From Torpedo marmorata (Eukaryota), in contig OZ360224.1 of NCBI GenBank assembly GCA_977017645.1, positions 9,982,001-10,046,000 of the forward strand: a DNA stretch of 64,000 nt, given 5' to 3'. Positions 1 to 64,000 of this stretch are shown piece after piece. The notes beneath the pieces are model-generated. The model searched no databases. It saw nothing but the letters and a program-made list of their open reading frames with translations, and was not told where the DNA came from. The translations under genes were made by a program, and so were the position numbers. Every line of letters starts with the position of its first letter. Position 1 is the stretch's first letter.

Positions 1-416
1 ATTCTTACCGACAATCCGTTTTGCTTCATAAACTTTGATATTCAGGGGAAACCCACTTTGAAATCCAGGATGCCTCTTTCACGTGCCAATAGTCTCGCTT
101 TCATCTGAATGGCGACTGTAGATACAGCCTGATTTTGTTCTCTACGACTAAGAACCCACTCCTTCAAGTCAGACTCCAACTGGGGCCATTTGGCCATCAG
201 GCCACGACATGCGCGTTTTCGTGGATTCATCTTCTCAAACTCATCTTTCTCTTTCCTCCATTCGCGAATGGATGATTCACCAACCTCGAACTCTCTTGCT
301 GCCGCTCTGTTGCCAGTTTCTTCTGCTCTGGTAACTACTTTCAGTTTGAAGTTAGTGGTGTAAGATTTGCATTTGACTCCTCGCATTGTCAAAACTACCG
401 GTACTCTAGATCTCAA
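1..416 (-). pseudogene. pogo transposase N-terminus (Brinker-like DNA-binding domain plus CENP-B HTH) with premature stop
   Basis: SYTTNFKLKVV...GNRAAAREFEVGESSIREWRK and WPQLESDLKEWV...VSTVAIQMKA. The stop at 42-44 sits where Trp is expected, and the frame continues as ISKFMKQNGLSVR. Confidence 0.8.
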
Positions 417-634
417 AGGTAATATGTGCGGAGCACTAAATGCAAGGGCCTTTTATACTGATTATGAATATAGGTGATAGCTATACAGGCTGATAATGTT
501 AACTGCGCATGTATCGCGCTGTATATGCGTGTGTGCGTTATATGCGTGTGCGCGCTATACAAAAATATTTTTACATAGATTACGATTTTTCTGCGTGTTA
601 TATGCGTGTGCGCATTATATGCATGAAAATATGG
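1..634 (-). mobile_element. pogo/Tigger-family DNA transposon, 5' end (runs off the left edge of the window)
   Basis: Minus strand starts TA|CCATATTTTCATGC (pogo-type TIR, TA at 635-636). Subterminal repeats TATATGCGTGTGCGC occur three times at about 522-615. It interrupts a CR1 ORF2 that resumes at 637. Confidence 0.8.
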
Positions 635-873
635 TACTCTTCAAGTACCTTATTTGCTCCTTGTTGCCTATACCTGCTATACACCTCTCTCTTCTTCTTA
701 ACCAGATCGCCAATATCCCTTGAAAACCAAGGTTCCCCATGCCTGTTAACTTTGCCTTTAATCCTGACAGGAACATGCAAACTCTGCACTCTCAAAATTT
801 TGCTTTTGAAGGCCTTCCACTTACTGAACACATCCTTGCCAGAAAACAACTTATCCCAATCCACTCTTCCTAG

Positions 874-1484
874 CGGTGCTCCCTTTGTGGCTTTCTCTAC
901 ATTGGAGAGACCGTTCGTAGATTGGGAGATCGCTTTGCTGAGCACCTCCTCTCCGTCCACAACAACAGCGACCTCCCAGTAGCCAACCATTTCAATTCTG
1001 GGTCACACTCCCACACTCACATGTCTGTCCATGGCCTTATGTACTATCCCACCCAGACTACCCACAAATTGGAGGAACAAACATCTCATTTTCCGTCTGA
1101 GCACTTTCCAGCCAGATGGCATTAACATTGACTTTTCTGCTTTCCACTAAACCTGCTTGTCATTTCCTTCCCCTCCCCCCTCACCTGTCCTTCCTGGTTT
1201 TTTTCCACCCACCCAGCCATCCCTCCTCCCCCTCTTTGCTGCTGTCACCTCCCTCCTTTCTCCACCTATCATCTCCTGCCTTTGCCACCCCCCTCACTTC
1301 CCCCCTCACTCTTTTGTTCAGACGCCTGCCAGCATTTTCTCATACTTTGATGAAGGGCTCAAGCCTGAAACGTCGGTTATGTATTTCTACCTTTGCTACA
1401 TAAAAGACACTGTTTGACCTGCTGAGTTTCTCCAGCATTTGTGTTTTTTATTCAACCAAGGTATCTACAGATTTTCGTGTTTTA
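874..1484 (+). mobile_element. 5'-truncated Penelope-like element (GIY-YIG end, 3' UTR and pLTR)
   Basis: Near-identical to the reverse complement of 2357-2960. Encodes GDRFAEHL...PVANHFN. Flanked by a 13-bp TSD. Confidence 0.9.
1341..1381 (+). ncRNA. minimal type I hammerhead ribozyme-like motif (C3U core variant) in Penelope pLTR
   Basis: CATACT-TTGATGA-AGGGCTCAAGCCT-GAAAC-GTC-GGTTATG: core, stem II, palindromic ACGT stem III and GUC cleavage triplet. Confidence 0.6.
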
Positions 1485-2460
1485 CCACTCTTCCTAGATC
1501 CTTTCTCATTTCCACAAAATTGGCCTTTCTCCAATTTAGAATCTCAACTCAAGGACCAGACCTTATCCTTATCTATAATTAACTTGAAACTAATGACATT
1601 ATGGTCACTGGACCCAAAATGTTCGCCTACACATACTTCTGTCACCTGACCTGTCTGGCTCCCTAATAGGAGATCAAGTATTGCATCTTCTCTAGTTGGT
1701 ACCTCTGTATATTGATTTAGAAAACTTTCCTGAACACATTTGACAAACTCCAAGCCTTCCAGCCCTTTTACAGTATGGGAGTCCCAGTCAATGTGGAAAG
1801 TTAAAATCTCCTACTATCACAACTTTCTGTTTCTTACATCGGTCTGCTATCTCTCTACAGATTTGCTCCTCCAATTCTCTCTGACTATTGGGTGGTCTAT
1901 AATACAACCCTATCAGTGTGGTCACACCTTTCCCGTTCCACAGCTCCACTTTCCTGTACTGAACCCTGTCCCTCAATCTCCCAGCTGGGTCACAGATTAA
2001 AACAAATGGGTGTTAGCAAGGTTAGGGTAACCTCAAGTTTGTATGCCATTCCTGCTAGGTAATCCATTCCTTCCTCTTCATAGGCAATTCAATACTTCTG
2101 AAAAATAGGCACAGCAAAGTCTGACAAATAATATTATAACAATGTATGATAATCTGTTTTAAGTGCTCTGTGTTGAGGAATAAATATTGCTTAGGGCACC
2201 AAAGTGGGTCCCCAGTTCACTTTTGAATTTTTCCAATGATTTATTCATTAAATTTTGGGATTATTCACATGGCCAGTAGTTATTGGCCATCTCGAGTTGC
2301 TTTGACAAGGTTCTGCTGTTCAAGGTTCCTTTATTGCCTTGTATATATTACACAAGTAAAACACGAAAATCTGTAGACACCGTGATTGAAGTAAAAAACA
2401 CAAATGCTGGAGAAACTCAGCAGGTCAAACAGTGTCTTTTATGTAGCAAAGGTAGAAATA

Positions 2461-2501
2461 CATAACCGACGTTTCGGGCTTGAGCCCTTCATCAAAGTAT
2501 G
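2461..2501 (-). ncRNA. hammerhead-like motif, 3' pLTR copy
   Basis: Reverse complement reads CATACTTTGATGAAGGGCTCAAGCCCGAAACGTCGGTTATG. Confidence 0.6.
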
Positions 2502-2686
2502 AGAAAATGCCGGCAGGCGACCGAACAAAGGAGTGAGGGGGGAAGGGGGATGGCAAAGGCAGGAGATGATAGGTGGAGAAAGGAGGGAGGGGACAGCAGC
2601 AAAGAGGGGGAGGAGGGATGGCTGGGTGGGTGGAAAAAAACAGGAAGGACAGGTGAGGGGGGAGGGGAAGGGAACGACAAGCAGGT

Positions 2687-5600
2687 TTAGTGGAAAGCAG
2701 AAAAGTCAATGTTAATGCCATCTGGCTGGAGAGTGCCGAGGCGGAAAATGAGATGTTGTTCCTCCAATTTGCGGGTAGTCTGGGTGGGATAGTACATAAG
2801 GCCATGGACAGACATGTGAGTGTGGGAGTGTGACCCGGAATTGAAATGGTTGGCTACTGGGAGGTCGCTGTTGTTGAGGACGGAGAGGAGGTGCTCAGCA
2901 AAGCGGTCTCCCAATCTATGACCGGTCTCTCCGATGTAGAAAAGCCACAAAGGGAGCACTGGATGCAGTAAATTAGTTCTCTGGATGTACAAGTGAAGTG
3001 TAGTTTCACTTGGAAAGCCTGTTTGGGGCCCTGGACCGTGGTGAGGGGGGAGGTGTGGGCGCAGGTGTTGCACCTCCTGCGGGCACAGGGGAAGGTGCCG
3101 AGGGTGCGATGGGTGGGGAGGGATGAGTGCACGAGTGAATCGCGGAGGGAGCGGTCCCTACGGAAGGCTGAGAGGGGAGGATAAGGAAAAATGTGTCTGG
3201 TGGTGGGATCCTGTAGTAAGTGCCGGAAATTCCGGCTGATAATGTGTTGGATGCGGAGGCTGGTGGGGTGGTAGGTGAGGATGAGGGGGATTCTATGTTT
3301 GTTGTGTCTGGGGGCAGAGGGGGCCAGGGCAGATGAGCGGAAAATGGAGGAGATGCGGGTGAGGGCTGAGTTGATGGTGGTGGAGGGGAAGCCACGTTTG
3401 TGGAAAAAGGCAGACATTTCAGAAGATCTGGAGTGGAACACCTCATCTTGGGAACAGATGCGGCGGAGGCGGAGAAATTGAGAGAAGGGTATGGAATCCT
3501 TGCAGGGGACAGGGTGTGAGGAAGTGTAGTCCAGATAGTTGTGGGAGTTGGAGGGTTTGTAGTAAATGTCGGTGGAAAGCTTGTCTCCTGAGATGGAGAC
3601 AGAGAGATCCAGGAAGGGGAGAATGTTATCGGAGATGGACCAGGTGAGTTTGAGATCGTGGTGGAAGTTGGATGCGAAGTGGATGAAGTTGACAAGCTCA
3701 TCGTGGGTGCATGAGGCAGCCCCGATGTAGTCGTCGATATAACGGAGGAAGAGATGAGGGGTCTTGCCTGTGTAGGCTTGCAGCATGGATTGCTCCACAA
3801 AGCCCACAAACAGGCAGGCGTAGCTGGGACCCATGCGGGTACCCATGGCTACTCCTTTGATTTGGAGGAAGTGGGATGAGTTGAAGGAGAAGTTATTGAG
3901 AGTGAGGACAAGTTCTGCCAGGCGGAGGAGGGTGGTGGTAGAGCGTGACTGGTCAGGTCTTTGGTCCAGGAAGAAGCGAAGTGCTTTCAGACCTTCTGTG
4001 TGGGGGATAGAGGTATAAAGGGATTGGACATCCATGGTGAAGATGATGCGGTCCGGTTCAGGGAATCTGAAGTCATTGAGGAGATGGAGGGCATGTGAGG
4101 TGTCGCAGATGTAGGTGGGGAGGGATTGGACCAGGGGAGAAAAGATGGAGTCAAGGTAAGATGAAACTAGTTTGGTGGGGCAGGAGCAGGCAGAAACAAT
4201 GGGTCTGCCCGGATGGTTGGGTTTGTGTATCTTGGGTAGAAGATAGAAACGGGCAGTGCGGGGGTGGGGGAGAATGAGATTGGTGGCCGTGGAGGGGAGG
4301 TGACCGCAGGTGATGAGGTCGGAGATGGTGTTGGAGACTGTGGCTTGATGTGCAGTGGTGGGGTCCTGTGGGAGGGGTCGGTAGGAGGAGGTGTGTGAGA
4401 GCTGTCGACTGGCCTCGGCAAGGTAGAGGTCAGTGCGCCAGACCAGAACCGCACCGCCCTTGTCTGCGGGTTTGATGGTGAGGTTGGGATTGTTGCGGAG
4501 AGAGTGGAGGGCAGAGCGTTCTGAGGAGGTGAGGTTGGAATACGAGAGGGGGGTGATGAAGTTGAGACGGTTGATGTCTCGGCGGCAGTTGGAAATAAAA
4601 AGGTCCAGAGCGGGCAGCTGGCCAGGGCGAGGTGTCCAGGAAGAGGAAGAAGGCTTGAAGTGGGAGAAAGGGTCTTGGGTGGGGGTGGAGAGTCACGGTC
4701 ATGGAAGTGAGCACGGAGGCGGAGGCGACGGAAGAAGAGTTCGGCATCACGGCGTGCATGGAACACGTTGAGGTGTTGGCGGAGGGGGACGAAGGTGAGG
4801 CCTCTACTGAGGACCGAGCGCTCCGTCTCAGAGAGGGTAAGGTCGGAGGGGATAGTAAAAACCAAGCAGGGATTAGAGTGGGGATCGGTGTTGTGGAGGG
4901 TGTTGGGTGGAGGGGGTGGGGGGTTGGGGAGGTCAGAGGGGAGAGGTGGGGGGTGGGGGAGGTAGGAGGGTGGGAGAGGGGGGTAGGGAGGGTAGCCAGA
5001 GAGAGGGGGGAGGTGGGGGTTGGGGGAGGTAGGAGGGTGGGAGAGGGGGGTAGGGAGGGTAGCCAGAGAGAGGGGGGGATGGAGGGAAGAGAAGGGATGA
5101 GGTCTGAGGGTTGGGGCGGAGAGTGGGGCAGAGAGAGGGAGATGGGGGTGAAGTAGAGAGAGGTGTAGGACGATAGGGAAGGAGTAGTGAGGGGGATAGG
5201 TAAGTGGGATCTTGTTGCGAGATGAGGACTCCAGTGGCAGTCAGCGTGGGAGGCTCTAGCAGGTAACAGTCTGTGTCGGGAGTCGGCAGTGGAGGCATCG
5301 GGAACTCTGGTGAGTGGAGGCTCGGGGTCCGGGCTGGGGTGGGCGGCCGTAGCGTCGGGAGTACCGTCGTGTCGGCGCCCGGGGCGCGGGTAGGAGTGGG
5401 CGGCTGTGATGTTAGGAGTTCCGGTGAGACGGCGGCCGGGGTCCAGGTTCGGGTCGGCGGCCGTAGCGTTGGGAGCTCCGGTGAGTCGGTGGCCGGGGTC
5501 CAGGGTCGAGTTGGCGGCCGTCGCGTTGGGAGCTCCGGTGAGTCGGCGGCTGGGACCAGGGATTAAGTCGGGATCTGCGGCGTTGGGAGCTCCGGTAAGT

Positions 5601-6193
5601 CGGCGGCCGGGGTCCAGGGATCGGGTCGGCAGACGCGGCGTTGGGAGCTCTGGAGAGCAGGCGGCCAGGGCCGAGATGGGGATCCACGTACAGGGTCGCA
5701 GAGGCTGCAGTTTCAAGGGAGGCAAGCTTACGGTTCTTGAGGGATGCCAGGTAGGTGTAGAGCCAGTGGTTGAACGCGTGGATCCGGCGGCGGATGTAGT
5801 ATAGGAGGGGTCCGCTGCAGGCCATGGCCAGTGAGGTCCGGAGCTGTGGCAGGGAGAGGGCGAGTTGCCGCTGGTATCTCCGCATCGAGGTGAGGGTGGT
5901 GCGGAGGAGTCGTTGGGAGAAGCGGAGAGAGCAGCAGTTGATGTTGTGGAGGTACCTGAGATATTTGCGGGGGCCAAACTGCGAGGCCTGGAATCGAAGC
6001 TGGAAACCACGAGGCACAAGATGGCGACGGAGGCAAGTAGCAAGGAAGGCAACGTGGCTGTGGAATCGAGTCTGGGTGAGTACATGGTCGTAGAGCTTGA
6101 GAGCAGCAGGGGTTGCAGATGGGGAGCAGTGAGAGAGAGGATCTCACAGAACTCCCTTCGGAGAGCAAAGGCGAACTTCTTCAGGGTAGGCAT
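2687..6193 (-). pseudogene. Penelope RT/GIY-YIG polyprotein, frameshifted
   Basis: Pieces lie in several frames: N-terminal 5412-6193, 4167-4865 (SETERSVLSRGLTFVP), RT 2854-4035 and endonuclease 2687-2945. Confidence 0.85.
5330..5660 (-). repeat. about 60-bp coding tandem repeat (DPGRRLTGAPNATAA-like units) in the Penelope N-terminal region
   Basis: Recurrent GGGAGCTCCGGTGAGTCGGCGGCCGGGGTCC at roughly 60-bp spacing. Confidence 0.8.
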
Positions 6194-6338
6194 CCCTCAA
6201 AGAGTTTTCACAGAGTTGTTGTAGTATTCAGAACTAAAACACAAAAATCTGTAGACACCGTGGTTGACGTAAAAAACACAAATGCTGGAGAAACTCAGCA
6301 GGTCAAACAGTGTCTTTTATGTAGCAAAGGTAGAAATA

Positions 6339-6379
6339 CAGAACCGACGTTTCGGGCTTGAGCCCTTCATCAAAGTATG
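6339..6379 (-). ncRNA. hammerhead-like motif, 5' pLTR copy
   Basis: Same motif as 2461-2501 with one substitution in stem I. Confidence 0.55.
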
Positions 6380-6929
6380 AGAAAATACCGGCAGGCGTCC
6401 GAACAAAAGAGTGAGGGGGGAAGGGGGGTGGCAAAGGCAGGAGATGATAGGTGGAGAACACAAAATGTGTTTACCTTTGCTTGCCCATAAAGGCATACAA
6501 AGAAGCGTCCAATGCCCCTACCAAGAAGAGAAAGAAAAGCAAAAGAGATCCCTTCAGAGGTATGCACCTCCTATCCCACTGCCTCCTGCGTTCCCATAAC
6601 CTCCATAGCTGCACGGCCTCCTGTCTCTTCCAGTGGTGAACCTGAGCTCCAGGCATCCAAGTTACCTTCCTCAGTCCCTTGTTCTGAACCCCCGATATGG
6701 TCAGGAAGCTGTCAGAGTCAGAGGCCCTTCGGGAGCCCTGTTTGCCATCGACACTCTCACGAATCCCGGTCTGTTCAGAGGGAGTTCCAGGATTTAGACT
6801 TAATATTGATATATTTCCAGATCCTGATGTTATGCAGTTTGGAGGGGATCCTGAAGGTGGGAGTGTTCCATGTGTCAGCTGACCTTGTCCTTCCTGTGGG
6901 TGGAAGTCATGGGCTTTGGAGGTCCTGTT

Positions 6930-7100
6930 GGATCGTGCTATGAGATCTTTTACATCTAGCTGGGCATAACATCGCTTCAAAAAAGGAGCAGCTGCAATGG
7001 TTTAGATCTGTGCTTACATCGTCAGTCTGGGTTATGTGTTCAAATCTCTGGAGGGAATTTAAAATCACACCCTTCCGACTCAGAGGCATGAGTGCAAGCA
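6930..7100 (-). mobile_element. degenerate Deu-domain (SacSINE1/AmnSINE-like) SINE; a second copy lies at about 7945-8112
   Basis: Motifs (G)GATCTTTTA...GACTCAGAGGC, as in the reverse strand of elasmobranch DeuSINEs (from recall). Confidence 0.45.
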
Positions 7101-7427
7101 CAGAGCCACAGCCAACAGCTGTTCCCCAGCATTCTGCGGCTTTTACCAGACCCCTCCACTCTAAACCCAGCGATGCTCAAGAATTTTTAATCTGAGGGAC
7201 TAAAATCTGAGGAAGTATTACATTTTCCAATCTTTGCATTCTTTGTTTCTATGAGCAAAATTTTGTCAAATATAAAAGGAAATACTTTGATAGATAAGTA
7301 GAGCAATCGACTTGTGCTGAGAAATGTCGGATAAATAGTATGAAATAAATGATCAGATAACAAGCAATAATATGAAATAAATAACTAAATAACATACAAT
7401 TATGAAGCACGACAATGTGGGCTGGAT

Positions 7428-7653
7428 CAGCCATTCTCAACCTTTTTTTTCAGCTGTGGCCCCCCTAGGACTCTACTCAAAGTTTATGGGCTCCCTTCCC
7501 TGTGAAACAGTCAAGTTTTGGTTTTTTTCCGTACTTCTCTCCTACTGACTACATAAATTATTTATGTTACGTGAGGTGAAAAGAAAACAAGGCTTTTACT
7601 TAAATATGCTGTGGCCCAAGGGCAGGCCGTAGGGTCCCCATTGAGAATGGCTG
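7428..7653. mobile_element. hAT-Charlie MITE
   Basis: TIR CAGCCATTCTCAA / TTGAGAATGGCTG. 8-bp TSD GGCTGGAT (7420-7427) / GGCTAGAT (7654-7661), close to the Charlie CTAG-centred target. Confidence 0.85.
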
Positions 7654-8627
7654 GGCTAGATGACGGGTGTTATGCATTTTCAGTATTTGCTCAATCATCT
7701 GGTCTGAGGACAGATTGGGAGAAGGGGGAGACGGGAAGAGATCAGAATGGGAAACTCATGTGGCTGGGCATCGGGGATGGAGAAGGATCTGGGTGGAGTG
7801 GGTGTGGGAAACTTGGTGCTGGGGTGTTGATGGGGAAATAAAAGCGCTAACTCTGGAATTAAATTTCTAGGCAAAGCTGTTTTGGTGGTTTTATTTGATG
7901 GGAAGCATCAAGCAAGGTCTAGGAGAACTATTCAGCTTATCTCGAAAATGGCCCTGGGATCTTTTATTTTCTACGGAGTGGACAGACAGCATCATTGTTT
8001 AGCACCTTATTGAAAAGGTGAAACCTCTGACAGTGTAACTTTCCCTGCTGCTGTTGGCTGGGATTATATGTTGGGGTCCATGAGACTAAAACCCACGATT
8101 GTGACTCAGAGGCACTCTGCTCATCTGGTACCTGCACCAATTAAAAAGGCATTTCTCTGGGTGTTCATTTTCACCATGATCAGGCAGCAATGTTATGCCC
8201 AGCTAGATGTAAGGCAATCAAATTTAAGAGCAAAAACCAGAGTACTGTATGTCTTACACATTTTTTTTTAATCCAGTGGCCCCTCGGGGAATTTTAGTGG
8301 CCAGGAGTGTGCAAATCAGGAGGAGGTTGTGAAGAGTGTAAATTTGAAGGTAATTTACGCTGGCTACAACTTGTTGGTTTCTCATTTAACTTTGTATGTA
8401 AGGTTGAAGCCAATGTTACTGAGAGTCCATGGGTTTTCCAAGTTTCTCTCCAATAAATTCAAAACATGAACAAAGCAGCAATTGAGGGCTGAAGACTGAA
8501 CAGGAAAACGTGCCGGTGACTAAGGAAGCCTCAGGACTGCTTACTTGACTGCTTGTTTGAGAGGCTTTGTTGACAGTAGTTATGCTGAGAAGTTTTTAAT
8601 TTTAATTTTGTTTCAATGACGCAAAAT

Positions 8628-8852
8628 AGCAGAAGGCCCTTCTAGCCCATGAAACCTGTGTTGCCTAATTACACCAATTAACCTACCAACCCCGTATGTT
8701 TTGGAGGGTGGGAAGCAACTGGAGAACCCGGGGAAAACCCATGCAGGTCACGGGGAGAACGTACAAACTTCTTACAGACAGCGCCAGATTTGAACCCTTT
8801 TCCCTGGTGCTGTAATAGCGTTCTGCGAAGCGCTACGCTAATCATGCCGCCC
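8628..8852 (-). mobile_element. HE1-like V-SINE (elasmobranch tRNA-derived SINE)
   Basis: V-domain-like GGAGAACCCGGGGAAAACCCATGCAGGTCACGGGGAGAACGTACAAACT. tRNA-like head on the minus strand and CR1-like tail. Confidence 0.75.
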
Positions 8853-9346
8853 TATTTTGACAATATTGGAGGGTGAAAATATGATCTTCACTTGATCTAA
8901 TGTATCAAATTAGTATTCCTACTGCTGTAGCTTTCACACAGGGTGCATAGACAGAGATTGAGTCTCCTCAAGATGTCAGAAGGCGGTGTCAGCTGACATT
9001 CAGAATATCTGGTCAAATGCTTCCCAGCTTACTGGAACAAGACCCGCTGACTAAGTGGATTTGATGGCCATGTTTTAGCACTACTTTGCCTTGGGATTGT
9101 TCCAGGGTCAGTATCCTTGCAGTAAACCACTCATATTTCATGTGGCAAGTGATAGCTGGCTTTTCTTTCAACAAGGACAGTGAAATTAAATGGGTGCGTG
9201 GGTTTGCAGCTCACACTGGCTTCCCTCAGGAATAAGGGTCATTGCCCAGATTAGAACCACGAGGGCTTTCCTCGTGGGTAACAATAATAAGATGTTTGTG
9301 CAGGTTTTTACAATATTCTTGTGGACTCTCCGGAATAATGAATGTG

Positions 9347-10042
9347 GACTTCAGGAGGAAGTCAGGGGAACACGACCCACTCCTCATCGAGGGCTCAGTA
9401 GTGGAGAGGGTCAAGAACTTCAAATTCCTGGGTGTCAACATCTCTGAGGATCTGTCCTGGAGCCTCCACGTTGATGTAATCACAAAGAAGGCTCGCCAGC
9501 GGCGATACTTTGTGAGGTGTCTGAGGAGATTCGGTATGTTACCGAAGACTCTCGTAAACTTCTACAGGTGTACCGTGGAGAGCATTCTGGCTGGTTGCAT
9601 CACTGCCTGGTATGGAGGCGCCAACTCTCAGGACAAGAGTAAACTCCAGAGGGTTGTTAACTCGGCCTGTGACATCACAGGCACCAAACTTCACTCCATC
9701 GAGGACATCTACATGAGGTGGTGTCTTAAAAAAGCAGCCTCTGTCCTCAAAGACCCCCACCACCCAGGCCATGCCCTCTTCACTCTGCTACCATCGGGAA
9801 AAAGGTACAGGAGCCTAAGGACGAGCGCTCAACGGCACAAGGACAGCTTCTTCCCCGCTGCCATCAGATTCCTGAATGAACAATGAACCAAAGACACTGC
9901 CTTACTTTTCATGCACTATTATTTATATTTTTTATAGTAATGTCGTAAGATGGTTATAATATGAATGTTTGCACTGTGATGCTGCTGCAATACACCAAAT
10001 TTCATGGCTTGTTCATGACAATAAATTCTGATTCTGATTCTG
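9347..10042 (+). mobile_element. Rex1/Babar LINE, 5'-truncated
   Basis: VDFRRK...FKFLGVNISEDLSW...KARQR...TVESIL...LLPSGKRYRS. Ends TGACAATAA followed by an (ATTCTG)n tail. Confidence 0.9.
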
Positions 10043-10699
10043 CTGTCACAAAGCTTTCTTCCTGTGGCAATTCACTCTTCCTGCTGTCTTCACAAATTAA
10101 AGTAGAAATACCTGCTAGCTGCATGGAGGCAGGGTTTATCTCCTTGCCTGGAGAAAATGTTACCCCCATGGTAAGTAGCTGATGACACCACTGAGAAACA
10201 GTATAATAGAAGCCATATGGCAACCAGATGTGTGAATGATCAAGCCATCTGAACAAGGAACTGCAGGTGGCTGGGCAGATCTGAAGGTTCCCTTTAGTAT
10301 GCAACAGCCAGAATCTCCGGAATAATGAATGTGTGTTGTTCTCCGCACTATACTGCAGTCCAGTGAGACTTGGACCTGCAGCAGAGTGCAGTCTCTTCCA
10401 AGGATTCCAAGAAAGAGGGAGTGGCAGCATATACATTGCTGGCCTGAATGTGTGAAATGCCACTATTGTGAGGATGATTTAGTGTCCATCATTCCACTCA
10501 TTGGGACATGTTCGCAGGTGGTCTGCAAACCAGTTTTACAATGCTGATAACCTCTAACAATAATAATCTTCATTAGACACGGGGAGCTGCAAAACAATGG
10601 AGTCCAAATTATTGCAGACTAACATGTGTGCTCATTATTATATGATGATATTGTTACAGTGCATATTTATATAACACATTTACATACAAGTATACCATA

Positions 10700-10901
10700 C
10701 CCTCAGCTCAGTGGTTAGAGCACTGGTCTTGTAAACCAGGGGTCGCGAGTTCGTTCCTCGCTGGGGCCACATTTCTGTGAGGGGCGCTGGACAAAGTGGC
10801 GACTCTCTGTCTTCCTTACGGTAGACAAAGTTAAAGAATTTCATGTATGTTACATTCCAAATGTAGTATTACGTGACAATAATGGAACCTTTACCTTTAC
10901 C
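10700..10901 (+). mobile_element. tRNA-Thr(TGT)-derived SINE with Rex1-like 3' end
   Basis: AGCTCAGTGGTTAGAGCACTGGTCTTGTAAACCAGGGGTCGCGAGTTCGTTCCTCGCTGGGGCC matches vertebrate tRNA-Thr-TGT, but the 5' acceptor strand is broken. It is followed by a body ending TGACAATAA and (TTTACC)n. Confidence 0.8.
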
Positions 10902-13900
10902 TTCACATCTACTTTCATGAGCCTATTTTCAGCTACCATTCCCCGGAACTGCACCTTTACCAAATACAAAACTGTTCTGCAAATATCCAAACATCCCTGC
11001 ATTTATTACTCAATAACTAGATTGCAGGACACAAGTTCAAAGTTCAGTTTTATTGTCAGAGTACATACATGACATCACATGCAACCCTAAGTTTGTTAGC
11101 AGTGGCAAAGGATTTTCAGTAACTGCAGAGCAAACTCTTGAGTCAATTTAAAAATACATTTTTGTTCTGACCTCAGAGTAGTTTGTGAAGCCTCATTGTA
11201 CAAAGCTTTTCAAGTCCTTGCCATTTTGCTTTCAACTCTGTGCGCTGATCGAGCATTTATTATGCCATTGTTTAACACCTTTGCAGAGGGAATAAGAAGG
11301 GCAGTCTTACAATCTTGCAAAGTGATTTATCCAGCTACTAAGAAAATTTTTAACTGGTTTGTGTTTGATATATGCATCATTATCATCTGTTATTATATTA
11401 AAAATGAGACAGCTGAATACTAAAAGCCAAACATATGTCAAATTTGCATTGTAAACCAGATACCATTGGCTGAAATGCATCCTCTCCTCAATGTTCAGGA
11501 ATTGAGCTTGTCTGAAAATTTCCCATTGAGGCAATGCCACTATTTTAACTGGGCCAGAACCAAACACATGTAAGAAACCCAGTCACCCTCCACTTTTTAC
11601 AAGACAATTAGGGGACGTTTGAGGGAATGTTCAGTTTAAGATTTGTAAAGAGTGAAAATATCAGTGTGCGCTCAAACTATGTTCTTTTGGCTTTGTTGCA
11701 GATATAGATTGAATGGGCTCCCCTCCAGATCAACTCCCCAGAGACTCTGTCAATTGTACTGCCTAAATGTCTTTCCCAGAATACTCAATTGTTGATCTAT
11801 CTGCCAATGCATTAGTATATGTTCACCAAAAGTCTGAGACGAATACAATGGTTGAAGATTTCTCAAGTAGGTGGTGAATATCTTGTGAGAAACAGAATGT
11901 TTAGAGTCATCCAGTGAAAATTTGTACGGCAGGTGTTAAAACATTTTAACGAACAGTTAATAATGTAATCAAGAAAACAAGGGTTGAACATACAAAAATA
12001 ACTGAAATTGTGAAGACGCAAAGGACCTTGACTTGGGCAAAGGTTGGTCTATGAGAAACACTCACTAGGCCATATGTATAATATTTATTTTTGTTACTGT
12101 GAAATTTTTATATCAAAACAACTCATAGTTTCAGGGCATAACACACCAATTTGAACTTTTGTTTTTTTTTTAATATCCAGACTTCGATGTTTTTATTTTC
12201 TAACCACCCTCCCCAATTTTTTTTCCTTGTGTCAGCGGGTTTGCAGTTTGGCAGAACAACACTCTACTGAGTAGCTGCCAGTGCTGACATGTGAAGAGAA
12301 CCAGCAAAGACATGAAACACTGCTTGTATTTGGAGCTACATGTCTGTTAGCAGTGGAAACGTGAGGGCCTGTGAAAAGAGCCGACTCTGCTGGCTGCAGG
12401 CCAGTGAGCACTTCTCACAGGCTCGTTCTCATGGCTTTGGATTCTGGGGTTCAAGAAGCAACACCAAATGAGTTAACACTATGAATTTCACAGAAGTGTG
12501 TTTTTACAGAGACTCTATGCTCATTTTCACCCTCCCATTTGATCATACGATAAAGTTTGACCCACCACCCACAGCATTGCCTATGGCTTTGAACAGGTGG
12601 CATTTTCAAGGGTTCTCAGCTCCTCAGAATTTCCTAATGACAAGTGTTGATACTTTGAGCATCTCCAGAAACACTGGGAGTAGTCATAATCCACTCAATC
12701 ACAGCTGGTGAAAGTTGAATGTACACTTAAGTTTGAGACACAAAATCGGAATAATTAACAACTATTTACTGACGTGACCTTGCTCCAAACATATTATAGA
12801 ATCACTGACCAAACAGCTCTTTTCCCCACTAACTAAAAGATACTTCCATTCCCATTTTCATTGCTCATTCAAATGGAGGTATGAAATATTGATACACTTC
12901 AATTTATTTTACACATTTTAAATACCTCATATTGAATAATTAATGAAACAGCTTTATAATATTATCTTAATATTTTAATTGAATTGAATTCCCTCAACTT
13001 ATGCTCTCTTGTGGCACTTTAACATTTTGGAAACAATGATTACATTTCCATCCAGATCCAAAACTAATACATTTTTTGTTGAGCTTGCCATACATTATTA
13101 TGTCTCCCAAGTGAATACTCTTTGCTTACATACTGGTCTTTAATATTTAATATTTTGAAGTTTCCATTCTGGGAAAGAATCAGTCTGATGGAAAGGGAAT
13201 TTGTATCTTAGTACAAAAAAAAAATCTTACAGTTTTCAAAAGATTTAAAGTCACAAGCTTAGAAATTGCTGTGCTGTGTTATTCAGTTTAAAGTGTGTCG
13301 CAAAATGTTTTGGTGTGAGTTACAACCAAGTATTATTGTAAACATGCATAACAATGACCACATTTAACATGACAAAATAATAAATCACAGCAGTTATCAA
13401 CTAAAACAGGGAGACACTTAAACTGTCTATTAGTGAAGGAGAGGAGAGCTGTGATCGGTGGGAGTATCAGGCAGCTCCTTCCTTCAGATGATCCTGTTGT
13501 AGCTGGTTTAGTAATGACTAATAGGTGGGGTAAATGCTGCTTAAAAATTTCAATGGCTGTAATGGAGAGAAGTGAGAAGATTACTGATGTCAAGAAATCA
13601 ACTAAGGTAAGCCTAAGGTTATATTTGGAATGTTGGTCAGCTGTCCCAAGAGGGCACATGAATAAATGTTCTTTCAAGAACTATTAATCACTTTGTGCTG
13701 AACACCAGAATAAATAGTGGGGGGAACAGCAAAGAGAGTGAATGCATATCACCTGCAGTTATACCACAACATGGATAGCATACACTGGGCAATTGAGGAC
13801 AGTAACAGTACTTAAAGGGGATTACACAAGGAATGATCAGAATCAGAATTTATTGTCATGAACAAGTCATGAAATTCGGTGAACGTACAGCTCCATAATG

Positions 13901-13971
13901 ACCACTCATCTGATGAAAGACAGAATGACAGTGGATGTGGTTAACTGAAGGACACTTGTCCATGTTACTTT

Positions 13972-14770
13972 ATTCAGATTTCAGATTTCAGATTTATTGT
14001 CAGAGTACATACATGACATCACATACAACCCTGAGATTCTTTTTTCCTGCGGGCGCGGCAGAATTACCACTAATTGGTAGTGCAAAAATAAACTGTACAC
14101 AGCGTAAAACATGTAAACAAACAAAGAACTGTAAACAGTTAACGAATGGAAACAAACTGACTGTGCGATACAGAGAGAACAAAAAGAAAATCAATAAAGT
14201 GCACAAGTAAGAGTCCTTAAATGAGTCCCTGATTGAGTTTGTTGTTGAGGAGTCTGATGGTGGAGGGGTAGCAGCTGTTCCTGAACCTGGTGGTGCGAGT
14301 CTTGTGGCACCTATACCTCTTTCCTGATGGCAGCAGCGAGAACAGAGCGTGTGCTGGGTGGTGTGGGTCTTTGATGATTGCTGCTGCTCTCTGAGGTCAG
14401 TGTTCCCTGCAGATGTACTCAATAGTGGGGAGGGTTTTGCCTGTGATGTCCTGGGCTGTGTCCACTACCTTTTGGAGGGCTTTACGCTCAGGGGTATTGG
14501 TGTTCCCATACCAGACCATGATGCAGCCGGTCAGCACACTTTCCACCACACATCTGTAGAAATTTGCCAGGGTTTCTGGTGTCATACCAAACCTCTGCAA
14601 ACTCCTGAGGAAGTAGAGGCGCTGACGTGCTTTCTTCACGATGCCATTGGTGTGTTGGGTCCAGGAAAGATCCTCTGAGATAGTGACTCCCAAGAACTTA
14701 TTTGCTCACCCTCTCCACCTCTCATCCCCCAATGATCACTAGATTGTACATATCTGGCTTTCCTTTCCTT
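13972..14770 (-). mobile_element. Rex1/Babar LINE 3' part (further short tail fragments at about 11033-11090 and 13833-13880)
   Basis: GVTISEDLSW...KARQRLYFLR...VVESVLTGCI. Tail appears as (TTCAGAT)n on the plus strand. Confidence 0.85.
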
Positions 14771-15203
14771 CCCTTACACACAATCAAGTGTTTTAAATGT
14801 TGATCATATAATTTCAGTACCCCATTCCTGTTTTCTCCATTAGCTTGATCTCTTTAGCCAACTCACTTTTGAACAGATATACCAAACTGGGCTCAACAAC
14901 TTTGTGGTAGGGAGTTCCACAAGTTCACAACTCTTTTTTTAAAAAAATATTTTATTTAAAATTTTTAAATCACGAAATACATAAAGTAAAATATACAGTT
15001 ATGAAATTATTTGTGATACATTTTCACCCCCCCCTCCCTCCCTCCCCTCCCCAACCCTCCCAACCCCACTAATCTAATAAAAATATAAAATAAAAATAGA
15101 AAAAGAAGAAAGAAAAAGAAAGAGAAAAATAAAGTTAGGGAATGCCAATCTATAAACTACTTCTATTATGGAGGTCAAGTATGCCAGTAGACCCAATACC
15201 CAG

Positions 15204-15894
15204 TATAAGTAACGGTGACTTCGCTCCACCAATAGTCACCTGGAGGCTAAGTGTGGTCCTTGCTTTTGACGCGTTTTAATTAATTTACTAACAAAGTCCA
15301 ATATGTTCAAAACCTTTATTTTCACACATGACTTGCAGTAATCTTCAATGACTTTAATATAAACAGTTCTTGTAAACGATGTATGATAAGTTCCTTTAAA
15401 TTATTCTTTAAACAATTCCAAAATGATATGAAACACTGTAGAACGATGTAAAAGTTATAAAACGATATAAAACGGTATAAAACGGTCAATAAAGATGTGG
15501 AGACCAGACTCACCCCCCATACATCTCTATCCTTTCTTTGTTCTCTCTCTCCAATGGTTCTGCGCATGCTCCAACGCGCATACTACAATTCCCAGCCTCC
15601 CACGCGCACTATGACGTCACTCTATACTGCGCATGCGCCCGTCGGCACTCCCGCGCATGCGCATATCAAAGAACGGGCCGACGACGGCCCACAGAACAAC
15701 GCAAGCGCTCCAAGGCCCGACGTGGCCTCGGAGCGCGCTGAGGACGGCCCAGTGAACAACGCGAGCGCTCAATGGCCCGACGTGGCCCAGGAGCGCTCCG
15801 AGGACGGCCCACCGAACCACGCGAGCGCTCCAAGGCCCGACGAGACATCGGAGCGCCGCAACAACGGTAAGTTAACGAGCCTACGGCTCTTACA
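15204..15894 (-). repeat. BEL 3' LTR
   Basis: Direct repeat of 20635-21325. Minus strand reads TGTAAG...CTTATA. AATAAA on the minus strand near 15315-15320. Internal 3 x 60-bp repeat at 15683-15858. Confidence 0.95.
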
Positions 15895-16091
15895 CCGGCC
15901 CCTAATTATTATAATTAGACGTAATGTCTTGAATAATAATTACACTATAAATAATAATAACCATAACATTCAAAACAATACAAATCTTCTTTCTTCCTTC
16001 TTCATAAATCTAGAGTTTACCATAACTCTGATTCAACAAAAGTCTGTAACCTGTGAAATGTACAACAACAAATAAAGTCAGTTTACATTTA

Positions 16092-16275
16092 TCAAAGTTC
16101 CTCTGTCTCCAACAAAAGGCAGACCTGGTTAATAGGTCTGCTTAGAAAACCAGTCTTAGCTTTAATTCGCACTTGACGCACAAGTCCTCTTTGTCTTGAA
16201 AAGTCTCAATAATCTTTTCCAAGTAACCAGGAATTTCTTGAAGTTGAACCATCCATAACAATCACAATGTCTCTT
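16092..16275 (-). pseudogene. frameshifted remnant of the BEL integrase C-terminus (DUF5641-like)
   Basis: Manual translation: RDIVIVMDGSTSRNSWLLGK / IIETFQDK / GLVRQVRIKAKTGFLSRPINQVCLLLETEEL*. Confidence 0.8.
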
Positions 16276-16310
16276 TAAAGTTCTTTTATCTTCAAATCTG
16301 AGTTAAAATG

Positions 16311-19300
16311 TCAATCAGTAAACCTCAAATCTTCTTCAGACAAAATAGATACAGTTTTCCTTTTGAATTTAACACAAGGCACTTCTTCAGCACGTCGTTT
16401 CACTTTATTCCTTTCTTCAGTATTCCACTTCTCATGTGAAGAATTTAAACTCTTAGAATTAGAATTTGAATATTTATCTGATTCTTTCGATTTTAAACAG
16501 GTCTGTTTAACCACTCTGGTTTCTATTGCTCTTTCCTGCAATTCTAAATCCAATTTCGCAACTTTCAATTCAGTCTCAGCTCCTTCCGAGAAATTAATAA
16601 TTTGATCTGAAGTCAAAATATCATGCGATACATTGATAGTTCCATTGTCAATCCTGTTGCAGCATACTTGAAATTTTTTAATTTCTTCGTCTTGCTTGTT
16701 ACATTTCTGCAATGCAATCTCACATTCTTTCTGCATTGTTAATTGTTGAACATTCAATTTACATTCTTGATTGGTTTTTAAAGTCAACTGTTTTGTGTTA
16801 TTAACCAATAACTTGATCTCTTTCAAAACATTAATCTCTTCCTCCAACCTTTTACATTTTGATAATGCTGAATCTCTTTCCTCAATAACTGTATTCATTT
16901 CTTCAGCAGTTATTCTTTTCTTCCGCTTTCTGACTTTGCGAGTTTTACTTACAATTAAATCTTTCTGTTTACTGTTTTCTTGCTTATTTAATATTTCCAA
17001 TTCTCCTTTCAACATTTTGTTCTCTGAATCATTATTCTTTATTTCATCAGCACAATTTTCTGTGTTCTCCATTTTTACATCACATTGCAATAATTCTTCA
17101 TTAGCTTTGTCAATTGTAATCTCTGAACTACAAAATCTACATTCAGATTTGTTTTCAGTCACTTGTTTTATTCCTGTATTTGATTCAATTACACATGAAT
17201 GATCAACAGTATTATTTGCAACATCTTCTAATACTTCACTTTCATCCATTTCTGACGAAATTAATTTCTTCAATGTTGTTTTAAATACCACTGATTTATT
17301 TTCACATTGATCTGTTTTCTTTTCTTCATAAGTGATTTTCTTATTCACGGTTTTTTGCTCTTCTCTTAACTCTTCAAATTTCTCAACCGAAATTTTATTA
17401 ACATTTATCGCTACCTGTTCCCGAGCAATATCATTATTTCTTTCCATTGGTCCATTGATTGCCCAACCAAGTATGGTTCTAATAGCGTAAGGTCCATTCC
17501 TTTTACTTTCTATTACTTCTTTTGGTACCAAAACCTTTGGCACATCTGAACCAATCAGCATTTCTATCCCAGAATTAATTTCAGGTAAATAAACCTTCCA
17601 CAGATAAGCTAAATGATGGATATCACTTTGATGAGGAATATTTCCTTCGTTCACAGGCATAGTCTTCTGAGTATATACACTTGGAAGATCACAAAATTTT
17701 TTGTCATCCAATCCAGCAACCTCTAAGCCTGAAACAATGTTAGTTTCAACAACCTTTTCTTGTCCCATTGTTTTTAACATAATTCTTGATTTTCTTCCTT
17801 GAATATTAAGTTTATTCATTAGTCCTTCCGTGCAAAAAGATGCAGTGCTACCTGGGTCTAGAAATGCATATGTTTTTACTATTGCATCCCCTTTCTTGGC
17901 CTTAACTTGTACAGGCACTATTGAAAGTTTGCAGTTATTCACCCCGGCCCCAGTAAGACCACTTGTCTGAACCGAGGTTATAACATTATTTTCTGTTGTT
18001 TCCTTTGTTTCTGTTTGCTCCTTTTCCAATTCTTTGTTTCTGTTATGGACATGCAAAATTCTAGGATGTTTAAAATTGCATATGTCACAATTAATTTGCT
18101 TCTCGCAGTTTTTACTGATGTGCCCTTTACACAGACAGCTAAAACATATTCCATTTTCCTTTAAGAAAGCGATCCTTTCTTTATGTTCCTTCCTTTCCAA
18201 TTGTAAACACATTTCCAAAGCATGTCCACCTTTACAGAACAAACAACTCTTTTCATTAGGCAAACTTTCCTTTTCCTTATTTATTTTGTCCTTTTCTTTA
18301 CTTATAACTTGCACATTAGTAGCAAAAGTACTCCTTTTCACTTTCGGACTAGACTGTGAATTAGACTTCCTTACATCTTTACCCATTGAATTATCTCTGG
18401 CATTTCCATATAGTGGATCTGTTTCAACATACACTTGTCGTTCAAGAAAATTTACCAAATCCTTTAAAGTAATTCTTCGACCATAATTTACTTGTAAATC
18501 ACAAGCCAAATTTCTCCATCTATCCCATACCTTGTAAGGTAATTTTTCTAAAATGATTCGCATATTACTATGCACATCAAGCTCACGAATACCATCGATT
18601 TCTTCCATAGCATTACAACATCCTCTTAAAAACAAAGTATATTCTTGCAAAGCCTTTACATCATTTTGTTTTATTGATGTCCATTTAAGAGCTTTATCCA
18701 TATAAGCTAAAGCAATTCGATGTTTGTTGCCAAAATATTGTTCCAATAAAGCCTTAGCTTTGTCTAATCCTCTTCCTGAAGACATTTGGTTACAACTTTT
18801 TACCAGTTCTTTTGGATGTCCCTTTGTGAACATTTCCAAATAATAAAGACATTCATCTCGATCTTGGCATTTATCTTCAATATTGCGTTTGAAAGATCTC
18901 ATAAACGATTGATATTGAAGTGGATCACCATCAAAAGTTTGTATCTCTTTCTTGGGTAAAGAAGAGAGAGACTGTAACTGAAACAATGATGCAGCAATTT
19001 CATTTTGTCTTTCCTTGGATGACAATACATTGCTCTGTTCACTGTTTCTTGTTGCATGCAATGTATCTGGATACCTTACTGGTGTAGTTTTTTCCATATT
19101 TCTGATGCTGGACTCACATAACAAAGAAGCTACTTCGTTCGACCGAACCCAATCCGCAGCCTTGCTTTCAGATGTTATCATTGGTGCATGTGACTCGATA
19201 CCAATATGCTCTTGAAAGGTTTGTCTTTGTATATGTAAGTTTTGTATCCTTGGTTCTAAAATATCTATCCTTTTGGTTGGTTTCTTTTCCTGTGACTCCT

Positions 19301-20189
19301 TTTTTAAATATGACCTTTTATTATCAGATAATTTAGATAATTTACTGCTAGCACCAGATACCATTGAACCTTCTATTGCTTTCTTTTCTGCCTTGGCAAT
19401 AGCAATGTTTGCTTCCAGCTCCTGCAGTTCTTTTCTCTGTCTTAGCTGCTCCTTCTCTTGTCTTAGCTGCTCCTTTAGCTGCTCCTCCTTTTGTCTTAGC
19501 TGCTCCTCCTTTTGTCTTAGCTGCTCCTTTAGCTGCTTCTCATTTTGTCTTAGCTGCTCCTTTAGCTGCTCCTCATTTTGTCTTAGCTGCTCCTCCTCTT
19601 GTCTTAGCTGCTCCTTTAGCTGTTTCTCATTTTGTCTTAGCTGTTCCTCCTCTTGTTCTAATATAAATTTATCCTTAAGCGTTTTTTGTTGTGCAAGAAG
19701 AGCGGCCAATTTAACATCAACCTTTGTACGTGACGATGCAGAACTTGAAGTACGAGAAACTCTGGAGCTTGAACCAGAACTTCTTTTGCTTCTCCTGCTT
19801 TCAGCATTTGAGACACTGTCACTTGCTTGTATTTCGTCCTGCAGTTCATATGTTGTCTTCATACTTACCTCTTTATCCAATTCGAATTGTATATCCTTTG
19901 CATCTTCAACCAATTCAATTTCTTCCTCATTTGGTGACACAATTTCAGCCATTTCCAAGTTATCTTCTTGTTCAAATAATGAAGCTGCTTCTTCATCCTT
20001 TGCCTGCTTCAATCTTTCAATAAGAACCTTTTTATTTCCACTTATGTCCTTATTCAGTCGCTTCAATTCTTCTTTAATATCCGCAACCTTCATGTCTTCA
20101 ATACGTTGGTCCTCAACAGCAACATCAGCGGTTGCTGCGTCAGCTGCTGATAAATCAGTAGCTGCTGTATCAGTGGCTGCTGCGGCCAT
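16311..20189 (-). CDS. BEL/Pao chimeric protein: SAP domain - coiled coil - Gag (DUF1759-like) - three zinc knuckles - aspartic protease - MIPOL1-like coiled coil; no RT, RNase H or integrase
   Basis: Uninterrupted ORF. ATG at 20189 is in strong context; there is an upstream in-frame ATG at 20222. Motifs FDGDPLQY, CLFCKGGHALEMC, CFSCLCKGHISKNC, CDICNFKHPRILH, YAFLDPGS, GPYAIRTILGW. No YxDD motif. Confidence 0.88.
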   Translation of the reverse strand: MAAAATDTAATDLSAADAATADVAVEDQRIEDMKVADIKEELKRLNKDISGNKKVLIERLKQAKDEEAASLFEQEDNLEMAEIVSPNEEEIELVEDAKDIQFELDKEVSMKTTYELQDEIQASDSVSNAESRRSKRSSGSSSRVSRTSSSASSRTKVDVKLAALLAQQKTLKDKFILEQEEEQLRQNEKQLKEQLRQEEEQLRQNEEQLKEQLRQNEKQLKEQLRQKEEQLRQKEEQLKEQLRQEKEQLRQRKELQELEANIAIAKAEKKAIEGSMVSGASSKLSKLSDNKRSYLKKESQEKKPTKRIDILEPRIQNLHIQRQTFQEHIGIESHAPMITSESKAADWVRSNEVASLLCESSIRNMEKTTPVRYPDTLHATRNSEQSNVLSSKERQNEIAASLFQLQSLSSLPKKEIQTFDGDPLQYQSFMRSFKRNIEDKCQDRDECLYYLEMFTKGHPKELVKSCNQMSSGRGLDKAKALLEQYFGNKHRIALAYMDKALKWTSIKQNDVKALQEYTLFLRGCCNAMEEIDGIRELDVHSNMRIILEKLPYKVWDRWRNLACDLQVNYGRRITLKDLVNFLERQVYVETDPLYGNARDNSMGKDVRKSNSQSSPKVKRSTFATNVQVISKEKDKINKEKESLPNEKSCLFCKGGHALEMCLQLERKEHKERIAFLKENGICFSCLCKGHISKNCEKQINCDICNFKHPRILHVHNRNKELEKEQTETKETTENNVITSVQTSGLTGAGVNNCKLSIVPVQVKAKKGDAIVKTYAFLDPGSTASFCTEGLMNKLNIQGRKSRIMLKTMGQEKVVETNIVSGLEVAGLDDKKFCDLPSVYTQKTMPVNEGNIPHQSDIHHLAYLWKVYLPEINSGIEMLIGSDVPKVLVPKEVIESKRNGPYAIRTILGWAINGPMERNNDIAREQVAINVNKISVEKFEELREEQKTVNKKITYEEKKTDQCENKSVVFKTTLKKLISSEMDESEVLEDVANNTVDHSCVIESNTGIKQVTENKSECRFCSSEITIDKANEELLQCDVKMENTENCADEIKNNDSENKMLKGELEILNKQENSKQKDLIVSKTRKVRKRKKRITAEEMNTVIEERDSALSKCKRLEEEINVLKEIKLLVNNTKQLTLKTNQECKLNVQQLTMQKECEIALQKCNKQDEEIKKFQVCCNRIDNGTINVSHDILTSDQIINFSEGAETELKVAKLDLELQERAIETRVVKQTCLKSKESDKYSNSNSKSLNSSHEKWNTEERNKVKRRAEEVPCVKFKRKTVSILSEEDLRFTD
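19430..19660 (-). repeat. in-frame 12/21-bp tandem repeat encoding a QLRQxEE/QLKE heptad coiled coil
   Basis: Repeated TGTCTTAGCTGCTCC and TTTAGCTGC on the plus strand. Confidence 0.85.
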
Positions 20190-20634
20190 TTTACTCGTCT
20201 TGTTCCTCTTTCCTTCAAGCATACACAACACTAGCCAAACAACAGTCCCCAATGGACCAGCGGCAGCAATTCCAATCTGTGTTCTTACTTGCTAAAGATA
20301 CACAGAAGGAGTCCACAGACTTATGCCTACCACTTCTAATGACTGTAATGTGCTGCAATCCTTAAACGAGTTTCAACCACAACATCCGTCACTAATATCA
20401 CTAATTTTCCAAAAATGGTTTCTCCAACGTATTTATATGACACTTTATTATAAGATTTGAAGCTTTAAATCCCTCTCTGGCTGTTATTCATGGCAGATGG
20501 AAGTGGATTACAAACTGCCCCCAACTCGAGGCATCTCCAAATGGCCACCAATTTATATCAGTCCAAAGCACAGAGAGTTTTTTCTATCTTCTTTCCTTCA
20601 AACTTCTGTTCCAAACAGCCAGCCCTTTATTGAC

Positions 20635-21325
20635 TATAAGTAACGGTGACTTCGCTCCACCAATAGTCACCTGGAGGCTAAGTGTGGTCCTTGCTTTTGA
20701 CGCGTTTTAATTAATTTACTAACAAAGTCCAATATGTTCAAAACCTTTATTTTCACACATGACTTGCAGTAATCTTCAATGACTTTAATATAAACAGTTC
20801 TTGTAAACGATGTATGATAAGTTCCTTTAAATTATTCTTTAAACAATTCCAAAATGATATGAAACACTGTAGAACGATGTAAAAGTTATAAAACGATATA
20901 AAACGGTATAAAACGGTCAATAAAGATGTGGAGACCAGACTCACCCCCCATACATCTCTATCCTTTCTTTGTTCTCTCTCTCCAATGGTTCTGCGCATGC
21001 TCCAACGCGCATACTACAATTCCCAGCCTCCCACGCGCACTATGACGTCACTCTATACTGCGCATGCGCCCGTCGGCACTCCCGCGCATGCGCATATCAA
21101 AGAACGGGCCGACGACGGCCCACAGAACAACGCAAGCGCTCCAAGGCCCGACGTGGCCTCGGAGCGCGCTGAGGACGGCCCAGTGAACAACGCGAGCGCT
21201 CAATGGCCCGACGTGGCCCAGGAGCGCTCCGAGGACGGCCCACCGAACCACGCGAGCGCTCCAAGGCCCGACGAGACATCGGAGCGCCGCAACAACGGTA
21301 AGTTAACGAGCCTACGGCTCTTACA
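20635..21325 (-). repeat. BEL 5' LTR
   Basis: Direct repeat of 15204-15894. The ORF-track translations across the two LTRs are identical. Confidence 0.95.
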
Positions 21326-24300
21326 CCCAGAGATCCTCAAATTCTTAAGCCAACAGCTCTCATATATGGGCTCCAAATTTTTAAGAAAAAATGATATTTA
21401 TTACGTAGATTATAAGTAATTTTTTCAAGTGGTATACATGAACGAAGTTCTGCATGCCATCTTTCTAATCCTAAATCTAAATCAGATTTCCAAGTAATAG
21501 CAATGCATTTCTTTGAAACAGCTAAAGCAACTCGCAAAAATTCTATTTGATACATATTTAATTTCATCTTAATACCAAATTTTCTAATTTCTCCAAACAG
21601 AAATAACATAGGATCCATTGGAAACGTAATTTTAAATACTTTATCTAAGAAACTTTTAACTTTCAACCAAAAATCATAAACTTTTGGACAAAACCATGTA
21701 CAATGTACAAAAGATCCTTCTTCCTTATTACATCTAAAACATAAACCTGATAATGTCGGATTAAATTTCTTTAATTTTTTAGGTGTTAAATATAATTGAT
21801 GAAAAAAATTGCATTGAACTAATCTATATCTAACATTAATAATCTTTGTCATACTTAATTTAGATAATTCTTTTCAATGATTTTCATCTATTCTTACATT
21901 CAGGTCTAATTCCCATTTTAATCTTGATTTATGCATTCCTACTTTAGGCAATTTCCTCTGAAACAATTTATACATTTGAGAAATAAATTTATTAACATCC
22001 CCTTTAGTAACTAATAATTCTAATTCATTTTGTCTTGGCAAAATCAAAGCATTACCTAATTTCTCAATCAAAAAAGCTCTAATTTGATAATAAGCAAAAA
22101 GTGTGTTATCTAATATATTAAATTTATCTTTCATTCTTTGAAAAGTAATAAATTTTCCCGCTTCAAAACAATCATTAATTTTCTTAATTCCTTTTTGAAA
22201 CCAAATTTTAAATAATTGATTATTAACAGTAAATGGAATAAGTCCATTTTGATATAAAGGCATCCTTGAAGAAATCAATCCTTTTGCTCCTATTTCCTTA
22301 TCTGTCTTATACCATATTTCTAACAAATGTTTAAAAATAGGCGAATTTTTCTTTTTTGTTGATATTAATTTAGAATCCCATTTGTAAATAATTTCTTCTT
22401 TGGAATCTTCTCCTATATTATTTAATTCTATTTTAATCCAAGCAGAAGATTTAGTTAAATCAAAAAATTCATTAACAATTTTTAATTGAGCTGCTTTATA
22501 ATAATTTTGGAAATTAGGAAGTTGTAAACCACCCATTTCATAATTCCAAGTTAATTTTTCCATACCTACTCTTGCTAGCTTTCCTTTCCATAAAAATTTT
22601 CTAATAATTAAATTTAAATCTTTAAAAAAAATTTGAGGAATTCCATAAGGAATTGATTGAAAAAGATATTGAATTCTTGGAAAAACATTCATTTTAATAC
22701 AGTTTACTCTTCCCATTAAAGTTATAGGTAAATCTTTCCAGTTTTCTAAATCTTTCTTTATTTTCACAAATAATGGTAAATAATTTAATTTATATAAATT
22801 AGTCAAATTTGTATCAACCTTTATTCCCAAATATTTAATTCCTTCCTTAGCCCACTTAAATTGTGTAATTTCCTTACATCTACTATAATCCCCTTGTGAT
22901 AATGCCATAATTTCACTTTTATCAGAATTAATCTTATATCCAAATATTTCCCCATATTCTCTCAATAACAAAGACAATTGTACTCAGGATGTAGTAGATT
23001 TCGTCATATATATCAATACGTCATCTGCAAACAAGCTAATTTTATGTTCTTCCATTCCAACCTTAATACCAACTATTTTAGGATCTTTTCTAACTAATTC
23101 TGCCAAGGGTTCTATCGCCAAAATAAATAACGCTGGTGACAAAGGACATCCTTGTCTAGTAGATCGAGTCAAAGGAAAAGTTCACAACTCTTTGAGTGAA
23201 AATGTTTCTCCTCATCTTAGTCCTAAATGGCTTACCTCTTATCCTCAGATTGTGACCCCTTGTTCGGACTTCCCCAACATCGGGGACATTCAACCTGCAT
23301 CTAACCTATCTTGTCCTGTCAGAAAGTTATATGTCTCAATGAGATCCCCTCTCATTCTTCTGAATTCCAGTGAGCTTAACCCTTATCTGTCCAGTCTTTC
23401 TTCATACTTTAGTCCTGTCATCCCAGGAATCAGTCTGGTGAATTGTCACTGCACTCCCTCAATAGCAAGAATGTCCTTCCTCAGATTAGGACACCAAAAC
23501 TGTACATAGAGCCTAGGCCTGAAACGTTTATGTCCTCTGGATGCTGTGTGACCTGTTGAGTTTCTCCAGCACATTTGTGTATTGCATAATACTCAAGGTA
23601 TGGTCTCACCAAGGCTCTGTACAACTCCAATAAGACCTCCTTGTTTCTATATTCAAAACATCTCACTACAAAGACCAACATGTGATTTGCTCTCTTCACT
23701 GCCTGATGCACCTGCATTTCAACCTTCAATGACTGATGCACCATGGCCCCCAGGTTTCCTTGCACCTTTCCTTTTCCTAATTTCTCAACATTCTGATAAT
23801 CTGTCTTCCTACTGTTGCAACCAAAGTGAATAACCTCACATTTATCTACATTATACTGCATCTGCCACACATTTGCCCATTCTTCCTATCTGTCCAAGTC
23901 ACCTCTAGCCTCTTAGAATCTTCCTCATAGTTTGCATTGACACCCAGCTTAGTGTCATATGCAAATTTAGAGATATTATGTTCATCTAAATCATCAATAT
24001 ATATTATAAATAGCTAAGGTCCTCGGTCCTCGCATAGAACCTTGTAGTTCCCCACCAGTAACTGCCTGCCAATCTGGAAAGGACCTTTTTTTGCTTCCAA
24101 CCAGCCAACCAGTTTTCTAGATTTGTCAAGCATGATTTCCCTTTTGTAAATCCATGCTGACTTAGATTAATCCTGTCACTCCTCTCCAAATGTGCAGCAA
24201 TGACATCTTTAATAATTGACTCCAGCATATACCCCACCACTGAAGTTAGGCTAACTTGACTCTAATTCCCTGATTTCTCTCTCCCTCCTTTCTTAAAAAG

Positions 24301-24823
24301 TAGTGTCACATTAGCAATCCTCCAATCTAAAAGAACTGATCCAGAGTGTAGAGAATGTTGGAAAATAATCACTAATGCACCCACTATCTCCAGGGAAACC
24401 TCCTTAAGCACTCTGGGATGCACACTATTAGGCCCGATTTATTGACTTTCAATGCTGACAATTTATCAAAAACTATTTCAAAATAGATAAAAAATTCCAT
24501 CAATTCCTCCTCTATGCTTGCCCCTAATATCCCCAGAATGTTATGTGCATCTTCCTTAGTGAACTAAAGAATCTATTCGATTGGTCTGCCATTTCCTTGT
24601 GCTCCATTATGGATTGCCCTGATTTTTATTTTGTTTTAACTAGTCTCGTTCTCTTTACATGCCTGTAGAAGCTTGTGCAATCAGTTTTTATGTTCTCTGC
24701 AAGTTTTCTGTCATACTGTATTTTCCCCCTTCTAATTAGACCCCATGTCTTCCTCTGCTGAATTCTAAATTTCTCCCAGACCTCAGGTTTTCTGCTTTTC
24801 CTGGCCAATTTATCTGCCCCTTC

Positions 24824-26497
24824 TTTTTTTTTTTTTTTTTTTAAATATTTTATTTTAAGATTTTCCATACTAGGCCACATAATGGAATAAAATACCTAGG
24901 GGTTCGGACAGATAATAAATTAAAGAATTTATACAAGTGGAATTATGTACCATTGCTTAATAAGATTAAGGAGGATCTAGAGAAATGGATTAATCTGCCA
25001 ATCACATTGATAGGAAGAGTTAATTGTATTAAGATGAATATATTTCCAAGGATACAGTACTTGTATCAGACTATACCTATTTCACTACCACAGGTATTTT
25101 TTCAAGACTTAAATAAACAGGTGCGAAAGTTTTTATGGAAAGGAAAAATGTCAAGAGTTTCGATGGAACGTTTAACATGGAAATATGAACTGGGAGGTCT
25201 ACAACTCCCTAATTTTAAGAACTACTATAGAGCGGCACAGATGCGTTTTATTGCTTCTTTTTTTGAATCTGAAGAAAGACCTGCGTGGGTTGGAATAGAG
25301 CTTGGAGAAATAGGAGAGAAGAAGTCACAAGAATTTATATATAAATGGAACTCAAAACTGTTGACAGGTGTTAAAGAAACACCGCTATTAAAACATTTGA
25401 TTAATGCTTGGAATAAGGTTAATGACGATATAGGATTAAAAGGAAATGTATCACCTAAAATGCCATTGATACAGAACAATCTGATACCATTTACAAAAGA
25501 TAACCCTTTTTTAAATACATGGTCATTAAAAGGAATAAAGAAAATAGAAGATTGCTACGAAGGAAATCAAATGATGTCATTCACACAATTACAGAATAAA
25601 TACGGAATACCTAGAAATACATTTTTTTGCTATCTTCAACTAACGTCTTACTTAAGAGGAAAATTAGGTCCAGACATGTTGTTACAAGAATGCAGTGAGG
25701 TAGAAACTATTATTAGGAAAGGAAACATTAAGAAATTTACCTCCATAGTATATTCTTTGCTACAGAAGGGAGCTCAAAAACGAGGACTTCATAAGTCCAG
25801 ACAAAGATGGGAACAAGATCTTAATATTATAATTGATGAAAAAAGATGGTCAGATCTATGCCTAGATAGTATGACTAATACTGTTAATGTAAGATATAGA
25901 CTGGTACAATATAACTTCTTACACCAAATATATTTCACACCACAAAAACTGAACAAGATGAACTCTGCAATACCAAATAGATGTTTTAGATGTGGAGAAG
26001 AAGAAGGAACATTCTTACACTCAACGTGGTCATGTTCAAAAGTTAAAGATTTTTGGGCAGAGTTAGGAAACCGGTTGAAACTAATTACAGGTGTTGCATT
26101 TCCTCAAAACCCTGACTTGTTCTTATTGGGGAATATAGAGGGAACTAGACCAAAATTGAAATTATCCACATGGCAATTAAAATTCGTGAAAATTGCACTA
26201 GCAGTAGCTAGGAAATGTATAGCAGTGACCTGGAAATCGGACACAAATTTGAGTATGAGTAGATGGAATTCAGAGATGCAGAGTTGCATCCCATTGGAAA
26301 AAATAACATGCAATATGAGGAATAAGTATGGACTCTTTTTACAAATTTGGCGTCCATTTATCCAATTATCAGGAATGAATATTTAAATATATTGCCCTGC
26401 ATCCCAGGCCCCGCTGACTCTCCTAAGTTTAAATTTGAAGAATGAACATTGCTGAATCTCTTACATCGAGCCATGGATGTGTACAGATATATTTTCA
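24824..26497 (-). mobile_element. L1 insertion with 5' inversion (twin-priming-type structure)
   Basis: Poly(T) plus about 40 nt of L1 3' end on the minus strand (24824-24880), then ORF2 C-terminus on the plus strand (24953-26386). 15-bp TSD ATCTGCCCCTTCTTT at 24812-24826 and 26498-26512. Confidence 0.88.
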
Positions 26498-26894
26498 ATC
26501 TGCCCCTTCTTTGGTTTTAATACTCTCCCCGATTTCCCTCGTTGGCCACGGTTGAGCTACCTTTCCCACTTTATTTTTACAGAGGTTTTATGCCTCCTTC
26601 CTTTGTCTTGACCAGAGCTTCAATATCTCAGGACATCCAGGATTCCCTAATCCTGCCAGTCTTGCCCTTCACTCAGGAGCTTGCTGTCCTTGAACTGTCC
26701 CAACTGCTTTATTAAAAAGCTTCCTACTGGTAGCACGTGATGGCACACAATAGAACTGGAGAGGATATGTGATAGTACAAGACATGACTTCTTTTCTAAA
26801 ATTTATTTTAGAGTAGGAATGAGCAGGGCATAATCCAAGGGGAGACCTCACTCTATTAATGTTCACAGCACAATGACCTGACTTCGAGTTTTGC

Positions 26895-27143
26895 AGTAAA
26901 AAACACAAAAGCTGGAGAACTCAGCAGATCAAACAGTGTCTTTTATGTAGCAAAGGTAGGAATACATAACCGACGTTTCGGGCTTGAGCCCTTCATCAAA
27001 GTACTTTGATGAAGGGCTCAAGCCCGAAACGTCGGTTATGTATTTCTACCTTTGCTACATAAAAGACACTGTTTGACCTGCTGAGTTTCTCCAGCTTTTG
27101 TGTTTTTTACTTCTAACCACGGTGTCTACAGATTTTCGTGTTT
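26895..27143. mobile_element. Palindromic Penelope pLTR mini-element with two inverted hammerhead-like motifs
   Basis: Arms of about 107 bp with no spacer, centred on 27002/27003 (CAAAGT|ACTTTG). TSD ACTTCG(A/T)GTTTTGC at 26881-26894 and 27144-27157. Confidence 0.88.
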
Positions 27144-27797
27144 ACTTCGTGTTTTGCTTCTTCTTGATATGTGAACATATTCATGACTGCAGTAATATTA
27201 CAAAGAGGAACTGTTAGAAATACTTATTGTTTTGTATGGAAGCTGGCTGCTGAATATGGCGTGGAGAGTGTGATAAATTTACTTTTTACATTAACTGTAA
27301 AAGAATAGGATGAAAGTTAGGTTGTGAACTTTACTCTGGTCTAACAGCACTTGATAACATAATTATGTCCTGCGTCTGCATTGATATATTTACCACTGCT
27401 TTCCCTTTCAAAAGCAAGTGTGTGAATGTATCTGCATTTTCTCCAGACCTTGCATGTTGACTGGCTCTGATTGACTGCACCGCTCTCTCATTTTGCATTA
27501 GCTACTTGAAGTTTTGCTTCCTGGCTCAGCTCATTGCTTTTCTTCAGCTCTTCAACAGTTGTTCATTCCATAACTAAGTCAGAAATGGATACATCACATA
27601 TATCCTTTCAGGATCTAAATATGACTTTTGTAGATATCATCTGATTGCTCAGGATAGTTCTGACCATATTTTCAAATCTTATCAAATAGCAGGGAAGAAA
27701 ACAGAAAATGCTAGAAACACAGCAAGTCAGGCGGTATCAAAGTAAAGAGAAACAGAGTTGACTTTTCAGGTCAAAGTTCCTTCATTGAAGACCTTTC

Positions 27798-30700
27798 ATA
27801 GACAATGGACAATAGGTGCAGGAGTAGGCCATTCGGCCCTTCGAGCCAGCACCACCATTCCCTGTGATCATGGCTGATCATCCACTATCAGTACCCCGTT
27901 CCTGCCTTCTCCCCATATCCCTTGACTCCGCTATCTTTAAGAGCTCTGTCTAACTCTTTCTTGAAAGCATCCAGAGAATTGGCCTCTACTGCTTTCTGAG
28001 GCAGAGCATTCCACAGATCCACAACTCTCTGGGTGAAAAAGTTTTTTCTCAACTCCGTTCTAAATGGCCTACCCCTTATTCTTAAACTGTGGCCTCTGGT
28101 TCTCAACTCTCCCAACATCGGGAACATGTTTCCTGCCTCTAGTGTGTCCAATTCCTTAATAATCTTATATGTTTCAATCAGATTCCCTCTCATTCTTCTA
28201 AATTCCAGTGTATACAAGCCCAATCACTCCAATCTTTCCACATATGACAGTCCCGCCAACCCGGGAATCAACCTCGTGAACCTACGCTGCACTCCCTCAA
28301 TAGCAAGAATATCTTTCCTCAAACCTGGAGACCAAAACTGCACACAATACTCTAGTTGTGGTCTCACCAGGGCCCTGTACAACTGCCCTTGTTATGAAGG
28401 CCAACATGCCATTAGCTTTCTTCACTGCCTGCTGTACCTGCATGCTTACTTTCAGTGACTGATGAACAAGGACACATAGATCTCATTGTACTTCCCTTTT
28501 TCCTAACTTGACACCATTCAGATAGTAATCCACCTCCCTGTTCTTGCCACCAAAGTGGATAACCTCACATTTATCCACATTAAACTGCATCTGCCATGCA
28601 TCTGCCCACTCACCCAACCTGTCCAAGTCCCCCTGTATTCTCATAACATCCTCCTCATATTTCACACTGCCACCCAGCTGCGTGTCATCTGCAAATTTGC
28701 TAATGTTACTTTTAATCCCTTCATCTAAATCATTAATATATATTGTAAACAGCTGCAGTTCCAGCACCGAGCCTTGCGGTACCCCACTAGACCCTACCTG
28801 CCACTCTGAAAGGGATCCCTACTCTTTGTTTCCTGTCTGCCAACTAATTTTTTATCCATGTCAGTACCCTACCCCCAATACCATGTGCTCTCATTTTGCT
28901 CACTAATCTCCTATGTGGGACCTTATCAAAGGCTTTTTGAAAGTCCAGGTACACTACATCCACTGGCTCTCCCTTGTCCATTTTCATCGTTACATCCTCA
29001 AAAAATTCCAGAAGATTAGTCAAGCATGATTTCCCCTTCGTAAATCCATGCTGACTTGGACCGATCCTGTTACTGCTATCCAAATGTGCCGCTATTTCAT
29101 CTTTTATAATTGCCTCCAGCATCTTCCCCACCACTGATGTCAGGCTAACTGGTCTATAATTCCCTGTTTTCTCTCTCCCTCCTTTCTTAAAAAGTGGGAT
29201 AACATTAGCTACCCTCCAATCCGCAGGAACTGATCCTGAATCTATAAAACATTGGAAAATGATTACCAATGCATCCACGGTTTCTCGAGCCACCTCCTTA
29301 AGTACCCTGGGATGCAGACCATCAGGCCCTGGGGATTTATCAGCCTTCAGTCCCAACACCATTTTCTGCCTAATGTGAATTTCCTTCAGTTCCTCCATTA
29401 CCCTAGGTCCTCTGTCCACTATTACATCTGGGAGGTTGTTTGTGTCTTCCCTAGTGAAGACAGATCCAAAGTACCTGTTCAACTCTTCTGCCATTTCCTT
29501 GTTCCCCATAATAATTTCAACCGTTTCTGTCTTCAAAGACCCAACTTTGATCTTAATTAATTTTTTCCTCTTCACATACCTAAAGAAGCTTTTACTATCC
29601 TCCTTAATATTCTTGGCTAGCCTACCTTCGTACCTCATCTTTTCTCCCCGTATTGCCTTTTTACTTATCTTCTGTTGCTCTTTAAAAGTTCCCCAATCCT
29701 CTGGCTTCCCGCTCTTCCTTGCTGTGTTATACTTCTTCTCTTTTATTTTTATACTGTCCTTGACTTCCCTTGTCAGCCACGGTAGCCGCATACTCCCCTT
29801 GGAATCTTTCTTCCTCTTTGGAATGAACTAATCCTGCACCTTCTGTATTATTCCTAGGAATACCTGCCATTGTTGTTCCACTGTCATCCCTGCTAGGGTA
29901 TCCTTCCAGTCAACTTTGGCCAGCTTCTCCCTCATGGCTCCATAGTCCCCTTTGTTCAACTGTAATATTGACACTTCCGATTTTCCCTTCTCCCTCTCAA
30001 ATTGTAGATTAAAACTTATCATATTATGATCACTACTTCCTAATGGCTCCCTTACCTCGAGTTCCTTTATCAAATCCGGTTCATTACACAACACTAAATC
30101 CACAATTGCCTTCTCCCTGGTAGGCTTTAGTGCAAGCTGCTCTAAGAATCCATCTCTGAGGCACTCCACAAACTCCCTTTCTTGGGGTCCAGTACCAACC
30201 TGATTTTCCCAGTCTACCTGCAGGTTGAAGTCTCCCATAACAACCGTAGCATTACCTTTGCGACATGCCAATTTTAACTCTTGATTCAACTTACACCCTA
30301 TGTCCAGGCTACTGTTTGGGGGCCTGCAGATAACTCCTATTAGGGTCTTTTCACCCTAACAATTTCTCAGTTCTATCCATACTGACTCTACATCTCCTGA
30401 CTCTATGTCACCCCTTGCAAGTGACTGAATTTCATTCTTCACCAACAGACCACCCCTCCCCCTCTGCCCACCTGTCTGTCCTTTCGATAGGACGTATACC
30501 CTTGAATATTCATTTCCCAGCCCTGGTCCTCTTGCAGCCACGTCTCTGTTATTCCTAAAACATCATACTTTCCAATTACCAACTGAGCCTCAAGGTCATC
30601 CACTTTATTTCTTATACTTCGTGCATTCATATATAATACTTTTAATCCATGACTCCCCTCCCCTTTCACATCGATTCCTATCGCACTTGGCCATACTCTC

Positions 30701-31675
30701 CGATCCCTTCCTGAGCTTTCTGCCGTTAATTCTGTTGTCTTTCTTAACTTTTCTTATTCTCTCTTTAATTCCATCCTTATATTTCCAGTTCATCTCCTCC
30801 CCCCCCCCCCTACTTAGTTTAAACACACCCGTGTAGCAGTGGCAAACCTGCCTGCCAGAATGCTGGTCCCCCACCTGTTAAGGTGCAACCCGTCCCTCCT
30901 GTACAATTCATCCTTACCCCAAAACAGCTCCCAGTGGTCTAGGAATCCAAATCCCTGCTTCACGCACCAGCTCCTCAGCCACACATTCAGATCCCATATC
31001 TCCCTGTTCCTGCCCTCACCAGCACGAGGAACTGGAAGCAAACCGGAGATCACCACCCTGGAGGTCCTGCTTTTCAGATTTCTTCCGAGTTCTCTGAAGT
31101 CACGCTGCAGAATTTCTTTCCTCTTTTTCCCGACGTCATTTGTGCCGACATGTACTACCACTTCCGGCTGTTCACCTTCACCCTTGAGGATGCCCTGCAA
31201 CCGGTCCGTGACGTCCTGGATCCTGGCACCAGGTAGGCAACGCACCATCCTTAAATCCCGCCTGTTGCCGCAGAAACCCCTATCTGTACCTCTCACTATA
31301 GAGTCCCCTACTACCACCGCTCTGCCTGACTTCTGTCTCCTTGGCTTAACTTCAGAGCCAATTTTTGACTCGCAGACCTGTCCGCCTCTCAGACTGGCAG
31401 TGTCTTCTGTCCCGACAGCTTCCAAGTGGGTGAACCTGTTTTCAAGAGGTACATCCCCTGGGGTCTCCTGCACTCCAAGCATCCATCCCTTCCTCATCGA
31501 CAAGGTCCTGTCCAGAAAAATCTTGTTTTCTCGGATGAACCTGAGGTCATCCAGTTGCCTCTCCAGTTCCTCAACACATTCCTTCAGTAGCTGAACCTGG
31601 TCACACTTTCCACATTTTTAGCCGCCAGAGGCACCATCAGACCCTGACATCCCACATCATGCAAGCAACACACTG
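27798..31675 (-). mobile_element. Near full-length CR1 LINE, frameshifted
   Basis: ORF1 SGNH esterase (VVGDSIVRG, HVGTND, DGLHL; 30814-31503). APE endonuclease (YMNARSIRNK, GITETW, GDFN, SDHN). RT (NYRPVSLTS, YLDFQKAFDKVPH, KFADD). Tail appears as (AGACAAT)n on the plus strand. Confidence 0.92.
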
Positions 31676-31835
31676 TCAAAGAAATACTTGACATGTTTTC
31701 TTCTTGTTTCTTGTCTGACAGCATGTGTGGACAAATTGAAGTTTTAAGATGAAACTTTGGTCAGAATTGGAAAGGAAAGGACATTTTCAACCTCTCATTG
31801 CTGCAGTCAGAGGTTCCTACTGCTTCAAAAGGGCA

Positions 31836-32568
31836 TCAATCATCTTGCACTCAACGTTAGCAAAACCAAGGAGATGATGGTGGACTTCGGGAGGAAGTCA
31901 GGAGAACATGATCCAGTCCTCATCGATGGCTCAGTAGTGGAGAGGGTCAATAACTTCAAATTCCTGGGTATCAACATCTCTGGGGATCTGTCCTGGAGCC
32001 TCCATGTTGATGCAACCACAAAGAAGGCTCGCCAGCGGCTATACTTTGTGAGGTGTTTGAGGAGATTCAGTATATCAGCGAAGACTCAAAGCTTCTATAG
32101 GTGTACCGTGGAGAGCATTCTGGCTGGTTGCATCACTGCCTGGTATGGAGGTGCCAACACTCAGGACAAGAATATACTCCAGAGGGTTGTTAACTCGGCC
32201 TGTGACATCATTGGCACCAGACTTCACTTCATCGAGGACATCTACAAGAGGTGGTGTCTTAAGAAAGCAGCCTCTATCCTCAAGGACCTCCACCACCCAG
32301 GCCATGCCCTCTTCACTCTGCTTCCATCGGGGAAAAGGTACAGGAGCCTAAAGACGAGCACTCAACGGCACAAGGACAGCTTCTTCCCCGCTGCCATCAG
32401 ATTCCTGAATAATCAATGAACCAAAGACACTGCCTTACTTTGACTTTTTGTGCATTATTTTTATTTATTTTTTGTAAGGTGGTTTATATGAATATTTGCA
32501 CTGTGATGCTGTCGCAAAACAACACATTTTTGATTTGTTCATGACAATAAATAATGATTCTGATTCTG
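31836..32568 (+). mobile_element. Rex1/Babar LINE, 5'-truncated; same family as 9347-10042
   Basis: NHLALNVSKTKEMMVDF...LLPSGKRYRS, followed by an (ATTCTG)n tail. Confidence 0.9.
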
Positions 32569-32966
32569 AATAGTGATACATTGCTTTTACTGAGAGCTGA
32601 AACGGACTCTTTCTGTGCTGTTGCCATTCTGTTTTGGTTCATCAGATTCGACCCATCCACACCCAAGGTCATAAGCATTATCGCTCTGCTTTCTGTCAAA
32701 AAGGACCAGCATAAAAACATGTGAAGACAAAGAAAATGAATATTGTGAAATTCTCAATCCTAGGTAAGAAGAAGCAAGAGATAGAGACAGTTGAAAATAA
32801 ATCTTCTGCTGTTTTTAGCACTATTTATGATGCTTCTTCAATGCTTATAGAATCTGACCTTCCAGTTGCTGTTTATCAATGGAGATTATCACCTTCAACA
32901 TGACCATATGTGTCGGTCCTTTGATCCCATGGACCGTAGCTGTAACTTTGATGAAGTACATGTGTA

Positions 32967-33334
32967 NNNNNNNNNNNNNNNNNNNNNNNNNNNNNNNNNN
33001 NNNNNNNNNNNNNNNNNNNNNNNNNNNNNNNNNNNNNNNNNNNNNNNNNNNNNNNNNNNNNNNNNNNNNNNNNNNNNNNNNNNNNNNNNNNNNNNNNNNN
33101 NNNNNNNNNNNNNNNNNNNNNNNNNNNNNNNNNNNNNNNNNNNNNNNNNNNNNCTACCTCTTTCCTTACATCTCCCTACCTCTNNNNNNNNNNNNNNNNN
33201 NNNNNNNNNNNNNNNNNNNNNNNNNNNNNNNNNNNNNNNNNNNNNNNNNNNNNNNNNNNNNNNNNNNNNNNNNNNNNNNNNNNNNNNNNNNNNNNNNNNN
33301 NNNNNNNNNNNNNNNNNNNNNNNNNNNNNNNNNN
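32967..33334. other. Assembly gaps (N at 32967-33153 and 33184-33334) around a 30-bp island
   Basis: Runs of N. Confidence 0.99.
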
Positions 33335-33622
33335 CTCCAAAAAACATGTCACATTATGCCTTGCTGTACAATATTTAAATCATAATTTTGGGAGTAATAT
33401 ATTACATTAATTAAAAATTATGTAATGAACAAAAACTACATGGAAATATGTGTATCTTTTGGGATGGGCAGGCTAGAGGAGTACTACAAGACTTAACTAC
33501 TTATCATCTTTATTAAGGACGGATTTGAAGGACTGTATGCAGATTTGCTGATGACATTTCACTAGTTGGGAAAGTAAATTGTAAGGAGGACTCAGAGAGA
33601 CTATTGATAGATTTAGCCAGGT

Positions 33623-34031
33623 TGTAAGGGTTAAAATGCAAGTTGCAAACAAATTCTGCAAGCAGCCAGTAGATGTTGACATATTTCATGCTGTCTCCTA
33701 GTAACATCTTTCTTCAAGGTTATAGCTAGTTTTCTCTGCGTGTTTGAGTTAAAAGTTTCAGGTTGATTTTCTTTGTTCTACGAAATGGAAGGAATTAGTT
33801 TTGTTCCGACAACTTTTATTAACCGTTTAATCATTTAATCATCGTTTATTCATAGTTTTAGTACTGTATAACAACGTTTTTAATGGCTTGTAATAATGTA
33901 GTAGCTGATATAATATTTAATAGACCGTGGAAAACTCAACTCAACTTTAGTACGGATTTGTTTGAACGAGTCATAGACAACAACAACATTCTAATTCCTG
34001 CAAGCGACTATAAAGGAAAATAGTCGTAACA
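33623..34031. mobile_element. Solo LTR (possibly BEL/Pao) inside an old CR1 fragment
   Basis: TGTAA...GTAACA termini. 5-bp TSD CAGGT at 33618-33622 and 34032-34036. CR1-like sequence continues on both sides. Confidence 0.7.
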
Positions 34032-35005
34032 CAGGTTGACCGAGTTCTCAAGTATGTGGCAGTTGGAATATAACAAGAAGTTACCCAATTTTATTTTTGA
34101 ATTGAAGGACTGGGAATAGTTGATTTCAAGGTGTTCTATCACGCAAATTACAGAATGTTAATATCATAATTCAGCAAGCAATAGGGAAAGAAAACAATAT
34201 AATAGTTTTTGTTACACAATATGAAGTATGTTATTGCAATTATAGTAAAAGGCATTGGTAAGGCCATATCTGGATAATTGAGTACAGTTTTGAACTCCGT
34301 AACTAAGATATAATAATATTTAAGGATAGTTTACAAGATTTATTTCTGGGTTAAGGGGACTTCCCTAAAAGGAGAGACTGAAAATCAGACTCTTCTGTCA
34401 TGGTTTCAGGTTTCTCATGAATATTGAGCCAATGGAAACATCAGATTTGGCACGGTACCAGAAAGACCCTACTTGAGTATCGGACACCTTCCACTCCCAG
34501 TTTCCAAGTTCTCTGTATCTCTGGCCTGGATATTTATTTGTAAGTGTGAACTTTGTGATTTTATACCAATGGTGAAAGGCTCCACAGTACTTTGGAAAGT
34601 CATAATGGATTAGTAGCCCTTCCTGACACCACAGAAGTAGAAAAGGTTGTTTTAATACCTTTTTTATGGTATAATTTGCATGTGTTGTTGATAAAATCAG
34701 ATTTTGTTCCTGTCCCTAATTTCCCTTGAGAAGGTGGTGGTGAAGCACATTGAACTGCTGTAGTCCATATGGTGAAAGTACCCCCACCCCCACCGCCCCA
34801 GTGTTTTTGAGTATGTCATTCGCAAACGTTGACCATAATGGTTGTTGAAAGGAAAGTTGGAGATGAGCTTTAGTCTGTGGGGATGGAACGACTGAGAGTA
34901 GATCTTTTGCACGATGAATACATGCTGCTGATCAGTGTATTTCTGGTTGTTGCTAAATATGAAACAGCTCAGAGCAACCACCATTAATTCATCGAGTTCC
35001 AAGAA

Positions 35006-35225
35006 CAGTAAAATCCCTGTTATCCAGAATTCAAGCAACCGGCAGCCTCAAGCAACTGGCAAAAAAATTCAGAAAATAAATAGATAAAAAATAAGAAAGT
35101 TTAAAATTGGCGCCACCTTGTGGTTAGGTCACCAATCACGCAACATGCAATCTCAAGCAACTGGCAAATTCACTTATCCGGCATCTATCAATCCCCATAG
35201 GTGCCGGATACCGGAGGTTTTACTG
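35006..35225. mobile_element. Tigger-like MITE
   Basis: TIR CAGTAAAA(T/C)C / GTTTTACTG, with TA on the right. Internal TCAAGCAAC(C/T)GGCA repeats. Confidence 0.7.
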
Positions 35226-35469
35226 TATTAAGTTTTGTTTTCAAAGTGTTCTTATTTATTATCACACAAGATATATAGAATACTTAAAGACACGGCCAGC
35301 ACCATGCCCCCACCCAATTGAGTTATAGTGCCCCCCACCCACCCACAGGCCAAGCCTTTGGCGCAAAACTTTTTAAATTAATTTATATTTATCATATTAA
35401 AAGTAACCTTTTCGCTAAATGAAATTAAATGAAATAAAAACAAAAATAAGAAAAGAAAATTTCATACAC

Positions 35470-35985
35470 GTGTGATGTCAGAAAGGAAGTTACATTGGTA
35501 AATTATTTAGATCTCCAACGGGCAGCAGGATCCTGATTACGCATTTCTCCGCCCATTTTTGGCAGGTTGGACATGAGGTGAATCTAACGTCAGCCGGCTC
35601 CAGGCAGCAGCGCCTGAGCCTTTGTCGCGGGTCCTGCAAATTATTTTTCTTCTGCTCACCCATTCTGGGATCTTGCATTTAACAGAGAGAACGGTGGGGC
35701 TGGGGCTCCTTGGTGGATTTGTAGCTTATTTCGCCGCCCCCTCCCAAAAAGAAAAAGGCTTCGGCGACATTACGAAAGAAGGAAGGAAGGAACAAAGCGC
35801 CAGTGTGTGGCCGATTCCTGGAGCTCACGGACAGCTGCATCGAGTCCCCGGGGCGCGTGCTTCGATTGTGACGATGGTTTGCGGCAGATTTACCGCTGAG
35901 TGAGTTCTCGAACGGCAGCTTGTGCCCCACCGCGGTTACCCTAATGCCCCCCGATTAGATCTCTTCCGACGCTGACGCTGCTTAA
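35470..35985 (+). promoter_or_regulatory. CpG-rich unique region; candidate promoter and first exon
   Basis: Many intact CpGs in a CpG-poor background. E-box CACGTG, GGAAGT, ATTGG and CCGCCC motifs. Donor-like GA|GTGAGT at 35900. Confidence 0.35.
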
Positions 35986-36231
35986 AGAATTTCTGATATT
36001 GAATAACAAAAGAACAAGCAGGGCGGGCATCGAGCATTTGTTAATTTCATTCCGTCCAATGCAAACTGAGACATATATTTGTCAAAAAATTCTGGGTTCC
36101 TTAAATAGTTAAGTATGAAATCAAAACTGAGCAATGTTGAAGCATGCAAGCTTAATAGGTTGTGTTGAAAGGAACAACAAAGGTGCACTCTTGTAAAGCC
36201 CTCTGGTTCTTCTGTGAACATCTTGCAGCAA

Positions 36232-36372
36232 AAGTGAAACACGAAAGTCTGCAGACGCTGTGATTGTAGTAATAACACACCGAAATGCTGGAGCCACTCA
36301 GCCGGTCTTGCAACGTCCATCGGAGATAAAGATATATTGCCGGCCTTTCGGGCCTGAGCCCTTCTTCAATAA
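36232..36372 (-). mobile_element. Solo Penelope pLTR of a second subfamily, with a TTGAAGA hammerhead variant
   Basis: AACACGAAAGTCTGCAGAC...GCTGGAG...TTTCGGGCCTGAGCCCTTCTTCAA. Confidence 0.75.
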
Positions 36373-36909
36373 ATAGGCAAAGACTTATCTCACAGCAAAC
36401 TCCCTGTTGTTTAAATGCTCCACAAATCCTCAGGCCCTAGTAAAATCAGGCTGCTAATGCAGCTGGTGATGGCACTGTTGACTTTGGATTATGGATGCAT
36501 TCTCTAGAGATAAAAAGTAAACACACCCCTGGGGATTTGAATTTGAATTTCAAACAATACAAAGTATGAAAAGAAGAAACCACTGGTAGTGGCTAAAATT
36601 ATTTTAATGTTGCTCATCTCTCCACCATGTCTACAGAGGAGATGAAGAAGGAAATGCATTTTTAAAGGGGTTTCAGGTAAAGAACAAAGAAAACCTAGCA
36701 GGTTCTCAGTTTTGGAAATAATACACTCCAAAGATAATTGTCTACAAACATAGCCTCAGAGAAATTACCGGTAGCTAAATAAATACTCACAGTAATACAC
36801 TTGCATGTTCTGTAAAATAATTCATTGAATATTTATTAGCATTATAAAAAATAATAGTCTTCAAACTAATTACATTAATTTTAAAATATTTTTGAATATT
36901 TACAAATAT

Positions 36910-37892
36910 GCCTGAGGGAAGACCTCAGGCAGTCTGGATTGGAAACAACACTTCTAAGGTCATTACATTGAGCGCGGGGGCTCCCCAGGGCTGTGTGCTT
37001 AGTCCATTGCTGTTCACTCTGCTGACTCATGACTATGCAGCAAAACACAGCTCGAATCACATCATAAAGTTCGCTGATGATACGACCGTGGTGGGCCTTA
37101 TCAGCAAGAACGATGAGTCAGCATACAGAGATGAGGTGCAGTCGCTAATGGAATGGTGCGGAAACAACAACCTGCAGCTGAATGTAAACAAAACAAAAGA
37201 GTTGGTTGTCGACTTCAGGAGGGCCCGGGGGGATCATTCTCCATTGACCATGGACGGCTCTACCGTTGAGGTCGTAAAGAGTACCAAGTTTCTTGGAGTG
37301 CACTTGGCGAGAGTCTCACCTGGTCCCTCAACACCAGTTCCATAGTCAAGAAAGCCCAGCAGCGTCTTTACTCCCTGCGAAGGCTGAGGAAAGTTCATCT
37401 TCCACCCTCTTATCCTTACTACATTCTACAGCGGATGTATTGAGAGTATTCTGAGCAATTGCATCACCGCTTAGTTTAGAAACTGTACCATCTCGGACTG
37501 AAAGACCCTGCAGAGGATAGTGGGGTCAGCGGAGAAAATTATTGGTGTCTCTCTTCCCACCATGACGGACATCTACAACACACGATGCATGAGGAAGGCT
37601 AATAACATTGTGAAGGACTTCTCACACCCCTTTGGTAAACTGTTTTCTCTTTTGCCATCTGGAAGGAGGTACCGAAGCACTCGGGCTCGTACGTCCAGGT
37701 TGTGCAACAGTTTTTTCCCCCAAGCCATCAGGCTCCTCAATTTTTAGATATATATGTGTATTAGCATGTTATAGTTTTTTTTATTGTATTATGATATTTA
37801 TGTACATCTGCCCATGGTCCTGGAGAAACGTTATCTCGTCATACTGTGTATATGGTAATGAACGACAAATAAAGGTGACTTGACTTGACTTG
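36910..37892 (+). mobile_element. Rex1/Babar LINE RT fragment
   Basis: GAPQGCVLSPLLF, IIKFADDTTVVGLI, followed by a (GACTT)n tail. Confidence 0.9.
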
Positions 37893-39638
37893 AAATACCG
37901 TATCACCTATTAATGCACTCCTGGTCAGCATTGCATGATTAGCTCCTCCTGCATACCTATGTTTTATATAATAGGCTGGCAATGGAATTTCCACCAGTTG
38001 TGCGGAAATCAAGACGAGAGATTTTTAGTCAATTATAAAAGAAGGGAATTCCTATTTCTTTACTTGAGGTCCAGACATTACAGTATTATAGAAGTTTAGA
38101 CATTACAGTATTATATTTCTCAGCTCATGCTAGAAAACACCACCTTTTCTCTGTTCTCTACATTGTGAGCTTAACCTTGTGTTCACCCATGATCAACCTG
38201 CGGTGTCTAGGGACTGACTAATCACCCTTGTTGACTACAGCACCATTACAGCTGAGAAGTGTTAGTTTAACAATAATACCTGATTTGTCACAAACTATCG
38301 TAAGTTTGGGTTTCCCTGTGATCTGATCATTTCAACCCCTCCCCGCCATTCCTGATCTGAAGAGAGAGCTTCAAGTCTCCATTCTAACATCCATACCAGC
38401 TGTTTGATAGAATCTTTTATGGTCGATCACGATTTTGATAGTTACAAATAGCATTACTCCACTCCAATGGAAGTACATATCCACAATGAGGTTACATGTC
38501 ACGTGGGGAAAGAAAAACATTTTAAATCTTCTGATCTCTACTCAAACTAACCTAACAATGTGGTGACATAAAATGCCAAATGTAAACGAACAAGCCTTTA
38601 GCACACTTTCTCGGGGCTTTCAATTGAAAAGATCATTTTTAACCATAAGCATTTCCAAAGAGGCCGATTTTGATTGTGTTATGAGTGTTATGTGTCTGTG
38701 AATGGTCAACACCTACAGGAAGTCAGAGAAAAAAGATATGGTTATAGAGACAAATGATGCCACTCTCTTTCTCTCTTTCCATCCTTCTCTCTGTCATTTT
38801 GTCCTCGCAGCATGTAAACAACCTTGATTCTCTCAGGATATCTATGGATACTTGGTCAATTTCTGGAATTGTGGGCACAAACTGTCCTTATTGCATCAAC
38901 ACTCATCTCTGTTAATATAGGTACAGTTATAACCACTCTTACTGCAGACAGTGCTGCAACAGTATGGACACATGAGTGTGATGTACTTTGCTGTTGAAAT
39001 AAATTCCATTGAAATCAGCGTGCTTATGGATATGACACAGCTATCACTATTGATCATTGATGAATTTATAGGCAATTACACCTATCAGTGTGATGGAGAG
39101 TGGAATGATGCAATTAAATATTTCTTTCTTTGTGCACCCAATGACAGCTTTGAACCTGATAAAACATTTAGTACAGAATATCCATTCTTTGCATAACCAC
39201 AACCTGACTTCAAACTTAGAGCCCCTGCACTCTATTTTCTCTTCCCACACTAAACATCCTTGAAACCCTTCTATGCAAGGTTCCACAATTACTGGTGAAT
39301 TGTGGAATGTCTCCTCAGGGACTATGGCTGAGACCGCCTGAGCCAACTGTCTGGAACTGAGCTGGAGTCAAATCACAGAGACAGGAGAACTACATTCCAA
39401 TTTAATATACTGCCCATTTCTGAGGCAAGCAAAAAGTCAAAAGATTTTCATTCAAAGTCACTTATAAGGCATTTGTGATTCTGAAAACAAAATCAAAATT
39501 GAAGCGATTTACATCAAGCGACCATAAAAAATCACATTCTAACCACCTTCTCATAACACTTCCATGAAACTTCTACCAAGGGAGAAATACTTCACAAGAG
39601 TATTTGCAACATTTATGAATGTGAGTGATATGGTATTA

Positions 39639-40437
39639 CAGGGGCTCCCTGGGTAATGAATGACCTGACTTACAAAAATCTGACTTTATGCAAATTCTCC
39701 CATACAATTTTGAAGCATTTTGTAAGAACACAGATCAGTACAGCACAGGCCTCCGGGCCTATGTCTGCACAGAACATGATGCCCAAGTGAACTAAAGCTC
39801 TGCTGCTTGCCCTAACCCAAACCCTATCCGTCTTTACCCTGCATCTTCATGTGTCGATCTAGAAGCCTCTTAAACACTGCTATTATATCTCGTTCCACTA
39901 CTACCCCTGGCAGCCAATTCCAGGCACCTACCACTCACCACGTCAAAAACGTGCCCTGCACATTTCTTTTATGCTCCCCCCACCCCCCCCCTTAAGTACG
40001 CATCCTCTTGTATGTGACATGTTTACCCTGGGAAAGACCAGTAATAATGATAATAAAATGTTTAATGTAATTCATTAATGACTGGATACAGTATACATTC
40101 CATTTGTTTAATTATGGCTAGTATAACATGGATGATATATATCTTGTTTACCATTGTTTACTATCTGTAATTTTATTTTACTTTTACCTGAACTTTATAT
40201 CATATGTATCTATGTATTTGATTTTTTTTCTTCTCAAAAACCAATAAAAAGATTGAAAAAGAAGAATGATGGCTAGTATTAGGATGATTATTTAATAATA
40301 TGAAAGAATTATAGCAAGGGTATCTCGAGCAAAAAGATAAGGGTTACTGTAGAAAATGGATGTTTCTGACTTAAGGAGAAATTGGCGTACAACCAGGTCC
40401 CAGAACTCGAATGCTTACGTAACCCATGGGCTGCCTG
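39639..40437. mobile_element. Degenerate Tigger-like element with nested CR1 (about 39725-40035) and L1-like 3' (about 40040-40262) fragments
   Basis: TA|CAGGGGCTCCCTGGGTAATG ... CGTAACCCATGGGCTGCCTG|TA. Confidence 0.6.
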
Positions 40438-41062
40438 TACATGTTAACCATTATCAGGAAGAGATTCTAAACAGAAATGTATAATTTTTACATTATTATT
40501 CAATACCCGTTGATTTTCTGCTTAAGGTTTACTTTAGGTTATATTTGCTCAAATCTGATTTCTACTAACTTTATTTGTATCTCATTCTACATCTCAAAAT
40601 TGATTTAGACACAAAAATAAATAATTCTCATTCTTGAGCATGCATACCCTTTGAGAAGAGTCTGTTCTAGATCTTTATCACAGTTTATGTGCAAATGTAT
40701 TTCCTGGATTTATTGCTGAATATCCAAGATAAAGACACTGACTCCCACTTTACATTCGCTCACTGAAGGAAATAATCCACACCTCCCCATCCTTTCCCTT
40801 GAATCAATTAAAATATTTTGGAGAGATCACTCCTCAAACTTTCCAAAAAAGATAATACAAGTCAGATCCATGCCACCTGGCTTTCAGTCCTCCTATTATG
40901 TTAATGTTTATGTTATCTTCCTGGTCCAATATACATCTCTGAGGTATAAGTCCCAAAATTGAATACAGAAAGCCAGATGAGAGTAGTTAATATTCAGTGT
41001 TACTGGAGCATTAAAACCTTTTGATATAAAAACCTTTTGATATAAAGGCTGACAATCCTTTT

Positions 41063-43266
41063 TTAAAAAATATTTTATTTAAAATTTTAAATCACTCGAT
41101 AATACATATTTATAAAATGCAAAATTATCAAAATACATGTGATATATTTTCACCCCCCCCTCCCTCCCTCCCTTCCCTCCCTAACCCTCCCACCCTTACT
41201 ATTCTAATAATATAGAAAGAAAGAAAAAGATAAAGTAAGGAGAATGTCAATCTCAAAAGAACAACTATAAACTAATTTTATTGTGGAACACAGGTTCGCC
41301 AGTCAGATCTGATATCAAGAGATCTTCAAATCCTTAGACCCACAGTTTTTATATATGGGCTCCATATTTTCAAAAAGAAATGATATTTGTTACGTAAATT
41401 ATAAGTAATTTTTTTCAAGTGGTATAGCTGAACGAAGTTCTGTATGCCATCTTTCTAACCCTAAATCTACATCAGATTTTCATGTAATAGCAATGCATTT
41501 CTTTGAAACAGCTAAAGCAATTCGCAAAAATTCTATTTGATACATATTTAATCTCATTTTAATACTAATTATTTTAATATCTCCAAACAAAAATATCATA
41601 GGATCCATTGGGAGTGTAATTCTTAATACTTTATCTAAAAACATTTTAACTTTCAACCAGAAATCATATATCTTTGGACAGAGCCATGTAGAATGTACAA
41701 AAGAACCTTCCTCTCTATTACATCTAAAACATAAACCTGATAATGTCGGATTAAATTTCTTTAATTTCTTAGGTTTTAAATATAATTGATTCAAAAAGTT
41801 ATATTGCACTAACCTATATCTAACGTTAATAATCTTTGTCATACTTTGTTTACATATTTCTCTCCAATGTTCTTCATCTAATGTTACATTCAAATCCGAT
41901 TCCCATTTTAATCTTGATTTATGAATTCCTAGTTTAGGCAATTTTCTCTGTAACAATCTATACATTTGAGAAATAAATTTATTTATATCCCCATTAGTAA
42001 CTAATAGTTCCAATTCACTTTGTCTTGGTAAAGTTAAACTATAACCCAACCTTTCAACTAAAAATGCTCTAATTTGATAATAAGTAATAAATTTACTAGC
42101 TTCAAAACAATCATTTATTTTTTTAATTCCTTTTTGAAACCAAATTTTAAATAATTGATTGTTAATAGTAAATGGAATAAGTTTATTTTGATATAAAGGC
42201 ATTTTTCGAGAAATTAACCCTTTCCCTCCTATCTCCCTATCCATTTTATTCCATATTTCTAACAGATGTTTTAAAATAGGAGAATTATTACCTTTCCTTA
42301 ATAATAATTTAGAATTCCATTTGTAAATAACTTCTTCTTTCAAATCCTCTCCTATATTATTTAATTCTATTCTAATCCAAGCAGAAGATTTTTCTAAATC
42401 AAACATTTCATTAATAAATTTTAATTGAGCTGCTTTATAATAATTTTGAAAATTGGGAAGTTGTAAACCTCCCATTTCGTAATCCCGAGTTAATTTCTCC
42501 ATACCTACTCTGGCCAAATTTCCCTTCCACAAAAATTTCCTAACAATTAAATTTAAATCTTTAAAGAATTTTTGAGGAATTTCATAAGGAATTGATTGAA
42601 AAATATATTGAATTCTTGGAAAAACATTCATTTTAATACAATTTACCCTTCCTATTAAAGTTATAGGTAAATCATTCCAACTTTCTAAATCTTTTTTAAT
42701 ATTCATAAATAATGGTAGATAATTTAATTTATATAAATTAGCTAATTTTGTGTCTGTTTTTATTCCCAAATATTTAATTCCATTATTTGACCATTTAAAT
42801 CGAGTAATTTCTTTACATTTATTGTAATCTCCTTGTGTCAATGCCATAATTTCACTTTTATCAGAATTAATCTTATAACCAGATATTTCCCCATATTCTC
42901 TCAATAAAACAGTCAGTTGCATTAAAGAATCAATAAGTTTTGTCATGTAAATCAATACATCATCTGCAAACAAACTAATTTTATGTTCTTCTTTTCCAAC
43001 TTTAATACCTACAATTTTAATATCTTGTCTAATTAATTCTGCTAAAGGTTCTATTGCTAAAATAAACAATGCTGGCGACAAAGGGCATCCTTGTCTAGTT
43101 GACCTAGTCAAAGAAAATTTTGAAGAAATTTGTCCATTTGTCACTATTCTGGCAGAGGGTTCTTTATATAAAGTTTTAATCCAATTAATAAATGTAGTTC
43201 CAAAATCAATTTTTTCCAACATTTTAAATAAATAATTCCACTCTAATCTATCAAAAGCCTTTTCGA
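41063..43266 (-). mobile_element. L1-clade LINE, 5'-truncated
   Basis: 597-aa ORF2 part (EKAFDRLEW, TRQGCPLSP, LFADD, CFRC..HSTWLC). 14-bp TSD CTGACAATCCTTTT at 41049-41062 and 43267-43280. Confidence 0.93.
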
Positions 43267-43592
43267 CTGACAATCCTTTTGATTACTTTTGCACCTGTGT
43301 GCTGTCTTTTAGTAATTTTTGTAAATCCATTTAATTCTCCACAGATCCTAGTTTTCCAACTTTAAGAAAGCATTCTGTTTGCTCAGATCCATAATAAATG
43401 ACCTTACATTTCCCTACTGTAGTTTTATTCATTGACTTAATGTTTTTGATCCTTTTTAATGTTTTCCTCCTAACCACACTACTTGCCTCCAAACACTGCC
43501 TTTCACAAACTTGGTTATGTGCCAGCTCCATAAATGGTTACTATGCCCCTTTAACTGTATCCTCCAACAGCCCCACATCTGTCTGAGATCAC

Positions 43593-44414
43593 TGTTACGT
43601 CTCAGACCAGCAGCAATAGAAATTCGCGACGCCAGTTATTTTTAAAACAATATTTTTATTATTACTAATAATATAACACCTTATCTAACGTATCTAAACT
43701 TAACTCTATGCGCGAATAAACTTATATATGTGTGTGTGTGTGTGATACCCAAAACCATTACAGCTTAGGCACAATTCTGGAAAGTCATTCTAACGTCAGT
43801 CTTAGACATCCAGTGTTGACACGAAGACTCTTAAACTGATGCAAAGAAGTAATCACGAAGGAGGTGGGAGAGACTGAGTGACCAGACTGCCGAAAACTCA
43901 CGAATCCTTGTTGAGTTGCTTCCAGAGCGAATGTCCTTTCAGACGAGTGGTTGTCACAACTCCCCTTTTCCTTTCGTAGGGGAACCGAAACGTGTGACTT
44001 CCACGAAGCTTCTAAAACCCAGGCATGGGTCAATCAAAGTGACCTTTCCTTTGGTCACGGTGTTGTTCAATAATTCCCTTGACAGGAAGAATCAAACAAA
44101 TTGTCCATCACCACACAGAGCCACTCCAGCACAGTGTTCCTTCAGATGGCTGCTGCTCACAAAGTGCTGTTCCTTTAAAATGGCTGCTGATCACAAAGTG
44201 TGCTGTTCCTTTAATGTTTCACTCACATGTCTCTCCACACCTGTCCCTGGATAAAAGCAACAAATGTTCTTTTGCTTCCTCCAGAGGATAAACTTTGGGC
44301 ACAGTCTGTACCTGATTGTTGCCAACTTAGTTCTCTCCACAGTTGTGAATGGTCACAGCTTATACTAGCCCTTAAAGTGGCAGTCACACTAAAAAGAAAT
44401 GGGAGCTCGTAATA
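43593..44414 (-). mobile_element. Solo LTR (Gypsy-like)
   Basis: TGTTACG...CGTAATA termini, 4-bp TSD TCAC on both sides, and AATAAA on the minus strand near 43655. Confidence 0.75.
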
Positions 44415-45393
44415 TCACCGTACTTCTTCTCTGATCTTGCTTTCTTCTCTAATTTCATATCCCCATAGTTACTCGCTGTGCCTTCAATTATGGATTTTCC
44501 TCCATAAACCTCTCAGCGTCTTTCACTCACTCCTCCTAGTTGACCAAGTTTACCTGTTCCAGCATCTCTTTGCATAGTGCAATCTCTTCTTCATAGTTAG
44601 CATATTAAACTATGATAAAAGAGCCACATAAAGTTAGATTGTCACAAAATTAAAATATCTAGATTAATCAGGCATGACCTATTCTTCATAAATGCACATT
44701 AACAATTTTATAAGACCTAATTTGTGTCAAAGTATTTAATCACTATGATTTGGGTAGTAAGAGAGAAGTGGTGAGAGTTGGACAACAGTGGGAGGATATT
44801 GGATGGCTTAACACAAGAACTGCATAGGATGGAATCTTGAGTGAACAAGAGAAGCTGGAGGAATTCAGGGGGTCAAGCAGCATCCATGGAGAGAAATAGT
44901 CAGTCAACATCTCAGATTGGGACTCTTTATCAAGACTTGCCATTTCTCTCCATCTGGTTGACTGGCCAATTCTCTCCATAGATGCTGCCTGACCCGCTGA
45001 AGTCCCTCCAGGTTGGTTGGGACTGGACAATAGGGGATTGGATCACAAAGAGATGCAATCATAAGGTTTCCAAGATTTCAAAGGTGGGGGTACAATTGGT
45101 GGTACAGTGGGTTGGGATAGGTGGTAGAGTTGTTGGGGATTATGTATAATTGCTCCTTCTGGCTGAAAGACAATGTTACAAAGGCACCTGCTTACTCCAT
45201 TTAGCCATACTCAACTGTCTGAATTTGCAGAATCTCAGATGGCCTACTTTGAATCAGGGACAGATATACAATCTTAGTCATGAGTTCCAAGAAGCTATTT
45301 TAAATGATTGACTTACATCTAGAGTTAATGATGGGCCCCTCGCTCAGTCTGATTCCATTAAAACCAAAGGATGGAGTGATGGAGTGATATGTA

Positions 45394-46209
45394 ATGGCGG
45401 CGCTGCCGGAGCCGCTGTAGCGGCAGCGCTTCTGCTGGTGCCGACCCGCGGGGAGCGAGGGAGCGGAGATACAGCGCTCCCATGGGGTCCAACCGCCCAG
45501 TTGACTGCCGTCGGTTCCGCACGGGCTTTGAACGGCCCGTTAAAGGAGCCAACGGTGGTTTTGTTTAAGATCCAGCGACCACGGGGTCTGCGCCCAAGAT
45601 GGCAGCGCCTTTTAACCGGCAGCAGCCACGAGGGAAGCGGAGGACTGGAGCAGGGCACCAGAGGACGGGAAGATCACCCCACGTCTGAGAAGGAGAAGCG
45701 GAGGAGATGACCCATGGGACGGTGACCACGGCGGCGGACCAGTGAGGGGCTCTGAGGCTGAAGGACCAGTGCTTGCGGCGGGCTGCTGGCGACTCGAGGC
45801 GAGGAACCCGAGGAGGCTGTGGGCTGCTGGAGACTGCTGTCGGGGGACTTATGCTGGGCTGCGGACTGCTGGAGGCTGGCTCGAACTGGCTGGAGGAGTA
45901 CCAGGTATTGGAACCGGGATGTGAGGGGGTGCCGAGGGCGACCTGACCGTGTCGGAGGTTCGGATGTGGATTTCGGGTTGCCGATGGTTTGGACTGGACT
46001 CTGTGTGGCTGCGGAAACGCTGGAGGTGAATCTATGGACACTCGGTGACTCTGGGGGACTCTCTTTTGCTTCTCTTTCTCTGACTGTAAGGAACGTTAGA
46101 GACGCTTAGGCAATTTCTGCCGGTGGCGAATCTGTCTGCCTTTCAGCAGGCAAAAAGAAATTTCATGGAATATGACACTGTCTTATTACTATGACAATAA
46201 ATTGAATCT
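45394..46209 (+). mobile_element. Non-coding GC-rich non-autonomous retroelement with Rex1-like tail
   Basis: Starts ATGGCGGCG and ends ATGACAATAAATTGAATCTTGA. TSD TGATAT(G/T)TA at 45385-45393 and 46210-46218. No RT motifs. Confidence 0.65.
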
Positions 46210-46748
46210 TGATATTTACAATTTTCTAATCCAAAGGCACAATTCTAAATTTAAAGAGCTTTGATTGAATTTGGAACTTTTGTAGTCTATATAATTCAGT
46301 AGGAGTCTAGGAAGTTTACTTGAACATTGAACCACGAAGCAATTGTAGTCTCAGACATTTATATCGGAATAAAGTCCCTTGATGGCTTGATCCAGAATAC
46401 ATCATGTAGACCAAAAAGTCACAGGTTCATCATGCAGTCTTTTGGTTGCTTAAACCAGTTGTGTCATATTGGACTTTACAGCAGATCTGACAGCTAGAAC
46501 TGGAATATTCTATTTTTATTTATTGTTTGTGATCTGGTTTTCACTGCCAGCGTTTATTGCCCTACTCTGACTGCCATTGAAATTATGATTTGAGCTGCTG
46601 TAGCTGCTTTAACATATTGAGGAATGGAACACAGAGAAGTGATTAGATTTGTGAAAGCTTGACGATGGCTTAAAACCATGTGCGGAGTTTTGAAAGATGA
46701 AGTCATCTGATCCTGTTAATGATACCTGCACCACTCTCCTCAGGACAA

Positions 46749-46926
46749 CTGGAGAAACTCAGCAGGCCAGCATCCTTAGGAAGTAAAAGGCAGCTGACGA
46801 TGAAGGGTTCAGGCCTGAAATGTTGACTGCTTTTTACTTCCTATGGATGCTGCGTTGCCGACTGAGTTTCTCCAGCACTTTTGTGTACTGCACTAGACCC
46901 CAGCATCTGCAGATTTTCTTGTTACT
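46749..46926. mobile_element. Inverted Penelope pLTR mini-element (a degenerate relative lies at about 44850-45010)
   Basis: CTGGAGAAACTCAG...CTGAGTTTCTCCAG arms around GATGAAGGGTTCAGGCCTGAAA. 12-bp TSD TCCTCAGGACAA at 46737-46748 and 46927-46938. Confidence 0.75.
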
Positions 46927-47336
46927 TCCTCAGGACAATTTTCCTTTCCCCAAGGAAAAAAAAAGAAAAAGCATAGAAGAAGCCAGTATCTTTACTTAGG
47001 CTGGGATGTGTGGCATTGAGCGTATATGAATTAAATAGAATTGAATTGTTTATTCTCACATGTACAGAGATACAGTGAAAAACTTTGCTTTTCATGCTGT
47101 TCCGGTAAGAAAACTTATGCATAGTACAACAAGAAGTACAGGACTGAAAACAAAAGGGCAGAGGGTAGTGATACAATAAAATAAGAGTGCAAGTTTGTGG
47201 TGTCACAAGAAACAAAAAGTGGAATGTACAGTGTTAAAGAGAAGAGTATAGTTAACAGTGTAATCTTTTAGTAATGAGAGATCCATTCGAGATTCGGATA
47301 CTAGCAGGAAAGAAACAGTTCTTGAATCTGGACGTG

Positions 47337-48514
47337 AAGTGAAACATGAAAGTCTGCAGACGCTGTGATTGTAGTAAAAACACAAAAATGCTGGAGGAAC
47401 TCAGCAGGTCTCGCAGCATCCATAGGAAGTAAAGATGTATAACCGATGTTTCAGGCCTGAGCCATTCTTCAAGGTAAGAGCAAAAAGCAGGAAAGCACCT
47501 TTTATTCAGGCACCTGTCTGCTTTTTATTCATACCTTGGAGAAGGGCTCAGGCCCGAAACTTTGGCTGTATATCTTTATCTCTGTAGTGTGGATTGTGGA
47601 GGGTCATGTGGCCTCTCCGGTTCGAGCCTAGTCGGAAGTCACCTCACCTGCCAATCAAGGGTTAAATCTGCCCACCTGTGAGGCTGATGCGTGATTGGCC
47701 CTGGCAGCTGACGTGATTGGTCCTTCAGGTGCCAATCAATGGTTAGATCTGCCCAAAGGTGAGGGCTGATGCACGATTGGTCCTCGCAGGTCACGTGGAC
47801 GGGCCGTGCATTAAAAAAGCAGCACGTGCAGTCTCTCTGTCTCTCTTTCTTTGTTTGCTGCTGCCTTCAAACCATCCCTGAAGCCCAGGAAGCTCCAGAG
47901 GGTCAACTGCAATGGGCCAGTCCCGGATCCCGAGCCATGGTTGATGCTGGAAACCAGGTTTATATGTATGTACTTGTTAGTTGTGACCATTGCTGAGCTC
48001 CAGGCTGTAGGCAGCTCTGGAGGGCTGACTGCAATGGGCCCATCCCAAATCCAGAGCAGGAGCCACACTGGAGACCAGGTTTATATGTATGCACTCGTTT
48101 ATTTGTTACGTGCTATACTGTGCCTGTGGGTGGTGGGTGCTGAACAAGTTAAACCCTCGTTTCTCCGTATACCGTGCCTGTGGGTGGTGGGTGCTGAACA
48201 AGTTAAACCCTCATTTCTCAGTATACCGTGCCTGTGGGTGGTGGGTGCTGAACAAGTTAAACCCTTGTTTTTCGATATACCATGCCTGTGGGTGGTGGGT
48301 GCTGAACAAGTTAAACACTCGTTTCTCGGTATACTGTGCCTATGTGCTGTGTATGTAAGTCTGTGAGTGTGTGCCCTTTTTGTGAATTCCCCTGTGTGTA
48401 AATAAAGACCACTATTTGTTCATAACATGTGTGCAGCCCTGATTCTCTTTGAACCTGTCGAACCTATTCTGAACACAACTACCTCCTAAGGAAGCTGTGA
48501 GACCTGCTGAGTTC
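47337..48514. mobile_element. Inverted Penelope pLTR, split by a solo LTR
   Basis: TSD CTTGAATCTGGA(C/G)GTG at 47321-47336 and 48515-48530. Opposed hammerhead-like motifs near 47445-47475 and 47535-47562. Confidence 0.75.
47583..48481 (+). mobile_element. Solo LTR with a 4 x 57-bp tandem repeat (48115-48340)
   Basis: Starts TGTAGTG. Contains multiple CCAAT/ATTGG boxes, TTAAAAA near 47811 and AATAAA at 48401. Flanks are TCTC/CCTC; the 3' terminus is degenerate. Confidence 0.65.
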
Positions 48515-51500
48515 CTTGAATCTGGAGGTGTGTATTTTCAAACTTGTGTATCTTCCGCTGACAGGAGGGAGGAGAAGAGGGTATGACCGGGTTGGGCTGT
48601 GCCCCCTTTAATATGTTGGCTGCTTTCTTAGGACAGTGGTAGGTGAAGATAGACTCGATGGAGGGGAGGTTGGTTTGAGTTATGGCCTGAGCTGCCTTCA
48701 TGAAACTCTGCAGTTTCTTGAAATCTTGAGCAAAGCAGTTCCCGTACCAGACTGCAATGGATTTTATCAGGATACTTTCAATGGTGCATCTATAAAAATT
48801 GGTAAGGGATGCTGGGAGCATGTCAAATGTCTCCAGGCTTCTGAGGAAGTAGAGGTGTTGCTGTGCTTTCTGGGCCATAATGACTGTGTGGCTGGACCAG
48901 GACATGTTCTTGGTGATGTTTACTCCTGAAACCTAAAGCTCTCTCCCATCTTTGCTTCAGCAACTTGATACAGACAGACATGTGCTCCTCCCTGCTTCCC
49001 GAAGCTGATGACCAGTTCCTTTGTTTTGCTGATATTGAGGGAGAAGTTGATGTCCTGACACATGCCCCTAGATTCTGCATCTCCTTGCTGAACTCTGTCT
49101 AGCCTACAATGGTGATGTCTTCAGCAATCGTATAGATGGAGTTGGAGCAGCATTTGGTCCCACAATCATGAGTGTGTAAGGATTATAGTAAGTGGCTGAG
49201 TACACAGCCTGCAGGGCACCGGAGTTAAGGATTATTGTGGAGGACGTGTTGTCACCAACCCTCTGATTGCGGTCTGCAGGACAGGAAGTTGAGTATCCAG
49301 TTCCAGCAGGGGATGCAAGGCCTCGGTCCAGGAGTGGAAACTAGGAAGGATAATTGAATATTAATAGTGTTTATTCTTTAAAAATAATATATTTTCTGTC
49401 ATTAATATGAGAATTGATGTTATAAAAACACTATTTAAGTCCTTAAATATTTTAAACAAAATGAAACTCTACATATTCATTTGCAGTCTTTTTAGAGTTT
49501 TTATTGTTCCAGTGTACATTTAAATTTCTGAATATTTCCTTCTGTCTTAATGCAGAGTCTAATATCAAAAAGACAACTATTTAACTGAGAGACATTGTTT
49601 GAAGTGGCTTCCAGGTGTCTTCATAATTATAAAGGAATCCCGAGACCCAACAACTGAGAATAAAATTACAGGCTTTGCACTGAGTATTACTACAGTAAGG
49701 GTGGCAGGAAAAAAAATGGATGATGCAATTTAGGCTGTTAGGATTTTACAATAAACAAGGTCGTTCTCCTATATTATGGTATCACACATCTCTTCCTATC
49801 AACATTTCTCTTGTGTTCTGAATGACCTTATGCAGACAACTTCATTCATCAGATAAGGCTGTGTGTTTCACGTGTTGGAAAATAAACTACTGAAGCATTA
49901 ACAATTTAATCATGCAAGGGAACCACTGCAGGTCCATTTGGAAAGAGCTTTTTCCCAGGAAAGACAGAGCTATTTTTGCTTCTTGAAAAAAATCTCAAGG
50001 ACCTTGCAGGGAACATATCTATCTTTTCCTTTTTCTGAAGTTGTGGCTCTGTGTTTTCTTTCCTTGTTGTGCAGTTACTCCTCCACATACACTGTGCACT
50101 GCGCAGATTGGCTGTACGTGCCAAGTGAGCTGGCATGCAGCGCCCTCTTTGGCACATCGTAGGAAGTGGGGGAGGGGAATTAAGCTCTCATTGTGGAGCT
50201 GAGAGACTTGTGGCCTGGGCTGGATTTCAGACATGTGTGTCGGCACCATATCAGGAATGTGGAGATCTATCAGTAATGAAACCATGGGAGTAGACCTTAA
50301 GAGGGCAAATGCCTACTGTGAGCCTTTCCATTCTCCCTTGCATTTCTTTTTAATCATTTAAAGCTTTCAAAAGGTCACTGCCAATGGCTGGACGTAAATG
50401 AACTTATGCCACCAGCATCAATAAGAGTTAAGATTTCTTTGTGGTAACTATTTGCTAGAAATTTGCTTGCATTTAATAGCACTGAATTAAATTTCTCAGT
50501 GTTAAAGCAACAGGATTTTTTTTTTAAAAAAGGCAACTGCTTCTCTTTTGTATTATTCAAGAATATTTAGTCAGAAATGTCAGAAAATCTACACATGGTA
50601 GCATAATCTCACAGTTGCTAAGTATAATATGTACCAGAAGTTTCTTCTGAGTGCTTTGATTGTAATAATAAGGTATTGGATTTCAAAGACCGTGCCTTCT
50701 CTGTACAAAATGCCTATCCATTTAATCCAGTCTCCACTGAGCAAAAATGTACCTGTGTACTAATTTTTTAACTTTTGCATCACATTTCTTTTAAAATGCT
50801 TTTTCTTTTGTTAGCTTGTTTACAAATTCATGAACATGTATATGAAGCTGTAAGAAATATTTTCCTCCAGGAAAAAGCTTCCTTTTGTAGAAAAGAACAC
50901 CGATTAAGTAGTGTCATGCCACATGCAACTTTTCAACAGATATGAAAAAAAAGTTCAAAGGAAAGTTTGAATCTACTTTCTGTTGGTAAAAGCAGACAAT
51001 ATTCTCAATCTATCACCTTTCTCCATCCTCTGTCCAGAATGTGGTGTATTCCTGTTCAGTTAGTCAGTGTTCTCCCACTACACAGAGCCTCATTTTTCAC
51101 CTGCCCCTGCCCTAACCTTGCCCCATTCAGAGAAGAAAAGAAACAGAACCTCTGGTGTTTGACAGAGACTTGACACAATGGGCTGACATGAGAGTGCAAG
51201 TGATGCCTATTTGTTTGCCACAGTTTCCACGGCATAAGGACTGACACATAGCCCATAGCAAATAGCATGCTGTGGCATCAAGAACCAGCAGCTGGGAAGA
51301 TTCCACACAGTAATATCAATTACTGTACATGTTCTCCTAGCAACACAGAAAACAATGTTAGGTTTATTTATTCTCCAAAGAATGCTGTAAACAATTGATA
51401 TGTTCTGGATAAAAATTGATCAGAAGTCAGTTGAATATAATACCTAGCACACATCATTGCAATGTAAAATAATAAAAAGAGTTTAATCAGCTGGTAATTA

Positions 51501-51693
51501 TTGCTAGTTCATTTTTAGATATTTCAATGCTGCTGTATGTTTACTAATTATGGAACAATTTCTGATAATATTGTCTGCTAATGCTCTCCCCTGTGGATTT
51601 GAACCTGCAGTGCAACTTTGGCAATAGTAATGCAAACGCTGTAGTATGTTGAATCAAGCTTTGCAATTTTCTGAATCAGGAATGGAGGCAGCC

Positions 51694-52858
51694 TTTAGAG
51701 GATGGTCTCGCAGTTCTGGAGGTGTTTAAAACATCTTTACAAATTTAATCTCATTATTTGGGTGTACGGGTGCCATATTTGCAAAAAGTAGAATATTTAT
51801 TCCTCAAGTTATATGCAATTTTTTCTAAAGGAATACAAATTTGAATTTCAGCATGCCACCTTTGCATATCCAAAGATGTATCGGATTTCCAAGTCACAGC
51901 AATACATTTCCTCGCTACTGCTAAAGCTAGTTTAACAAGTACCAATTGATAATTTGATAGTTTCAATTTAGGTCTTGCACCCTCAATATTCCCTAAAAGA
52001 GCTAAATCATGGGTTTGTGGAAATACAATTCCTGTAACTTGTTCTAAAAAAATTCGTATATCTAACCAAAAGGTTTTTACCTTGGGGCAAGACCAAGTTG
52101 AATGTATAAAAGAACCTACATCTTCACCACATCTAAAACATTTGTCAGATAATTCTGGTTTTATTTTATGTAATTTCTGTGGTGTCAGATATAATTGATG
52201 CAAAAAATTATATTGAACTAATCTATATCTTACATTTATAGTATTAGTCATAATTTAGTCATAGTATTTACATAAATTTTCCCATAATTGTTGATTAATT
52301 GTAATATTTAAATCTATTTCCCATCTCTGTCTAGATCCATTTAGCCCCTGTTTGTGAGCTCCAGTTTGTAGTAATTCAGAAATCTTAGAAGTAAATTTTT
52401 TAACAATTCCTCTCCTAATCAAAAGTTCTACTTCATTACATCTAGGTAAAGACATAGTTGGTCCCAATTTATCTCTCAGATATGCTTTTAATTGGAAATA
52501 ACAAAAAAAAAGTATTTTGTGGTATGGCATATTTATTCCTCAACTGTACAAACGATATTAATTGACCTCTTTCATAACAATCTTCAAGATTTACAATCCC
52601 ATTACGGTACCAAATATTCAAAAATTGATAATATCCTCTAAATGTATCTATATGATATCTTGAGATGTGTCACGAGCGGTGCTCCTCTAAGCAATCCAAA
52701 AATTTATTTCTTCTTTTTTCTTTCTATTTTCTTTTTTTTTATACTTATAGATATTTGTGATATAAATGCATATTTTGTAGCGGGGGGGGGTTGGGGGGGA
52801 GAAGGGATGGAGTAAAATTGTATTATTAAAAATTTAAATAAAATATTCCCAAAAAAAA
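51694..52858 (+). mobile_element. L1 insertion with 5' inversion (twin-priming-type structure)
   Basis: ORF2 C-terminus on the minus strand (51754-52530), then 3' UTR, AATAAA and poly(A) on the plus strand (about 52630-52858). TSD AGGAATGGAGGCAGCC at 51678-51693 and 52858-52873. Confidence 0.88.
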
Positions 52859-55800
52859 GGAATGGAGGCAGCCAGAGACAATCCTAAATGAATACAGTGC
52901 AAGCTGTCTCTTCCATTGGATATAATTCTGATGTCCAATGGTACATTTGCTAAGTGGTACCAAAGACTGGAAAATGACCTTTATTGGAGGCTGCAAATTG
53001 CCATAAATTGGTTCTCAGACTGAGGGAAAATTGACAATAAAAAGCCTTATTTAGATATGAAAGATCGAGGGCATGTGCCATATTTGAAGAATAGCTGAAG
53101 GTGGTTACAATTTCTATTCTTCATCACTATATAAAAAAAAATCAAATGACAATTTGCCTTGTTTCCATCAGGTAAATGAAAATGCACTAATGGTGGATAA
53201 AAAGTGGCAATTATGGCATATTGTTTGGGAGATCAATACTCTGTGTCTAGATGTTGTAAACTGAAGTTTGGTGCCTGACAAATCTTCACATCAGATTGAC
53301 AGAAGCATGAGGGAGAATCACAATAGATTTTCCATATATTTTAAAGCCAAGGAAGAAAAAAACCGATTTCAAGAGCTCGCACTGAAGCTGGCACAAAGTA
53401 ATGAATGGCCTGGTTCGGATGGTTAAATTCTATGATTTCCTTGTTGTTCCTGGTGATTGATTACAGAACATTATAACTGGAAGCCTAGAACTAAAATTGG
53501 TACCTTGTCAGCTCTATGATTTAGATAGTGATAAAGGAATTGTGAAAGAAAGAATGAAGGCAGAAATATAATTTTACAAATATAAAATAATTTAGTAATT
53601 TGTTATCTACTTAACATTCGAGGAAGCCAATTGTGTTTAGCTGAATTAAATTTCACTTGAACCTAAATAATACACAAATAATAGACTACTGAAGGATAAG
53701 TTCATAAGAGTTCATTTCTAGATGAGACTATACTGATGTTTGACTGAAACCATAGTCTGCCTATCAAACATACCACACAAATTTCCCACTGCAAAACTGT
53801 TACTGCGTACTTCCTCTCTTTTGGTTTCTTTATTCCACATAAAGGCATTTATGAACCACATATAATTTAAAAGTAAATGGTTGCTTATTCAATGAATCAT
53901 ATGTTTGGAGATTCTTATGTCACATTCGGCAAGGTGTTTTGAAATTTGTAAAGTTCTACAAAAAACCTAAAGATTGAATATTTGATGTAAATGTAATGTC
54001 CCAACATAATTCTCCAGATGGGTTGTGACCCAATTTTGGGAAAGTGAGATTGCAGTGGTCTTCTCTCATGAGAAACTCTTCAGACAGAATGTATCTCTGA
54101 ATCACACATGTGTATTTCGGGAGCAGGATGGAATCTCAGCACAGGGTATTGCTCCAAATCCTGCATATTATTTCCCAGGCTATTTATAGATTCAGAGACA
54201 TTTATAGCTCTACAGTCTTCAGGAATTAAATGTTGTGATTAATGCCACAGAAAAATCCTAAAAATAATACAAGACAATTCTAATCTCAAGTTTTGTTGCA
54301 AGATGAATGGGCACTTGTCAGTTCTCTGGCCAATTTTTGACTTGTCTGTTTTCTGCTGCATTGTTAACAGGACAGAATTAGCAAGAAAATTATAGCCTTA
54401 ATTGTTTGGATAATGGAAGCTCAGGGAAGTTTGCAAAAGGCATTTTCTGACAGGTTTCATAAATTCAAACATATCCCGAGGCTTACTCTGTGCTGGTTTG
54501 ATGTTTTCTCTGGTTACATGTCTGAGTGTCTAAGTAAATTTGGTGCAAATCGCAGACACTTTTTTCAAAGGGAACCTGGCCCTGTTTTGAAATGAGACCT
54601 CCAAGTAGCCTCAATACAGCAACATTCATACTTAAATTTGCAACAGGAACAATATTTCATTGTTTTCATGTTTTGCTGAACCATTAATTTGCTTTATACA
54701 AGTATGATGCACTACCGTGGAACAAAAAACAGTAGTTTTAGGTAACTTTTTAAACTCTTTCTCTATATGTTAAAAACTAATTACTTTTTCAAATCACAGA
54801 TAATTGGGCATTTTAGCAGAATTGTAACTTTTCCCCATTAGGGTTGATGATGAACACATGTTGAAAATCATAATCATTTGTCTCAAAACTGAAACAAGCA
54901 ACCTAAAGTTTTGAGAAAGCAGAACTTCCATTGCCTCAAAATTATTAATTTAGCTCCTTGAGATTTTAGTTGAAAACGAGTTGACATTGAATGTGTTTTA
55001 ACTCCCTCTCTATGCATATGTTTACAATATGTCTCCATTTAAAAGGTTACATATCATGCAAGGTCATAAAGCTGGATAAGCTGGCTAAAGGACAGAAAAT
55101 ATTAATGTATTGAAATTACATTCTTGACTGCAGACTGGACATAGCTTTCTCTTTCAGCGTGTACAAATGCTAATATCTCAGAACGCGGATCAATCTCTAG
55201 CTTCTACCTTGTTGTAAAGAGAGTTAGAATGAGGAAAGAGAAATGTATTACCTGTACTAACAGAAATGTTACAGTGATGCTTCAGATATTGTTCTTTGTA
55301 TGACAGTTTTCAGATCAAAAAGCAAGAACCATTTTAATAAGCCTGCAACAGTACAAAATATTCAATGGGAGACTTTTATTTTTCTAAGAGTTCAAAAACT
55401 TCAGGAAAATCATTTAATGTTTAGAAATTAAAAGATGTTTTATGTTTCTCAGTTTTTATTGAATAAATCTCTTCTACGATAAACATGTTTAGTTAAGAGA
55501 TCAAAGCTGTTCAAGTGGCCTTCAGTTGCTAAAATAACTGCCTTCCAATCAGCAAGCATTGAGGCTTACTTGTAAAAAGGCAAAATTATAGCACCATAAC
55601 TTAGCAAAGTTCCTCATCCCCTCCCCACCCACCCACAGTCCAAACCATAGAGCAAACGCCATATTAACAAAACATGTAAATCCCATTACAGATGAGGTTC
55701 ATGCTTCCAGGTAGCATGGTGTATCTCGTTCCATAAAATATACAGTTGTAGCCGACTGCTACGAAGAAACACACACACGCAGTGTGGAAGGTTAAGCTCT

Positions 55801-56149
55801 CTGCTTTATTGAGGCTGAAAATGCTTCTTTTATACAGTTGGAGTTCCCACCGTTTGGTTGATTGGTTGACATCAGCTGCATGAATAACAATAGCGGGTGG
55901 GAACGTTCTTGCATATGAATACCCTTCTTCCCCAGCCTGGTATTGATCTATTAGCTGGGCAGCTTGGCCAGCACCATTTTAGGGCTGCTGGTCTTGTACT
56001 GCTCCAGCTTTCAACCGTGCCAGTTCGCTATGCTAAGGGTCGCGTTACAGAGTGTTATGCCGCTGTTTACAACCGCGCGCGCCGCGCGATGTGCCGGCTC
56101 GATCTCTGCGGTGGCGGGCCGCCACATGACCCCCCCCAGAAAAGGCACT

Positions 56150-58675
56150 ACAGTTCATAGTGTCCGTGGATGCAGTCCCCAATGTCTTTGGTGGCCTGCC
56201 TCTGCGCCGAGGTGCTGGCGTCTCCACGGGTTGTGTTGGGTCCGTGTGTGCCGGCTTGAGCCTGTCTGCGGTGAAGACCTCTGGTTTGCCACCGATGTCT
56301 TGTTCGAAGGAGGCCCCGTTGTTCCGGACGACTCAGAAGGGGCCTTCGTAGGGCTTCTGTAGAGGTGGACGGAGTGGCCCTCTGCGTACGAACACATACT
56401 CACAGTCTCGGAGTTCTTTAGGGATGTTGAACTTGGCTTGCCCGTGTCTGGAGGGTGGGATCGGAGCCAGGTTACCGATCTTTTCCCGCAGCCTGTCCAG
56501 GAAGTTGGTTGTATCCTCCTGTTGACCTCTGGCCAGTGGGACGAAATCCCCGGGGACCATGAGTGGAGCTCCGTAGACGAGCTTGGCGGAGGATGTGTGG
56601 AGGTCTTCCTTCGGGGCTGTACGAATCACCAGCAGTGCCCATGGCAGTTCGTCAACCCAGTTGGGGCCCTTGAGTCTGGTCATAAGGGCGGCCTTGAGGT
56701 GCCTGTGGAAGTGCTCAACCAGCCCGTTAGACTGCGGGTGGTATGCTGTTATGTGGTGTAGCTGAGCGCCCCACAGGTTGGCAACGTCGGTCCACAGGCT
56801 GGAGGTAAATTGTGCGCCTCTGTCGGAGGTTATGTGGCGTGGTAGCCCAAACATTGCTACCCAGTACGAGACGAGTGCCTTGGCGCAGGACCTGGTGGAT
56901 GTGACGGCCAGGTGGATTGCTTCTGGCCACTGGGTGAAACAGTCGACCACCGTGAACAGGTAGCAGAAACCCTGTGAGACTGGTAAGGGTCCCACTATGT
57001 CCGCGTGAATGTGGTCAAACCTTCGCTCCATTGGCTCGAAAGGCTGCGGGGGGACCTTGATGTGCCGCTGTACCTTGGCTGTTTGGCACTGTCTGCATGT
57101 CTTGGCCCACCTGCTGACTTGTTTCCGCAATCCATGCCGCGCGTACTTACTGGCCACCAACCGGACCATGGTCCTGATTGATGGATGTGCCAGCCCGTGG
57201 ATAGAGTCGAAAACTCGTCGCCTCCATGCCGTTGGGACGATAGGTCGAACCTGCCCGGTGGCCACGTCACACAGGAGGATAGTGTTACCTGTTCCAACTG
57301 GGATGTCCTGAAGCTGCAGCCCCGTGACGGCGGTCCTGTACTGAGGCATCTCGTCGTCCTGCTGCTGTGCCTCCGCCAGTGCCACGAAATCCAGTCCGAT
57401 AGCCAGAGAGTGGATGCTCTGTCTTGACAAAGCGTCCGCCACCATGTTGTCTTTTCCCGAGATGTGCCTTACATCGCTGGTATACTCCGAGACGTAAGAC
57501 AAGTGTCTCTGCTGGCGGGCTGACCAGGGATCGGAGATCTTGACCAGGGCGAACGTCAGTGGCTTGTGGTCCGTGAAAGCCGTGAAAGCCCTTCCCTCCA
57601 GGAAGTACCGGAAGTGGCGGATGACTAAGTACAGCGCCAGTAGCTCTCTGTCGAAAGCACTGTACTTTAGCTAAGGGGGCTGCAGATGTTTGCTGAAGAA
57701 AGCTAGTGGACGCCAACTTCCCTCTATCTGCTGCTCCAGAACTCCACCAATCGCCATTCCTGAGGCATTAACCGTGAGGGCTGTGGGTGCGTCTGACCTG
57801 GGGTGGGCCAGTAGTGCAGCGTTAGCCAGGGTTTCCTTCACTTCCACGAATGCTCGTGCAGAGTCATCGTCCCAGGTCAAGTCCTTCGCCTTGCCGGTCA
57901 TCAGGGTGAAGAGTGGGCACATGGTTCGAGCAGCTGCGGGGATGAATCTGCGATAAAAGTTGACCATCCCCACGAACTCCTGCATTCCTTTGGACGTATT
58001 GGGCCTCGGGAAGTTGTGGATAGTCTCCACCTTGCTGGGTAGTGGCATGGTCCTGCATTTGGTAATCCTGTGGCCCAGGAAGTCAATCGTGCTCAGCCCG
58101 AACTGACATTTAGCCAGGTTGATATTAAGACCGAACTCACGTAGGCGACTGTAAAGGCTTCGGAGGTGTTGTAGATGTTCCTGCTGGGTTCTGCTCGCCA
58201 CCAGGATATCGTCTAAGTAGACGAAGGTGCCGTCCATGTCTCGGCCCACCGCATCCATCAGTCGCTGGAAGGTCTGTGCCGCGTTCTTGAGCCCGAATGG
58301 CATCCTCAGGTACTCGAACACCCCGAACGGACTGATGATGGCCGTCTTGGGGATGTCGTCAGGGTACACCACGATTTGGTGGTACCCTCGGACCAAGTCC
58401 ACTTTGGAGAAGATCGTCGCTCTGTGCAGGTTTGTTGCAAAGTCCTGGATATGTGGCACGGGGTAACGATCTGGAGTGGTGGCCTCGTTAAGCCGGCGGT
58501 AGTCGCCGCTTGGTCTTCAGCCCCCAGATGCTTTGGGCACCATGTGCAGGGGAGAAGCCCATGTACTGTCCGACCGCTGAATGATGCCTAACTCCTCGAG
58601 CTTGCGGAACTCCTCCTTGGCCAGTTGAAGCTTCTCCGGGGGAAGTCGTCTCGCCCTTGTGTGGAGAGGTGGACC
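56150..58675 (-). pseudogene. Gypsy pol (RT-RNase H-integrase) with stops and frameshifts; protease missing
   Basis: [33 protein letters not shown] (HGLAHP..CRQC), IHADIVGP, ITSDRGAQF, PYEGPF*. Confidence 0.9.
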
Positions 58676-59341
58676 CCTGGAACTCGCAGGGCGACCGGCA
58701 TTGGCGGGCCTCGGAGCCCCATCTTTGGTGGTAGAAGCACCATCTCTCCTTGGACTCGTCCCTGCCTCTTGCCTGCCGCTCCTTTCCAGGGCCTGCTTGG
58801 TCTGGTTGCGAGACTTCGTGACGAGCCCCACGGTAGCGGAGCACTTCTGTTTCTGGTTCCACAGAATATCTGCCCGTGTTGTGACTTTCCGGGGGTCGCT
58901 GAAATCCATGTCAGCCAGGAGCAGTTGGATGTCCTCGGGCAGCTGCTCCAAGAACGCCTGCTCGAACATGATGCAGGGCTCGTGGTCTCCCAGGAGGGCT
59001 AGCATCTCGTTCATGAGCGCTGACGGGGATCTGTCCCCTAGCCCATCCAGGTGGAGCAGCCGTGCCCCTCTCTCTTGCCGCGAGAGCCCGAAGGTCTCAG
59101 TCAATAGCTCTTTGAAGGCAGTGTAAGTGCCTTCCGATGGTGGCCTCTGGATGAAGTTGGCCACCCTGTCTACAGTCTCTGGATCCAGGGCGCTGACCAC
59201 ATGGTAGTACCGTGTGGTCTCAGCTGTGATGCCCCGAATCTGGAACTGAGCCTCAGCCTGGTCGAACCACACGCTGGGTCGAACTGTCCAGAAGGTCGGG
59301 AGCTTGAGGCTGACTGCGCTGATCGCTGCTTCGCTATCCAT
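58675..59341 (-). pseudogene. Gypsy gag, frameshifted
   Basis: LKLPTFW...WFDQAEAQF. The knuckle lies in a second frame (58488-58862). Confidence 0.85.
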
Positions 59342-60534
59342 CGCTGGGTTTAGATGCTGTCTAAACCGTCGGGGTCACCAATTGTAGCCGACTGCAACGA
59401 AGAAACACACACACGCAGTGTTGAAGGTTAAGCTCTCTGCTTTATTGAGGCTGGAAATGCTTCTTTTATACAGTTGGAGTTCCCGCCGTTTGGTTGATTG
59501 GTTGACATCAACTGCATGAATAACAATAGCGGGCGGGAACGTTCTTGCATATGAATACCCTTCTTCCCCAGCCTGCTATTGATCTGTTAGCTAGGCAGCT
59601 TGGCCAGCGCCATTTTAGGGCTGCTGATCTTGTACTGCTCCAGCTTTCAACCGCGCCGGTTTGCTATGCTAAGGGTCGCGTTACAGTGTGTTATGCCGCT
59701 GTTTACTACCGTGCGCGCCGAGCGATGTGCCGGCTCGATCTCCGTGGTGGCGGGCCGCCACACAGTCTTTAAACTCTGGAACAAATGCTCCACCCAGTTT
59801 ATCAAGCTGCAAAACAGAAAATACAGTTTCAAAATAACTGATGGCTGATCAAAGAGCTGTTGCTATTGAAACTGAAGTTCTTGATCTATACATTATTTTA
59901 ACTTCCACTGTGTACTTTAAAGCACACTGACTAGTGCAAAGTTCCAATTTAAATGTCACAGCTATCTTGTGTCGGTTGGTATTAATCACAAGAAAAGATG
60001 AAAGCAGACAAGCTTACTGTATTTACACACAGGCAGTCTAAATTTTACCCAAACATGGTACAGTTTGTGCATACTAAGAAGCAACAGTATTCAGAACAAG
60101 ACTTGCTTTGATAAACTGGCATGCAGCAGTATCCTGATACCACTGACATGGAAGTCCCATGAGTTATTACATCTCCATTAGCAACCTGATATAAAAGAGT
60201 TATGTCACTTAATCTCATTTAAATTCCTGGGGGAAGGTCTTCAAAGTTCACCTCATGACTGACCATTTCTGCCCATGGATGCTGCTTGACCCATTAAGTC
60301 CCTCCAGCTTCCCTTTGTTTGCTCAAGATTCCAGCACCTGCACATTTTGTGTTTCTCATCTAAACATTCTCTTGTTCAAAGTTTTTCTGCAATATACTTC
60401 AGCTTTTCCAGATTATCCAAGGGTTTCAGTGCAATTCCAAAAAATAGACTGCCAGCAAAAGAATAATCACGCCAGTGGTATAATTCCAATTTCTGGTAAA
60501 AATGCTATCCCAGAATGATCACATGGTCAAACTT

Positions 60535-60950
60535 GGACTGTTTTCGCTGGAGCGTTGGAGGCTGTGGAGGTGGTGAGGGGCATCTGATAGAATTATATAT
60601 AAAATTACGAAACATAGAGATAAGGTAGATAGACAGTCTCGTTCTCTGGGTAAAAAGGTCAATACTAGAGGGTATTAGTTTAAGATGAAAAGGGAAAAGT
60701 TGAAAGGAGATTTGTGAGGCAAGTGTTTTACACATAGTGCCTGTAACACACTGCCATGGGAGGTTGTGGAAGTAGATACAAAAGCATTATTTAAGAGACA
60801 TTTAGACAGACACATGAGCAGGCATGGAATAGTTAGATAAGGACCATGTGCAGGTGGATGGGATTAATTCAGATTGCTATCATTTTGGCACAGATGTGAT
60901 GAATGCAAGAGCCTGTTCCTGCACTGTACTGTTCAAAGTTCTTTGTTCTA
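60535..60950 (+). mobile_element. Old CR1 3' end
   Basis: TTTTCGCTGGAGCGTTGGAGGCTG...ATAGATAAGGTAGATAG...CCTGTTCCTGCACTGT, typical of CR1 termini. Confidence 0.65.
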
Positions 60951-61100
60951 CTGTACTTGTTAACCACTGTGAGCAGAAATGAGCTGAAGTCCTAATAATT
61001 GGAAGCCAAATTGTACCCAGTCGTACTGAATCCATGCTTGTCAGCCTTGTCGTTAAGAAGTAAGGAGGGACATTCATTCTCCACAAGAAGGATGGATGGT

Positions 61101-62770
61101 AATTGAATTAAAATGAATATTTTTCCAAGAATTCAATATCTTTTTCAATCAATTCCTTATGAAATTCCTCAAAATTTTTTTAAAGATTTAAATTCAATTA
61201 TTAGAAAATTTTTATGGAAAGGAAAGTTAGCAAGAGTAGGTATGGAGAAACGAACTTGGAATTATGAAATGGGTGGTTTACAACTTCCTAATTTCCAAAA
61301 TTATTATAAAGCAGCTCAATTAAAATGTGTTAATGAATTTTTTGATTCAACTAAATCTTCTGCTTGGATTAAAATAGAATTAAATAATATAGGAGAAGAT
61401 TCCAAAGAAGTTGTTACTTATAAATGGGATTCTAAATTATTATCAACAAGAAAGAAAAATTCTCCTATTCTTAAACATTTGTTAGAAATATGGAATAACG
61501 GATAAGGAAATAGGAGGAAAAGGATTGATTTCTTCAAGGATGCCTTTATATTAAAATGGACTTATTCCATTTACTATTAATAATCAATTATTTAAAATTT
61601 GGTTTCAAAAAGGAATTAAGAAAATAAATGATTGTTTTGAAGCTGGGAAATTTATTACTTTTCAAAGAATGAAAGATAAATTTAATATATTAGATAACAC
61701 ACTTTTTGCTTATTATCAAATTAGAGCTTTTCTGACTGAGAAATTAGGTTATGCTTTGATTTTACCAAGACAGAATGAATTAGAATTATTAGTTACTAAA
61801 GGAGATGTAAATAAATTTATTTCTCAAATGTATAAATTGTTTCAGAGGAAAATTCCTAAAGTAGGAATTCATAAATCAAGATTAAAATGGGAATTAGATT
61901 TGAATGTAATAATAGATGAAAATTATTGGAAAGAATTATGTAAATTAAGTATGACGAAGATTATTAATGTTAGATATAGATTAGTACAACACAATTTTTT
62001 TCATCAATTATATTTAACACCTAAAAAACTAAAGAAATTTAATCCGACATTATCAGGTTTATGTTTTAGATGTAATAAAGAGGAAGGTTCTTTTGTACAT
62101 TCTACATGGTTTTGTCCAAAAGTTTATGATTTTTGGTTGAAAGTTAAAAAATTTTTAGATAAAGTATTTAAGATTATATTTCCAATGGATCCTATGATAT
62201 TTTTGTTCGGAGATATTAGAAAATTTAGTATTAAGATGAAATTAAACATGTATCAAATAGAATTTTTGCGAATTGCTTTAGCTGTTTCAAAGAAATGTAT
62301 TGCTATTACTTGGAAATCTGATTTAGATTTAGGATTAGAAAGATGGCATGCAGAACTTCGTTCGTGTATACCACTTGAAAAAATTACTTATAATTTACGT
62401 AATAAATATCATTTTTTCTTAAAAATTTTGAGCCCATATATGAAAGTTGTTGGTTTAAGGATTTGAAGATCTCTGGATATCGGATCTACTGGCATACCTG
62501 ACCTCCATAATAGAATTAGTTTATAGATGTATGTTTTTTTTAAAATTGGCATTCTCCTTACTCTATCCTTTTTCTTTCTTCTTTTTTTTTCCTCTTTTTC
62601 TATTTTTATTTTATATATTTTTTTATTTTTATTAGATTAGTGGGGTTGGGAGGGTTGGGGAGGGGAGGGTGGGAGGGGGGTGAAAATGTATCACAAATAT
62701 TTTGATAATTTCATATTTTATTTTATGTATTTTGTGATTTAAAATTTTTAAATAAAATATTTTAAAAAAA
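61101..62770 (+). mobile_element. L1-clade LINE, 5'-truncated; same subfamily as 14934-23177
   Basis: ORF2 pieces 61113-61505 and 61669-62466, G-rich 3' UTR, AATAAA and poly(A). 16-bp TSD AAGAAGGATGGATGGT at 61085-61100 and 62769-62784. Confidence 0.93.
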
Positions 62771-64000
62771 GAAGGATGGATGGTTTGGTGAAATGAAGGT
62801 AAACCCTACTTTGTAATCTTAGACTCTGGCTTGGCAGCATTGGCCATCCCTTAGGAAACATGTCATGACCACTTTTTCATCATGTTATTTGTGTAATGTG
62901 TCTTATTTGTAGACAGCTGCTACAGTAATGGTAAAAGGGAGAGCAAATTAGAGATCAGAACTGGTCTAAAGCATCTCTGACAATGGTGTAACCAGTGTTA
63001 AGCTGTTCCAAGAAGAATGTTAAAACCCCAGATCAGCTAATTTGACATTTTGTTGTTTTTTTTGTGCACTTACTAGGTTTCAACTTTTTATTTGAACATT
63101 ACCCTTTTTAAAAATGAGCTACTGTATATAAATATATTGTCCAAATTTAATTCAGCACAACTTCAAAATCGTTATCAATGTATTCATTTTTGGAGTACTT
63201 CAGTGTGATGGACACCCCCACATAGGATATTGTCCCTCTGGCCTCAAAGCACAGGAACCATTATGCTCTGAGGATTATTCAATAATTTCAGTTTATATCT
63301 TTCCCTGCAACTTTCAATCCTGTCCCTCAACAAATATTGACCCAGCTGTTTTCCTATGAAGGAGTTAATTGACAGAAAATTAATTGTGTTTACTGGGAGT
63401 CTGCTTTACATATTCATCACACTATGGGAAAATGTTCTCTATGTTTGCACTAGTCTCACTGAAATAAGGGAATTGTATCACACCAGTGAATGCAAAAATG
63501 CTGCAAAGCCAAACAGGAGCAATGTGGTGTGATAATAGTAGCACCTGGGAATTTAATGTGTTCTTCAGAATTTCTTCTACTATCTTTAGAGAAGTTGCAA
63601 TCTATTTAATTTACGTGGATCATGCTTATTGTGCTGGCTCAAGCGGCAGAGAGGGGAGTTTCAGAATAATACAATACATGTATTCAGAAAGTACTCACTG
63701 TAATTACAATGCTCTCTGTGAATTAGCAGCACACATCTATTTAAGCAAGGCACCACATTTAAACTTCTTGAACTCCTGTACACATTTTTATAAGTGTATT
63801 GTTTTTGGAGAAGGAATGAAAATAAGGCCAATGATTTAAAGATAGTGGTTGATATTTTTCCTGACCAATCTTCAACCATTGACTCTCCTTCTTAAACTCA
63901 TGGCAGAATTTCCACCTTCAAAACAACATCCATCTTCCAAACCTTTTTCATGTGCAAGCCAGAAATGACAGATCTGAATTCTAGCATATACCTGCTGCGT

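Follow-up and report, generated by a model that had tools for sequence, protein, structure and literature searches.

Background

The closest described precedent for a circular RNA preserved in genomic DNA is the mouse circRFWD2-derived pseudogenes, 33-42 copies whose mechanism of origin was called mysterious (Dong et al. 2016, PMC4897178). They resemble the family described here in that a non-colinear exon junction is fixed in DNA, that one circle gave rise to many copies, and that LTR-element sequence (MMERVK10C-int) is found at their flanks. The return of circular RNAs to genomes was left open by the discovery paper; a back-splice junction located within complete LTR elements makes capture in particles traceable.

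A second group of related cases are LTR-mediated retrocopies, in which partial, spliced host RNA replaces a portion of the internal ORF, sequence from more than one gene may be joined, and the products are non-autonomous, all as in the present family (Tan et al. 2016, PMC5131818). Examples given in that study are the mosquito element BEL18_AG and a mouse 'Super' retrocopy derived from four genes; the cases described are single or low-copy loci, and 'circ' is absent from its main text. Maize Bs1, treated in the same study, likewise combines pieces of three unlinked host genes in an LTR element with a hybrid ORF; this plant element is present in 1-5 copies, one of its pieces is out of frame, and its description there makes no mention of a back-splice. 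Finally, IAP 1Δ1 (PMC7411935) and bovine ERVK D-type, ETn and RecKoRV elements (PMC10924933) are non-autonomous and dominate new insertions, like the family reported here; 1Δ1 carries an in-frame fusion helping in cis, and in the other three a central segment was swapped. Defective ERVs outnumbering competent ones are covered by PMC10924933.

Here we analyze an LTR element family of the ray Torpedo marmorata in which pieces of three host genes take the place of pol, one of them in an exon order that was most likely copied from a circular RNA.

Results

The window (the whole 64-kb stretch of DNA that was analysed) contains a non-autonomous BEL/Pao LTR element at positions 15204-21325 on the minus strand, on which all features of the element given below are located. 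Its two LTRs of 691 bp (5' LTR, 20635..21325; 3' LTR, 15204..15894) do not differ from each other, and five matching bases at both flanks (21326..21330 and 15199..15203) represent the target-site duplication, as expected for BEL/Pao elements. The LTRs start with TG and terminate with TA instead of CA (window 20615-20640 and 15204-15210), and a TGG-type primer site is absent downstream of the 5' LTR; the helper elements described below are alike in both respects.

A single ORF of 1292 amino acids (16311..20189) comprises gag, protease and a cassette of host sequence; frame, peptides and coordinates are as given in an initial annotation of this DNA. The ORF encodes a SAP domain (aa 30-63; 20001..20102; Pfam E-value 7e-9), which is present in the helper too, tandem coiled-coil-like repeats in gag (19433..19656), three Cys/His knuckles (18051..18245), which we take to be those of a BEL gag, and an aspartic protease region (17355..17924) with a weak Pfam match (E-value 0.12) and a catalytic motif at 17844-17864. 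Reverse transcriptase (RT), RNase H and integrase are absent from the ORF according to both a Pfam search and alignment with the helper. This alignment breaks at 17355 and restarts at 16273, and a host cassette of 1081 nt (16274..17354) thus replaces the ~3.2 kb encoding the three enzymes, in agreement with the earlier claim that pol had been replaced downstream of the protease. The untranslated tail (15895..16273) consists of an integrase end remnant, which is DUF5641 in the helper, and a polypurine tract, and is 96% identical to the helper 3' end. The helper L184 shows the BEL/Pao layout, with a single gag-pol ORF encoding three Cys/His knuckles, protease, RT, RNase H and integrase (PF05380, DUF5641); over amino acids 1-945, the window ORF shares 87-91% identity with helper ORFs (87% with L184). 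For the tail of the window ORF, a Pfam search retrieved no family, the MIPOL1 model included. Its single-sequence fold model (mean pLDDT 59.5) predicts one confident helix at aa 1095-1181 (pLDDT 86-96) and little else with confidence.

The element lies within a LINE, close to the LINE 3' end (window 15148-15203 and 21326-22983), and related LINE copies are found at 24845-26386, 41410-43282, 51754-52254 and 61101-62528. A second, GC-rich LTR element at 55743-59678, presumably Gypsy-like, has ~95% similar repeats and frames for gag, RT and integrase that are broken, and a near-perfect, spacer-free palindrome of two 85-nt repeat arms is located at 26918-27087.

The last 303 amino acids of the ORF match 39 proteins among 1655 candidates with a length of 30-709 aa. 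All 39 contain the MIPOL1 Pfam pair, 37 are named MIPOL1, and the best match is a Narcine protein (E-value 1e-30), which confirms the identity proposed initially. A search of the tail against 1.84 billion representatives yielded 33 matches, none of them at 1e-30 and none spanning the tail; the 12 sequences inspected resemble ordinary collinear MIPOL1, and 10 were checked by name. Both homologue searches were limited in extent (the first to proteins of 30-709 aa) and do not imply absence elsewhere. MIPOL1 clusters also rank first for the tail in the ESM Atlas, at a score of 0.83 that we treat as a lead. A generic coiled-coil match is ruled out because the host exons align in DNA above shuffled exons.

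In this alignment, the 3' part of MIPOL1 exon Ed is followed, in spliced form, by Ee (16752-16856) and Ef (16657-16751; the three exons together, 16657..16961), and then by Ea (16583-16656) and Eb (16503-16578) with an in-frame deletion of 81 nt between them (16503..16656). The second, out-of-order MIPOL1 block noted earlier is thus real. Matches to the window (Ed 108/121, Ee 86/104, Ef 72/91, Ea 53/74 and Eb 65/76 nt) are far above those of shuffled exons; three other MIPOL1 exons (the big exon, Eg and Eh) score at about shuffled-exon level. The last base of Ef is joined to the first base of Ea at 16656..16657. In the host gene, which was mapped on C40 across 400 kb, exon Ef terminates at a GT donor, Ea is preceded by an AG acceptor, and Ea is located 206 kb upstream of Ef, so that the join has the order of a back-splice.

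This arrangement is not confined to the window. A genome search with Narcine MIPOL1 gave 132 matches, and most of the matched loci show amino acids 437-553 followed directly by 295-385 (80-91% identity), each of them within an older relative of the window element. These old copies contain Ed (from base 45-48), Ee, Ef, Ea, Eb and ~18 nt of Ec at 93-98% identity, the start of Ec being present in 20 of 22 loci. The Ef-Ea join shows no base gained or lost, its register being exact at 28 of the 29 old loci; in young copies the start triplet of Ea is retained in 71 of 74 rows, with a gap nearby in 2 of 74. A 23-mer of the joined host exon ends has 172 exact matches in the genome (reversed control, 0).

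The MIPOL1 piece is flanked by pieces of two further host genes, which the initial annotation had not recorded, as it had recorded neither the exact back-splice order nor the very large family. Upstream (16962..17359), part of a 147-nt BRCA1 exon is followed, after splicing, by the beginning of the large exon (94/113 and 236/296 nt matching the host exons on C61), and all six protein matches among 434 candidates are BRCA1 (best E-value 8e-71). Downstream (16283..16495), the end of the large exon of Elongin A (ELOA) and the first part of a later one (124/152 and 55/66 nt matching the host exons on C41) include the ORF stop at 16311; among 71 candidates there are seven Elongin A matches, all with PF06881, and in old copies this piece matches PDB entry 8oev (E-value 1e-54). 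The closest named proteins come from the electric ray Narcine, in keeping with a batoid host related to electric rays. Old copies cover four host exons of BRCA1 (C61) and five of ELOA (C41), spliced, collinear and 88-100% identical, of which the window has retained eroded remnants. Twelve exon junctions are crossed in old copies (5 in MIPOL1, 3 in BRCA1, 4 in ELOA), those in MIPOL1 bearing out the proposal of a spliced source; as in LTR-mediated retrocopies, intronless host sequence stands for part of the internal ORF, and all three pieces retain the host frame. At the BRCA1-to-MIPOL1 switch point there is a 2-nt overlap relative to the present host sequences, the other switch points being blurred by later deletions. 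The BRCA1-MIPOL1 switch point, the MIPOL1-ELOA switch point and both pol ends all fall at positions other than exon ends.

Some subfamilies (L123, L124, L125) carry an additional ELOA piece (~aa 100-163 or 128-228) between the start of pol and BRCA1, an arrangement found at 25 or more places; ELOA may have been captured first and the other genes nested within it. A Narcine BRCA1 isoform (P0043) begins with 185 gag-like amino acids instead of the RING domain, which is probably an annotation artefact.

From Ea to Ef the host exons amount to 780 nt, which is divisible by three, and the back-splice junction is therefore in frame. Hallmarks of a circRNA-derived retrocopy are present at the DNA level: a downstream donor is joined exactly to an upstream acceptor, exons outside the circle are absent from 61 copy loci, and a single Ea is found in 400 kb of the parent region. 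Because all MIPOL1 sequence falls within the 780-nt circle, we infer from the DNA that the template was most likely a circular RNA. Circles from the gene MIPOL1 are tabulated for mouse and human (PMC9888537, PMC8783515), and retroviral particles were reported to package circRNAs (bioRxiv 10.64898/2026.01.21.700838). The reversed order might also have arisen without a circle, if RT jumped back on a linear MIPOL1 mRNA or copied a trans-spliced or exon-duplicated linear RNA. Dong et al. (PMC4897178) allow for other routes to non-colinear junctions, the AG at both exon ends offers a 2-nt microhomology, and the element made many other jumps; yet no other switch point examined in the cassette coincides with an exon end, and the chance that a random jump lands on two splice sites, as both ends do exactly, is roughly 2e-4. 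Moreover, the host MIPOL1 region of 400 kb contains a single Ea, and the big exon, Eg and Eh, which lie outside the circle, were found in 0 of 61 copy loci. A linear template is thus improbable. The initial suggestion of a captured spliced host mRNA therefore holds with respect to splicing, but a circle is the most likely form of the RNA, and three genes contributed instead of one. As a candidate considered separately, tandem exon duplication in the present host gene was not found across the 400 kb.

Several further observations concern the MIPOL1 piece. The stretch encoded at 16925-16955 (minus strand) is more basic than in the host and nearly invariant in 34 intact copies; to us it resembles a nuclear localisation signal. 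One locus (L118, G000:C42:9563886-9564965) has a 405-nt tandem duplication across the back-splice junction. Five element copies (L061-L100) are located inside the introns of MIPOL1 itself (G000:C40:64283222-64495542), which may be chance; for comparison, 200 kb surrounding BRCA1 and ELOA contain no copy, and samples taken at fixed positions, 200 kb in all, contain one.

A PF05380 profile search of the genome gave scores at 150 places, of which 11 lie in frames of more than 2000 aa. Of the helper candidates fetched, 13 of 14 align with the window element over two stretches, one from the LTR through the protease and the other in the 3' tail. The youngest ones (L182-L188) are 93-96% identical to it in gag-protease, 96% in the tail and 94-98% in the LTR, and the sole difference between helper and window element is the ~3.2 kb of pol in place of the 1081-nt cassette. 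A protease 20-mer common to both forms occurs 13,981 times in the genome. The first 100 of these matches (all on C1, 0.6-20.8 Mb) comprise 96 cassette copies, two pol copies and two truncated ones (95% interval of the cassette share, 90-99%), and cassette copies thus greatly outnumber the helper; plain deletions without a cassette were found at none of the 100 loci. We estimate a family size of ~13,000 copies as a floor, provided that C1 is typical, which at ~6 kb each represents by our arithmetic roughly 1% of the 6.2-Gb genome. In 800 kb chosen regardless of the element there are six junction copies, five of them those in MIPOL1 introns. Many young copies and a helper sharing LTR and ends, as is characteristic of non-autonomous LTR families, together with the missing pol suggest that the cassette elements are mobilised in trans by the helper.

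In old cassette copies, the two LTRs of a pair are 82-96% alike, and gag is only ~65-76% like that of the window; helper, old and young subfamilies thus coexist in one genome. In a tree of 51 protease rows, young cassette copies form a sister group of young helpers and fall among older ones, old cassette copies stand apart from the young ones, and the starred branches force at least two label changes; in a tree of a longer gag-protease region (54 rows), young helpers nest within cassette copies. Taken together, the two trees point to recombination between cassette and helper forms, with a helper sample that is small and biased to good Pfam scores, and the cassette persisted through at least one backbone change. 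Head-to-tail arrays of elements with a period of ~5.0-5.4 kb, probably sharing LTRs, were noted at G000:C47:25489726-25501619, C11:241306604-241318605 and C1:1497569-1517444. No sequence record containing the element is labelled as RNA. One sequencing run (X6) behaves as RNA, in that an ELOA contig skips two GT..AG introns; its contigs cover 29 of 30 element bins including the cassette, a pattern that a little contaminating DNA could also produce given the number of copies.

The cassette is ~20% diverged from the host genes and free of stop codons. Changes on the long branch that leads to the young copies from the host and the old copies were counted at 259 codons whose host form is also the most frequent one in old copies; 32 codons that differ and 7 that are ambiguous were excluded. 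The 120 changes comprise 93 nonsynonymous and 27 synonymous ones (omega 1.24, p 0.35) and no stop, compared with 8.6 expected; 0 of 4000 simulations were stop-free. By direction, 86 changes are GC-to-AT and 19 are AT-to-GC. The internal deletions that distinguish the window from old copies measure 24, 24, 120, 81, 195, 3 and 3 nt and are all in frame, as opposed to 42 of 140 private indels, and the tail was halved through in-frame deletions. The deletions at the two ends measure 257 or 285 nt and 110 nt, values that reflect separate breaks in the old copies used, and two old copies lost the frame near the ELOA end. Among 74 rows (the window and 73 of the 100 loci; 23 incomplete or non-cassette loci and four tandem repeats were dropped), shared stops in the cassette number 0 versus 7.6 expected (p 0.002; p 0.004 without CpG). 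Indels common to at least four copies are three in frame and none shifting in the cassette, compared with 0 of 15 in frame after the stop (p 0.001).

The lack of stops and the exclusively in-frame fixed internal deletions thus demonstrate that the reading frame is under selection, as had been proposed for the fusion. If the cassette were neutral cargo that stayed open by luck in a young burst, a long-branch omega near 1 would be expected and is indeed seen; however, a stop-free frame at ~20% host divergence, uniformly in-frame internal deletions and the deficit of shared stops render this highly improbable.

At the amino-acid level the situation is uncertain, constraint being absent on the long branch and borderline recently. 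For MIPOL1 the long-branch omega is 1.35, with Ed and Eb as the least changed exons. In recent copies, the codon model gives an omega of 0.38 for the MIPOL1 block in 34 intact copies and 0.66 in 40 broken ones, compared with 0.64 for BRCA1 and 0.33 for the protease (34 intact copies), and shared changes (N24:S17) differ from private ones (N112:S30; p 0.014) in tests that covered several regions with small counts. When CpG-context sites are excluded, the MIPOL1 signal has an odds ratio of 0.55-0.66 (p 0.18-0.45), and that of gag-protease is significant at two of three thresholds. No constraint was found for the BRCA1 and ELOA pieces. The comparison of dN/dS among copies that had been proposed as a check thus gives a low recent value for MIPOL1, which loses significance without CpG sites, and no constraint on the long branch (1.24-1.35).

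These data bear on the possibility that, with the same origin, the MIPOL1 helix is now a working part, for example as an oligomerisation arm promoting assembly of its Gag with helper Gag-Pol or as a decoy for a host partner, that was remodelled early and then constrained. The difference in omega between intact copies on the one hand and broken copies and BRCA1 on the other, the shared-versus-private contrast, the single confidently predicted helix, the lack of plain-deletion copies and the modest change of Ed and Eb on the long branch would all fit. However, the signal fades without CpG-context sites while that of gag-protease largely persists, the long-branch omega exceeds 1, a 45-nt (15-residue) deletion in the helix has reached 12 of 74 rows, and multiple regions with few counts were tested. 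We thus consider a working helix possible, if doubtful; an accessory or decoy protein released by the protease, as suggested initially, is likewise hypothetical.

Discussion

We propose as the probable explanation that this is a non-autonomous BEL/Pao family in which spliced, in-frame BRCA1, MIPOL1 and Elongin A sequence stands in for pol, with MIPOL1 copied from a circle, the frame being kept and the enzymes being supplied by the helper. Element RNA, helper RNA and host RNAs would have been together in one particle, where RT might have switched template several times, once onto the MIPOL1 circle and across its back-splice. The product, retaining LTRs, gag, protease and 3' tail, would move using helper pol. 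Most simply, unbroken translation to near the 3' end would be favoured if the element's own Gag aids its own RNA in cis, for which the in-frame fusion of IAP 1Δ1 provides a precedent (PMC7411935, citing Saito et al. 2008); alternatively, an early stop might destabilise the RNA through decay. The tail itself would mostly be open-frame filler that erodes via in-frame deletions, a reading based on the long-branch omega of 1.24, the unconstrained BRCA1 and ELOA pieces and the helix deletion in 12 of 74 rows. Against filler stand the lack of plain deletions among 100 loci, which pure filler would not predict, the recent MIPOL1 omega close to that of the protease, the shared-versus-private contrast and the survival of the cassette through at least one backbone change.

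Should the helix indeed work, a captured circRNA would have become a new protein part, i.e. a MIPOL1 coiled-coil arm on Gag-protease that beats its helper tens to one, follows new backbones and is under purifying selection as the protease is. We put this forward only tentatively; if true, a circular RNA would have turned into a functional protein domain in evolution.

With this family, back-splicing in a cartilaginous fish is preserved as a DNA fossil. The family has spread BRCA1, MIPOL1 and Elongin A fragments and offers thousands of copies in which the retention of an open frame can be studied. In these rays it will interfere with both gene annotation and the calling of circRNAs.

In the literature searched, neither this family nor an in-frame circRNA fusion in an active LTR element is described; Repbase, Dfam and most subscription papers were outside the scope of this search, and the family may be catalogued as a repeat. 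The initial statement that no BEL element of this kind was known holds for the family, but capture of host RNA by a BEL element is already on record in mosquito BEL18_AG (PMC5131818). The retroviral elements IAP 1Δ1, ERVK D-type, ETn and RecKoRV have centres that are deleted or consist of old retroelement DNA (PMC7411935, PMC10924933), in contrast to host exons in a BEL/Pao element here. Unlike in Bs1, all three host pieces of the ray family are in the host frame, and the family outnumbers its own helper. While the circRFWD2 copies are pseudogenes (PMC4897178), the ray family consists of an estimated 13,000 copies at least, in complete LTR elements and in frame with gag-protease, and it goes beyond circRFWD2 in its selected frame, an identified helper and two more host genes. 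Compared with these precedents, the family is striking in that it combines an exact back-splice with a single selected frame drawn from three genes and reaches a copy number ~300x that of the precedent.
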